Positions 1 to 32,000 of a stretch of DNA of 32,000 nucleotides are shown in pieces. The position numbers were made by a program, and so were the translations under genes. Under the pieces are notes generated by a model, which had not been told where the DNA came from, made no database searches, and worked only from the letters and a program-made list of their open reading frames with translations. The DNA is taken from contig NZ_CP147990.1 in the NCBI RefSeq assembly GCF_037902255.1, forward strand, positions 240,001-272,000, in the 5' to 3' direction. Numbering within the stretch: position 1 is the first letter of the stretch; every line of letters starts with the position of its first letter. The stretch comes from Candidatus Electrothrix sp. GW3-4 (GTDB lineage Bacteria > Desulfobacterota > Desulfobulbia > Desulfobulbales > Desulfobulbaceae).

Positions 1-341
1 CAGGTAAACGCCTGGCCAAAACTGTTGAAGCAGGACCAGTTGACAAGGTCGGATGCAACATCATAGCCTGCCATTACCCCTTCATTATAAGTGAGTTCCT
101 CTGATGTGAGTTTAGATGTACATTGCAGTCCCCAGCCTCCTGCAACTATACGGCAATACTGGTACCCTTCTCCCGTTATAGTCGGTTCTCCGACGTTTGT
201 CAGGCTGGCTTCTCCGACCCAAATCCCTTTAAATTTGTAGAGATCGGTTATAGTTTCCGGTATGTCTTGAGAAGAGGCGAGACTACCTGTACAAAACAAA
301 AACACGCAGGCAAGTATTGGCAAGAACATTCGTTTACTCAT
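1..341 (-). CDS. secreted hypothetical protein (partial; C-terminus lies beyond the window start)
   Basis: Not in the ORF track because it runs off the edge. The reverse complement from ATG at 341 reads MSKRMFLPILACVFLFCTGSLASSQDIPETITDLYKFKGIWVGEASLTNVGEP..., open to position 1. It has a hydrophobic signal peptide with an SLA/SS cleavage-like site and a GGAGGA RBS about 7 nt upstream (349-354 on the plus strand). Confidence 0.55.
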   Translation of the reverse strand, partial: MSKRMFLPILACVFLFCTGSLASSQDIPETITDLYKFKGIWVGEASLTNVGEPTITGEGYQYCRIVAGGWGLQCTSKLTSEELTYNEGVMAGYDVASDLVNWSCFNSFGQAFT

Positions 342-415
342 TTTTTCTCCTCCATTTTGAATTCAGTGAGTTTCACGCTATATTCAGCAGTGTGATTCCT
401 TTTTTCTGCTTCTTC

Positions 416-874
416 TCATCCGTTTCCGGTGCCGTTGCTCGGTTTATCCCGTTTCGGGCCGGGTCGGAAGGCTTTGAGGAAGTCAAAAAGATACTGGGCC
501 TGGCTACGAATTTCGGGATAGGCGTTTTTAAATTCCCGGATGCGCCGGGAGGATTTGTACAGCCCTTCCATACAGCGGGAGGTGGCTTGCAGGCGTTGGT
601 GATAGACTGACTGTTGCAGCTCGTCCAGGAGGTATTCAATGGGTTCAAGACGCTTGACCTCGGCCAGGCCCTGATTAAGGTCGGCCATGACCTCCGGGCT
701 CAGGCGCAGGGTTTCGTTATGCCCCAGCACCAGGCTGGCGGTATCGTCCACCATTGCCTGATAGCCGGGCAGGGCCTTGTGCAGTGCTTGCACGTCTGAT
801 GGATCAAGGGGAGGCGTCAAGTTCACGTCCAGTAATTCCGCAACCTGTTCGATGGTGACACGTTCTTCTGGCAT
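416..874 (-). CDS. hypothetical protein (152 aa, helical, no recognisable domain)
   Basis: Clean ORF with ATG at 874 preceded by a GGGAGGA RBS. Amino-acid composition looks normal. The competing plus-strand ORFs are low-complexity shadows. Same strand as, and 75 bp upstream of, the secreted protein gene. Confidence 0.6.
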   Translation of the reverse strand: MPEERVTIEQVAELLDVNLTPPLDPSDVQALHKALPGYQAMVDDTASLVLGHNETLRLSPEVMADLNQGLAEVKRLEPIEYLLDELQQSVYHQRLQATSRCMEGLYKSSRRIREFKNAYPEIRSQAQYLFDFLKAFRPGPKRDKPSNGTGNG

Positions 875-1067
875 TGCAAAGTCCTCCCTATAAGGATTTT
901 ATGGATTTGTAATTACGTTAAAACGTTGGTTTTTTGTTGTCAAGGGAAAAAAGGGTGGGGCTGGGTGGAGCTAGGAATAGTCTGGGTCAAGGCAGGCGGA
1001 TTCTGAGTTAAAGGCAGGAGCGGTCTGGGTAAAAACAGAACATTTTTCTGCTAACCTTGATGAAATG

Positions 1068-1817
1068 CTAATCTTTGTTGTCTTTATCTTCTGTTAAAAG
1101 CGTCTTGATTTGATCTGCAATAGGGGTGAAATTATAAATTTCTTCTTTCTCGTTAGTTTCTACTTTTCTTAAAAGATTAAGAGATAAAAGCCGATTGATT
1201 TTATCTTTCATTTTTTCATCTCGATAGACATATAGTGAGCTTCTTGTTACGAGAGAGCAATAAGGTTCAGGTGCAGAGATTACTGTTGAAGCAGTAAGCA
1301 TGTGCCTTTTTCCATCACTACTTACTTTTGATGGGCTTGGTTTAGGCTGTTTTTCTTCAGTAAAAATTCTTATATCAGTAAATGTTTCTTCCTTATGTGT
1401 TCGTTCAACGATGAACTTAGCTTCTTTTGCTGAAATATCGCGAAGGGTTCTTGTTAAAACTTCAGCTTCATATTCTAATTCAGAAGCCGTTTCTGGCTTG
1501 AATGAGTTCCTAATAGCCCTTTTGAGATACTCAATTTTTTCTTCATCAACTGTACTCAGCATACAATTTATCGCATCTCCGATAATTTTATACTGAGCAT
1601 CAGTTAGTTCATTGATCCTCAATCCTTGTTTGTTGATAGATTCCTCTAGATCTTTGATAGCAGCCTCTATCCTTTTAACATGTCTCCCATGAGCAAGAGT
1701 GCCTGTCAATAAAGGAAGAAATGAAGCTATTCCTCCACTAAGTACACCTATTCCTGTTGTTACCAAGGTTGTCGATAAAGAACCAGCAACTGATTCTATT
1801 TTACTTTTTTCTTCCAT
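1068..1817 (-). CDS. hypothetical protein, AT-rich orphan gene (N-terminal Gly-rich hydrophobic helix plus helical body; possibly Abi-alpha/DUF4393-like, unverified)
   Basis: The ORF track gives 1068-1832, using a TTG start. The first ATG is at 1817 (MEEKSKIESVAG...). K/E/I-rich composition matches the AT-rich DNA. A hydrophobic segment GSLSTTLVTTGIGVLSGGIASFLPLLTGTL is followed by amphipathic helices. The gene starts 20-35 bp after the methyltransferase stop. Confidence 0.6.
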   Translation of the reverse strand: MEEKSKIESVAGSLSTTLVTTGIGVLSGGIASFLPLLTGTLAHGRHVKRIEAAIKDLEESINKQGLRINELTDAQYKIIGDAINCMLSTVDEEKIEYLKRAIRNSFKPETASELEYEAEVLTRTLRDISAKEAKFIVERTHKEETFTDIRIFTEEKQPKPSPSKVSSDGKRHMLTASTVISAPEPYCSLVTRSSLYVYRDEKMKDKINRLLSLNLLRKVETNEKEEIYNFTPIADQIKTLLTEDKDNKD

Positions 1818-1852
1818 CTCTTTTTTTCTCAATTCTCCCCTACGCTTTTATG

Positions 1853-2518
1853 TTAAAGCGTCTTCCGATATTTTAAAATCAAACAGGTAGGATAGATCAT
1901 CCCTGAAATAACCTGCTCGGTAGCCGGAAAATCCGTTTTTTCTTCCAGCAGCTCCAGCCGGGCAGCCTGTAGTACCGTCGGATCAAGGTACTCCATCATC
2001 GTATGGCCCGGTTCCTTTAATTTAATAGAACGATCATAGAGATATGTGGTCACCTCTCTTTTTGCATAATAATCAGAATTGCCGTCATTTACATGACCTT
2101 CTAATAAATTCCTGAATGGATGCTCGACTAACACCAATATAATACCGCCGACTCGGGCGACCCGGATCATTTCCAAGAGCGCCTTTGCTACATCCTCGGC
2201 ATGTTGGAGAGCATAGAAACTGGTGACAATATCGAATCGGCTCGTTTCAAAAGAAATATTCTCCATAAGCCCCTGAACAAAGAGGCCGCTCTCTCTTTTT
2301 CGTGCCATAGCGAGCTGTTCCTCCGAGATATCTATTCCGCATACCTCCGCCCCTGCACAAGCATAGAAAGCAGCATCCCCACCAGACCCGCAGCCGACAT
2401 CAAGAAGTCTTTTTTCTTTCAGGTCGGGAAGAAAGCTATAAAAATACCGGCGGGTTTCTCCATCAAAGCGCTCTGATCCCTCTTTATATTCCTGAGCAAA
2501 GCAATCGTAATTATCCAT
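1853..2518 (-). CDS. class I SAM-dependent methyltransferase
   Basis: 221-aa ORF with motif I LLDVGCGSGGDA, an acidic post-I residue (GIDISEEQ), and a typical Methyltransf_11-like layout (DIVTSFYALQHAED). Confidence 0.85.
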   Translation of the reverse strand: MDNYDCFAQEYKEGSERFDGETRRYFYSFLPDLKEKRLLDVGCGSGGDAAFYACAGAEVCGIDISEEQLAMARKRESGLFVQGLMENISFETSRFDIVTSFYALQHAEDVAKALLEMIRVARVGGIILVLVEHPFRNLLEGHVNDGNSDYYAKREVTTYLYDRSIKLKEPGHTMMEYLDPTVLQAARLELLEEKTDFPATEQVISGMIYPTCLILKYRKTL

Positions 2519-2548
2519 CGTCTTCTTCTAAGGTTCTGCTTTCTCTGG

Positions 2549-2577
2549 CCGGAAAGAACTCAGTAGTTTCTTTCCGG
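2549..2577 (-). terminator. hairpin between the ABC-F stop and the methyltransferase start
   Basis: Perfect 10-bp inverted repeat CCGGAAAGAA (2549-2558) / TTCTTTCCGG (2568-2577) with a 9-nt loop, 12 bp downstream of the ABC-F stop. There is no clear U-tract, so it may be a terminator or an RNA-stability element. Confidence 0.35.
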
Positions 2578-2589
2578 TAATGAAGCCGC

Positions 2590-4569
2590 TTATTCTGATC
2601 CCTCAATCTCCTCAATCTTGCCCTGCGCTTCCTCCCAAACCCCGTACTGCCGCTTCAGCTTTTGCTCCACCTCGTTATACTCCTTGCTGACCTTGAGCCA
2701 GCGGGGCTGATCCGCATAGAGTTCAGAATCAGCCATCAAGACCTCCAGCTCCCCTTTGCGCTCCTCCAGGACCTCAATCTCTTTCTCCGCTGCCTTCGCC
2801 TTTTTCTTCCAGGGCTTGAGCTGTGAACTGAGCTGTTGCCGTCGTTGCGCCCGCAGGCGTCGCTCTTCCTTGCGATCAACCGAGCTGGAGGCATCTTGTT
2901 TGGCCTCCGCAGGGACCTTCTGTTGCTGCTTCTCCTGTTTTTTTACCGCAAGCTGTTCCTCGTCCAGTTGTTGGCGGGCTGCAAGGTAATCATCAATATT
3001 CCCTTCATGCAAAATCGCCCGACCATCCCGGATCTCCAGCACCTTATTGACAAAGGAATTGACAAAGGCCCGGTTATGGGAAACCACGATGATGCTGCCC
3101 TCGTACTGGGCCATGGCCTCCTGCAGCACCTCCTGGGAGGTAATGTCCAGGTGGTTGGTGGGCTCGTCCAACAGCATGAGATTGGCAGGCTTGACCAGCA
3201 TCTTGGCCAGGGCCACCCGGCTCTTTTCCCCACCGGACAGCACCTGCACCTGCTTGTCCACCTCGTCGCCGGTAAAGAGAAAGGCCCCGAGCAGGGAGCG
3301 CACCTTGGTCACGGTCATGTCCTGGGCTGCATGGTACACCGTGTCCAGGATGCTGGACTCGCCGTAGAGTTCCTGGGCCTGATGCTGGCCAAAATAGGTA
3401 AGGATAACGTTATGCCCCAGACTGATCTCGCCGTCAGCCGCTTCCAGCCCGGCCATAATCTTGAGCAGGGTGGTTTTACCGGCCCCATTGACCCCGACAA
3501 CCCCCAGCTTATCGCCCCGTTGCAGGTTGAGCTGGACATCTTTAAAGACCTGCTTGCCATCAAAGGACTTATTTACTTTCTCCAGGTTGAGGATATCCCG
3601 GCCCGAAGGCATGGCTGGCGGAAAGGAAAAGTGGATGGTGCGCTCGGTTTCAGAGAGCTCCAGGCGTTCCAGCTTTTCCAACTGCTTGACCCGGCTCTGG
3701 ACCTGCTTGGCCTTGGTGGACTTGGCCCGGAAACGGGTAATGAACTGCTCTGCCTGCTTGATCATGGCCTGCTGATTCTCATAGGCAGCCCGCTCCAGCT
3801 CCATGCGCTGTTCCTTATCCACCAGGTATTTGGAGTAATTGCCCTTATAGGCGGTCAAGCGGCCCAGGCTGAGCTCCCAGGTCTTGGTGGTGACCCGATC
3901 AAGAAAAGAACGGTCATGGGAGATAATCATCATGGCCCCTTGGTATTGCTGGAGGAACTCTTCCAGCCAGGTCAGGGAGTCCAGGTCCAGATGGTTGGTG
4001 GGCTCATCCAGGAGGAGCAGGGCCGGTCTGCGCAGGAGCAGCTTGGCCAGGAGCAGGCGCATGATCCAGCCCCCAGAGAACTCGGCTACGGGCCGGTCCA
4101 GGTCTTCCTGAGAAAAACCCAGGCCAAAGAGGATGCGCTCGATCTGGGGACGGATGCGGAAGATATCATGACCCTCCAGCAGGTGCTGGAGCTCGCCCTG
4201 TCGTTCCAGCAGGGCGTCCAGCTCCGGGCTGTCTTGGTCCAGCTTGGCCATGCGCTGGTTGATCTCATCAAACTCCTGCTGCTGCTGCAAGGCCTCATCA
4301 AAGGCATGTTCTGCCTCTGCAAAGAGGGAGCGTTGGCCCAGCTCAATGGAGATCTCCTGAGGCAAATAGGCCACGGTGAACCAGGAGGCCCTGCTGATCA
4401 CCCCTGGATCAGTCTCCAAGGCCCCGCTGATGATCTTCATCAGGGTGGATTTACCAGTACCGTTGACCCCTGCCAGCCCGATGCGGTCATCGGCATGGAT
4501 CTGGGAGGAGACTTCACGAAAGAGATGCTTGGAGCCGTATTGCAGGCTGAGATTGTTTATGGTGAGCAT
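2590..4569 (-). CDS. ABC-F family ATPase (two ABC domains plus C-terminal coiled-coil; Uup/YheS-like)
   Basis: 659 aa. Walker A motifs GVNGTGKST and GVNGAGKTT, signatures FSGGW and LSGGEKSRV, Walker B motifs LLLLDEPTNHLD and LMLLDEPTNHLD. No transmembrane domain. The K/E/Q-rich C-terminal tail is typical of ABC-F. Confidence 0.95.
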   Translation of the reverse strand: MLTINNLSLQYGSKHLFREVSSQIHADDRIGLAGVNGTGKSTLMKIISGALETDPGVISRASWFTVAYLPQEISIELGQRSLFAEAEHAFDEALQQQQEFDEINQRMAKLDQDSPELDALLERQGELQHLLEGHDIFRIRPQIERILFGLGFSQEDLDRPVAEFSGGWIMRLLLAKLLLRRPALLLLDEPTNHLDLDSLTWLEEFLQQYQGAMMIISHDRSFLDRVTTKTWELSLGRLTAYKGNYSKYLVDKEQRMELERAAYENQQAMIKQAEQFITRFRAKSTKAKQVQSRVKQLEKLERLELSETERTIHFSFPPAMPSGRDILNLEKVNKSFDGKQVFKDVQLNLQRGDKLGVVGVNGAGKTTLLKIMAGLEAADGEISLGHNVILTYFGQHQAQELYGESSILDTVYHAAQDMTVTKVRSLLGAFLFTGDEVDKQVQVLSGGEKSRVALAKMLVKPANLMLLDEPTNHLDITSQEVLQEAMAQYEGSIIVVSHNRAFVNSFVNKVLEIRDGRAILHEGNIDDYLAARQQLDEEQLAVKKQEKQQQKVPAEAKQDASSSVDRKEERRLRAQRRQQLSSQLKPWKKKAKAAEKEIEVLEERKGELEVLMADSELYADQPRWLKVSKEYNEVEQKLKRQYGVWEEAQGKIEEIEGSE

Positions 4570-4821
4570 AAATTGATTTGATTATAGGGAATAGGGCAGT
4601 ATTTGTTCCTGTCTTGTTGGCAAAAGGAAACATTATACCCCCTTTGTCAGGAATTGCAGCATTGCTTTCCAGGAACTATCCTGTGCGATTGTTCAGGATA
4701 ACCTGGAAAATTGGGGCTTGAGTCTCTGCCAAGCCGGGAGATGGGCAGGGGGCTTGCGCGAACAAGGAGGATTCAGCAAGGCAATGGCCAGCACGAATTC
4801 TCCCGCCTCTGCAAAGAGTTA

Positions 4822-4851
4822 TTGCAGAATTGACAGGCTCTGTTTTACAAT
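4822..4851 (+). promoter_or_regulatory. candidate sigma70-type promoter for the TMEM43-like gene
   Basis: TTGCAG (4822-4827), 18-nt spacer, TACAAT (4846-4851), about 48 nt upstream of the ATG at 4899. A strong RBS GGAAGGAGG lies at 4881-4889. Pattern match only. Confidence 0.25.
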
Positions 4852-4898
4852 GGGGCATTATTTGCTCACCCATTACTCTCAGGAAGGAGGAAAATACC

Positions 4899-5114
4899 AT
4901 GTCAGACGACAGCTACACGGAAGTGACGAACCAGTCCTGGTTCAGCCGGATCGGCGGGGCCATCAAGGGGATCATCTTTGGCTTTATCCTGTTCATTATT
5001 GCCTTTCCTCTCCTGTTCTGGAACGAAGGCAGGGCTGTAAAGACCTATAAGACCTTGAAGGAAGGGGGGGGCCGTGATCAGTGTAGCCTCAGATCAGGTC
5101 AACCCGGCCAATGA
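4899..5114 (+). CDS. TMEM43/DUF1625 family membrane protein, N-terminal fragment (frame broken at poly-G 5064-5071)
   Basis: MSDDSYTEVTNQSWFSRIGGAIKGIIFGFILFIIAFPLLFWNEGRAVKTYKTLKEGG matches the conserved family N-terminus (SWFSR...TM...FWNEGRAV). After the G8 run the frame reads junk (RDQCSLRSGQPGQ*). Confidence 0.75.
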   Translation: MSDDSYTEVTNQSWFSRIGGAIKGIIFGFILFIIAFPLLFWNEGRAVKTYKTLKEGGGRDQCSLRSGQPGQ

Positions 5115-6111
5115 GGGCAAGCTGATCCACCTCAGTGATAAGGCCTTTACTGAGGAGACCTTGACCGACCCGGTCTTTGGGGTCTCGGATACGGCCCTGC
5201 GGCTGCGGCGCAAGGTGGAGATGTATCAGTGGCAGGAAAGTTCGAAGAGTGAGACCCAAAAAAAGCTCGGCGGCGGCACGGAGACCGTGACCACCTACTC
5301 GTACAGCAAGGAGTGGGCTGACAGCGTTATTCGGTCTTCCAGTTTCAAGAAGCCTGGAGGACACGAGAACCCCGGCTCCATGCCCTATAGCTCAGAGGAG
5401 CAGACCGCAAAGCAGGTCACCCTGGGCGCCTTTCAGCTCTCGACCTCCCAGGTCCAGCGGATCAACCAGTTTGAGCCCCTTGCTGTCAATGGCGATACGG
5501 CCTTGGCGGAGAACCTGGATGAGAGGATGACGCGGCAGACGCATGGTTTCTACCTGGGTGCAGACCCTGGTTCGCCCCAGGTCGGCGATGTCCGGATTCA
5601 GTTCGAGTCAGTTAAGCCCACTGAGGTGAGTATGGTTGCCCAACAGAGCGGCAGCAGGCTTGAGCCGTATCATGCCCAGGCCGGGGGGAATATTGAACTC
5701 CTGCAGATCGGTATGCACTCGGCAGAGGCCATGTTTCAGAAGGCCCAGACCGATAATAAGATCCTGACCTGGATCCTGCGGGCTGTGGGTTTTTTCCTGA
5801 TGATGATCGGCCTTAACATGATCTTTAAGCTCTTTTCGGTCTTGGCCGATGTCCTGCCCTTTCTGGGTAACATCGTTGAGGCAGGCACCGGCTTTATTGC
5901 CTTTCTCCTGGCAGCGGTCCTGTCCCTGATCACCATCGCCATAGCCTGGATCGTCTTCCGGCCCCTGCTGGGGATTATCCTCTTGGCCGTGGCTGTTGGC
6001 CTGATCGTCCTGATCGGTGGCAAGATGAAGGCGGCCAAGGCAAGTAAGACCAATCAGGCTGGTGCGGCAGGTGGAGCTGGGGCCGTGCCTCCTCCGCCAC
6101 CTTCAGCATAA
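5074..6111 (+). CDS. TMEM43/DUF1625 family membrane protein, main body (continues the 4899 ORF after a +1 shift)
   Basis: Contains NEGKLIHLS and LRLRRKVEMYQWQE, hallmarks of the family, followed by 4 C-terminal TM helices. Removing one G from 5064-5071 fuses it in frame to the upstream fragment (..KEGGAVISVASDQ..). Confidence 0.85.
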   Translation: MISVASDQVNPANEGKLIHLSDKAFTEETLTDPVFGVSDTALRLRRKVEMYQWQESSKSETQKKLGGGTETVTTYSYSKEWADSVIRSSSFKKPGGHENPGSMPYSSEEQTAKQVTLGAFQLSTSQVQRINQFEPLAVNGDTALAENLDERMTRQTHGFYLGADPGSPQVGDVRIQFESVKPTEVSMVAQQSGSRLEPYHAQAGGNIELLQIGMHSAEAMFQKAQTDNKILTWILRAVGFFLMMIGLNMIFKLFSVLADVLPFLGNIVEAGTGFIAFLLAAVLSLITIAIAWIVFRPLLGIILLAVAVGLIVLIGGKMKAAKASKTNQAGAAGGAGAVPPPPPSA

Positions 6112-6127
6112 GGAACTCTCCTCTCCG

Positions 6128-6155
6128 CTTGACGGGAGAATTATCTCCCGTCAAG
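6128..6155. terminator. strong hairpin shared by convergent genes (TMEM43-like on plus, RND permease on minus)
   Basis: Perfect 12-bp stem CTTGACGGGAGA (6128-6139), loop ATTA, then TCTCCCGTCAAG (6144-6155). It overlaps the RND stop codon (6141-6143). No U-tract on either side. Confidence 0.5.
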
Positions 6156-9100
6156 GTGGTGGATCCTCTCTTTTTCCCCTGCCAACACCCTGTACAGCTT
6201 TATCCTCTGCTGGGTAACCTCCTCTCTTCCCGCAACAAAGATCTCCTTACTCCGTTCGATGAGAAAATAGAGCACCGGCACCACCACCAAGGTGAGGAAG
6301 GTGGCCACTAACAGACCAAAGATAACGACGATAGCCATGGACTGCCACCACTGGCTGGACTCGCTGACCCAGGAGATGTGCAGGTTACGGAAGTCGTAAG
6401 ACACCCCGGTAACCATGGGGATCAGGCCCAGAACCGTGGTGATGGCCGTGAGCAGGACCGGGCGCAGACGGGTGGCCCCGGCCGAGATCACGGCCTCCAA
6501 CAGGGCAAGGCCGCTTGCCCGCAGCTTATTGGTATAGTCGATGAGGACGATGGCGTTGTTCACCACCACCCCGGCCAGGGAGATGACCCCGATGCCGGTC
6601 ATGATGATGCCAAAGGGTTGGCGGTAGAGCATCAGGCCGAAAAAGGCCCCGCCCATGGACAGGATTACCGAGCTCATGATGATAAAGGGCTGGCTCACCG
6701 AGTTGAACTGGGTGACCAGGATCAGGAAGATGAAGAACAGGGCAATGACAAAGGCCCGGCTGAGGAAGGCCTGGGACTCCTGCTGTTCCTGGTTCTCGCC
6801 AGTAAAGCGGACCGTGTAGCCCGGCGGCAGGTGCATCTGGGCCAGCAGCTTCTCGGCCTGCTCACGGACCACAGGACCGGGGATCTTGGTCTCGTCCACA
6901 TTGGCCTTGACTGTGACGGTGCGCAGGTTGTTGATCCGATTAATGTTGCCCAGAGAACCGGTATAATCCACAGTGGCCAGGGTGGACAGGGGGACAATGA
7001 CCCCAGTTGGGGTCGGGATCATGAACTCGCGCAGCACATTATCGACCTGGCGGTCCTTCTCTGGCAACTGGACAGTGATGTCATAGTCCTCATTGCCCTC
7101 CCGGAAGGAGGAGATGGCCAGCCCATTATAGGAGGTCTTGATGGCCGAGCCGATGGCGCTGGTATTGAGCCCGAACAGGGCGGCCTTCTGGCGGTCGATC
7201 CTGATCCTGATCGACGGCATGCCCTCGACATAATTATCCTGGATATCTTCGACATGGGGGATCTTCTCCAGGGCGGCCCTGATCTCTTTGGCAAGTGAAC
7301 CAAGCACAGTAAAGTTATCACCGCTGAGCTCGATATTGATCGGTGCGCCTGTGGGCGGGCCTTCCGCCTCCATGGCCACCGTGATCTTGGCCCCGGCAAT
7401 GTCCTTGATCCGGGTGCGGATCTCCTCTACGGTCTCGTAGGAGGAGCGGGAGCGGTCTGTCAGGTCCAGGAAACGGACCCCCACATGGTTAGGGGTATTG
7501 GGTTCAAAGGCAGAGCCGCCGCCAGTGGAGGAGACGGCCCGGCTGTAGATGATCTTGACGTTGTTCAGATCGCTGGGGCTGGCAGACGATTCGCTGCTCC
7601 CTTTCCTGGTCCCGGTCACGGCCTCTTCAATCTGGCGGAGGATGCTGTCGATATAGTTCAGGTCGGCTCCTTCCGGCATGTCCGTATTAACATAGATCCC
7701 CTTGGGTTCAAGATCCGGGAAGAACTCCACCGGCTTTTCAATGCCCACCACCAGCAGCCAGCCCTGAAACATGAAGATCAGGAGAAAGACAGCAGCGGCA
7801 ATCAGGGCCAAGGGATGGTTGAGGCAGAACCTCAACAGGCCAGCATAGGGGCGCAGGAGCGGTCCCCGGATGACCACGGGTTGTTCGCCGCTGGCCTCCA
7901 CCTCGGCGGAGGAGACCGAGCCAACCTGTTTGGCGCTCTTCATAAACAGGGAGGCCAGGGCCGGATTAATCACCAGGGCCACAAAGAGGCTGGAGGAGAG
8001 GGTGATGATCAGGGTCAGGGGGAGATAGCCCATGAATTCGCCCATGATGCCGGGCCAGAAGAGCATGGGTGAAAACACGGCCAGGGTGGTCAGGGTGGAG
8101 CCGATCACCGGCATGGCCACCTCAGAGGTCGCCTTCATGGCCGCCTCTGTTCTGGGAACACCCTGCTCCATGAAGCGGTAGATGTTCTCGATGATGACGA
8201 TGGCATTATCCACCAGCATACCCAGGGCCAGGATCAGGCTGAACAGGACCACCATATTGAGGGTGATGCCCAGGGCCTGGAGGATCATGAAGGAGAGGAG
8301 CATGGAAAAGGGGATGGCCATGCTGACCAAGAGGGCATTGCGGATGCCCATGGCAAAGAAGATCACCACCACCACCAGGACCAGGCCAGAGAGGATATTA
8401 TTCTCCAGGTCGGCGACCAGGCTCTTGGTGTCTTTGGCCTTGTCCAGGACTTTGGTGATGGTGGTGCCGGTGGGCCAGCCCGGCTGCCTCTTGGCGAGGA
8501 TCTCCTCCACGGCATCGGCAATGGCGATAATATTCTCGCCGGAACGCTTCTTGACCACGATATTGACCGCAGGCAGGCCGTTGAGCCGGGAACGGCTGGT
8601 CTCCTCCTTAAAGCTGTCCAGGACCTGGGCGACATTGCGGGCATAGACCGGCTGACCGTCATGGGTCCCGATCACCAGGTCGTAGAGCTCTTCCGGGGTG
8701 GTGAACTCGCCAGGAATGCGGACCTGGAACTTGCCATCACCCATATGGAGGGCCCCGCCCGAGGTGTTGCTGTTCTCGCCCTGGACCGCAGCCTGAACCG
8801 CAGGGATACTCAGGCCGTAATAGGCCAGTTTTTCCGGATAGAATTCCACCCGGATCTCCCGCTCCCGGGCCCCGGTGATCTCCACGTCCAAGACGCCGGG
8901 CACGCCTTCGATCTCGTCTTCCAGGGTATCGGCAATCTCCTTGAGGCAGCGTTGGCCGCAGGTCCCGGCCAGGGAAAAGATCAGGATCGGCATCTCCGAG
9001 ATATTGACCTCAAAGACATAGGGGTCGTCTTCCAGATCCGTGGGCAGCTCACCCTTGGCCTCATCCACCTTGTCCTTGACCTTGCGCAGGGCGTCATCGA

Positions 9101-9401
9101 TATCCACCCCGGTGCTGAACTCCACGTCGATCAGGGACTCGCCCTCGGAGCTCACCGACTTGACATTTTTCACCCCATCCAGGCTCTTGAGTTTGTTCTC
9201 AATCTCAATGGTGATGGAGCTTTCGATATCGCCTGGGGCCACGCCCCGGTAGGCAGTGGAGATAAAGACATGGGGGATGCTGACATCCGGCTCTGCCTCC
9301 CTGGGCAGGGTAAGGTAGCTGTAGGTGCCCATGACCAGGATAAGGGCGGCCAGGACCAGGACAGAGATGCTTTTTTTAACGGCAAGGTCGGAGATGATCA
9401 T
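6141..9401 (-). CDS. efflux RND transporter permease subunit (AcrB/HAE-type, 12 TM)
   Basis: 1086 aa. N-terminus MIISDLAVKKSISVLVLAALILVMGTYSYLTLPREAEPDVSIP, two large periplasmic loops, and conserved TM4-type segment LGMLVDNAIVIIENI and its duplicate AGVVVNNAIVLIDY. Confidence 0.95.
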   Translation of the reverse strand: MIISDLAVKKSISVLVLAALILVMGTYSYLTLPREAEPDVSIPHVFISTAYRGVAPGDIESSITIEIENKLKSLDGVKNVKSVSSEGESLIDVEFSTGVDIDDALRKVKDKVDEAKGELPTDLEDDPYVFEVNISEMPILIFSLAGTCGQRCLKEIADTLEDEIEGVPGVLDVEITGAREREIRVEFYPEKLAYYGLSIPAVQAAVQGENSNTSGGALHMGDGKFQVRIPGEFTTPEELYDLVIGTHDGQPVYARNVAQVLDSFKEETSRSRLNGLPAVNIVVKKRSGENIIAIADAVEEILAKRQPGWPTGTTITKVLDKAKDTKSLVADLENNILSGLVLVVVVIFFAMGIRNALLVSMAIPFSMLLSFMILQALGITLNMVVLFSLILALGMLVDNAIVIIENIYRFMEQGVPRTEAAMKATSEVAMPVIGSTLTTLAVFSPMLFWPGIMGEFMGYLPLTLIITLSSSLFVALVINPALASLFMKSAKQVGSVSSAEVEASGEQPVVIRGPLLRPYAGLLRFCLNHPLALIAAAVFLLIFMFQGWLLVVGIEKPVEFFPDLEPKGIYVNTDMPEGADLNYIDSILRQIEEAVTGTRKGSSESSASPSDLNNVKIIYSRAVSSTGGGSAFEPNTPNHVGVRFLDLTDRSRSSYETVEEIRTRIKDIAGAKITVAMEAEGPPTGAPINIELSGDNFTVLGSLAKEIRAALEKIPHVEDIQDNYVEGMPSIRIRIDRQKAALFGLNTSAIGSAIKTSYNGLAISSFREGNEDYDITVQLPEKDRQVDNVLREFMIPTPTGVIVPLSTLATVDYTGSLGNINRINNLRTVTVKANVDETKIPGPVVREQAEKLLAQMHLPPGYTVRFTGENQEQQESQAFLSRAFVIALFFIFLILVTQFNSVSQPFIIMSSVILSMGGAFFGLMLYRQPFGIIMTGIGVISLAGVVVNNAIVLIDYTNKLRASGLALLEAVISAGATRLRPVLLTAITTVLGLIPMVTGVSYDFRNLHISWVSESSQWWQSMAIVVIFGLLVATFLTLVVVPVLYFLIERSKEIFVAGREEVTQQRIKLYRVLAGEKERIHHLDGR

Positions 9402-9912
9402 GGTGTGAATTTCCCTGGGTTGTTGCTAAAGATAAATAGTGACCGGAGTCGATTTTACCGGGTGGGGGGAGTTCCGTCAAGAGTTGACTGTATAAGGGCA
9501 GAGTTCCTTATCCTCTCTGAAAAACAATCTGATAGAACCCGTTGCACAGGCTTTCATTCTGTGGTATCACAAGATAATCATTTGCAGCGGCAGGGGCGAG
9601 ACGTTTGGGAAGACAGAGTTTTTGCACGAGCAGGGCTGCTCCTTCAAAAAAGGACCCTCTTTTTTGAAAAAGACCTGGCCCCTTTTTCCTGAGGTGCTCT
9701 CTTCTCTCTCCTCGCGCTCTTCCATCTGCACAATGAAGCGGTCCCTTTTCAGCTCGTGCTCCTTCTTTTTGAGAAAGGAGTCTTCAGTTTTTACCATGCA
9801 GTTGTCCTTTGTTACCTAGGAGCAATGCAATCTCAAAATGCATTGCTGTTCTTTCAAAAGGCATTGTCCCTTTTTCATCTTAGGGCCCTGCCTATCAAGA
9901 GAGGAGGTCATC

Positions 9913-10263
9913 ATGCTGACAGGAAGTATCCCTAAATTACTCAAGGAAGCACGCCAGGTCAAAGAGGCCCTGGAAAAGATCGGACCGGGGCTGCCGGAAT
10001 CCATCACCGTGGCAGAGATAGAGAGACGGATTGCCGCGCTGGAGGCAAAGGTCAGTGCCATAGACGCCGTGAATGCCGACAAGACGCGCCTGGTCAATGA
10101 AAAGAACGCAGATGCCGGGTCGCTGAGCGATTTTATCGTCCGGGCACGATCCGGGGTCCTGAGCGTATTCGGAAAGGATTCCTCGGAATACGATATGGTC
10201 GGCTGTGTCCGGCTCAGTGAGCGGAAGAAGGGGAAGCGGCGTAATGGGGAAGGGAGTGAGTGA
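9913..10263 (+). CDS. hypothetical protein (116 aa, coiled-coil, basic C-terminus)
   Basis: ATG at 9913 preceded by a GAGGAGG RBS (9901-9907). The ORF track starts earlier at 9838, but that stretch has no RBS. Sequence MLTGSIPKLLKEARQVKEALEKIG... No recognisable domain. Confidence 0.55.
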   Translation: MLTGSIPKLLKEARQVKEALEKIGPGLPESITVAEIERRIAALEAKVSAIDAVNADKTRLVNEKNADAGSLSDFIVRARSGVLSVFGKDSSEYDMVGCVRLSERKKGKRRNGEGSE

Positions 10264-10511
10264 GCCTGCTCTGGGTGGAGTAGGTTTTGTTGTTTCGCCG
10301 GGTACGTGTAAAGTGCGTATCCGGTGGCTTAATGTTTTGCTATTGGGCCTCAAATCTCCAGAACCGACCTTGAAATCCATTTCACTGCATGGCCTGAAAA
10401 CGGCCTGTTATTGCTTGTGGTATTTTTCTCGTGGCATGTAACTAGATTTCTGTTTATTATTTATTTTTTCAGGTGATAATGCGATTTTTTTGAAACATAG
10501 GAGGTTATAGT

Positions 10512-11909
10512 ATGAGGGGGGTGGTTACTAGATTTAACGAATTTAGAGGGTATGGCTTTATAAAGTCAGACAGTGATGATGATAATGAATATTTTGTCCA
10601 CTGGTCCTTTATTGATAGTGCTGGATATAAAAATTTATGCAAAGGGGATCTCGTTGAGTTTACACCTGCGTATGAGCCTAAAGGGTTGCAGGCTCAACAT
10701 GTAAAGATTGTTGAGCAAAAGAACGATGAACCTTTAATGCTTAAACCAAACCCTTTTACTCCTCAGCAACCTATTACTAATCCTGATAGATTTGCAGGAA
10801 GAGAGGTTCCAATTATTAATGCTGTTGATTGTATATTTAATCATAAAAATATATTAATAACAGGTGAAAGGGGCATAGGGAAGAGTTCACTAGCTTTTCA
10901 GTTATCCTATTTGGCTGGAGGAGAAGACACTTTACTAAAAAGATTAAATATTAATACAGGTAATTATCAATTTCAATATCTGTGCCCGGATCATCGCTGT
11001 ATCCCAGGGCATAATTTATTCAATATAATTGAGTCATTAATCCTGTCGGCAGTTAGGGCATTAGGAATCGAACTTAGCTATGAAAAAATAACAACAGAAC
11101 TCGGGATTGATGTCAAGTTTGTAAAAGCAATCCAAAAAAGCGAGGTAGAAAATAGACCTTCAAACGAACTCATTACTTTTTTTGTTGATGCAATTGAAAG
11201 AATTTATTCCAGATCTGAAGGAAAATTTAATGGGATATTATTCTTAATAGATGAAATTGATTGCCTTGAGGATGGAGATAATTTAGCAGCTTTTTTAAAA
11301 GCATCAATTGAATCGTTAAATTTTAAGAATTATGGAAATATTTCTTTTATATTGGCTGGGGTAACAGGAACATTAACAGAACTTTTATTACAACACCAAT
11401 CATTTTCCAGACTGTTTGAGAATATTGAACTGAAGAGAATGACCGAGTCAGAACTTTCCGAAATAATAACAAAATCTCTAGCAGGAACTCAAGTTGTTAT
11501 GGATTCCGATGTGAAAACACAGGTTATCAATCTTTCGGATAGATTTCCAGAGCCAATACACCTCCTTGGATATCATTGTTTCAGATTCGATCAGGATATG
11601 AATATAGATCATATAGATTTTGAAAGAGCTCTAAATTTCATAATTAGAGAACTGAAAAAACAGGAGTTTGACAATCTATATGCAATTGCCAAAAATAGTT
11701 TTGGCTATCCCATCTTGAAAAAGATCGCATATATGAAAAAAAGTTATTTTACGGTGTCAGATTTGTCTAACGAACTTGATGTGAAAGAGAGTAAAGTCGC
11801 CGGATTTATTGGGGACATGGTTGGAAAATCAATAATCATAAAAGCAAAAGGAAGATTGTTCCGGCTTAAAGAGCCTCTTTTTCGAATATATTTAAAGTGG
11901 GTATTGTAG
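10512..11909 (+). CDS. cold-shock domain / AAA+ (Orc-Cdc6 or archaeal-ATPase-like) P-loop NTPase / C-terminal winged-helix fusion protein
   Basis: RBS AGGAGG at 10499-10504.
- aa 1-67: CSD with RNP1-like RGYGFI and RNP2-like YFVHWS.
- aa 93-97: FAGRE preface.
- Walker A: GERGIGKSS (10863-10889).
- Walker B: LFLIDEID (11238-11261).
- A FILAG strand follows.
- aa about 395-460: wHTH-like (FTVSDLSNELDVKESKVAGFIGDMVGKSIIIKAKGRLFRL).
The DNA is very AT-rich. Confidence 0.85.
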   Translation: MRGVVTRFNEFRGYGFIKSDSDDDNEYFVHWSFIDSAGYKNLCKGDLVEFTPAYEPKGLQAQHVKIVEQKNDEPLMLKPNPFTPQQPITNPDRFAGREVPIINAVDCIFNHKNILITGERGIGKSSLAFQLSYLAGGEDTLLKRLNINTGNYQFQYLCPDHRCIPGHNLFNIIESLILSAVRALGIELSYEKITTELGIDVKFVKAIQKSEVENRPSNELITFFVDAIERIYSRSEGKFNGILFLIDEIDCLEDGDNLAAFLKASIESLNFKNYGNISFILAGVTGTLTELLLQHQSFSRLFENIELKRMTESELSEIITKSLAGTQVVMDSDVKTQVINLSDRFPEPIHLLGYHCFRFDQDMNIDHIDFERALNFIIRELKKQEFDNLYAIAKNSFGYPILKKIAYMKKSYFTVSDLSNELDVKESKVAGFIGDMVGKSIIIKAKGRLFRLKEPLFRIYLKWVL

Positions 11910-11952
11910 AAATTGTCACTCTGGCAGCTACCGGCTTTCTGTGGGAGGTAAA

Positions 11953-12144
11953 ATGAAGTGCCAGCAAGTCATTACTCTTTTATCTTCCTGTAAAAAAGAA
12001 CTGAAGATTCGTTTCGGCGTGACCAAGCTGTTGCTGTTCGGCTCAACTGTACGCGATACAGCAAACGATGAGAGCGATGTAGACACCTTGGTCGCCTTTG
12101 ACGGCTCTGCAACCTCTAAGCGATATTTCGGACTCCTGTTTTGA
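11953..12144 (+). pseudogene. MNT-type nucleotidyltransferase (type VII TA antitoxin-like), 3'-truncated
   Basis: MKCQQVITLLSSCKKELKIRFGVTKLLLFGSTVRDTANDESDVDTLVAFDGSATSKRYFGLLF* carries the GS...D.D catalytic motif (LFGSTVRD..SDVDTLV). It stops where the conserved LEDLLG-KVDLV C-terminal part normally follows. No HepT partner is present. RBS GGGAGG at 11943-11948. Confidence 0.7.
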
Positions 12145-12187
12145 TACCCGCGTTGCTGCCTTTGCTGAAAGCACTTAACGAAATAAA

Positions 12188-12371
12188 ATGAGAAAACTCA
12201 TCAGCTTCGACTGGGCCATGAAAAAACTCCTGCGGAGCAAGGCCAATTTCGAGATCCTGGAAGGATTCCTCAGCGAACTTCTCAAAGAGGATATCCATAT
12301 CCTTGATGTCCTGGAAAGTGAGAGCAATAAAGAAGAATATCACGACAAATTCAATCGGGTCGATCTGAAAG
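12188..12371 (+). pseudogene. Rpn/YhgA-like PD-(D/E)XK recombination-promoting nuclease, 5' fragment only
   Basis: MRKLISFDWAMKKLLRSKANFEILEGFLSELL...[10 protein letters not shown] matches the conserved N-terminus of the Rpn family (FDWAFKKLF...ILxxFLxxLL...D...VD). The frame then degenerates and abuts an nhaA fragment. Confidence 0.6.
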
Positions 12372-12383
12372 TCAATCAAGATC

Positions 12384-12503
12384 CCGGTAGAGATCCGGAT
12401 CGGCACCTTTGCGATCACCAAGCCCCTCCTGCTCTGGATCAACGACGGCCTCATGGCCCTGTTCTTTTTCTTCATCACCCTTGAACTCAAAAGGGAGATC
12501 CTG
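12384..12503 (+). pseudogene. nhaA: nhaA Na+/H+ antiporter fragment (about 40 codons of a roughly 390-aa protein)
   Basis: The frame containing ORF 12453-12641 reads [40 protein letters not shown]. This corresponds to the E. coli NhaA segment [39 protein letters not shown]. The flanks on both sides are unrelated. Confidence 0.65.
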
Positions 12504-12643
12504 CCGATTTTCCTCGCCTTAAAGAAATCAGACTTCTGTCCTCCATGCGGTAATTCGGTTAAGGTCTTAACATGCAGGCGAGGTTGGTGGTATAGTGGAA
12601 GAGAAAGAGGCGTTGAAGGGAAGCTCGGGAGCCCGTCGTAAGA

Positions 12644-12672
12644 GAAAGGTGACAGGCAACCTTTCCTGTTTT
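12644..12672 (+). terminator. candidate intrinsic terminator
   Basis: Stem GAAAGGT (12644-12650) / ACCTTTC (12659-12665) with an 8-nt loop, followed by CTGTTTT. Weak stem. Confidence 0.3.
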
Positions 12673-12728
12673 GGGCTGCATGAAGGCAGCAGCTGCAAGA
12701 GTACAATCTACAGCCAGTGAGGTGCATC

Positions 12729-12971
12729 ATGGGAGGGTTTTGGAATCTGTTTAAGCAGGAGTTGAAAAACGAATGGCATCGTTATGAAAATATGGGACAC
12801 CCGCCGCAGAATTCTGGAACAGGAGGGGCAGGTGCAGCTACAGGTGGTGATGCTGGACCGGGGGGCGGCACGATTGATCAATGGCGCATGATCTACCTGA
12901 AGTTCAAACAGATTGAAGGACGGGATCCCTATAGTTTTCAGGAACTGGTGGATTGGTGGAATCGAATCTGA
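12729..12971 (+). CDS. small hypothetical protein (80 aa, Gly-rich centre)
   Basis: ATG at 12729 with GTGAGG 6 nt upstream. MGGFWNLFKQELKNEWHRYENMG...DPYSFQELVDWWNRI has non-random, well-formed termini, but there is no recognisable domain and it lies within a debris zone. Confidence 0.3.
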   Translation: MGGFWNLFKQELKNEWHRYENMGHPPQNSGTGGAGAATGGDAGPGGGTIDQWRMIYLKFKQIEGRDPYSFQELVDWWNRI

Positions 12972-13094
12972 CCTTGTTCCGTCCCCGCAAGCCCTCTCAA
13001 TGACATTGTATTCAGGGATAATGAGCAACTTTGTGTCCACGAAGGGGGGAAGAAGGGCTTTTCCTGCTGCGGAGAGCACGCAAGCCCCACGTCA

Positions 13095-13139
13095 CTCATC
13101 AGCTTTGACGGGGCCATGAGAAAACTCCTGAGGAGAGCC
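13095..13139 (+). repeat. second, degenerate copy of the Rpn-like gene 5' end
   Basis: CTCATCAGCTTTGACGGGGCCATGAGAAAACTCCTGAGGAGAGCC (LISFDGAMRKLLRR) aligns with 12197-12245, CTCATCAGCTTCGACTGGGCCATGAAAAAACTCCTGCGGAGCAAGGCC (LISFDWAMKKLLRSKA). About 40 of 45 nt are identical. It is a direct repeat about 900 bp away. Confidence 0.55.
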
Positions 13140-13511
13140 TGATCCGCTGTCAGGGCCTGGGCTACCTTCTTACAACTCACGAACGTGATGAAGCGCCAGT
13201 AACTATCTTTCCTGTAAGCCTTTTTCAAGCTTGAATTCTCCGGCAGTATTCTCCTTCTCCTCCTTGCTGCCGTCCTGCCCCTGTCTTACGATTGTTCCCC
13301 ATCGCTGTGTTCTTTGTTTTTGTTCCATGATGACACGATAGTGTAATACTTATGGGCTGTGTTGTTACATTTTTGTTTATTTTCTCGACTCGGTATGTTT
13401 TCTTGTTCTTGGTATTGAGATGAATTGGTGCTCGTTTACTCTTGACGATTCTTTCGTAAAGAGAGCGATGTTTTTTTGAAAAGAACTATATTCTAACTAA
13501 GAGAGGAACGA

Positions 13512-14786
13512 ATGCAAGTGAAGAGATCGACGCTATTGTTGTTTTTTGTCAGCATGGTGATGTTAGGGATGACCAGCTACGCCTCTGCCGACTCTGTCAG
13601 AATAGGTCTTAATTATCCACAGACCGGCCCGTATTCAGTGCAGGGAAAAGCCCAGCTCGATGCGGCGCGATTAGCTATTCAGGAAATCAATGAGCAGGGC
13701 GGTATACTTGGGCGCAAGATTGAACTCGTCATGAGGGATACACAGTCGAAACCGGACGTATCAACCAAAAATGTGCTTGAACTTATTGATAAAGAAAACT
13801 GCGAGATGATCTTTGGAGGATCTTCTAGTGCAGTCGCGATAGCCGGTGGTAAGGCAGCAAAGTCAAGAGGGAAGTTGTATTTCGGCACCTTAACCTATTC
13901 CAACACCACCACAGGTGAAGCCGCCCATAAGTATATGTTTCGGGAGTGTTATAACGCATGGATGGGGGCCAAGGCCCTTGGGAAATATCTCGTGGAAGAG
14001 AACCTGCAAGGGTTGAAATATTTTTACATCACAGCTGATTATACTTGGGGAAAAACAACTGAGGAATCTATTCGCACCTTCAGTATGACAACCAATAAAC
14101 GCAGACATCTCCAGCGGTATGTACCTTTTCCCGGAGCCACGTATAAAGAATTATCCGATGCCCTGGTATGGGCCGGGGCCGTTAAACCGGATGTCCTGGT
14201 GCTTGTCTTGTTCGGGAAAGATATGTCGCGCGCGCTTACCATACTTGAAGAACGCGATATGAAAAAAAAGTTTAAGGCCATAGTGGTGCCCAATCTTACC
14301 CTGGGTATGGCCAATGAAGCCGGCGCTGAGGCAATGGAGGGGGTTATCGGTGCCCTGCCGTGGGCCTGGAATGTGCCTTACAAATACAATTACCCTCAAG
14401 GAAAAGAGTTTGTTGAAAAATTTTCCAAGGTCTATAACAGTTATCCCTCCTCGTCGGCTGGATCTGCATATACTATTTTATATCAGTACAAAGATGCCGT
14501 TGAACGGGCTGGAACCTTTGAGAGTAAGAAAGTTATTACGGCCCTTGAAGGACATGCCTTTGTGTCTCTGAAAGATGAGCAGGTATGGAGAGCATTTGAT
14601 CATCAGGCTGTTCAGACCATCTACACGGTCCGTTGTAAACCGGCTGAAGAGGTGCGCCAAGATCGATTTAAGGAGGATTACTTTGAAATCCTCGACAAAA
14701 TGGATGGCGACGAAGCGGCACGTACCAAGGAGCATTGGCTGAAGCTTCGGGAAGATGCGGATGAGCCAGCCGAGCTTCAATTTTAA
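13512..14786 (+). CDS. ABC transporter substrate-binding protein, branched-chain amino acid (LivK / Peripla_BP_6) type
   Basis: 424 aa. Signal peptide MQVKRSTLLLFFVSMVMLGMTSYASA, then IRIGLNYPQTGPYSVQGKAQLDAARLAIQEINEQGGILGRKIELVMRDTQSKPD, typical of the family. RBS AGAGAGGAA. No permease or ATPase genes are nearby. Confidence 0.9.
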   Translation: MQVKRSTLLLFFVSMVMLGMTSYASADSVRIGLNYPQTGPYSVQGKAQLDAARLAIQEINEQGGILGRKIELVMRDTQSKPDVSTKNVLELIDKENCEMIFGGSSSAVAIAGGKAAKSRGKLYFGTLTYSNTTTGEAAHKYMFRECYNAWMGAKALGKYLVEENLQGLKYFYITADYTWGKTTEESIRTFSMTTNKRRHLQRYVPFPGATYKELSDALVWAGAVKPDVLVLVLFGKDMSRALTILEERDMKKKFKAIVVPNLTLGMANEAGAEAMEGVIGALPWAWNVPYKYNYPQGKEFVEKFSKVYNSYPSSSAGSAYTILYQYKDAVERAGTFESKKVITALEGHAFVSLKDEQVWRAFDHQAVQTIYTVRCKPAEEVRQDRFKEDYFEILDKMDGDEAARTKEHWLKLREDADEPAELQF

Positions 14787-14887
14787 TGGTGTGCTCTGCG
14801 CAAGATTGCCCGCACCACAGAAGGGAGGTCAACGGAGGAGGTTGACGCTGTGGCGCAGGCTTTTGTTGAGGAAGAGAGCTGGAAATA

Positions 14888-16042
14888 TCAGGGCATGAAG
14901 GCGCTCACATCCGTGAGTTCCTTGACCACCCGCACCTTCTGGCCATCTTCCACCGTCCGGTGGCCCTGGATGATGACCTTCTCCCCGAGCTGGAGTCCCT
15001 TGCGGATCAGGATTTGCCAACCCTCGGTAAAACCGGTTTCCACTGCTCGCTTATGGGCTACCCCTTCCTCCACCACATAGACAAATTGCTCGTCATTGCG
15101 GGAGATAACCGTGTACAGAGGTACCGCGACAACCTGTTCTTTGGTCTGTTTGATAATATTGGCCTGGAGGAACATGCCCGGCAGGATCTGTCCGTCCGGG
15201 TTATCCAGGGCTAGTTCCAGCCGGTAGGCATGAGCCAGGGTCTCCGGTGCCGGGGCCAGGAAATGGACCTGGGCCTGGAGCTGGGCATTGTGCAGGGAAC
15301 GAATATCTACCCCGACCTCTTTGAGTTGTCTGACCGCGTTGACATCGGCCTCGGGTACGGCAACCACCGCCTTGACCCGGTCGATCTGGAGGATCTCTGC
15401 AATGGGGGCAGGCATCATCTGGTTGACCACCATCCCAACCTCCGCGTCAAGCCGGTTGATCACCCCGGAGATGGGGGCGGTAATCCGACAACGGGAGAGG
15501 GCGAGCTCGGCGTTTTCCAGGGCGGACTTGCTCTGGCGCAGGGTTGATCGCTGTTCATCCAGATTGGCCTGGGTGGAGATCCCCTTGCTGCGCAGGGTCT
15601 TGTTCCGCGTATAATCGGCCTGGGCCAAGGCATAGGCGGCCTTGGCCGAGTCCAGGGCAATGCGGTAATCCTTATCCTCTATCCGGGCAATAAGCTGGCC
15701 CTGTTTAACATGATCGCCTTCCCGGACCACAATCTCTTCAATGCTGCCACCTATCTTGGCCATCAATGCCAGTTTTGTCCAAGGCTCTATGAGGCCAGGC
15801 AAGGTGATTTTATCTCGTAGCACAGTCGGCCTGAGTTCCAGAACAACCACGTTGGTTGGTGGCGCTTCCACTGCTGTGGCGTTTTTCAGTTCTTCTTCAC
15901 GGGCGCTCTTTTGTTCGCTGACCCGTTGGCCGATCAAGAGGGCTGCCGCAAGCAGGAGAAGAATAAAGAACAGGCCGGGCAGGTTCTTCAGGATAAACCA
16001 GATACTCTTTCCGCGCAGGGTCTTTGGGGTGGGTGATGTCAT
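14888..16042 (-). CDS. efflux RND transporter periplasmic adaptor (membrane fusion protein, HlyD_D23 type)
   Basis: 384 aa. N-terminal TM anchor (WFILKNLPGLFFILLLLAAALLIG), a lipoyl-like motif (GGSIEEIVVREGDHVKQGQLIARIE), a coiled-coil hairpin, and RITAPISGVINRLDAEVG. Its start codon overlaps the tetR stop (ATGA at 16039-16042). Confidence 0.9.
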   Translation of the reverse strand: MTSPTPKTLRGKSIWFILKNLPGLFFILLLLAAALLIGQRVSEQKSAREEELKNATAVEAPPTNVVVLELRPTVLRDKITLPGLIEPWTKLALMAKIGGSIEEIVVREGDHVKQGQLIARIEDKDYRIALDSAKAAYALAQADYTRNKTLRSKGISTQANLDEQRSTLRQSKSALENAELALSRCRITAPISGVINRLDAEVGMVVNQMMPAPIAEILQIDRVKAVVAVPEADVNAVRQLKEVGVDIRSLHNAQLQAQVHFLAPAPETLAHAYRLELALDNPDGQILPGMFLQANIIKQTKEQVVAVPLYTVISRNDEQFVYVVEEGVAHKRAVETGFTEGWQILIRKGLQLGEKVIIQGHRTVEDGQKVRVVKELTDVSAFMP

Positions 16043-16683
16043 GATTCGTTGTTCTGGTTTGCGCCCTTTGCAGGCGTTTCTTGCGGAAGAAGCCCGGTTA
16101 GGGCCTGATCAATCATCAGCTCCAGGGACTCGCGGACATCGTCTTCACTGTGCAGGCGTTCAGAGTACCAGGCCGAAAGGGCCATCAGGTACAGGCCGTA
16201 AAAATGCCCGCTCGTGATAATCAGCTCAATATCCCACCGCAGCTGCCCTTTTTCCTGGGCTTCTTTGAAGATGCTGACAAAGAGCTCAAGGAACTGTTCT
16301 TCAATCATCCGTGATTTCTCGATGGTGATCTCTTTGGGAAAGGTCAGTTCCCGGACTAAGGTTCGACCAAATTCTTTGTTCTTGGTCACAAAACGGAACT
16401 CGCTCATAAGGACCAGCAGCATCCTTTCCGCCAGCGGTGCCTTGGGATCGAGTTTTTCCCGGATCTCATCATGGATAAAGGCGAGTTCTTCTTCACAGAA
16501 GGCCAAGAGGATCTCATTCTTTGAGGAGAAATAAGAGTAGATGGTTCCTTTTCCTATGCCTGCGGCCTTGGCCAGGGCCGACACGCTGGTGCTTTCATAG
16601 CCCCGTTCTCCGAACAGGTTGATTGCCGCTTCCATGATAGCGGCCTTGGTGGCCCTTTTTTTTTGTTCCCGTAATCCTGCCAT
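16039..16683 (-). CDS. TetR/AcrR family transcriptional regulator
   Basis: The start is taken at ATG 16683 (MAGLREQKKRATKAAIMEAAINLFGERGYESTSVSALAKAAGIGKGTIYSYFSSKNEIL, a canonical TetR HTH). The ORF track start at 16785 adds 34 non-homologous residues. Translationally coupled to the adaptor gene. Confidence 0.85.
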   Translation of the reverse strand: MAGLREQKKRATKAAIMEAAINLFGERGYESTSVSALAKAAGIGKGTIYSYFSSKNEILLAFCEEELAFIHDEIREKLDPKAPLAERMLLVLMSEFRFVTKNKEFGRTLVRELTFPKEITIEKSRMIEEQFLELFVSIFKEAQEKGQLRWDIELIITSGHFYGLYLMALSAWYSERLHSEDDVRESLELMIDQALTGLLPQETPAKGANQNNES

Positions 16684-16726
16684 TATTCCGTTTTGAAAAA
16701 ATACGTTAAGTTTTTTTGTAACACCC

Positions 16727-16747
16727 ATCCCTCCCCAGGGGAGGGAT
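16727..16747. promoter_or_regulatory. perfect palindrome upstream of tetR (candidate operator)
   Basis: ATCCCTCCCC-A-GGGGAGGGAT: 10-bp arms around a single central base, 44 bp upstream of the tetR ATG. There is no U-tract, so it does not look like a terminator. Confidence 0.25.
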
Positions 16748-17105
16748 AACAAGACATAAAAGGTGGGAGGCCTAGTTGGCTTCACCGACCACGTGCATAT
16801 AAAAGGTGGCCTGCGGTTTATCTGCCACCTTTATTGTGTGTTGTCCCGGTTCGCCGGGGTGAAGGTTCGTGGTAAGGGGAGCTGCTGAAGTTTTATTTTT
16901 GACTTTGGTTGAAATGTTAAGCGTGGTCGGGAAAAAGGTCAAGGAAGAAATGACTGCGGTCAAGTTTTGAAGGGGGAAATGAGAGCCCAGGGTATTGCTT
17001 GCTGTTCTTGCGTTGTTAGCGCAGTCTGTGTTTTTCCAGCAGCAGCGTCCTGGTTGAGAGAGGAAATCCATCTGTAAAGAATTCAGTTTGACGTGATAAC
17101 AGCCT

Positions 17106-17133
17106 TTGGATTTTTTTAAGAAAGATGTATAAT
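17106..17133 (+). promoter_or_regulatory. candidate sigma70-type promoter of the redox cluster
   Basis: TTGGAT (17106-17111), 16-nt spacer, TATAAT (17128-17133), about 70 nt upstream of the ATG at 17206. Pattern match only. Confidence 0.35.
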
Positions 17134-17205
17134 TAAATCCATAGGATTTTGCTTGATGCTGAATTTTTTCTTAAAGAACAGAAAGTACCTAACGGAGGCA
17201 ACCTG

Positions 17206-19170
17206 ATGGGAGAGCGGCAAGTGTATACGGTCACCTTTCTTCCGGCGGGGAGGACCTGTAGGGTTCAGGCAGGGACAGAGCTGCTCAAGGCGGCGAGAAA
17301 GGCTGGCTTGCATGTGAATGCCTCCTGCGGTGGCGCCGGGGTCTGCGGCAAATGCCAGGTCATTATTGAGAAGGGATCGGTTCGCGGCGGTAAAAGCGAA
17401 AAAATACCAGCCGCCTTCTCTGCCCAGGGATACCGGCAGGCCTGTCGTGCGCAGGTCTGTGAAGATGTCGTTGTCCGTATTCCAGAGGCAAGCGGTCAAC
17501 GCCAAGGAGGGCTGGGCACGGCCCTTCCGCAGCGGAATCATGCTCGTCAGCATGTCTTTGATATGGACGAACTCAAACAGGAAGGCGGTTGGTCGCCCTC
17601 TGTTGAGAAGGTCTGTATTGAATTGGCTCCTCCGGCTGGCCATGATAATCGGGCAGATGCCGGTCGCCTGTTGCAGGGTCTGGCTGCCCAGTATAACAGG
17701 AGATGTGAGCTCAAGAGTCTGGCCTTCCTCCAGAAGCTGGGTAAGGCCTTGCGACAGGAAGATTTTCAGGCCACGGCTACGCTGGAGGTCCCGGTGAATC
17801 TGGCCGCCCGCTATCGGCTGTTGGATATCCAGCCGGGCTATCAATGCCATCGGAATTTTGGGTTGGCCTTTGATATCGGGACGACAACCATCTACGGCGT
17901 GCTCATTGATCTTGAGACAGGGCGATTTCTTGCCGAGGCCTCCTGCTATAACCCGCAGATGAGTTATGGCGAGGATGTGATCTCCAGGATCATCTGTGCA
18001 GAAAAGCCGGACGGCCTGGATCTAATGCAGAGGCTGGTAAATGAGGCCATGAACCAACTTATCACCGAGATGCTGGACAAGGCCAGTCCCTCGGAGAGAA
18101 TTGGGCAGCAGCCTGTGACGCGGGATGAGATCAACTCTGTCTCCATTGCTGGCAATACCACCATGACCCACCTGCTCCTGCGTCTGGACCCGAGTAGTAT
18201 CCGCCGCTCCCCTTATGTGCCAACCACCACCTTTTTCCCCTCGTTTCGGGCCCGGGAGGTAGGGCTTAATCTCTCAGACACCTGTGCCTCCTTGGTCTAT
18301 CCAGCTATTTCCAGTTATGTGGGGGGAGATATCGTGGCCGGGGTCATGGCCTCAGGGATGTATAGCTCAGAACAACTGACCCTGTTCATTGATGTGGGGA
18401 CCAATGCGGAAATTGTTATCGGCAACCGGGATTGGTTAGCCTGTGCAGCCTGCTCTGCTGGCCCGGCCTTTGAGGGGGGCGGTATTACCCACGGAATTCG
18501 GGCCGTGGAAGGGGCGATCAGCGATTTCAGTCTGAATCCGGAAACCCTGGAGCCCATGAATGTCACTGAAGGGGACAAGGCCCCGATAGGTATATGCGGC
18601 TCTGGCCTGCTCATTATTGTGGCGACCCTGTTTGAACACGGCATCCTTAATCAGAGTGGCAAGTTCCATCCCCTGGGACATCCCCGTATCCGTGAGGGAA
18701 AAAGCGGGCATGAGTATGTTCTGGCCTGGAAAGACGAATGCGCCGCAGCCCATGACATCGTGATCAATGAAGTGGATATTGAGAATTTTATTCGGGCCAA
18801 GGGGGCAATTTTCGCCGGAATCACCACGGTGTTGCAGCAGGTTGGTTTGCAGGTGAGCGATCTGGAGCAGATCATTCTTGCTGGTGGGTTTGGCTCCTAT
18901 ATCGATCTGGACAGTGCAATGACTGTGGGCCTGCTGCCGGAAGTGGACCCGGAGATGATCCTGTACCTCGGGAATGGTTCCCTGACAGGAAGTTGGATGT
19001 GTGAACTCTCTAACCATATTCGTCGGGATGTGGTGGAGGTGGTTCGGAAGATGACCAGTTTTGAGCTCTCGGAAGTTCCGGGTTTCAAGGATCAGTATAT
19101 GGCCTCTATGTTTCTGCCCCATACGGACCTGAGCCTGTTTCCTGGCGCAGCCGTGCGTAACAACGTATAA
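17206..19170 (+). CDS. 2Fe-2S ferredoxin domain / ASKHA (DUF4445) protein, RACo-like (reductive activator of corrinoid proteins family)
   Basis: ATG at 17206 with a GGAGG RBS at 17194-17198. N-terminal plant-type ferredoxin (YTVTFLPAG...NASCGGAGVCGKCQV). ASKHA motifs FDIGTTTIYG, SIAGNTTMTHLLL, DVGTNAEIV, GICGSGL and LAGGFGSY. Confidence 0.85.
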   Translation: MGERQVYTVTFLPAGRTCRVQAGTELLKAARKAGLHVNASCGGAGVCGKCQVIIEKGSVRGGKSEKIPAAFSAQGYRQACRAQVCEDVVVRIPEASGQRQGGLGTALPQRNHARQHVFDMDELKQEGGWSPSVEKVCIELAPPAGHDNRADAGRLLQGLAAQYNRRCELKSLAFLQKLGKALRQEDFQATATLEVPVNLAARYRLLDIQPGYQCHRNFGLAFDIGTTTIYGVLIDLETGRFLAEASCYNPQMSYGEDVISRIICAEKPDGLDLMQRLVNEAMNQLITEMLDKASPSERIGQQPVTRDEINSVSIAGNTTMTHLLLRLDPSSIRRSPYVPTTTFFPSFRAREVGLNLSDTCASLVYPAISSYVGGDIVAGVMASGMYSSEQLTLFIDVGTNAEIVIGNRDWLACAACSAGPAFEGGGITHGIRAVEGAISDFSLNPETLEPMNVTEGDKAPIGICGSGLLIIVATLFEHGILNQSGKFHPLGHPRIREGKSGHEYVLAWKDECAAAHDIVINEVDIENFIRAKGAIFAGITTVLQQVGLQVSDLEQIILAGGFGSYIDLDSAMTVGLLPEVDPEMILYLGNGSLTGSWMCELSNHIRRDVVEVVRKMTSFELSEVPGFKDQYMASMFLPHTDLSLFPGAAVRNNV

Positions 19171-19242
19171 AGAGGGAGAAGACAATCTTATGATTTTGCC
19201 GTTGATATTTTTTGTCCTGCTCAATGCTGGAGGAAATGATTG

Positions 19243-20577
19243 ATGAAAACCTCTCGTTGTTCAGTCTGTGGTTATCTGCATTTCGGTGGTCTTGATTTCC
19301 ATTTTTGTCCGCTTTGTCATGCCACGGCTGATCTCTTTACGGACTGTACAGTAACTGACCGGGGTAAGCCGGGGACCGGGGATATCATGATGGTACGGAT
19401 GATTCAGGAAATGGCCGAGACAGGGGAACCGTTTCGCGAAGGCAAGGGGCCAACAAGGATGTTCCTGAATATGGATGACTTAATTTTTCGGCCTGCTGTG
19501 CTTGCTCGTTTACCGCTGGCAGAGACGGTTGAGGTCACGACCGAGGTTGTGCTCGGGAAAACAGCACAGCAGCCTATTGTCCTCAAGACGCCGATCCTTA
19601 ATGCCGCGATGTCATACGGTGCCTTAAGTAAGGAAGCCAAGATGGCCCTGGCCTTGGCCTCCTCCCGAGTTGGAACCATTGCCAATACCGGAGAAGGGGG
19701 CATGTTGGATGAAGAGCGGGAGCTTGCCGAATACCTTACCTTGCAGTATGCTCCTGGTCATTTTGGGGTGAAGCGGGAACGGTTGTTATTGGCTGATATG
19801 GTGGAGATAAAGCTTGCTCAGGGTGCTCATCCGGGAACAGGGGCGTGGTTGTCCGCTGCCAATGTTAGTGTTGATATTGCTGCTACCCGAAGAATACCTA
19901 TAGGAGAGGCGGCGAGTTCGCCCGTAGTCCACGCGGATATACAAGGTGGAGGTGAGCTGTCAGAAAAAATTTTAAAACTTCGTGAGCTCACCCTGGGAAA
20001 GCCCATTGCGGTAAAAATAGCTGGCGGACACCTGGAAGATGATCTGAAAGCGATTTTTCATCAGGAGTATATTCCCGATGTCTTGGTCATTGATGGTGGT
20101 GAAGGCGGAACCTGTGCCTCCTCTGTGATCATGAAGGATCATGTTGGGCTCCCCTTGGTCTATGCCTTGCCCAGGGTGGTTAGTTTTCTCCGAAAGGAGG
20201 AGTTGTTTCATCGCGTTACCCTGATTGCGGCAGGTGGTATCCGTCATGCCGGGGATGTTGCTAAGGCCCTTGCTCTTGGGGCAGAGGCTGTGTACATGGG
20301 CGGGGCACTTAAGATCGCCCTGGGCTGTACCTATCGCCGACAATGTCATCTCGGCAATTGTCCGCATGGCATTGCAACCCAGGATAAGAAACTGCGTAAG
20401 CGCCTTGATGTGGAACAGGGGGCAACCCGCATTGCCCGTTTTATCCAGGCTACGACTGAGGAGGTGAAATCCATTGCCCGCTGCTGTGGCAGGGGTTCCG
20501 TACATGACCTTGATCGAACGGATTTGGCGGCCCTGCAGCCTGAGTTGGCACGCATTACCGGGGTTGAACTGGCATAA
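19243..20577 (+). CDS. glutamate synthase-related FMN/Fe-S protein (GltB domain-2 like) with N-terminal rubredoxin-like zinc ribbon
   Basis: ATG at 19243, with a GGAGGA RBS 8 nt upstream. N-terminus CSVCGYLHFGGLDFHFCPLCH (CxxC-x13-CxxC). Core motifs PILNAAMSYGALS, NTGEGG, KLAQGAHPG, IDGGEGGT, IAAGGIR and CHLGNCPHGIATQD are typical of the Glu_synthase family. Confidence 0.85.
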   Translation: MKTSRCSVCGYLHFGGLDFHFCPLCHATADLFTDCTVTDRGKPGTGDIMMVRMIQEMAETGEPFREGKGPTRMFLNMDDLIFRPAVLARLPLAETVEVTTEVVLGKTAQQPIVLKTPILNAAMSYGALSKEAKMALALASSRVGTIANTGEGGMLDEERELAEYLTLQYAPGHFGVKRERLLLADMVEIKLAQGAHPGTGAWLSAANVSVDIAATRRIPIGEAASSPVVHADIQGGGELSEKILKLRELTLGKPIAVKIAGGHLEDDLKAIFHQEYIPDVLVIDGGEGGTCASSVIMKDHVGLPLVYALPRVVSFLRKEELFHRVTLIAAGGIRHAGDVAKALALGAEAVYMGGALKIALGCTYRRQCHLGNCPHGIATQDKKLRKRLDVEQGATRIARFIQATTEEVKSIARCCGRGSVHDLDRTDLAALQPELARITGVELA

Positions 20578-20652
20578 AAAGAAGGGGCAGGGAATTAAAA
20601 AATAAGCAGCAGGACGTTGTCTGGAGCTGCGTAACCTGATGGGCGTATATTC

Positions 20653-21144
20653 ATGCTTTCTCAATTTTCATCCATGCTCGTAGCGTTGCTCCTGGTTATT
20701 GCCGGTGCCACACTTCTTGTGATGATTGAAATGACGGGAAAAAATGGAAACTCTCAGCAGGAGAAGAAAAAAAAGATTCTTCGTGCCTTTGGCTATCTTC
20801 TTTTCTTTCTCTTTGCCTTGGTCGTGGCCCTTCTGCTGAACAATGCCGGGGGATTCAACTATCAGGGGATGATGTCTGTCTGGGAAGCAGTACATATTGT
20901 CCTGGCCTTACTCCTGCTGACGCTTATCCTTATTAAGCTCTTTCTCATCAAGCTGCACGTCCAAAGCAGTTTCCGATTGGTTTTCCTGGGAACGGGACTA
21001 TTTGGTTTTATTTTCGTCCTGATCGGCGTTACAATAGGATATTATATTTTTAATCCCTCAGGGCTTTACTCTGCGTCTGAGATGCCAATGGGTTGGGGCT
21101 CTCAGGGGGGGCTCAGCTCAGCGTCTTATGGGGGGAAAATGTAG
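20653..21144 (+). CDS. 4-TM membrane domain of TM/multi-CxxCH cytochrome paralog 1 (frame broken; N-terminal fragment)
   Basis: Collinear with aa 1-135 of the 22004 gene (FSSML..E-MTGK..HIVLALLL..GYY). It ends at TAG 21142, just after G-runs at 21105-21111 and 21130-21135. Confidence 0.7.
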   Translation: MLSQFSSMLVALLLVIAGATLLVMIEMTGKNGNSQQEKKKKILRAFGYLLFFLFALVVALLLNNAGGFNYQGMMSVWEAVHIVLALLLLTLILIKLFLIKLHVQSSFRLVFLGTGLFGFIFVLIGVTIGYYIFNPSGLYSASEMPMGWGSQGGLSSASYGGKM

Positions 21145-21895
21145 CAAATGCCACTCGCTTGAGCGGGTCTTTTTGGACTTTAAGGAGGCAAAGGATTGGC
21201 AGCAGACTGTGCAGAGGATGGCAGTGCTGGATTATCCCAACATCAGTCAGGCTGATGTCGAGCAGATTACGGCCTATTTGCTCGAACAGCAGCAGCGAAG
21301 AGAACAAAATACGGATCGTCAAAAAATCGGCAAAAATTTGGTGACCAGAAAATGTGGGATATGCCATGATCTGAGTAGGGTCTTCAGAGCGGATAAGACC
21401 GTCCTGGAGTGGGAAAAGACAGTCGATAACATGGTGGCATTTCTCGGCGTGTCAAATTTTCTTTCAACCCAGGAACGAAACGATATTATCACCTTTCTCA
21501 GTAGTCGGCAGAACAGAAAGAGGCAGGGTAAACCTCCCAGCGAGGAAAAAATGGCCGAAGCCCTTGTTGCCCGTAAGTGCAGTGCCGGATGTCATGCGTT
21601 GGATAGGGTGCTGCGCGTGGAGAAAAAACCGCAACAGTGGTTAGAAACTGTTGAAAGTATGGAGGCAATGACCGGTGATCCAACATTTCTTTCTGAGCAG
21701 GAAAAAGAGATTATAGTTGATTGGCTCCTGCATCGGAAGCGGCCTGTTACATCACAAGAAGAAGCAGTGCGTTCAGAGGGGACGGAAGATGTACATACGC
21801 TTATCTCCAGCAAATGCACAGCATGTCATGATTTGGAGAAGCTCTTTCAGGGCCGTATCAAGAAGGGAACTCCTTTCCCTGGAGAAACCCAGTAA
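21128..21895 (+). CDS. CxxCH-repeat (c-type cytochrome-like) domain of paralog 1 (C-terminal fragment; 4th repeat truncated)
   Basis: Carries KCSKCHSLERV, KCGICHDLSRV, KCSAGCHALDRV and KCTACHDLEKL, each followed by W..TV..M. The frame is open from 21038 and overlaps the TM fragment. Removing one G merges the two ORFs. The fourth module ends prematurely at TAA 21893. Confidence 0.75.
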   Translation: MGGKCSKCHSLERVFLDFKEAKDWQQTVQRMAVLDYPNISQADVEQITAYLLEQQQRREQNTDRQKIGKNLVTRKCGICHDLSRVFRADKTVLEWEKTVDNMVAFLGVSNFLSTQERNDIITFLSSRQNRKRQGKPPSEEKMAEALVARKCSAGCHALDRVLRVEKKPQQWLETVESMEAMTGDPTFLSEQEKEIIVDWLLHRKRPVTSQEEAVRSEGTEDVHTLISSKCTACHDLEKLFQGRIKKGTPFPGETQ

Positions 21896-22003
21896 GATCA
21901 ATCCTGCATCGGATCCCTGGAGGAGTCATTCCGCGTGGAAGATCCGATACCGTTCCGGCACATCGCCTGAACAGATTCAAAAGGAAAGAACAAGGTAGGT
22001 GTT

Positions 22004-23389
22004 ATGCATCCCCATTTTTCATCAATGTTAGCAACGTTGTTAGTTGTTATCGGCGGAGTAACCGTCCTTATCATGCTGGAGATGACCGGAAAGGTCCGGG
22101 ACAGCCCCAGAAGAAAAGGCTGGATACTTCTCCATCGCATCCTCGGCTACCTGTTTCTTGTTCTTTTTGCCGCAATGCTGGTCTTTATGGTGATCAAGGC
22201 GGGAGGCTTTCAGGAGGAACTCCCTGCCCGGGCAATGATCCATATTATCCTGGCCTTGCTCCTTGTTCCTCTGATCATGATCAAGGTGGTGATTGCTAGG
22301 CGACATGCCCAGCTCAGTACCAAACTGATTATGCTGGGACTGGCAATCTTTGGGCTCTCCTTTGGCCTGACCGGCATTACGGCAGGTTATTATGCCCTTC
22401 ATCGTTCTGATTATAAATATGCGGTCCTCTCTGATGTGGATGATGATATCCTGAATGTGGAAATAGGACAGAAAATCACCAATAGAAAATGCAGTAAATG
22501 CCATAGCCTTGAGCGGGTTTATCAGAGTTATAAATCTGATATAGCCTGGACACAGACCATTCATAAAATGGCAGAACTGGATTATCCGAATATCACCAAT
22601 TTTGACGTAAAGCAGATTGTTGGTTATTTGGTACAACAGCAGCAGAAAAGGCAGGGAGAAGAAAAGGATAAGCTCCGTATGGAGATTGGACGGAGTCTGG
22701 TGAGCCAGAAATGCAGTATTTGTCATAATCTGGACAGAATCTTTGGGGCGAAAAAAAGTCGACAGGAATGGACAGAGACCGTGAACAGGATGACCAAGAC
22801 CAATGGTGATGCTGATTATCTTTCTGATCAGGAAGCAGGCGATATTATTTATTTCTTAACGCGTATTCGGAAGGAAGAGTTGCAGGAAGAAACAACGGTT
22901 GTCCCTCCTCCTCAACCGAGCCCGTCAAAGGAGATTCAGAAACTTATTGCTCTCAAATGCAGTGCTGGTTGCCATGCCCTGGACAGGGTCCTGCGTGTCC
23001 ATAAGGACGAAAAGGCGTGGCTTGAAACGGTAAACAGTATGGTGGAGATAACAGGAGATCCGGATTTCCTCACTCCAGAACAGAAGAAGGATATTGTTCA
23101 ATTCCTCAGTACCCGCAAGCAGCCTAGCGGCAGCGAACTCGGAGGCCTTCATCCTGATCTGTCAGAGGGGGTTGATCCCTTGCTTGATAATAAGTGTAAT
23201 GTCTGTCATGATCTGGAGCGAATCCAGCGGGTAGAGAGGAATGAAAAGGAATGGACAGATATCGTCAATAGCATGGTGGAAAGTACCGGTGATCCAAATT
23301 ATCTCTCAACGCAAGAGAAAGAGAAGATCATTAATATCATCAGCGCCTGGGGCTCGAAAGAGCAAAAGGAAGAGGAAAAAGAAAAATGA
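22004..23389 (+). CDS. membrane-anchored (4 TM) protein with four tandem CxxCH haem-c-type modules (putative tetrahaem cytochrome c)
   Basis: 461 aa. TM helices at about aa 8-26, 41-64, 77-97 and 107-131. Motifs CSKCH (22490-22504), CSICH, CSAGCH and CNVCH occur at aa 163, 237, 319 and 398. Each sits in the pattern KCxxCHxL(D/E)R-x7-9-W-x2-(T/I)(V/I)-x2-M...(Y/F)L(S/T)xQE. Confidence 0.85.
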   Translation: MHPHFSSMLATLLVVIGGVTVLIMLEMTGKVRDSPRRKGWILLHRILGYLFLVLFAAMLVFMVIKAGGFQEELPARAMIHIILALLLVPLIMIKVVIARRHAQLSTKLIMLGLAIFGLSFGLTGITAGYYALHRSDYKYAVLSDVDDDILNVEIGQKITNRKCSKCHSLERVYQSYKSDIAWTQTIHKMAELDYPNITNFDVKQIVGYLVQQQQKRQGEEKDKLRMEIGRSLVSQKCSICHNLDRIFGAKKSRQEWTETVNRMTKTNGDADYLSDQEAGDIIYFLTRIRKEELQEETTVVPPPQPSPSKEIQKLIALKCSAGCHALDRVLRVHKDEKAWLETVNSMVEITGDPDFLTPEQKKDIVQFLSTRKQPSGSELGGLHPDLSEGVDPLLDNKCNVCHDLERIQRVERNEKEWTDIVNSMVESTGDPNYLSTQEKEKIINIISAWGSKEQKEEEKEK

Positions 23390-23406
23390 GCCGAGAAGCC
23401 CGGCTC
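23388..23406 (+). terminator. candidate terminator after the cytochrome cluster
   Basis: GAGCCG (23388-23393) / CGGCTC (23401-23406) with a 7-nt loop, followed by GTTTCG. It overlaps the stop codon and sits between convergent genes. Confidence 0.35.
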
Positions 23407-23442
23407 GTTTCGCTGATGTGGTGAATCCCTGGCAGGAGAAGG

Positions 23443-24639
23443 TTAGGCAAACAGATTGGAGAAGATCCGGTATCCTCCGACCCAGGTGCCGATGGAAGAG
23501 CCGAAGCCGGTCATAATGAAGACGAGAAAAATCCGGAGCAGTTTATTGCGCCACCAGCCGCGCAGCGTAACCATGTCATTGGACACCCCTTCAAATTCCT
23601 TGACCACAGGGGGGCAGGCCATCACCTGGACAAAGGCACAGACATAACCGGCCCCGATGACCGGTGTCAGGCTGGTAATGGGCGCCGCTGCAAAGGCGGA
23701 AACAATGGTGGCAGGATGGGCAAAGGCGAGCACGGCCCCGATGGCTGAAGGTATGCCGTTGGCCAGAATCCAGTACAGGGCATTGGCCCCGGCCTCACCT
23801 GCTCCCTGCCGGAAGCCGATAATCGCCAGGGAGAGGAGGATCGCCACAGGGATGGACCAACCGAAAAACTTCCAGCCCTTGGATACCGGGGGAATGGTAT
23901 TAATCTCCTCCATCCTGCCGCTATTCTCTTCCGGGAAGATCCGTTTAATTCCCTCCATATGACCGGCCCCAACGACAGCAACGATGCGGTTCCCTGGGGC
24001 CTGTTTGATCTTTTCCGCCATAAAGACATCCCGCTCATCAATCAGAGCTGCTTTGGCCGCAGGCAGGGCTGTTCCGATTTCGTTCATCAGCTCGGAAAGC
24101 ACATCGTTGCGCCGTAACTCTGCCAGCTTTTCCTCATCCAATTCTGTGTCATCAAAGAGAGAGGTCAGCAGGCTTGCCATCATATAGAATTTCTTCCACA
24201 GCGAGGTCGCCTTCCAGGCTCGACGCAGGGTAATGCGCACATCTCGATCACAGAGTTCTACAGGGATGTGACGCTCCTTTGCCGCCTGAGCTGCGGTAAG
24301 CAGTTCTGTCCCTGGCTGGATGCCAATCTTGTTGCCCAGTTTTTTCTGGTACGAGGCCAGCACAAGATTAACCAGCAGGGTGGAGAGTTGTTTCTTGCGA
24401 ATGATCTGCTTCAGATCCAGGTTTTCCCATTGATGTGGGTTGGACAGGGCTGCATAGCGTTTTTCATCCAACTCTATGCAGACCGTATCTGGTTGTTCCT
24501 GTTCAATAACCTCCTGGACAAGATCAGCCGATTGTTGGGAGATATGGGCGGTTCCGACCAGAAGGATCGTCTTGTCATCATGCTGAATAACAGCAACATC
24601 ATCGGAATACTTCTTGCTCGGAAAAGGTGTGTTAGGCAT
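23443..24639 (-). CDS. TraB/GumN family protein with C-terminal TM region
   Basis: 398 aa. ILLVGTAHISQQSADLVQEVIEQEQPDTVCIELDEKRY and VVGAGHMEGI are family hallmarks. The C-terminal 130 aa is hydrophobic. Confidence 0.85.
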   Translation of the reverse strand: MPNTPFPSKKYSDDVAVIQHDDKTILLVGTAHISQQSADLVQEVIEQEQPDTVCIELDEKRYAALSNPHQWENLDLKQIIRKKQLSTLLVNLVLASYQKKLGNKIGIQPGTELLTAAQAAKERHIPVELCDRDVRITLRRAWKATSLWKKFYMMASLLTSLFDDTELDEEKLAELRRNDVLSELMNEIGTALPAAKAALIDERDVFMAEKIKQAPGNRIVAVVGAGHMEGIKRIFPEENSGRMEEINTIPPVSKGWKFFGWSIPVAILLSLAIIGFRQGAGEAGANALYWILANGIPSAIGAVLAFAHPATIVSAFAAAPITSLTPVIGAGYVCAFVQVMACPPVVKEFEGVSNDMVTLRGWWRNKLLRIFLVFIMTGFGSSIGTWVGGYRIFSNLFA

Positions 24640-24708
24640 TGGGTTGTTCGGGTTAAGTTTTTTTTTGAGGGGGTATTGTCCGCCCTCGCCAGCATAACAT
24701 ACGGGTTT

Positions 24709-26004
24709 TCAGGAGGATTTTGTGAGTTGTTGAAAAAATTGTTCTGCCTCTGCCCGTTGCTCTGTGGAACAGGTTTTCTCGAATTCATTTTTGCGCTGTT
24801 CCGCTTGCTTTCTAACCTCTTCCGGCAGGTCATTATCGGGCAGAAGGGCCAGGGCATACCAGGCAAGGGCAAGGGCAGGGTTGGCTGGTATGCCCTGGCC
24901 CAGGCGATAACAGTCTGCAAGGTGCAGCTGGGCAAGACCGTAGTTGAGCTGGGCTGCATAACTCAACCATTCAAAGCCAAGTTGCGGGTCCGGCGGCACC
25001 CCTTGGTCGCCCTGTTGAAAAAGAAGGGCCAGATTATAGGCGGCAAGGCCGTGGCCCTGGTTTGCCGCCTCGGTGAACCAACGAATGGCCTCTGGGATGT
25101 TACCTTTGACCTCCCAGACGGGGTCACCGTCGATATAGCGGAAGGCCGTCTCCATTTGGGCCTGGAGATCACCTGCTGCTGCCCTTTTCTGGAGGTTCTC
25201 CCAGGCACTTTCCCGAAACTCGGCCCCGTTAAACATCTTGCGGAGATGGGCGCGGTAGCAGTGGAGTTCCTCAAGGCTCACGGGTAAGAGGCCGAGAAAA
25301 AGAGGCGTTTGGTCCAGAAAGCCTGCGGCATCCAGGGCGGCATGGGAGAGCATAGGGGGCTTGCCCGTCCGTCGTGCCGATGCCTGCTCAACGGCCTGGA
25401 GTGGATGCGGTTCTTCTGAGAGCTGGCCAAGCAGTGAGGGGAAGCTGAGCTGCTGTATCCCGTGTTTATCCTTGAGCAGGACCTTGGAGATACGGTAGCT
25501 TCCGTCCTCCTGCGGACAGGCATAGATGCCGCCAGTGAGGATTTCCTCTTCTTGGGTGATGGATGCTCCTGGCGGGACACATCCCGTGCTGGCATGGACA
25601 AGGCGATTCAGCCAGTAGAGGGCTTTCCTGGTGTCTCTGAGCAGGTCAACCCCGATAAGATAGCGGTCTACCAAGGCGGCCATGGCATGCTGATCATAAC
25701 GCCAGGCTGCATAGGAACCGGCTTTTTTCAGCCAATCAGGGGCCTGTTCATCAAGGCAATCAAAGACCGAGTCGACATAGATGCGATAGCCGGTAAAATC
25801 ATGTTCCGCCAGGGGGCGTTGTCCGAGCAAGACTGTATTGGCGGCAAAAACAGCTCTGGGGATCGGAAGGTGTTCAAGGCCAAAGGAACCATCTTCTTTG
25901 TTCAGACCAACAGTCAGGTCCTGTTCTGTCATTTCTTGGGGAAGCTGGGCAGAGCGTTTGGCAAAGCAAAGCACATGCACGAGCTGCTCTTCAGCATAAA
26001 TCAC
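24709..26004 (-). CDS. Sel1-repeat (SLR/TPR-like) protein, main body (continues ORF 26001-26342 after a frameshift)
   Basis: C-terminal Sel1 repeats (AAAGDLQAQMETAFRY..., EAIRWFTEAANQGHGLAAYNLALLFQQG, EWLSYAAQLNYGLAQLHLADCYRLGQG, LALAWYALA). The frame is open upstream of its GTG start, back to 26062. Confidence 0.8.
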   Translation of the reverse strand: MIYAEEQLVHVLCFAKRSAQLPQEMTEQDLTVGLNKEDGSFGLEHLPIPRAVFAANTVLLGQRPLAEHDFTGYRIYVDSVFDCLDEQAPDWLKKAGSYAAWRYDQHAMAALVDRYLIGVDLLRDTRKALYWLNRLVHASTGCVPPGASITQEEEILTGGIYACPQEDGSYRISKVLLKDKHGIQQLSFPSLLGQLSEEPHPLQAVEQASARRTGKPPMLSHAALDAAGFLDQTPLFLGLLPVSLEELHCYRAHLRKMFNGAEFRESAWENLQKRAAAGDLQAQMETAFRYIDGDPVWEVKGNIPEAIRWFTEAANQGHGLAAYNLALLFQQGDQGVPPDPQLGFEWLSYAAQLNYGLAQLHLADCYRLGQGIPANPALALAWYALALLPDNDLPEEVRKQAEQRKNEFEKTCSTEQRAEAEQFFQQLTKSS

Positions 26005-26342
26005 CTTGGCGATCCAGTACGGGCCATCTTCTTGTTCGCGAACAGCATAGAGCCCCCGGTAATGATATCATCCTCAGTCCTTGCCTCGGGCTCCTCCTGA
26101 CCGCATCTCTCCTGTTCATCATCAGCTCCGGCGGCAGGAAACCATTGGTCCATCCCCTCTGGTTCTGGTCCTGTGGTGAGATCTTCCCCAGAAACGGTTT
26201 GTTGAGCTGAGGCCGTCTGGTTGTTTTGCTCTTGTTTGCCAGGCGATACTGGTTCTTCTGGAGAATTTTCCAAAGAACGAAAAAGCCCCGTAAGAAAGGT
26301 TGTAATACTTTTCATCACCCCGTGTTGTTTTGCAAACGACAT
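26001..26342 (-). CDS. N-terminal fragment of the Sel1-repeat protein (frame broken at C5 run 26053-26057)
   Basis: MSFAKQHGVMKSITTFLTGLF... is an acidic, low-complexity linker ending ...TEDDIITGG. Adding one C/G at 26053-26057 continues it as GLYAVREQEDGPYWIAKVIYAEEQLVHVLCF, in the frame of ORF 24709-26004. Confidence 0.6.
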   Translation of the reverse strand: MSFAKQHGVMKSITTFLTGLFRSLENSPEEPVSPGKQEQNNQTASAQQTVSGEDLTTGPEPEGMDQWFPAAGADDEQERCGQEEPEARTEDDIITGGSMLFANKKMARTGSPR

Positions 26343-26617
26343 AATAATCCTTATCTGGTAAGGAGGTTGTGTGAAGTTATTGTTACGGCCTGTTCCGACG
26401 GACCAACTCGGACAATGTAGGGTGAAATTCAGGAGATGTCAATCAAACATAATGGGATTGTCTCATCCTGGGCCGAATCTATGACCGTCTTGACGGTGTT
26501 ATTGGTATAATATATTGTTTCTGCGAGTGATAGAGAGTGTTTTTTTTGCTCCATCCTTGTGTTCTTTGCCGTACCCTGTAAAGTACCTGCAAGAAAAAAT
26601 TCAACCAGCGAGCAATC

Positions 26618-29293
26618 ATGGGCAAGCATTATCTGAACAAACTGTTTGAACCGAACGCCGTTGCCGTCTTTGGCGCCAGCGACCGTGAGGGAGCGGTGGG
26701 AAACCTGGTCTTTAAGAATATGATCGAAGGCGGTTTTAAAGGCAATGTGTTTCCCGTTAATCCAAAACATAAAAAGGTGCAGGGCCGCAAGGCCTTTCCT
26801 GATCTCAAAGGTATTGGCAAACCGGTTGATCTTGCCGTAATTACCACCCCAGCAGCCACCGTGCCTGGGATCATTGAGGCCTGTGGTGATTATGGGATCA
26901 AGGATGCCGTGGTCATCTCGGCAGGCTTTCGTGAGGTTGGCCCGCAGGGCCTGAAGCTGGAACGGGCCGTGATCGAAAACGCCCATCGCTATGGGATGCG
27001 GATTATGGGGCCCAACTGCTTAGGCCTGATGCGACCGAGCACTGGGCTTAACTGTACCTTTAATAAGGGGAGTGCCGAAGAGGGCAGTATTGCCCTGGTC
27101 TCTCAATCCGGGGCCCTGTGTACGGCCATCCTGGACTGGGCAGCAGCCAATAATATCGGCTTTTCTGCGGTGGTCTCCACCGGTATCTCTGCAGATATTG
27201 ATTTTGGCGATATTCTTGACTATCTGGTCAGTGATCCCAAGACCAAGAGTATCCTCCTCTACATCGAGGGGATCCATGATGCCCTCTCTTTTATGAGTGG
27301 GTTGCGGGCCGCAGCCCGGATTAAGCCGGTGATTGCCCTCAAGGTGGGTCGCCATGCCACGGGCTCCAAGGCGGCCATGTCCCATACCGGGGCCCTGGTC
27401 GGGTCCGATGATGTCTTTGACAGCGCCTTGCGTCGGGCCGGGGTGGTGCGGGGTATCCGCATTGCCAATCTCTTTTCTGCGGCTGGCACCCTGACTTATC
27501 CCATTAAGGCAGCAGGTGATCGTCTGGTGATCATCACTAACGGGGGCGGGCCTGGGGTGATGGCCACGGATCGTCTGGCTGATGTTGGCCTGCCTCTGGC
27601 CGAGTTGAGTCCAATAACCATGAAGCGGTTGGACGAGGTCCTGCCCGCGACCTGGTCCAACAATAATCCGGTGGATATTATCGGGGATGCAACCCCGGAA
27701 CGGTATACCCAGGCCGTGGAGATCTGCATGCGGGATCCGGGGGTGGACGGGCTGTTGGTCCTGTTGACACCCCAGGCCATGACCGATCCTGCCGGGGTGG
27801 CGCAGGCCCTGATTGGCCTGAAGACCGGCGGGAAACCGCTTCTTACTTGCTGGATGGGCGAGATCCAGGTGGCTGAAGGACGCCGCATCCTCCGTGAGGC
27901 AGATATCCCCACCTTTAATACCCCGGAAACAGCCATAGATGCCTTCTCCTATCTGGTCAACTATAGCCGCAACCAGAAACTCCTGCTGGAGACCCCGGGT
28001 CCCATGTCCCGGGACAAGGCCCCGGACGTGGAAGGGGCCCGTCTGATTATTGAGAGCGTGCTGGGTGAAGGCCGCAAGGTCCTCAGTGAGGCTGAGTCCA
28101 AGGCCGTGCTCCATGCCTTTCGCATCTCCACGGCCAGCGCCAGTATTGTCCGCTCCCCTAATGAGGCCCTGGTCCAGGCAGAGACCATTGGCTTTCCCAT
28201 TGCCCTCAAGATCAACTCTCCGGATATCACCCATAAATCCGATGCCGGTGGAGTACGGCTGGGGATCACCAATGCCCGGGCCGCCCGCAGCGCCTATAAC
28301 GAGATGCTGGAGGAGGTGCAGAAGAATCGCCCGGAGGCCCGGCTCGACGGGGTGACCATCGAACCCATGTTTCAGCGTCCCAACGGTCGGGAGCTCCTGG
28401 TCGGCCTGGTTACGGATCCCGTCTTTGGCCCGGTGATTACCTTTGGGGCGGGCGGCACCACCGTGGAGGTGATGGGGGATCGGGCTGTGACCCTGCCGCC
28501 CTTGAACCGGCGCCTGGTGCGGGACCTGATCAGCCGGACCAGGGTCTCCAAGCTGCTTGGCGCTTTCCGCCATATGCCTGCGGTGGACATTGAATCCCTG
28601 GAGCAGATTCTGCTCCGGGTCTCGGAGATCGCCTGTGAACTGCCCCTGGTCAAGGAGCTGGACATCAATCCCCTGATCGTGGATGAGAACGGGGCTATTG
28701 CCGTGGATGCCCGGATTGTGGTGGATTATCATGTCCAGACCGGTGATCGCTACAGCCATATGGCCATCTATCCCTACCCGGCCCATCTGGTCACTAAACG
28801 GCAGCTGCCCAACGGTACCGATATGGTGATCCGGCCCATCCGCCCGGAGGATGCAGAGATTGAGCAGGCCTTTGTCCGTAATCTCTCTGAGCAGGCCAAG
28901 TACTTTCGCTTCATGCAGACCCTGACCGAGCTCAGCCCCCAGATGCTGACCAGCTTCACCCAGATCGATTATAACCGGGAGATGGCCCTGATCGCGGTGG
29001 TGGAAGAGAATGACAAGGAAACGGAGATCGGGGTGGCCCGTTATATCATCAATCCGGACGGCAAGAGTTGCGAGTTTGCCATTGTTATCTCCGATCAATG
29101 GCAGCGTCAGGGCATTGCCCATCTCCTGATGCGGCATCTCATTGATACGGCCCGCAGTCATGGGATGCAGACCATGGAAGGGGATGTGCTGCGCAATAAT
29201 AATGAGATGCTCCGTCTGGTGACCAAGCTCGGTTTTACGATCAGTCCTAATCGGGCGGATGCCGATCTGGAGCATGTGGTGTTGCGGATGTAG
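26618..29293 (+). CDS. pat: bifunctional ADP-forming acetyl-CoA synthetase-like / GNAT protein lysine acetyltransferase (Pat/YfiQ type)
   Basis: 891 aa. CoA-binding N-terminus (LFEPNAVAVFGASDREGAVG), ligase-CoA and ATP-grasp regions, and a C-terminal GNAT (FAIVISDQWQRQGIAHLLMRHLID). Same architecture and length as the enterobacterial Pat/YfiQ. Confidence 0.93.
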   Translation: MGKHYLNKLFEPNAVAVFGASDREGAVGNLVFKNMIEGGFKGNVFPVNPKHKKVQGRKAFPDLKGIGKPVDLAVITTPAATVPGIIEACGDYGIKDAVVISAGFREVGPQGLKLERAVIENAHRYGMRIMGPNCLGLMRPSTGLNCTFNKGSAEEGSIALVSQSGALCTAILDWAAANNIGFSAVVSTGISADIDFGDILDYLVSDPKTKSILLYIEGIHDALSFMSGLRAAARIKPVIALKVGRHATGSKAAMSHTGALVGSDDVFDSALRRAGVVRGIRIANLFSAAGTLTYPIKAAGDRLVIITNGGGPGVMATDRLADVGLPLAELSPITMKRLDEVLPATWSNNNPVDIIGDATPERYTQAVEICMRDPGVDGLLVLLTPQAMTDPAGVAQALIGLKTGGKPLLTCWMGEIQVAEGRRILREADIPTFNTPETAIDAFSYLVNYSRNQKLLLETPGPMSRDKAPDVEGARLIIESVLGEGRKVLSEAESKAVLHAFRISTASASIVRSPNEALVQAETIGFPIALKINSPDITHKSDAGGVRLGITNARAARSAYNEMLEEVQKNRPEARLDGVTIEPMFQRPNGRELLVGLVTDPVFGPVITFGAGGTTVEVMGDRAVTLPPLNRRLVRDLISRTRVSKLLGAFRHMPAVDIESLEQILLRVSEIACELPLVKELDINPLIVDENGAIAVDARIVVDYHVQTGDRYSHMAIYPYPAHLVTKRQLPNGTDMVIRPIRPEDAEIEQAFVRNLSEQAKYFRFMQTLTELSPQMLTSFTQIDYNREMALIAVVEENDKETEIGVARYIINPDGKSCEFAIVISDQWQRQGIAHLLMRHLIDTARSHGMQTMEGDVLRNNNEMLRLVTKLGFTISPNRADADLEHVVLRM

Positions 29294-29394
29294 GTCGTCA
29301 GGAGCGTTATGCTCAGGGTGTGCCTCTGGGCTTGTCCATACAGATCTGCAAGAGACTGCATTGACCCGTTCACCTATTGGTCATTCTAAAGAAA

Positions 29395-30033
29395 ATGGAT
29401 ATGAAAATACCTTACGGAATCAGTAACTTTAAGTCGCTTCTCGAAGAGGGGTATCTCTATATTGACAAGACCGCCTTTATAGAAACGCTCGAAGAATACG
29501 GTAAATACAATATCCTGCTCCGTCCTCGCCGCTTCGGCAAGAGTCTCTTTATCTCCAGTCTGTGGTATTATTATGATATCAGCTTCAAAGAAGAATTTGA
29601 TGCGCTTTTCGGCCACCTTGCCGTAGGGGAAAATCCCACCCTGCTCCACAACAGCTATCAGATCCTCGCCTTTGATTTCAGCGGGATAGCCACCGGCGAC
29701 GTTGCAACCGTTCTCCGCAATTTTACCGGCAGGGTCGAATCCTGTCTGCTTGATTTTTTGGAGCGGTATGATTACGGCCCTGAGGCCGCCGCTGAGATCA
29801 GGGCCAAAGAAAGTCCGCAGGAAAAAGTGGACTGCCTGTTTCGCCTTTGCCGGGGAAAAAAGTTTATCTGCTCATTGACGAGTATGACCATTTCGCCAAT
29901 GCGGTTCTCGGTGAGAGCCTGGAAATGTTCACGGAAATTATCGGCAAGGGAGGCGTTGTCCGGGCCTTTTATGAAACGATCAAAATTGCGGCAGGCCGGG
30001 GAACAGTGGATCGCCTCTTTGTTACCGGTGTGA
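29395..30033 (+). CDS. AAA-ATPase_like domain protein, N-terminal fragment (frame broken near 29852-29861)
   Basis: MDMKIPYGISNFKSLLEEGYLYIDKTAFIETLEEYGKYNILLRPRRFGKSLFISSL is the signature N-terminus of the predicted AAA-ATPase (DUF1703-associated) family. After CRGKK the frame loses homology. Confidence 0.8.
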   Translation: MDMKIPYGISNFKSLLEEGYLYIDKTAFIETLEEYGKYNILLRPRRFGKSLFISSLWYYYDISFKEEFDALFGHLAVGENPTLLHNSYQILAFDFSGIATGDVATVLRNFTGRVESCLLDFLERYDYGPEAAAEIRAKESPQEKVDCLFRLCRGKKFICSLTSMTISPMRFSVRAWKCSRKLSAREALSGPFMKRSKLRQAGEQWIASLLPV

Positions 30034-31094
30034 CCTCCATTACCCTGGACAGCATGACCAGCGGCTTTAATATCGGCGACAACATCACCTATCATCGGGA
30101 TTTCAACCAGGCGATGGGCTTTACCGGCCATGAAGTGAAAGAGATGATTCGACCTTTTGTTGATGCCTGCGGGCTTGACAATCAGGAGATGATGGGCACA
30201 CTCGGCAGATGGTATAACGGCTACCGTTTCAGCAGTCGCGTCGATGAGAAGATTTTTAACCCGGACATGGTGCTGTATTTCCTCAGGCATTTTGACATGG
30301 GTGAGTGCTGTTTCCCGGAGCGAATGCTGGACGACAATATCGCCTCAGACTACGGAAAGATTATGCGGCTCTTCGGGATCGGCGACCGGGAGAGTAATTT
30401 TCAGACCCTTGAGGAGTTGATCGTCAACGGCGAAATCGTCGGACGGCATAAGGGGAAACTTGACCTGGACATGAACAAGCCCTTTGAGCGCAACGACTTT
30501 ATCAGTCTGCTCCTCTCTATGGGTTTTATTACCCTCAGCGGCACTGTGCTCAGTCAGTACCGTTATAAGGTGCCCAATTATGTTATTCAGAAGCTGTATT
30601 ATGATTATTTCAGAGCGGAGATTGAGCGGCGTAGCCGGATTACGGTTTCAAGCCGTGCTGTTGAAAACGCTGTCGCCGAACTGGCCCTGCATAATAATAT
30701 CAAGCCGCTGATTGAGGAAATCGGCAGGGTGCTGGCCTTATTTTCCAATCGTGATTTCATGCGCATGGATGAAAAACACATCAAGGCTGTGATCCTGACT
30801 CTGCTGTACCAGTCTGAGGTCTATTTTATTCAGAGCGAGGCTGAGGTAAATAACCGCTACCCAGATATTCTCCTGCTAGAGCGCAACCCCATTGAGGTGC
30901 GCTATCAGTTTCTCTTTGAGCTGAAATACAGTAAGAAAAAGGAGGGTCAGCGTGGCCTGGAGGAAAAACGAGCTGAAGGAATTACGCAGGTCAGGGCATA
31001 TCAGGAGCTTGCGGAGATCAGGAAGCTGCCTAAGCTGAAGTCCTACCTCCTGCTCACTGATGGCAGTGCGATTGAGGCGGTGGAGGTTGGGTGA
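29847..31094 (+). CDS. AAA-ATPase_like / PD-(D/E)XK (PDDEXK_9, DUF1703) protein, C-terminal part
   Basis: GKKVYLLIDEYDHFAN (Walker B-like), VTGVTSITLDSMTSGFN, then a C-terminal nuclease-like core (HIKAVILTLLYQ...YFIQSEAEVNNRYPDILLLE...FELKYSK). One extra base in GGGGAAAAAA (29852-29861) joins it to the 29395 ORF (..LFRLCRGKKVYLLIDEYD..). Confidence 0.85.
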   Translation: MPGKKVYLLIDEYDHFANAVLGESLEMFTEIIGKGGVVRAFYETIKIAAGRGTVDRLFVTGVTSITLDSMTSGFNIGDNITYHRDFNQAMGFTGHEVKEMIRPFVDACGLDNQEMMGTLGRWYNGYRFSSRVDEKIFNPDMVLYFLRHFDMGECCFPERMLDDNIASDYGKIMRLFGIGDRESNFQTLEELIVNGEIVGRHKGKLDLDMNKPFERNDFISLLLSMGFITLSGTVLSQYRYKVPNYVIQKLYYDYFRAEIERRSRITVSSRAVENAVAELALHNNIKPLIEEIGRVLALFSNRDFMRMDEKHIKAVILTLLYQSEVYFIQSEAEVNNRYPDILLLERNPIEVRYQFLFELKYSKKKEGQRGLEEKRAEGITQVRAYQELAEIRKLPKLKSYLLLTDGSAIEAVEVG

Positions 31095-31291
31095 GGTGCT
31101 TTTGAAAATATGAAGCGGCATAGAAGATCAATAGGGTCAAATCAATCGAGTCTGACTCTATTGATTCTACACGGCAAACGCATGACTTGCTCAATAACTC
31201 CTGAAAGTTAACCGACCTTATAAATAATACGTGTGCTTCGCTTACCCTGGCTTTATAAGTGTCTTCCAAGATAAATTTCCAGGAGGCCAAC

Positions 31292-31848
31292 ATGACGGAG
31301 CCCGCTACAGCCGGTATTATAGAACACTTTGCAGTTTTGTCCGATCCGCGTATACATATTAACTCAACTTTCTGAGTTGATCAACCTGCCGTTATGTCGA
31401 TAAAAATGCATCGAATAGCCTTTTTAACAGAAAAAGACACCTCTGAAATCATTGCACTTTTTCATAAAATAATTGCAATTGAGCATAGTGTAATTAATAA
31501 TCAATGCGGCTGATGGCACCATATACCTTCGTAAATTCGGCACGATACATTAATTCAGAAAGTTGAGATATTAAAAAGAACGAGCATAAGCTCATTGATA
31601 TATCGCGGCGGTGATTTGCGATAGCTGTCAAAGGTAATCAACCGGGCCTGTTTCAGGCTGTTGACGATATTTTCGGCAGCGCAAGTGTAGAAAAACTGGA
31701 CAGTTCCGAGTTTGATTTTCAACGCAGCGACAATACAGACTACGGTCGCAATGAGATTCGCTGGTATCTGATGAGTGATAATTTGGAAGCAATCCCCATG
31801 CGTTGGGAATGGGACGGATGCCATGCAGGGATCGTTATGTACAATTAA
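31292..31848 (+). pseudogene. ISAs1-family transposase relic (MITE-interrupted, internally deleted, 3'-truncated)
   Basis: The N-terminus MTEPATAGIIEHFAVLSDPRIHI.. (DPR motif) is interrupted at 31363. After removing 31363-31574 the frame continues KKNEHKLIDI (compare the E. coli H-repeat protein PDYRQAWKVEHKLSDIL). Downstream, 31615-31848 reads FAIAVKGNQPGLFQAVDDIF...DYGRNEIRWYLMSD...WEWDG (compare LFAVKGNQGRLNKAFEEKF...HGREEIRLHIVCD...FEWKG). About 170 aa of the middle and the C-terminal third are missing. Confidence 0.7.
31363..31567. mobile_element. 205-bp MITE-like non-autonomous element with 13-bp perfect TIRs and a 7-bp target-site duplication
   Basis: Left TIR CTCAACTTTCTGA (31363-31375) and right TIR TCAGAAAGTTGAG (31555-31567) are exact reverse complements. 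They are flanked by the direct repeat ATATTAA (31356-31362 and 31568-31574). The interior is AT-rich and non-coding. In-silico excision restores the transposase reading frame and its conserved motif. Confidence 0.65.
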
Positions 31849-31853
31849 AGAGA

Positions 31854-32000
31854 ATGAAAAGAACAAGATTTGAAGAATTAGATGTATTGAGAGGTTTAGC
31901 CGCTATAATGGTAGTTTTTTTCCATTATACAATGGGTAGAAATCAAGCCGATTTGGGCTTTAAATTAGGAACAACTGGAGTAGATTTATTTTTTATAATT
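31854..32000 (+). CDS. acyltransferase family 3 (OafA/YrhL-like) membrane protein (partial, N-terminus only)
   Basis: MKRTRFEELDVLRGLAAIMVVFFHYTMGRNQADLGFKLGTTGVDLFFII matches the family N-terminus (LDxLRGxAAxxVxxxH ... GVDLFF). It runs off the window end. AT-rich. Confidence 0.7.
   Translation, partial: MKRTRFEELDVLRGLAAIMVVFFHYTMGRNQADLGFKLGTTGVDLFFII

Follow-up and report, generated by a model that had tools for sequence, protein, structure and literature searches.

The archaeal ATPase family (PF01637, ATPase_2), which includes the proteins PABY2304 (2qen) and SSO1545 (2fna), combines an ATPase, a lid, and a winged helix, in this order. Orc1/Cdc6 proteins likewise consist of an AAA+ core, a lid, and a C-terminal winged helix. 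Cold-shock domains (CSDs) are listed among the effector-position domains of conflict systems (PMC7159879). In CnuB, a predicted defence protein of type I CoCoNuT systems, a CSD is located N-terminal to an AAA+ NTPase and was read by the authors as targeting RNA or ssDNA (PMC11090510). The effector of retron-Se72 (type V) is a CSD; a defence system can thus use a CSD as its output module. Our literature search found no paper describing an architecture composed of a CSD, an Orc-like ATPase, and a winged helix. The 32,000-nucleotide stretch of DNA analyzed here (the window) contains a gene with this architecture. The features of the locus, in window coordinates, are as follows.

6141-9401, minus strand: AcrB pump, flank of the variable block
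9481-14873, no strand assigned: strain-specific variable block holding the cassette, 5.4 kb, delimited by the synteny break with E. communis
10408-10511, plus strand: AT-rich cassette leader; its left edge is a composition breakpoint
10512-11909, plus strand: complete ORF encoding CSD, AAA+ NTPase, lid, and winged helix, 465 aa
10512-10712, plus strand: CSD, aa 1-67, five-stranded OB barrel (Pfam CSD, PDB Csp matches, model)
10713-10748, plus strand: variable linker, aa 68-79 (mean pairwise identity 0.20, pLDDT dip to 68)
10749-10847, plus strand: most conserved segment in the alignment, aa 80-112, with NPFTPxxP and the F-A-G-R-E preface to the P-loop
10848-11429, plus strand: AAA+ NTPase core, aa 113-306 (AAA_16, AAA_22, and nSTAND1 matches; 2qen and Orc1/Cdc6 fold)
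10863-10889, plus strand: Walker A
11085-11153, plus strand: low-confidence insert (pLDDT <50), aa 192-214, between the two helices separating strand 2 from Walker B
11238-11261, plus strand: Walker B
11394-11414, plus strand: S-x-x-R box with R300
11430-11693, plus strand: helical lid, aa 307-394, with the motif F-P-x-P-x-H-L-L-G-Y at 11544-11573
11694-11906, plus strand: C-terminal winged helix, aa 395-465 (AF2 secondary structure; 2fna/2qen alignment)
14888-16042, minus strand: HlyD adaptor, flank of the variable block on the TetR-HlyD side

The ORF is intact, starts with ATG, and is preceded by a Shine-Dalgarno sequence (AGGAGG, 10499-10504). The leader contains a promoter-like site (GTGGCA-18-TATTAT, 10431-10460; a consensus match only), and a terminator-like hairpin (10295-10327) ends the ORF upstream of the cassette. 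The product is 100% identical to a database entry of Candidatus Electrothrix sp. GW3-4 named "cold shock domain-containing protein". Approximately 100 full-length homologues of the CSD-ATPase fusion exist, distributed patchily across bacteria and including one from an archaeal MAG; the ORF is therefore a real gene and not a chance reading frame. The positions that the initial annotation had given for GERGIGKSS (10863-10889), LFLIDEID (11238-11261), and the C-terminal module (11694-11891) translate exactly. An Rfam scan of the window detected no structured RNA.

The N-terminal 67 residues had been described as a CSD, and they score as one. Pfam CSD (PF00313) matches aa 1-65 with 51.9 bits (gathering threshold 27, E=7e-14), or with 56.5 bits in a scan of the N-terminus by itself, and the domain matches solved Csp structures (1g6p, E=3.7e-12). 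It contains an RNP1-like motif (RGYGFI, aa 12-17) and an RNP2-like motif (YFVHWS, aa 27-32); across the family, residues G13, G15, F16, Y27, F28, and H30 each reach at least 90% conservation. The strands in the AF2 model span residues 2-9, 14-19, 26-30, 47-55, and 58-66. The database name, together with CspD and CspE as the top-scoring models for the CSD, would fit a housekeeping stress or RNA-chaperone regulator, in essence an enlarged cold-shock protein. We regard this as hardly probable at all: every Csp equivalog score is far below its cutoff (47 versus 115 bits), the gene is strain-specific within Electrothrix, patchy across phyla, and foreign in composition in every host, and one copy is pseudogenised.

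The CSD also matches the NCBIfam model for the retron-Se72 effector (NF038236, E=1.9e-8) and the PADLOC model CSD_V (E=8.7e-9). Assignment to type V retrons was rejected: the NF038236 score is 34.1 bits versus the required 82, no reverse transcriptase ORF or msr/msd was found nearby, and the Rfam search was empty. CnuB has the same placement of the CSD ahead of an AAA+ NTPase; however, it belongs to the McrB GTPase clade with its NxD motif, has coiled coils, and needs an McrC-type nuclease partner, and the window protein shares none of these traits. Membership of the window protein in CoCoNuT or McrBC systems was rejected because its NTPase is of the wrong clade and neither McrB nor McrC (DUF2357) is present in the protein or its neighbours.

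The linker that follows the CSD varies in length among homologues, which have 17-28 residues over the aligned span aa 62-80. In the adjoining segment, aa 80-112, the mean pairwise identity rises to 0.60, and N80, P81, F82, P84, P87, F94, G96, and R97 are invariant; the NPFTPxxP motif is near-invariant also at the N-terminus of relatives that lack the CSD. Invariant residues in the NTPase core are G118, R120, G123, K124, S126, D247, E248, H295, S297, and R300. The S-x-x-R region around R300 presumably corresponds to the Orc/Cdc6 box VII pattern, and this pattern and the alignment with the G-R of 2fna suggest R300 as a putative arginine finger. The insert at aa 192-214 is conserved in length (30-37 residues over the aligned span aa 185-220), but its identity is only 0.23; in the fold topology it may correspond in position to the initiator-specific motif of Orc/Cdc6. 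In the lid, P346 is invariant and F345, P348, G353, and Y354 are at least 90% conserved; in the alignment this motif falls on the G-I-P motif of 2fna and 2qen, both archaeal ATPases. The C-terminus, earlier called a probable winged helix, models as one (helices 398-407, 415-422, 426-438, and 455-464; strands 442-444 and 450-452) and aligns with the C-terminal winged-helix regions of 2fna and 2qen. It is the least conserved of the folded modules (mean pairwise identity 0.305).

The AF2 model has a pLDDT of 85.5. Its best fold match is 2qen (Foldseek E=1e-11, TM 0.63 on the target), followed at ranks 2-5 by Orc1/Cdc6 structures (2qby_A, 1.2e-11; 2v1u_A, 1.2e-10; 1fnn_A, 4.8e-10). In profile comparisons the core matched 2fna (E=4.8e-7), and the alignment also covered the G-x-P motif of the lid and the winged helix; this match supports homology to the archaeal ATPases at the superfamily level. 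These matches agree with the P-loop NTPase class proposed in the initial annotation, that of Orc/Cdc6, archaeal ATPase, and nSTAND1-like proteins. The window protein shares the domain order of the 2qen and 2fna proteins; in contrast to it, these have no CSD. Against PF01637 itself (threshold 33.2 bits) the window protein had no match at E<=1, and its relatives reached 23.5-27.8 bits.

The nSTAND1 model (PF20703) matches aa 91-346 at 26.6 bits, slightly below its threshold of 27.1; the precomputed annotation of the identical protein, and of many homologues, lists PF20703. In PGAP annotation the E. coli relatives appear as "nSTAND1 domain-containing NTPase", and the modular N-terminal position is a further likeness to STAND proteins. 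Unlike STAND and Avs proteins, the window protein is 465 aa long and has neither a C-terminal TPR, WD40, or LRR sensor nor an enzymatic effector. No STAND structure was among the top 50 Foldseek matches. Avs/NLR membership was rejected, there being no repeat sensor, no effector domain, and no PADLOC match. DefensePredictor DS-41 was rejected as a remote P-loop relative only (at most 26 bits versus a cutoff of 370). None of the PADLOC and NCBIfam defence models matched the ATPase above noise. In agreement with what had been reported from the sequence, the protein contains no nuclease or protease domain, and in the profile searches it matched no named housekeeping or defence family.

The resemblance to Orc1/Cdc6 extends to details of the core: an E-L-x-x-I-I pattern comes after the S-x-x-R box, and strand 2 and Walker B are separated by two helices. 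Since Orc1/Cdc6 proteins on origin DNA are the best fold matches with a characterised function, the protein could be a maintenance or replication factor of a mobile element, that is, an Orc/Cdc6-like initiator or loader whose winged helix reads the origin while the CSD takes up its unwound strand. Some copies do adjoin RepA_N, ParA, or ParB on ICEs, others adjoin integrases, MobL, or a topoisomerase, and the orc1/cdc6 model TIGR02928 gives a weak match; however, this match amounts to 14.6 bits versus a cutoff of 181.3. Vertical inheritance, a hallmark of Orc1/Cdc6, was not found for this gene, which is strain-specific in Electrothrix, patchily distributed, and located on mobile elements or islands; it also differs from Orc1/Cdc6 in being accessory and AT-rich and in its N-terminal CSD. 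Many copies are single-gene islets without an element backbone, and the window copy lies among gene fragments. In P2-like phages gpA serves replication, whereas the relative found there sits in an accessory hotspot, and the LRR and nucleotidyltransferase N-termini of other relatives (see below) are unlike an initiator. A replication role is thus quite unlikely.

The core without the CSD forms a very large family, with 10,377 clusters at 50% identity. The window protein's core matches phrog_6841 (E=2.9e-24, aa 80-356), a match that covers only profile positions 22-279 of 470; a P2-like member matches positions 1-419 (E=2.5e-182). The phrog_6841 prophage ATPases have a homologous NTPase core and are stand-alone, AT-rich, and accessory, as is the window gene; they are about 24% identical to the window protein and do not have the CSD. 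PADLOC PDC-S59 weakly matches the P2 protein (28 bits) and does not match the window protein. Members of this family are located in the P2 gpA-gpQ hotspot (defined in PMC9122126), between Q and the holin gene of a lambdoid prophage, on a plasmid immediately past a BsuBI/PstI restriction-modification pair, and in seven more viral contigs. A search of a viral fold library returned generic AAA+ and clamp-loader matches only. The N-terminal modules of core relatives vary, with an LRR in one and a GlnD-like nucleotidyltransferase in another. Judging from these sequences, the proteins share an NTPase-winged-helix engine whose N-terminus is either bare or carries one of several apparently interchangeable modules (CSD, LRR, or nucleotidyltransferase). 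A search for a split version, in which the CSD is encoded by its own gene next to a bare core, found none. Sequenced phages and plasmids yielded no full-length fusion, only CSD-only or distant core matches; one fusion, frameshifted, was detected in an IMG/VR prophage. A pattern-limited scan of reference genomes gave only nine related loci, of which six hold full-length fusions, one a fragment, and two cores without CSD.

On three contigs, the nearest homologue with genomic context (66% identity) is followed immediately by a complete type I Zorya system. One copy is located in an island with ParDE, PIN, RelE, and Abi_2 genes, one in an island with MazEF, SIR2-like, Phd-YoeB, and methyltransferase genes, and one near GmrSD; several are on ICEs or adjoin integrases. 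Hallmarks of mobility or defence were present at 11 of 15 distinct loci, the other four showing no obvious ones, and recognised defence genes adjoin the fusion at four of the 15, all counted without a matched background set. Conserved core genes in fixed synteny would have contradicted the initial annotation; instead, the homologues occupy variable, mobile, and defence contexts and are AT-rich relative to every host. Other cargo functions would account for the link to mobile elements just as well. An all-versus-all BLAST of 632 neighbouring ORFs from the 15 loci ruled out a hidden conserved partner gene.

Some neighbourhoods would be compatible with a two-gene system, in which the NTPase is the sensor or switch half that, on sensing nucleic acid, activates or releases an exchangeable neighbouring toxin, the partner having been lost or degraded in the window. 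The Prosthecochloris copy is on the same strand as a PIN_12 gene upstream and a RelA_SpoT gene that overlaps its stop codon; a same-strand HNH gene is upstream in Paenibacillus, and a Fic gene is upstream on a gut ICE. In the window a truncated MNT nucleotidyltransferase begins 32 nt past the stop codon of the gene, and the core relative with the nucleotidyltransferase carries it as a fusion. However, no neighbour is common across the loci, the genes are usually separated by 100-400 nt, toxin genes of this kind occur frequently in the same islands by chance, many copies have no toxin-like neighbour, and the prophage-hotspot copies stand alone. We consider the two-gene arrangement unlikely.

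CSDs bind single-stranded nucleic acids, and the protein could accordingly serve the mobile elements themselves as a counter-defence or establishment factor that coats incoming ssDNA or element transcripts against host nucleases or sensors. Carriage on ICEs and prophages would suit this role, and the same hotspots can also hold anti-defence genes, but copies also occur in chromosomal defence and toxin-antitoxin islands and directly beside Zorya, and the window copy is in a chromosomal variable gap without an element backbone. Compared with the small anti-defence proteins that are known, a 465-aa ATPase would be atypical. This role appears very unlikely.

Prophages, conjugative elements, and defence islands carry the family, and a one-gene anti-phage or anti-plasmid system is therefore the most likely reading. 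More precisely, we propose, with a probability of roughly 0.45, that the gene acts on its own in conflicts with phages or other mobile elements, is itself horizontally mobile, and encodes an ATP-switched nucleic-acid clamp. The protein combines an intact CSD with conserved binding aromatics, an NTPase with complete and invariant catalytic motifs, and a variable winged helix; it has no enzymatic effector domain, and its gene has no conserved partner. Association points to a defence function for the CSD-ATPase family, and the protein may credibly be counted as a new variant among NTPase-based conflict systems.

In the proposed mechanism, the CSD would capture single-stranded nucleic acid of the invader, either replication or transfer intermediates or transcripts, while the winged helix, perhaps helped by the ATPase insert, would contact duplex DNA or provide specificity. 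ATP binding would then drive oligomerisation across an interface containing the putative arginine finger R300, and the multivalent assembly would coat or clamp the nucleic acid and block its replication or expression. The invader would be stopped, or the infected cell arrested. CspD, which inhibits replication, offers an analogy for such a clamp. The effector step is speculative, as the protein has no recognisable killing or degrading domain.

If the family is defensive, it would be a compact 1.4-kb single-gene system without an enzymatic effector, in which an ATP switch of the replication-initiator type has been turned to immunity. At the simplest level, it would connect the lineage of Orc/Cdc6 and archaeal ATPases with that of the STAND/NLR immune proteins. 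It would also provide a second mechanistically tractable example of a CSD in immunity after the retron-Se72 effector, and suggest a function for the many unannotated "ATP-binding proteins" (phrog_6841, nSTAND1-like), a very large group, in validated prophage defence hotspots. A broader version of the proposal is doubtful: about 10,000 clusters (50% identity) would form a very large class of minimal immune NTPases without enzymatic effectors, in which an Orc/Cdc6-like ATPase-winged-helix engine, carried on phages, ICEs, and islands of bacteria and archaea, is retargeted by swaps of the ligand-binding module at its N-terminus (CSD, LRR, nucleotidyltransferase, or none). The CSD version would sense single-strand/duplex junctions in the replication or transfer intermediates of invaders and stop these through ATP-driven, initiator-like oligomerisation, and not through cutting or through depletion of NAD or nucleotides.

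The composition of the cassette is foreign to its surroundings. The GC content of the gene is 0.338 versus 0.513 for the window, its GC3 is 0.27 versus 0.80 for AcrB, and no other 1.4-kb stretch of the window is as AT-rich as the cassette. A recount of positions 10801-10860 reproduced the 12 G/C in 60 nt given before, and the abrupt change noted at the cassette edges was recovered as maximum likelihood breakpoints at 10408 and 11915. Homologous copies are more AT-rich than their flanks in all 19 loci examined, with a mean difference of 13 GC points. The suggestion of a recent horizontal acquisition stands with respect to the foreign, AT-rich composition; however, AT bias is a trait of the entire family, and therefore the date of acquisition cannot be read from it.

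Debris of MNT and Rpn genes had been reported beside the gene, and we identified the truncated MNT (NTP_transf_2, 67 aa) and a PDDEXK_2/Rpn-like fragment. At the cassette ends no convincing direct or inverted repeats were found; only a duplicated Rpn-like 5' fragment stands out. Synteny with E. communis is lost at 9481 and 14873, and inside the block only a 120-nt NhaA remnant (12381-12500) is common to both genomes. The block had been described as interrupting an efflux operon. It does lie between the adaptor and pump genes; however, the site is variable at the genus level and not freshly interrupted. Cable bacteria are filamentous and uncultured; should the family prove defensive, this island, which varies between strains at a fixed place in the chromosome, could serve to follow phage pressure in them. 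In E. communis and strain YB6 the same gap between adaptor and pump holds other cargo.

The fusion of a cold-shock domain (CSD), an ATPase, and a winged helix is encoded in the window by a single gene with the following features:

10431-10460, promoter-like site in the leader of the gene
7 nt 5' of the ATG, + strand, AGGAGG
10512-11909, + strand, intact ORF of 465 amino acids
10863-10889, + strand, Walker A (GERGIGKSS)
11238-11261, + strand, Walker B (LFLIDEID)
11694-11891, + strand, C-terminal module (winged helix)

The GC content of this gene is 0.338 and its GC3 0.27, compared to a GC content of 0.513 for the window and a GC3 of 0.80 for the neighbouring AcrB gene. Positions 10801-10860 contain 12 G/C per 60 nt, and no other 1.4-kb stretch of the window is as AT-rich as the cassette. 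In a two-segment likelihood scan, the composition changed at 10408 and 11915; the AT-rich unit thus comprises exactly one gene and a leader of about 100 nt. Directly 5' of the cassette, a 141-aa ORF (9838-10263, + strand), closed by a terminator-like hairpin at 10295-10327, had no match in Pfam or PHROG. Since its composition (GC 0.55) is unlike that of the cassette, the two were probably not acquired together.

The initial annotation had divided the protein into CSD, ATPase, and winged helix without an effector; profile scores and the structural model bear out this anatomy, and its motif and module coordinates and its G/C count were all reproduced. Residues 1-65 scored 51.9 bits with the Pfam CSD profile (cutoff 27), matched solved cold-shock proteins (e.g., 1g6p, E=3.7e-12), and form an OB barrel with all five strands in the AF2 model. 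Within the fusion family, conservation of the RNP1 and RNP2 residues reaches at least 90%, and ligand binding by the CSD is therefore probably retained. The ATPase reached 26.6 bits with nSTAND1, just below the threshold of 27.1, and also matched AAA_16 and AAA_22. The AF2 model, calculated from a 53-sequence alignment, is confident (pLDDT 85.5, pTM 0.74). Among solved folds it best matches 2qen, an 'archaeal ATPase' from Pyrococcus (E=1e-11, TM 0.63 relative to the target), followed by archaeal and eukaryotic Orc1/Cdc6, then RuvB and RFC. A profile of the core without the CSD matched the archaeal ATPases 2fna (E=4.8e-7) and 2qen, in an alignment that spans the lid G-x-P motif (FPEPIHLLGY in the window) into the C-terminal winged helix. 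The most fitting description of the ATPase is Orc/Cdc6- or archaeal-ATPase-like, bordering STAND. Residues 395-465 were modelled as a canonical winged helix, and profile searches of the protein detected no nuclease, protease, TIR, SIR2, or other effector domain.

Residues invariant in the fusion family include G123 and K124 of Walker A, D247 and E248 of Walker B, and H295, S297, and R300. Box VII of Orc/Cdc6 proteins carries the arginine finger; from the motif pattern and the alignment to 2fna, R300 is the putative equivalent at this position. In the fusion family, the pre-Walker segment has a mean pairwise identity of 0.60, the CSD one of 0.449, and the winged helix, the fastest-evolving folded module, one of 0.305; an insert at residues 192-214 is conserved in length and variable in sequence. 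Judged by its residues, the initiator-type AAA+ module is shown to be catalytically complete and under purifying selection.

In Candidatus Electrothrix sp. GW3-4, the source of the window, protein P0001 is 100% identical to the window protein. The gene lies between a TetR-HlyD adaptor (14888-16785, - strand) and AcrB (6141-9401, - strand). E. communis is collinear with the window at 14873-25299 and 7677-9481; the cargo between (5.4 kb in the window, 7.2 kb in E. communis) is unrelated, sharing only a 120-nt NhaA remnant at 12381-12500. The E. communis gap contains NhaA, a KAP NTPase, DsbB/DsbA, and a histidine kinase, and strain YB6 has still other genes there. The adaptor-pump gap is thus a variable site at the genus level, and the CSD-ATPase is strain-specific cargo in it.

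Recombination debris had been proposed around the gene, and a truncated MNT gene, two 5' fragments of a PDDEXK_2 (Rpn-like) gene, and the NhaA remnant confirm it; the remnant shows that the block was reshaped by deletion or insertion. This remnant of a Na+/H+ antiporter gene (aa 46-104 by tblastn) shares 88% identity with the complete NhaA that adjoins the efflux adaptor in E. communis. The Rpn-like 5' end is present in 42-nt copies at 12196-12237 and 13094-13135, 90% identical and 898 nt apart, the first of which opens a truncated 98-aa ORF (12188-12484). At 12009-13915 of the E. communis gap (L027), a 345-aa KAP-family P-loop NTPase is followed by an overlapping 294-aa unknown ORF; here the same chromosomal site holds another P-loop NTPase as cargo.

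Searches recovered about 100 full-length fusion homologues (33-68% identity, 460-520 aa) from Chlorobiota, Desulfobacterota, Bacillota, Verrucomicrobiota, Actinomycetota, Gammaproteobacteria, and one Theionarchaea MAG; the pattern-based genome scan for fusions was insensitive. Their sole source annotation is 'cold shock domain-containing protein'. The neighbourhoods of 15 distinct loci, given as a raw tally without a matched background, were as follows:

P0003 (66% identity, the closest homologue with context), on three contigs: followed about 350 nt downstream by a complete type I Zorya (ZorA, OmpA-type ZorB, EH_Signature ZorC, SNF2+Mrr ZorD)
Prosthecochloris copy: island of ParDE, PIN_12, RelA_SpoT, RelE, PIN, and Abi_2
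Locus L023: MazEF, two SIR2-like genes, Phd-YoeB, and a methyltransferase
Verrucomicrobial copy: GmrSD close by
Gut Bacillota and other copies: on ICEs or immediately adjoining integrases
Desulfosarcina copy: flanked by inverted transposon copies
Pseudoalteromonas copy: within a prophage of about 50 kb, with a T-run frameshift
Four other loci: no obvious hallmark, gene 10-27 GC points under its flanks

At all 19 loci compared (14 fusion and 5 bare-core, i.e., without the CSD), the gene exceeds its surroundings in AT content, by 13 points on average. Across the examined neighbourhoods the homologues are clearly not conserved core genes in fixed synteny; distribution and composition contradict a housekeeping cold-shock protein, which we consider highly improbable. 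PIN_12 and RelA_SpoT, HNH, or Fic adjoin some copies, and the MNT fragment adjoins the window copy, as would fit a two-gene system with exchangeable neighbouring toxins; however, an all-versus-all comparison of 632 neighbouring ORFs revealed no conserved partner gene, and such a system appears rather unlikely. Matches between loci were confined to an integrase or its remnant, a weakly matching pair of sigma factors, and a single spurious hit.

Individual loci showed further arrangements. In Prosthecochloris (L001, 9238-12674), a 66%-identical homologue has PIN_12 upstream, and its stop is overlapped by 23 nt by the start of a 428-aa RelA_SpoT-domain gene; the two may form an operon with a small-alarmone-synthetase-type toxin. 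In Pseudoalteromonas luteoviolacea DSM 6061 (L017, 9983-11414; the same sequence as L034), the frameshift splits the fusion into two ORFs, 1.5 kb from a tape-measure gene of the IMG/VR prophage; the split marks a pseudogene or stems from a sequencing error in the homopolymer. At L020 (9533-11017), an integrase lies upstream of the fusion gene; the gene downstream of the fusion, in the same orientation, encodes a 494-aa protein that faintly matched ORC-CDC6-like (PF24389), which places two Orc-like NTPases side by side. At L022 (7057-10394), the fusion shares a small AT-rich islet with a DUF559 gene and an ORF of 129 aa; the islet is inserted directly after a sigma-factor gene in an otherwise housekeeping cluster (RNase III-like, ThyX, SpoU methylase, YacP).

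At E<=1e-3, the profile of ATPase, lid, and winged helix retrieved 10,377 representative clusters, of which 595 remained at E<=1e-30. The majority are bare proteins of about 400 aa; many others carry an N-terminal CSD, P0198 leucine-rich repeats (LRR), P0215 a GlnD-like nucleotidyltransferase, and some have unassigned C-terminal extensions. No separate CSD gene was found adjoining bare cores. The core of the window protein matched phrog_6841, a family of unknown function (E=2.9e-24), whose relatives are only about 24% identical to the window protein. Its members were located at several well-known accessory sites:

P2-like phages of Salmonella and E. coli: gpA-gpQ interval
Lambdoid prophage: Q-holin interval
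Gordonia phage Cashline: between tail genes and integrase
Acinetobacter plasmid: immediately after a BsuBI/PstI R-M pair

The gpA-gpQ interval is an anti-phage hotspot with old and tin, defined by Rousset et al. (PMC9122126). In PADLOC, the P2 protein matched only PDC-S59, weakly. Seven further IMG/VR contigs encode cores related to the window protein, a relation not scored against phrog_6841. Were the fusion a replication or maintenance factor of its element, the fold and the ICE contexts would be expected, but the P2 hotspot position, the single-gene islets, and the variable N-termini would not; we regard this as unlikely. A counter-defence role, conceivable for element-borne copies, fits the chromosomal islands poorly and is quite unlikely.

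Association and homology suggest a defence or conflict function of the fusion family; on the same grounds, the window protein is rated a putative NTPase-centred conflict gene, unusually minimal and without an enzymatic effector. Membership tests did not place it in Orc1/Cdc6, PF01637, Avs/STAND, retron type V, or CoCoNuT; nSTAND1 was borderline and phrog_6841 partial. Targeted full-text literature searches found no description of the architecture, and fusions of a CSD to a conflict NTPase are, as a general concept, mentioned in passing (PMC7159879, PMC11090510).

In the favoured model, to which we assign a probability of roughly 45%, this mobile conflict gene would be sufficient by itself, and its product would be a nucleic-acid clamp switched by ATP. 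The CSD would bind single-stranded nucleic acid, and the winged helix would contact duplex DNA or provide specificity, possibly assisted by the insert at residues 192-214, which occupies the position of the DNA-contacting motif of initiators. ATP-driven oligomerisation through R300 would give a multivalent complex that either blocks replication or expression of the invader or brings the cell to arrest. This follows the model of replication inhibition by CspD. The N-terminal position of the CSD, the retron-Se72 precedent, and the effector list of Kaur et al. (PMC7159879) would suit an effector module; the LRR alternative at the N-terminus, the large number of seemingly functional bare cores, and the analogy with McrB/CoCoNuT (PMC11090510) speak for a targeting or sensing add-on, towards which we lean slightly.

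A second AT-rich patch of the window (about 750-2300, GC about 0.37-0.39) contains a 254-aa ORF (1068-1832, - strand) that had no Pfam match, adjoins genes for a SAM methyltransferase and an ABC-F ATPase, and may be another foreign gene. In the ORF at 29847-31094 (+ strand), which appears to be N-terminally truncated, a PDDEXK_9 nuclease domain is joined to the final part of an AAA-ATPase_like domain (PF09820), of which only profile positions 139-201 are covered.

Follow-up and report, generated by a model that had tools for sequence, protein, structure and literature searches.

The main result of this analysis is a previously undescribed pair, a rubredoxin-fused GltS-like flavoprotein and a cytochrome c on an anchor of four transmembrane helices (4-TM), which by its gene order appears to be obligate and tightly coupled and which probably carries electrons across the membrane. 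It was found in a stretch of 32,000 nucleotides (the window) of the cable bacterium Candidatus Electrothrix (antwerpensis) GW3-4. There the pair is preceded by a RACo-like gene, and a preliminary description had read the whole cluster as an ATP-coupled reductase wired to a membrane cytochrome. The part of this reading that joins the GltS-like protein to the cytochrome holds up, but RACo falls outside the module, as none of the 47 pair loci outside Electrothrix has it. The comparative data indicate that only the pair, without RACo, has the breadth of conservation expected of a single machine. We regard it as somewhat better than an even bet that the cluster is a composite, in which a RACo activase and an ancient two-gene module are served by one promoter in most Electrothrix species.

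Four plus-strand genes were found in the order and at the coordinates originally given, with gaps of 72, 75 and 108 nt, but cytochrome paralog 1 turned out not to be a single open reading frame (ORF) owing to a frameshift (Table 1). The proposed promoter, TTGGAT-16-TATAAT, was located exactly at 17106-17133. The window holds a single copy of the pattern TTG-N19-TATAAT, where 0.19 would be expected, and the site is more than a chance match because it sits inside a block of about 40 nt that is nearly invariant across nine Electrothrix loci. The block is nearly invariant in seven RACo-containing loci and is also present in two RACo-less ones (L006 and L087), there directly 5' of the GltS-like gene. 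A terminator scan and folding revealed no terminator-like structures between the cluster genes, which in Electrothrix appear to have this single conserved promoter in common. The palindromes further upstream are likely the operator of a divergent TetR regulator and are context outside the module. The hairpin reported 3' of the cluster is real (z = -3.5 on either strand by folding), but its U-run is on the minus strand only, the plus-strand tail reading GUUUCGCUG. It appears to act mainly as a canonical terminator for the TraB-family gene that converges on the cluster, and may be active in both directions.

Table 1. Features of the cluster and its flanks (positions in the window)
Feature	Position	Strand	Description
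Intergenic block	16899-16965	.	Two TGAC-N4-GTCA-type palindromes; conserved in 9 Electrothrix upstream regions
Promoter block	17096-17136	+	GATAACAGCCTTTGGATTTTTTTAAGAAAGATGTATAATTA; -35 TTGGAT 17106-17111, -10 TATAAT 17128-17133
RACo/AcsV-type activase	17206-19170	+	654 aa from ATG; GGAGG Shine-Dalgarno site
Rubredoxin-fused GltS-domain-2-type flavoprotein	19243-20577	+	PF01645 + PF21349
Cytochrome paralog 1, whole	20653-21895	+	Two ORFs in different frames
Paralog 1, 4-TM anchor part	20653-21144	+	ORF ends at frameshift
Paralog 1, haem part	21128-21895	+	Separate frame from TM part
Frameshift zone	21100-21137	+	G7 run 21103-21109, G6 run 21131-21136
Cytochrome paralog 2 (461 aa)	22004-23389	+	4-TM anchor; four cytochrome c modules (Pfam, NCBIfam)
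Hairpin	23385-23409	-	Terminator scan; minus-strand tail ATTTTTCTTT; overlaps stop codon of paralog 2
TraB-family gene, convergent	23443-24639	-	Upstream of hairpin on minus strand

Gene order in relatives was kept for the GltS-like/cytochrome pair in scans run in both directions, but not for RACo. A genome scan with the cytochrome placed the GltS-like gene directly upstream in about 25 non-cable loci, and when metagenomes were scanned in turn with the GltS-like protein, the cytochrome came next at 27 of 27 loci (at least 56% identity, rubredoxin (Rd) domain present, downstream DNA available). Among Rd-less relatives of 43-48% identity in the same metagenome scan, none of 50 loci had the cytochrome downstream. 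The cytochrome was next in all non-Electrothrix loci having the flavoprotein and downstream sequence (46/46; median gap 11 nt), and pair loci span Desulfobacterota, Aminicenantes and other metagenome-assembled genomes. Electrothrix itself shows three arrangements: RACo-GltS-cytochrome, GltS-cytochrome (L006, L087) and RACo-cytochrome (L010, L165). The rubredoxin-like domain is limited to the cytochrome-linked flavoprotein subfamily. Anammox Planctomycetota have a homologous 4-TM cytochrome encoded 3' of a different cytoplasmic flavoprotein (PF07992 + PF18267), an analogy that supports the logic of a flavoprotein plus an anchor.

We wondered whether the two genes might only be co-regulated, without complex formation or electron exchange, both belonging to a regulon for stress or redox homeostasis in which the flavoenzyme acts on a soluble cytoplasmic substrate with soluble carriers. 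ECF sigma and anti-sigma genes in the neighbourhood (12 and 7 of the 47 pair loci) and a nearby cytochrome P460-like gene (15/47) do suggest a stress-type regulon, and a cofactor motif is not proven in the membrane domain. Moreover, cable-bacteria lineages (Electronema, L164 and L165) keep the cytochrome without the flavoprotein, which indicates that it can work with other partners. However, a cytochrome that follows this flavoprotein subfamily in 100% of cases across phyla, at so short a median distance, is a subunit-like pattern; the rubredoxin-like domain, a one-electron relay, occurs only in the cytochrome-linked subfamily; and the anammox loci pair the same anchor with another flavoprotein. 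We therefore consider mere co-regulation improbable.

The GltS-like protein combines a Glu_synthase domain (PF01645, 1e-102) with a rubrerythrin-type rubredoxin-like N-terminus (PF21349) and has an N-terminal Cys4 centre, an FMN TIM barrel and a [3Fe-4S]-type motif (C363-x5-C369-x4-C374-P). It aligns with the FMN domain of ferredoxin- and NADPH-dependent GltS (1LLW, 1EA0); the cysteines of the cluster are kept at all three positions and are invariant in the GltS-like family. So are the four N-terminal cysteines among 27 family members, although their spacing is CxxC-x12-CxxC (C7, C10, C23, C26) and not the x13 first reported. The equivalent of GltS Lys972 is a His in this protein, a change also present in L006 and L087, and a Lys in all non-cable members, where it belongs to a conserved GltS motif (EIKxSQGAKPGxGGKLPG).

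This conserved motif raises the question of whether the non-cable pair is a reverse ammonia-dependent glutamate synthase or a glutamate-type amino-acid:cytochrome c oxidoreductase, through which amino-acid oxidation would supply periplasmic acceptors with electrons. The nearest Rd-less relatives of the flavoprotein include archaeal-type stand-alone GltS FMN subunits, and among the 47 pair loci 12 have a class I/II aminotransferase adjoining the pair and 10 a PLP decarboxylase close by; all of this would fit. On the other hand, no amidotransferase or GXGXG domain partner was found at the pair loci, and the Lys is lost throughout the Electrothrix proteins, also in that encoded by the window, so that the idea is at best not applicable to this locus. 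We judge it unlikely, while a 2-oxo or amino-acid-like compound is probably the substrate in non-cable members.

Pfam assigned Dehyd-heme_bind cytochrome c modules to the cytochromes. Paralog 2, the only gene constant across all Electrothrix locus variants, has four haem motifs (CSKCH, CSICH, CSAGCH and CNVCH), each with a downstream Met, and four TM helices predicted by AF2 (residues 3-28, 38-71, 75-100 and 107-132). The 4-TM topology and periplasmic haem modules of the preliminary description are both borne out as predictions, the latter by K/R-rich loops 1 and 3, but not all motifs are CxxCH, the third being CX3CH. Mean pLDDT of the AF2 model was 75, with 80-94 for the haem modules and 57-78 for the TM domain. 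The sole structural match found by Foldseek was SorB (2BLF_B, prob 0.98), and the haem modules scored 77 bits against NCBIfam SorB. Conserved anchor residues are His44, His80 and Lys94. His80 is kept in 31/31 GltS-linked cytochromes, 8/8 anammox cytochromes (linked to an NADH:rubredoxin-reductase-like flavoprotein) and 24/25 others, and the L165 cytochrome keeps both His despite the absence of the flavoprotein. Since the two family-wide conserved anchor histidines lie on opposite membrane faces, bis-His ligation within a monomer is impossible, and a membrane haem would need either a dimer or a further ligand. A membrane haem is a conjecture, because the TM domain gave no significant Pfam or structural match and was modelled at low confidence.

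The TM part of paralog 1 is 45% identical to the TM domain of paralog 2, and its haem part is 47% identical to residues 156-407. Of the class-I cytochrome c modules in the haem part three are complete, and of a fourth only the CxxCH is present. In the linker the window is 2 nt shorter than six other Electrothrix genomes, in all of which the gene is intact. As the GW3-4 assembly is based on Nanopore R9.4.1 data with polishing problems reported by its authors (PMC11247825), a homopolymer error is as likely as a real pseudogene. A truncated or variable 3' end is also found in the orthologs P0099, P0105, L024 and L087, and those of L084 and L085 end before the fourth haem motif.

The first gene appears to be a genuine RACo/AcsV-type ATP-dependent corrinoid reductive activase. 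Its assignment to RACo/DUF4445 proteins with a 2Fe-2S and an ASKHA domain was confirmed by all four Pfam domains (Fer2, RACo_linker, Raco_middle, RACo_C_ter), which correspond to a [2Fe-2S] ferredoxin domain, linker, middle domain and ASKHA ATPase, and by a full-length alignment to RACo of PDB entry 3ZYY (E 1.6e-144) that keeps the DIGTTT and DVGTN ATPase motifs. The NCBIfam AcsV model matched over the full length with 606.7 bits, below its 800-bit cutoff, and the product is 100% identical to the NCBI 'ASKHA domain-containing protein' of Electrothrix GW3-4. To our knowledge, all characterised RACo-family members (RACo, RamA, O-demethylase activating enzymes) act on corrinoids. As claimed earlier, no corrinoid-protein or corrinoid methyltransferase gene was found in the 32-kb window. 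Calling the gene an orphan is nevertheless poorly founded: it matches a CoFeSP activator over its full length, and GW3-4 encodes acsC (WGN25_12490) and acsD (WGN25_12500) far from the cluster and acsE (WGN25_18540) at another distant locus. CODH/ACS and CoFeSP are encoded in every closed cable-bacteria genome, and fitness data show that unlinked DUF4445/RamA-like activases serve MetH in Desulfovibrio and Phaeobacter (PMC5764234). RACo is thus no genomic orphan. It most likely acts by ATP-driven reduction, passing an electron from its own [2Fe-2S] cluster to corrinoid proteins in the inactive Co(II) state whose genes lie elsewhere in the genome; among these AcsC/AcsD, the corrinoid iron-sulfur protein that belongs to the Wood-Ljungdahl pathway, would be the prime candidate, and a MetH without reactivation domain might be a second target.

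Could RACo, the flavoprotein and the membrane cytochromes nonetheless form one system, in which RACo uses ATP to inject low-potential electrons or to reactivate the chain, a non-corrinoid use of such an activase? The same strand, the short gap, the common promoter block without an intervening terminator and a RACo-first order in at least 11 Electrothrix loci speak for it, as do the persistence of RACo beside the cytochrome at loci that lack the GltS-like gene (L010, L164, L165) and the lineage-specific Lys-to-His change. However, descent alone can explain synteny among congeneric Electrothrix, and RACo-cytochrome adjacency is the expected remnant of a simple deletion of the middle gene. RACo is absent not only from the pair loci outside the genus but also from L006 and L087, where GltS and cytochrome stand without it and the Lys is still replaced. 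RACo orthologs of 61-71% identity in other Desulfobulbales are scattered over unrelated neighbourhoods. Together with the close CoFeSP-activator match, the presence of CoFeSP in the same genome and the established corrinoid activity of the characterised family, this makes a single system very unlikely. Some functional tie between RACo and the module in Electrothrix is possible, given that RACo is co-oriented, 72 nt upstream and under the same promoter with no terminator between.

We thus favour a composite in which the two-gene module most likely forms a membrane complex passing electrons between a substrate of the cytoplasmic flavoenzyme and the periplasmic cytochrome pool. The enzyme would carry FMN together with a [3Fe-4S] cluster as in GltS and an Fe(Cys)4 site resembling that of rubredoxin, and we infer a path that runs through these in that order to membrane haem(s) on the conserved His and then to the c-haems of the C-terminal class-I modules in the periplasm; direction and substrate are likewise deduced from sequence. 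In cable bacteria the cytochrome would have grown from two to four haem modules and been duplicated, and the active-site Lys of the flavoenzyme would have become His.

Among known systems, RACo of Carboxydothermus hydrogenoformans (PDB 3ZYY, 4C1N) and AcsV (NF040756) are ATP-dependent reductive activators of CoFeSP. The Electrothrix protein is collinear with them over its full length in its four domains, [2Fe-2S] cysteines and ASKHA phosphate-binding motifs, but it scores below the AcsV cutoff and its gene lies away from acs genes, sharing a promoter with the flavoprotein-cytochrome module. The RamA-like DUF4445 proteins Dde_2711 and DvMF_1398 (Desulfovibrio) and PGA1_c15200 (Phaeobacter), which reactivate B12 for MetH lacking PF02965 (PMC5764234), belong by description to the same family and are likewise encoded away from their corrinoid client, so such placement is normal for the family. 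With FMN domain 2 of GltS alpha (1LLW/1OFD, 1EA0, 7MFM) and the archaeal subunits, the flavoprotein shares the TIM barrel, the three cysteines of the [3Fe-4S] cluster and the majority of the motifs at the FMN and substrate sites. Unlike GltS, it has no amidotransferase and GXGXG domains, has gained the rubredoxin domain, forms an obligate gene pair with a membrane cytochrome c and in Electrothrix has lost the Lys. The cytochrome modules resemble the class-I modules of about 70 aa in SorB of Starkeya sulfite dehydrogenase and in the haem domains of quinohemoprotein amine dehydrogenase alpha (PF09098), but the family strings 2-5 of them in tandem on a 4-TM anchor that belongs to no family described so far, and one module has CX3CH. 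The membrane redox complexes of sulfate reducers (Qrc, Tmc/Hmc, DsrMKJOP) and the membrane-anchored multihaem quinol dehydrogenases (NapC/NrfH/CymA) connect c-type cytochromes of the periplasm with redox reactions in the cytoplasm or the quinone pool. The pair compares with them as a work-alike only: it has no NrfD/NarI-type subunit, c3-type haem packing or HdrD/CCG protein, all its proteins are different, and its cytoplasmic partner is a GltS-type flavoprotein.

The four genes of the cluster lie on the plus strand with gaps of 72, 75 and 108 nt between them. NCBI lists proteins of Candidatus Electrothrix sp. GW3-4 that are 100% identical to the RACo-like protein, the GltS-like protein and the 461-aa cytochrome (cyt2). 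A TetR–HlyD–AcrB efflux unit is encoded upstream on the opposite strand, and downstream a TraB-family gene and a Sel1-repeat gene converge on the cluster.

Genes of the activase/flavoprotein/cytochrome cluster (positions in the window)
Feature	Position	Strand	Basis
RACo-like gene (corrinoid reductive activase)	17206-19170	+	gene call
GltS-like gene (rubredoxin-fused flavoprotein)	19243-20577	+	gene call
Cytochrome paralog 1 (cyt1)	20653-21895	+	gene call
Cytochrome paralog 2 (cyt2)	22004-23389	+	gene call; WGN25_01200

The promoter-like site TTGGAT-16-TATAAT is present at 17106-17133, where the preliminary description had placed it. A looser pattern, TTG-N19-TATAAT, occurs once in the window at an expectation of 0.19, and the site falls within a block of ~40 nt that is almost invariant across nine Electrothrix upstream regions. 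As the flanks of this block diverge, we regard the site as a real conserved element. A terminator scan of the three internal gaps found no terminator-like site, and their folding was not unusual (z = -0.27, 0.12 and -0.84). The hairpin reported behind the cluster is stable on both strands (~23385-23409, z = -3.5) but has a U-rich tail on the minus strand only, which argues that it is primarily the terminator of the convergent TraB gene. An Rfam search of 16000-24000 at E <= 1 gave zero matches, and a riboswitch or other RNA element 5' of RACo, such as a cobalamin riboswitch, was rejected on this ground. Between the TetR gene and the RACo promoter, a block conserved in nine Electrothrix loci (16899-16965) carries two TGAC-N4-GTC(A/G) palindromes. 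It looks like a candidate TetR operator, and TetR might thus act on the divergent RACo/GltS/cytochrome promoter besides the efflux genes. An imperfect inverted repeat at 17098-17150 (CCTTTGGATTT ... AAATCCATAGG, 76% complementary) brackets the -35 and -10 hexamers; its right arm is not kept in other Electrothrix species.

The preliminary description had suggested an ATP-coupled reductase module of RACo and the flavoprotein, connected to the membrane cytochromes, and conservation of gene order bears directly on this idea. A scan with the cytochrome alignment, using one genome per species, returned 79 loci, which a tblastn map followed by ORF clustering sorted into four patterns. The first comprised Electrothrix loci syntenic with the window. 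In the second (~25 loci) the GltS-like gene lies immediately 5' of a shorter cytochrome gene (~290 aa, two haem modules); its hosts are non-cable Desulfobulbaceae, Desulfocapsaceae, Desulfobacterales, SEEP-SRB2, Desulfotignum, an Aminicenantes chromosome and several mislabelled MAGs. Electronema formed the third pattern, a four-module cytochrome with neither RACo nor a GltS-like neighbour, and anammox Planctomycetota the fourth, in which a two-module cytochrome with four transmembrane helices (4-TM) often follows an NADH:rubredoxin-reductase-like flavoprotein (PF07992 + PF18267).

A reciprocal metagenome scan with the GltS-like alignment yielded 80 loci. Where the flavoprotein was at least 56% identical and carried the N-terminal rubredoxin-like domain, and downstream DNA was available, the cytochrome gene came next in 27 of 27 loci; it came next in 0 of 50 loci in which the GltS-like protein has 43-48% identity and no such domain. 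The latter relatives sit in unrelated, mostly archaeal-looking neighbourhoods and gave no functional lead for the pair. Within the pair, stop and start codons are a median of 11 nt apart (46 non-Electrothrix loci). RACo was found at none of 47 non-Electrothrix pair loci. Co-occurrence and conserved gene order thus held for flavoprotein and cytochrome but not for RACo, and these distribution data count against an integrated ATP-coupled RACo/flavoprotein/cytochrome machine in Electrothrix, which we consider improbable. Neighbours of the pair at the 47 loci include genes for cytochrome P460-like proteins (15), ECF sigma factors (12), class I/II aminotransferases (12, often adjacent), PLP decarboxylases (10), zf-HC2 anti-sigma factors (7) and, more rarely, DUF4079 proteins (5) and DUF2231–cytochrome c fusions (5).

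Literature searches on DP0508/DP0509, on cable bacteria together with glutamate synthase or quinohemoprotein-type cytochromes, and on rubredoxin-GltS fusions found nothing relevant. We met no account of the rubredoxin–GltS-like/4-TM cytochrome pair in the literature that could be searched, and this combination of known domains, robust and widespread as a two-gene unit of Desulfobacterota, Aminicenantes and related MAGs, is apparently undescribed. Desulfotalea psychrophila, with the flavoprotein homolog DP0508 and a cytochrome homolog, offers a culturable source. The anammox loci (L052-L070) hold a conserved cluster encoding two Hsp20 proteins, superoxide reductase, two small cytochromes c, phosphofructokinase, their NADH:rubredoxin-reductase-like flavoprotein, the 4-TM dihaem cytochrome, an SDR, cytochrome c peroxidase, a cysteine-dioxygenase-like cupin, glutamate dehydrogenase and a rubrerythrin-like protein; its make-up resembles a unit that supplies electrons under oxidative stress and is built on the same membrane anchor.

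Arrangements within Electrothrix fall into three variants. The window and at least 10 other loci have the order RACo–GltS–(cyt1)–cyt2, two loci (L006, L087) have GltS–(cyt1)–cyt2 without RACo, and L010, L165 and also L164 have RACo–cyt2 without the GltS-like gene. The conserved promoter block precedes RACo in the first variant and directly precedes the GltS-like gene in the second, indicating an insertion or deletion of RACo in the space between promoter and pair. Of the genes, cyt2 alone occurs in all variants; an obligatory three-component machine would not show such a pattern, and the adjacency of RACo and cytochrome in the third variant is the remnant expected after deletion of the middle gene. 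L164 has RACo before a five-module cytochrome in an Electronema-like context. On this metagenome contig (3595-5855) the two genes are divergent from hemE and an AhbD-like haem b synthase gene, and a link to haem supply is possible.

By its sequence RACo clearly belongs to the corrinoid reductive activases, which would make it an ATP-dependent reductant of corrinoid Co(II) to Co(I): it matches RACo of C. hydrogenoformans, the solved CoFeSP activator (3ZYY), from end to end (E 1.6e-144). Its N-terminal plant-type [2Fe-2S] ferredoxin domain (PF00111, 2.3e-10) has a four-cysteine motif, CGGAGVCGKC...C, that aligns with 3ZYY, its linker, middle and C-terminal ASKHA ATPase domains are recognized by PF17650, PF17651 and PF14574 (E 4e-96), and the ASKHA phosphate-binding motifs DIGTTT and DVGTN are conserved relative to 3ZYY. 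With 606.7 bits it scores below the 800-bit cutoff of the NCBI model for AcsV.

RACo/AcsV/RamA (DUF4445) genes typically lie beside corrinoid or methyltransferase genes, although this adjacency does not define them. The window holds no gene for a corrinoid protein or corrinoid methyltransferase that we could find, in agreement with the preliminary description, which had called RACo an orphan. Desulfobulbales and other Thermodesulfobacteriota often have orthologs of 60-75% identity, and we inspected seven ortholog neighbourhoods. In two (L080, L166) the ortholog follows genes for a molybdopterin oxidoreductase, a Fer4_22 protein and an FAD/NAD protein, in three (L081 from Thiovibrio, L082, L167) it stands alone among unrelated genes, and in two from Electrothrix-like lineages (L164, L165) the cytochrome gene is directly 3' of it. 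Corrinoid or methyltransferase genes adjoin the ortholog in none of the seven, suggesting that this ortholog group is generally unlinked to its client. A URO-D family gene 5' of RACo in L164, considered as a hidden corrinoid methyltransferase, proved to be HemE (TIGR01464 434 bits versus 86 bits for the MtaA-type model); it adjoins an AhbD-like radical SAM gene and belongs to haem biosynthesis, not to corrinoid methyl transfer.

According to fitness data, MetH of Desulfovibrio and Phaeobacter has its B12 reactivated by DUF4445/RamA-like proteins that are encoded at unlinked positions (PMC5764234). Corrinoid clients are encoded in GW3-4 as well, by acsC (WGN25_12490), acsD (WGN25_12500) and acsE (WGN25_18540) (Table S8, PMC11247825), all far from the cluster, in which cyt2 is WGN25_01200. 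RACo is therefore an orphan only in the sense of not being adjacent to its clients. The best-supported reading is that of an ordinary corrinoid activase with clients encoded elsewhere, a kind of protein and a type of placement that are both known. The main lesson from RACo is one of caution: genes for DUF4445 activases often lie apart from those of their corrinoid clients, which makes adjacency-based function calls for them unreliable.

The flavoprotein (PF01645, 1e-102) aligns to the FMN domain of ferredoxin- and NADPH-dependent GltS. Residues C363, C369 and C374 align with the [3Fe-4S] cluster cysteines of GltS and are invariant in the flavoprotein family, as are the N-terminal C7, C10, C23 and C26. 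The latter form the two CxxC pairs of the ribbon described previously, but the spacing is CxxC-x12-CxxC and not x13; x12 is also the cysteine spacing of PF21349, the rubrerythrin-type rubredoxin domain, which matches here with 27.9 bits (cutoff 26.5). The four cysteines are predicted to hold a metal, Fe or Zn. In non-cable members the GltS motif EIKxSQGAKPGxGGKLPG is preserved. All Electrothrix proteins, including that of the window, read GAHPG (GAAPG in strain YB6) at the position of Lys972, the active-site lysine of the Synechocystis ferredoxin-dependent GltS. In the window the Electrothrix-specific GAHPGTGAxLxA in place of GAKPGxGGKLPG lies at 19780-19830 (residues ~190-205). This change suggests altered substrate or chemistry in cable bacteria as opposed to all other members of the pair. 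We rejected the notion that the exchange of lysine for histidine tracks the presence of RACo, since the RACo-less loci L006 and L087 have the histidine too.

The cytochrome has four predicted transmembrane helices (AF2 model). Its positively charged loops 1 and 3 are predicted by the positive-inside rule to be cytoplasmic and its haem modules periplasmic. Four CXnCH motifs, each with a conserved W...M downstream, are predicted to attach haem in cyt2; three are CxxCH, as described before, and one is CSAGCH. No Pfam family matched the anchor above the cutoff. Lys94 and Arg99 hardly vary in it, and its only two conserved histidines, His44 and His80, are on opposite sides of the membrane. Of the two, His80 persists in 31/31 GltS-linked, 8/8 anammox and 24/25 other members. 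It is lost in all nine Electronema-type proteins, which are without a flavoprotein partner and mostly lack His44; paralog-1-type proteins lack His44 as well. That these histidines track the flavoprotein partner holds only in part, as L165 and members in other contexts keep both without a GltS-like neighbour. Transmembrane di-haem b anchors of the cytochrome b561, HyaC or SdhCD type have paired His ligands in their membrane helices; for the anchor of this family, binding of haem b or of quinone is hypothetical. Foldseek with the TM-only model (pLDDT 67.6) retrieved generic four-helix bundles, b561 and HyaC among them, at a non-significant E > 0.1.

Paralog 2 is orthologous to the short GltS-linked cytochromes, with 53-62% identity, and is two modules longer; paralog 1 is a tandem duplicate that has diverged (41-47% identity) and whose fourth module is decaying. 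Both expected paralogs were found, but paralog 1 is split, with its TM and haem parts in different frames. The frameshift zone (21100-21137) lies in the linker, contains G7 and G6 runs and is 2 nt short compared with six other Electrothrix genomes, in which the gene is intact. The genome of GW3-4 was assembled from Nanopore R9.4.1 reads, with polishing by Illumina reads derived from MDA; its authors, who name the strain Ca. E. antwerpensis, report difficulties with the polishing and fragmented genes (PMC11247825). An assembly error is no less plausible than a true pseudogene as the cause of the frameshift; given the polishing problems, further homopolymer frameshifts are possible in this genome. 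An ORF at 29847-31094 combines the C-terminal part of a 'predicted AAA-ATPase' (profile positions 139-201 only) with a PD-(D/E)XK_9 nuclease domain; its N-terminus may be truncated, or the overlapping ORF 29377-30033 may mark another frameshift. Low-GC islands lie at 1001-2000 (0.37) and 10001-12000 (0.33-0.43), the GC content being about 0.5-0.6 elsewhere. The second encodes a cold-shock-domain protein fused to a STAND/AAA NTPase (10512-11909) and may be a defence or mobile island.

The cytochrome family has further settings in cable bacteria. A second Electrothrix locus (L034, L040, L045, L046, L047, L049; ~10 kb in) encodes one or two ~300-aa 4-TM members with both TM histidines conserved and a ~108-aa fragment-like ORF, flanked by genes for an Mrp/NBP35-like ATPase, an MBL-fold hydrolase, SelB and a PAS-GGDEF-EAL protein. 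In the freshwater Electronema (L011-L019, L035, L071) the gene for the four-module cytochrome follows that for a periplasmic protein with a C-terminal cytochrome c554-like multihaem domain and is followed by lgt and pyrF.

Taken together, the cluster is best explained as a composite of RACo and an ancient flavoprotein/cytochrome module, with RACo sharing the module's promoter in Electrothrix and presumably transcribed from it. Domain content, ligand conservation, gene-order conservation and the common promoter are what the data show directly. Flavoprotein and cytochrome most likely form a membrane complex in which electrons would pass between the cytoplasmic FMN, [3Fe-4S] and rubredoxin centres and the periplasmic c-haems; complex formation, a membrane cofactor, flow direction and substrate are what we infer from these data. 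A bolder reading, which we hold to be rather unlikely, takes the pair as an undescribed kind of transmembrane electron-transfer complex whose conserved histidines would hold haem(s) between anchor subunits and which would link cytoplasmic redox chemistry of the amino/2-oxo-acid type with the pool of periplasmic cytochromes; in cable bacteria, where the cytochrome has been extended to four haem modules and duplicated, the complex would share its promoter with RACo as ATP-driven low-potential donor. If true, this remodelling may allow electron exchange with the periplasmic conduction machinery. Electrons of cable bacteria must pass between cytoplasmic metabolism and the periplasmic conductive fibre network, and to our knowledge the membrane links between the two are largely unknown. 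Elongated and duplicated specifically in cable bacteria, the cytochrome is a candidate for such a link, the more so because dozens of anaerobes have the ancestral form firmly tied to a flavoenzyme of the cytoplasm.

Known systems resemble the pair in part. The haem modules of the cytochrome are of the SorB/PF09098 type, and SorB is the only match of the whole-protein AF2 model, via one haem module. With glutamate synthase the flavoprotein shares FMN domain 2 and the [3Fe-4S] cysteines. Unlike that enzyme, the protein of the window is without the active-site lysine and the amidotransferase and GXGXG domains, which are absent both from the protein (Pfam) and from the neighbourhoods of the 47 loci. 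The flavoprotein is thus GltS-like in fold and cofactors, but it is not a glutamate synthase.

Follow-up and report, generated by a model that had tools for sequence, protein, structure and literature searches.

A four-helix membrane protein of cable bacteria with four periplasmic c-type cytochrome domains: a candidate transmembrane electron conduit

The route of electrons between the conductive fibres in the periplasm and the inner membrane or cytoplasm is a standing question in cable bacteria. For the step from membrane to fibre, published work on these organisms proposes PetAB, a CydA homologue, a DsrOP-like/tetrahaem ('pACIII') complex and soluble cytochromes. In the papers that make these proposals we found no description of the protein considered here, the 461-aa product of WGN25_01200 of Ca. 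Electrothrix sp. GW3-4, which is encoded at 22004–23389 on the + strand of the 32,000-nt stretch of DNA that we analysed (the window) and is 100% identical to database protein P0001. The 'CytB561' of the cable-bacteria papers appears from sequence comparison to be a different gene, because its YB6 copy clusters with Electronema whereas the YB6 orthologue of the GW3-4 protein is Electrothrix-like (71% identity, with the histidines kept). The locus raises the question of whether the membrane part of this protein tethers its haem domains or carries electrons to them.

The open reading frame, hydropathy, AlphaFold models and matches to Pfam and NCBIfam cytochrome c profiles all bear out the initial annotation of the gene as a cytochrome with four transmembrane (TM) helices and four haem modules. 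The TM helices, assigned by hydropathy, lie at 22025–22084, 22124–22198, 22235–22297 and 22322–22396 (+ strand), in a DUF6529-like domain (aa 1–135; 22004–22408, +) that is also supported by AlphaFold and profile searches. A model of this domain alone is of high confidence (pLDDT 92.7, pTM 0.84) and places helices at residues 3–29, 36–67, 75–100 and 107–136. Lysine and arginine residues number five in loop 1 and two to three in loop 3 (two in aa 99–106, three with K107 included), with none in the N-terminal tail and one in loop 2. By the positive-inside rule this distribution indicates an N-out/C-out topology, in agreement with the earlier placement of all modules in the periplasm.

The haem motifs CSKCH, CSICH, CSAGCH and CNVCH begin at aa 163, 237, 319 and 398, exactly where the cysteines of a fourfold repeat had been placed, and are spaced 74, 82 and 79 aa apart in homologous modules of about 75 aa. 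Pairwise local alignments of the four modules score 75–149 against shuffle means of about 23 (s.d. about 4; z = 12–28), far enough above the shuffles to identify the modules as true repeats. Module 1 (aa 151–222; 22454–22669, +) has CSKCH at 22490–22504 and distal Met189, and aligns to SorB including the Met; module 2 (aa 225–296; 22676–22891, +) has CSICH at 22712–22726 and Met263; module 3 (aa 307–380; 22922–23143, +) has the variant CX3CH motif CSAGCH at 22958–22975 and Met346; and module 4 (aa 386–455; 23159–23368, +) has CNVCH at 23195–23209, Met424 and a conserved C-terminal IISxW. The motif Cys and His residues are invariant in the modules, and CSKCH, CSICH and CNVCH are canonical. The distal Met, 26–27 residues past the haem-motif Cys and aligned with a Met of SorB, is invariant in modules 1–3 and is present in module 4 of 57 of the 59 sequences in the main-copy group. 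AlphaFold models built without haem show all-helical modules (pLDDT 80–94). The full-length model has a pTM of 0.36, at which its inter-domain geometry is unreliable. Module 3 is preceded by a variable Pro-rich linker (aa 291–308; conservation 0.16, pLDDT below 50), and linker conservation overall is 0.16–0.30 against 0.77 for the TM domain.

Profile and PDB searches place all modules in c-type cytochrome families and lend no support to a non-haem (Zn) family. For the whole product, PF09098 (Dehyd-heme_bind) is the sole Pfam family above threshold (61.6 bits against a cut-off of 25.2, E = 9e-17, three stretches matched), and a family profile searched against the PDB finds 1jmx/1jju, 2blf_B, 3a9f and 7uea_C. 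The resemblance to quinohaemoprotein (QH) amine dehydrogenase and PscC haem modules, initially proposed, is therefore real. Whole-protein Foldseek searches returned single-module matches only. The best single-module match is SorB of SorAB (2BLF chain B; NCBIfam E = 8e-22, PDB profile E = 6.5e-5, Foldseek probability 0.98), which shares the CxxCH...W...M...YL pattern but is a soluble subunit of 81 aa that carries one haem and associates with a molybdoenzyme. Identity as SorB itself (NF052246) was rejected: the score of 77.1 bits lies below the equivalog cut-off of 93, the GW3-4 protein is TM-anchored with four modules, and the window has no SorA or other molybdoenzyme gene. The dihaem N-terminal domain of the QH-amine dehydrogenase alpha subunit (PF09098; 1JMX, 1JJU) aligns with two consecutive modules, but the other domains of that subunit of about 490 aa are absent, as are beta and gamma genes; TIGR03908 gives 69.3 bits against a cut-off of 274 and is covered only at profile positions 7–130 of 510, so membership was likewise rejected.

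PscC, or cytochrome cz (3A9F, 7UEA chain C), is similar in layout, with a class-I His/Met haem domain in the periplasm attached to a multi-helix N-terminal membrane part. Its haem domain is homologous (profile E = 1e-4 to 2e-4; PF10643 25.2 bits; Foldseek probability 0.75), but PscC, which works with a photosynthetic reaction centre, has three TM helices and a single haem, whereas the GW3-4 protein combines four haem domains with conserved TM histidines and its locus lacks reaction-centre genes. PscC membership was not accepted, since the PF10643 score falls short of the 27.1-bit cut-off and covers the haem part only (profile positions 153–191). Nor was TM homology to PscC: in one relative, P0170, the PF10643 envelope enters the TM region, but TM-only sequences never match PF10643 and the TM profile hits no PDB chain. 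The PgcA protein of Geobacter (8QJG) likewise carries monohaem domains on flexible Pro-rich linkers (Pro/Thr-rich tethers in PgcA). This fold match is weak (rank 28, target TM-score 0.60), and PgcA differs in being a secreted extracellular lipoprotein with three haems, no TM domain and no sequence kinship. Readings as a multihaem c3, c7, NapC-NirT or MtrC protein were discarded, because the motifs lie 74–82 aa apart in separate class-I domains and the Pfam and NCBIfam scores are all below cut-off. We found no paper that joins cable bacteria with QH-amine dehydrogenase and none that mentions DUF6529.

We regard it as near-certain that 22004–23389 encodes an inner-membrane protein of N-out/C-out topology with four periplasmic class-I c-type cytochrome domains, and equally so that these domains are of the SorB/cytochrome cz/QH-amine-dehydrogenase type. 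Their haem ligation is most likely His/Met.

The CX3CH motif of module 3 is where this assignment can be questioned. The repeats might bind a metal through Cys and His without haem, or haem might be missing from module 3 alone, in which case the protein would bind three haems and module 3 would be degenerate. The motif is non-canonical, pLDDT there is lower than in the rest of the module (73 for block 321–330), and there are no maturation genes nearby: no cytochrome c maturation or other respiratory genes were found within the window. All modules nonetheless fall into c-type cytochrome families in profile and PDB searches, and the initial judgement that the three-residue spacer is conserved and not a random error holds well outside the two copies. 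The motif reads C(S/N)AGCH in all 72 sequences that have at least three modules (CNAGCH in three of them); both Cys, the His, the distal Met and the intervening Ala-Gly are invariant; and KCSAGCHALDRVLRV of module 3 is found in both the cytochrome and its tandem paralog. This invariance argues for a constrained, functional haem site, and we consider a haem-free reading very improbable. Allen et al. are said to have reported in 2009 that both CX3CH and CX4CH sites are substrates for maturation by the Ccm system. A literature search for cable bacteria together with CXXXCH gave a single match, on ANME archaea.

The widespread relative of this protein is a form of about 290 aa in which four TM helices are combined with two haem modules. 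Modules 1 and 2 are each orthologous to the same-numbered module of the two-module proteins, and module 3 derives from the module-2 type. Modules 1 and 2 are thus, with near certainty, the ancestral dihaem unit, and modules 3 (CX3CH) and 4 are, at the same confidence, module-2-type copies on variable, low-confidence linkers that were gained in the cable-bacterial lineage. The initial description of the architecture as unusual needs dividing accordingly: four TM helices with class-I modules are not rare, the TM profile search returning 553 clusters, whereas the four-module form with CX3CH, and only that form, is confined to cable bacteria. The GW3-4 protein is therefore a newly found, cable-bacteria-specific extension of the two-module form by two modules.

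The gene has a tandem paralog (20653–21895, +), whose existence had been noted and which proves real, although here it is split into two open reading frames (20653–21144 and 21128–21895) by a +1 frameshift in a G7 run at 21105–21111; one G less gives a 413-aa open reading frame. The paralog scores 49.2 bits with PF09098, lacks H44 (see below), and has a natively truncated module 4 without the distal Met. It is intact in loci L007, L011 and L025, whereas E. laxa, E. aarhusensis, E. gigas and YB6 either lack it or retain a remnant. One published dataset lists a 71-aa fragment of the paralog as an 'OmcF-like' monohaem cytochrome. Downstream, a terminator-like GC-rich hairpin (23388–23406, no strand assigned), identified by consensus match only, lies between the convergent cytochrome and TraB-family genes; promoter and terminator scans gave background-level scores, and a search for structured RNA gave no Rfam match.

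No other region of the protein is as well conserved as the TM domain (0.77). In representatives of the wider family clustered at 50% identity, H44 is His in 140 of 140 aligned sequences (and in 37 of 37 two-module forms), H80 is His in 141 of 142 and K94 is Lys in 138 of 140. All three, together with R99, are invariant in a 62-sequence alignment (A4). The H44 codon (22133–22135, +) lies at the cytoplasmic end of TM2 in an H(R/K)xxG(Y/W) motif, and the H80 codon (22241–22243, +) at the periplasmic end of TM3; they encode putative ligands of haem b and of a cofactor, respectively. Of the two TM histidines initially singled out as conserved, H80 is so family-wide but H101 varies, and H44, which is missing from the paralog, had been overlooked. 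This conservation speaks against the initial treatment of the TM part as a mere anchor.

The TM domain of the GW3-4 protein scores 21.6 bits with PF20139 (DUF6529; cut-off 23.3), a family that matches 31 of 62 family members with a best E of 8.6e-15. Weak but recurrent Pfam matches among its relatives are to Ni_hydr_CYTB, DUF4079 and DUF4405; for PF01292, E = 0.22 for the protein itself and 7e-4 for the best relative. The best natural PDB neighbours of the TM-only model in Foldseek are haem-b electron-transfer membrane proteins, namely cytochrome b561 (TM-score 0.60), STEAP1/2, Hyd-1 cytochrome b, NOX5 and Dcytb, but none of these matches reaches significance (best E-value 0.05), and designed four-helix bundles do equally well. 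The TM profile finds nothing among PDB chains at E values up to 10, 7uea_C included. Membership of the dihaem cytochrome b561/Ni_hydr_CYTB family was rejected on the grounds of two invariant His instead of four and of no significant profile match.

In other lineages the same TM domain is fused to cytoplasmic reductase domains, as 4TM-[2 cyt c]-TM-FAD_binding_6-NAD_binding_1-Fer2 (about 700–750 aa) or as 4TM-TM-FNR-Fer2 (about 520 aa). The fusions with two cytochrome c modules thereby place periplasmic haem c and cytoplasmic flavin and Fe-S on either side of the TM domain in one chain.

A functionally telling neighbour, overlooked in the initial annotation, is the upstream gene that we call GltB-Rub (19240–20577, +). 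Its product combines a rubredoxin-like CxxC..CxxC (aa 7–26) with a glutamate synthase FMN domain and a Cx5Cx4CP [3Fe-4S] motif at aa 363–375, and matches PF01645 (1e-102), PF21349 and, in the PDB, GltS alpha. GltB-Rub lies directly upstream of the cytochrome gene in all eight Electrothrix loci that include upstream sequence, in 10 of 10 two-module Desulfobulbales loci and in Desulfotalea, and in three of three distant contigs (Aminicenantes and two others). Outside Electrothrix, the genes that flank the pair are unrelated. GltB-Rub is separated from the two-module gene by a 0–18-nt gap or overlaps it; the Electrothrix gene gaps of 75–135 nt are looser than in this ancestral pair. A RACo/AcsV-like gene at 17149–19170 was considered as a further part of the system and set aside, its adjacency being limited to Electrothrix.

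The loss of GltB synteny in Electronema goes with the loss of H80 and, in most of its sequences, with that of H44 as well. The GltB-Rub neighbour is found in none of six Electronema loci; H80 is present in 0 of 29 Electronema-type and 32 of 32 Electrothrix-type sequences; and H44 is kept in all 32 Electrothrix-type sequences and gone from most Electronema-type ones. The TM domain of the Electronema proteins is still well conserved without the histidines, which indicates some His-independent role.

These observations bear on the simplest account of the protein, a passively anchored periplasmic tetrahaem cytochrome c comparable to cytochrome cy or PscC, with an upstream flavoprotein that is unrelated or merely co-regulated. 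The identity of the haem modules is not in doubt, membrane-tethered class-I cytochromes such as PscC provide precedents, the TM cofactor site is putative with fold matches short of significance, and the Electronema orthologues do without H80 and the GltB-Rub neighbour and, for the most part, without H44. Against this account, one helix would suffice for anchoring, yet no part of the protein is more conserved than the four-helix domain, in which H44, H80 and K94 are invariant or nearly so over about 140 clusters and R99 is invariant in A4; the domain is fused to cytoplasmic FNR-Fer2 elsewhere; the gene pair is kept across phyla while its flanks change; and loss of the histidines coincides with loss of synteny. 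We therefore find a passive anchor doubtful, although it merits serious consideration.

Top conservation, the invariant or near-invariant H44, H80 and K94, the FNR-Fer2 fusions, the GltB-Rub synteny, the correlated loss and the fold neighbours together point to a functional TM domain. Our preferred reading, to which we assign a probability of roughly one half, is a transmembrane electron conduit in which haem b probably serves the membrane crossing and a tethered arm with four haems extends into the periplasm, where the cofactors, direction and partners of the conduit are those that we infer. The four-helix domain would then be a redox-active module and not a passive anchor. Haem b would most likely be held by H44, on the cytoplasmic face beside the conserved R45, K94 and R99, and by H80, on the periplasmic face at the height of the near-invariant M62 and Y129/Y130. 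Because H44 and H80, judged from helix register alone, sit at opposite faces of the membrane, the two cannot share one haem, and a Met or a second protomer would have to supply the second axial ligand. The electron-exchange partner of the TM module would be the rubredoxin-like/[3Fe-4S]/FMN protein from the adjoining upstream gene, and electrons may run from a cytoplasmic substrate through FMN, 3Fe-4S and Fe(Cys)4 to the membrane haem(s), then to haems c1–c2 and the tethered c3–c4, and on to periplasmic acceptors. Candidates for these acceptors in Electrothrix are soluble cytochromes, reductases of oxygen or peroxide, and the conductive fibres. His/Met c-haems usually have far more positive potentials than FMN or 3Fe-4S centres, which constrains the direction; outward transfer would be thermodynamically favoured.

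The logic proposed here, from a cytoplasmic flavin reductase through bundle haem(s) to a periplasmic or external acceptor, is that of MsrQ with Fre, NOX and ferric reductases, cytochrome b561 and STEAP, and the FNR-fused relatives resemble NOX in domain logic. Those haem-b conduits span the membrane with six helices (bacterial b561 with four) and hold two haems by means of four conserved His, whereas the GW3-4 protein has four helices and two invariant His, with the acceptor built in as covalent c-haem domains; none of these families gives it a significant sequence or profile match. Weighing against the conduit, its haem b is wholly inferred, and the cytoplasmic loops are short (8–13 aa), offering scant docking surface.

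Electrons might instead enter from the quinone pool. On this reading the protein is a quinol:cytochrome c oxidoreductase whose four-helix domain, whether or not it holds haem b, would oxidize menaquinol and feed the c-haem arm in the manner of NapC/CymA or hydrogenase cytochrome b, and could replace the cytochrome c1/complex III that cable bacteria lack. Weak matches to Ni_hydr_CYTB (prokaryotic cytochrome b561, quinone-reactive) in 11 of 62 members and the presence of Hyd-1 cytochrome b among the fold neighbours are consistent with this. We identified no quinone-site motif in the protein, however, and the cytoplasmic face bears a conserved basic cluster. The FNR-Fer2 fusions and GltB-Rub pairing point to a cytoplasmic protein donor and not to quinol, although an NqrF-like NADH-to-quinone reading of the fusions is conceivable. 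Overall, we judge quinol oxidation to be unlikely.

At its most far-reaching, the conduit reading would make the Electrothrix protein a quinone-independent 'plug' that links cytoplasmic metabolism to the fibre network: the neighbouring FMN/3Fe-4S/rubredoxin-like enzyme would deliver electrons to H44/H80 haem(s) in a four-helix transmembrane module of a kind not described before, and from there a flexible four-haem arm would take them over. The cable-specific modules, including the CX3CH haem, would reach the fibres or cytochrome shuttles, and GltB-Rub, the 4TM-dihaem proteins and the FNR-fused relatives would form a new, widespread family of NOX-like exporters ending in c-type haems. We put this forward as a speculative extension with a low probability of being correct.

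If the conduit reading is true, a membrane protein that joins a flavo-iron-sulfur enzyme to a four-haem arm would be a concrete candidate for the cytoplasm-to-periplasm electron step of cable bacteria. Beyond these organisms, GltB-Rub and the 4TM cytochrome appear to form an uncharacterized two-gene module in several phyla which, together with the FNR/2Fe-2S fusions, suggests a new type of transmembrane electron-transfer domain.

In Candidatus Electrothrix sp. GW3-4, the ORF at 22004-23389 (+) encodes a 461-aa protein that matches a database record, 'hypothetical protein WGN25_01200', at 100% identity and in which four hydrophobic helices precede four haem-attachment motifs (CSKCH at aa 163, CSICH at aa 237, CSAGCH at aa 319 and CNVCH at aa 398), each followed by a Met 26-27 residues towards the C terminus. 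Four segments of ~72 aa are genuine repeats, with pairwise local scores of 75-149 against ~23 ± 4 for shuffled sequences (z = 12-28), confirming the arrangement of a four-TM domain and four repeated haem modules noticed in the initial annotation. Loop 1 has 5 Lys plus Arg residues and loop 3 has 2-3, compared with none in the N-terminal tail and 1 in loop 2. The positive-inside rule therefore makes the protein N-out/C-out with all haem modules in the periplasm, in agreement with the topology proposed earlier.

The soluble part matches Pfam PF09098 at 61.6 bits (cut-off 25.2), a family that describes haem binding in the alpha subunit of quinohaemoprotein amine dehydrogenase (QH-AmDH), and gives matches under threshold to PscC (PF10643) and Cytochrome_CBB3. 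The NCBIfam matches SorB (E = 8e-22) and QH_alpha both lie under their equivalog cut-offs. A profile built from 109 family members matches the structures of QH-AmDH (PDB 1JMX/1JJU), SorB (2BLF_B) and cytochrome cz/PscC (3A9F and 7UEA_C). In an AlphaFold model the modules are helical (pLDDT 80-94), with SorB (probability 0.98) and cytochrome cz (0.75) as top fold matches. The likeness to QH-AmDH and PscC modules proposed earlier was correct. We rejected membership in the QH-AmDH, SorB or PscC families proper, because the protein stays under their cut-offs and does not have their architecture. The Cys, Cys, His and Met residues of modules 1-3 are invariant across the 109 homologues, and the module 4 Met is kept in 57 of 59 sequences of the main-copy group. 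All four modules thus belong to the class-I c-type cytochrome domains, and their ligation is most likely His/Met.

The three-residue spacer of module 3 had been noted as conserved rather than random, and this is borne out in all 72 sequences with a third module, paralogs included (69 CSAGCH, 3 CNAGCH). K318 next to the motif, A321 and G322 inside it, W339 and M346 do not vary either. The motif is a fixed family feature and not a lesion. CX3CH sites can be matured by the Ccm system. That the repeat does not bind haem, or that its third site is dead, is very improbable, as either runs against both the profile matches and the constancy of CX3CH.

The family also has a form of ~290 aa, with four TM helices and two haem modules, in Desulfotalea, other Desulfobulbaceae, Desulfocapsaceae, Scalindua, another Planctomycetota genome, Aminicenantes and many metagenomic lineages. 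Proteins with four modules turned up solely in Electrothrix, Electronema and closely related MAGs. Modules 1 and 2 of the 461-aa protein are orthologous to the two ancestral modules; modules 3 and 4 resemble one another and module 2 most closely, and therefore arose by duplication of a module-2 type. A five-module metagenomic protein (P0041, 513 aa) with an extra copy of the last module shows that the array is still expandable. The linkers before modules 3 and 4 vary in length, have pLDDT below 50 and are the least conserved regions (0.16 and 0.30, against 0.65-0.73 for the modules), giving a rigid dihaem base that carries two haem domains on flexible tethers.

A +1 frameshift in a run of seven G residues (G7, 21105-21111) interrupts a tandem paralog at 20653-21895 (+). 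Removing one G yields a 413-aa ORF, equal in length to intact orthologues; the stretch is 2 nt shorter here than in the comparison loci L007, L011 and L025, and the frameshift may reflect an error of assembly, slippage or genuine decay. The paralog lacks H44, and its fourth module is natively truncated. Loci of the E. marina type have it intact, E. laxa and E. aarhusensis retain only remnants, and E. gigas, YB6 and one MAG have none (loci L004 8001-8580, L005 8001-8389, L008, L009 and L010), so that it is evolutionarily labile. In E. communis RB the sole annotated piece is WLE95411.1, a 71-aa fragment equivalent to module 3 of the paralog, which a supplementary dataset classes as an 'OmcF-like' monohaem cytochrome. 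A second split gene lies at 29377-31094, where an AAA-ATPase_like domain (PF09820) is divided over two ORFs (29377-30033, profile positions 1-120; 29847-31094, positions 139-201 plus PDDEXK_9), suggesting another assembly frameshift or a pseudogene.

The TM domain is the best-conserved region of the 461-aa protein (0.77), and a profile of this domain alone retrieves 553 clusters at 50% identity. Among the best 144 representatives, His stands at position 44 in 140/140 aligned sequences and at position 80 in 141/142, Lys at position 94 in 138/140 and Gly at position 48 in 139/141. The only invariant columns in a 62-sequence TM alignment are H44, H80, K94 and R99, with M62 nearly so. From this alignment AlphaFold predicts a confident four-helix bundle (pLDDT 92.7, pTM 0.84), for which a PDB fold search returned no statistically significant match. 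The best natural, non-significant matches are the haem-b transmembrane electron carriers cytochrome b561 (TM-score 0.60), STEAP1/2, Hyd-1 cytochrome b, NOX5 and Dcytb; designed four-helix bundles match the model about as well. Pfam DUF6529 matches 31 of the 62 members (best E = 8.6e-15; the window copy is slightly below cut-off), and Ni_hydr_CYTB, DUF4079 and DUF4405 recur weakly. Helix register, using the AlphaFold helix boundaries, would place H44 at the cytoplasmic end of TM2, level with K94/R99 and near M24, and H80 at the periplasmic end of TM3, level with M62 and Y129/Y130.

Other lineages fuse this domain to cytoplasmic redox domains. One type (~700-750 aa) runs TM domain, two cytochrome c modules, fifth TM helix, FAD_binding_6, NAD_binding_1, Fer2, and carries periplasmic haem c and a cytoplasmic NAD(P)H/FAD/2Fe-2S module on one chain, flanking the TM domain. 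The other (~520 aa) joins TM domain, fifth helix, FNR and Fer2 with no intervening modules. In the window, the gene at 19240-20577 (+) encodes a flavoprotein with a rubredoxin-like CxxC..CxxC domain and a glutamate synthase FMN domain bearing a Cx5Cx4CP [3Fe-4S] motif. Such a gene lies directly 5' of the cytochrome gene in all eight Electrothrix loci with upstream sequence and in 10/10 two-module Desulfobulbales loci. In a reverse search from distant flavoprotein homologues (56-58% identity), the next gene encoded a ~290-aa four-TM dihaem cytochrome in three of three cases, with unrelated flanking genes and identically numbered H44, C163 and C237; in one, from Aminicenantes, the two genes overlap. 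Fusions and synteny provide two independent links from the TM domain to cytoplasmic redox proteins.

None of six Electronema loci has the flavoprotein gene upstream of the orthologue. In five, its place is taken by a conserved ~534-aa protein (L002/L020 6333-7937; also L014, L015, L027 and a partial match in L017) that combines a signal peptide and an N-terminal region with four CxxCH motifs near its C terminus (Pfam Cytochrome_C554), a partner unlike the flavoprotein of Electrothrix. H80 is absent from all 29 Electronema-type sequences and H44 from most; both are kept in 32/32 Electrothrix-type sequences. The histidines, invariant otherwise, therefore decayed in the lineage that lost the cytoplasmic partner link, as would be expected if H44 and H80 serve electron exchange with the flavoprotein. 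That the TM helices merely tether the haem modules fits the Electronema proteins and is conceivable, though we doubt it, as it leaves the TM conservation, the fusions and the correlated loss unexplained. The TM domain is probably more than an anchor, and has the features of a novel type of unit for transmembrane electron transfer.

In such a unit, the four-helix domain would bind one or two haems b via H44 and H80, the other axial ligand coming from either a Met or another protomer. The upstream enzyme may dock on the basic cytoplasmic face through its rubredoxin-like domain, with electrons moving into the c-haem arm and from there to partners in the periplasm. Outward flow would be favoured because, going by typical potentials, FMN and 3Fe-4S are low and His/Met haem c higher. 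Quinol dehydrogenase activity, which would suit the weak resemblance to Ni_hydr_CYTB and the fact that cable bacteria lack a canonical complex III, is unlikely and accounts less well for the pairing with the flavoprotein. As for the electron-transfer unit, we speculate that in Electrothrix the two tethered modules link it to soluble cytochromes or conductive fibres, consistent with current models invoking periplasmic cytochromes.

Directly 5' of the flavoprotein gene, 17149-19170 encodes a RACo/AcsV-like protein (2Fe-2S and ASKHA ATPase; NCBIfam AcsV 606 bits, under the cut-off of 800), which adjoins the flavoprotein gene in most Electrothrix loci and not in other Desulfobulbales. In Desulfotalea psychrophila (L001 9408-12892), the gene pair is followed on its 3' side by another GltB-type FMN-domain gene, which lacks the rubredoxin-like domain, and by a 716-aa VTT domain/pyridine-nucleotide-disulfide oxidoreductase fusion. 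In Candidatus Scalindua (L030 5442-12478), the two-module homologue sits among likely oxidative-stress genes (two peroxiredoxin-like, two rubrerythrin/ferritin-like and one catalase-peroxidase, judged by eye from translations), a hint that some lineages could route electrons from the periplasmic haems to the detoxification of peroxide or oxygen. Low-GC stretches of the window at 1001-2000 (37%) and 10001-12000 (33-43%, against ~50-60% elsewhere), the second of which includes a gene (10512-11909) whose product joins a cold-shock domain to an nSTAND1-like NTPase, may be horizontally acquired.

The cable-bacteria papers compared here treat PetAB, a CydA homologue, CytB561, a DsrOP-like/tetrahaem ('pACIII') complex, pentahaem/truncated-haemoglobin fusions and soluble cytochromes. 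The 461-aa cytochrome is undescribed in these papers; earlier mention elsewhere is possible. Our findings support the original interpretation and extend it to the TM domain and its partner gene: the protein is a lineage-specific elaboration of a widespread, uncharacterised two-gene redox module.
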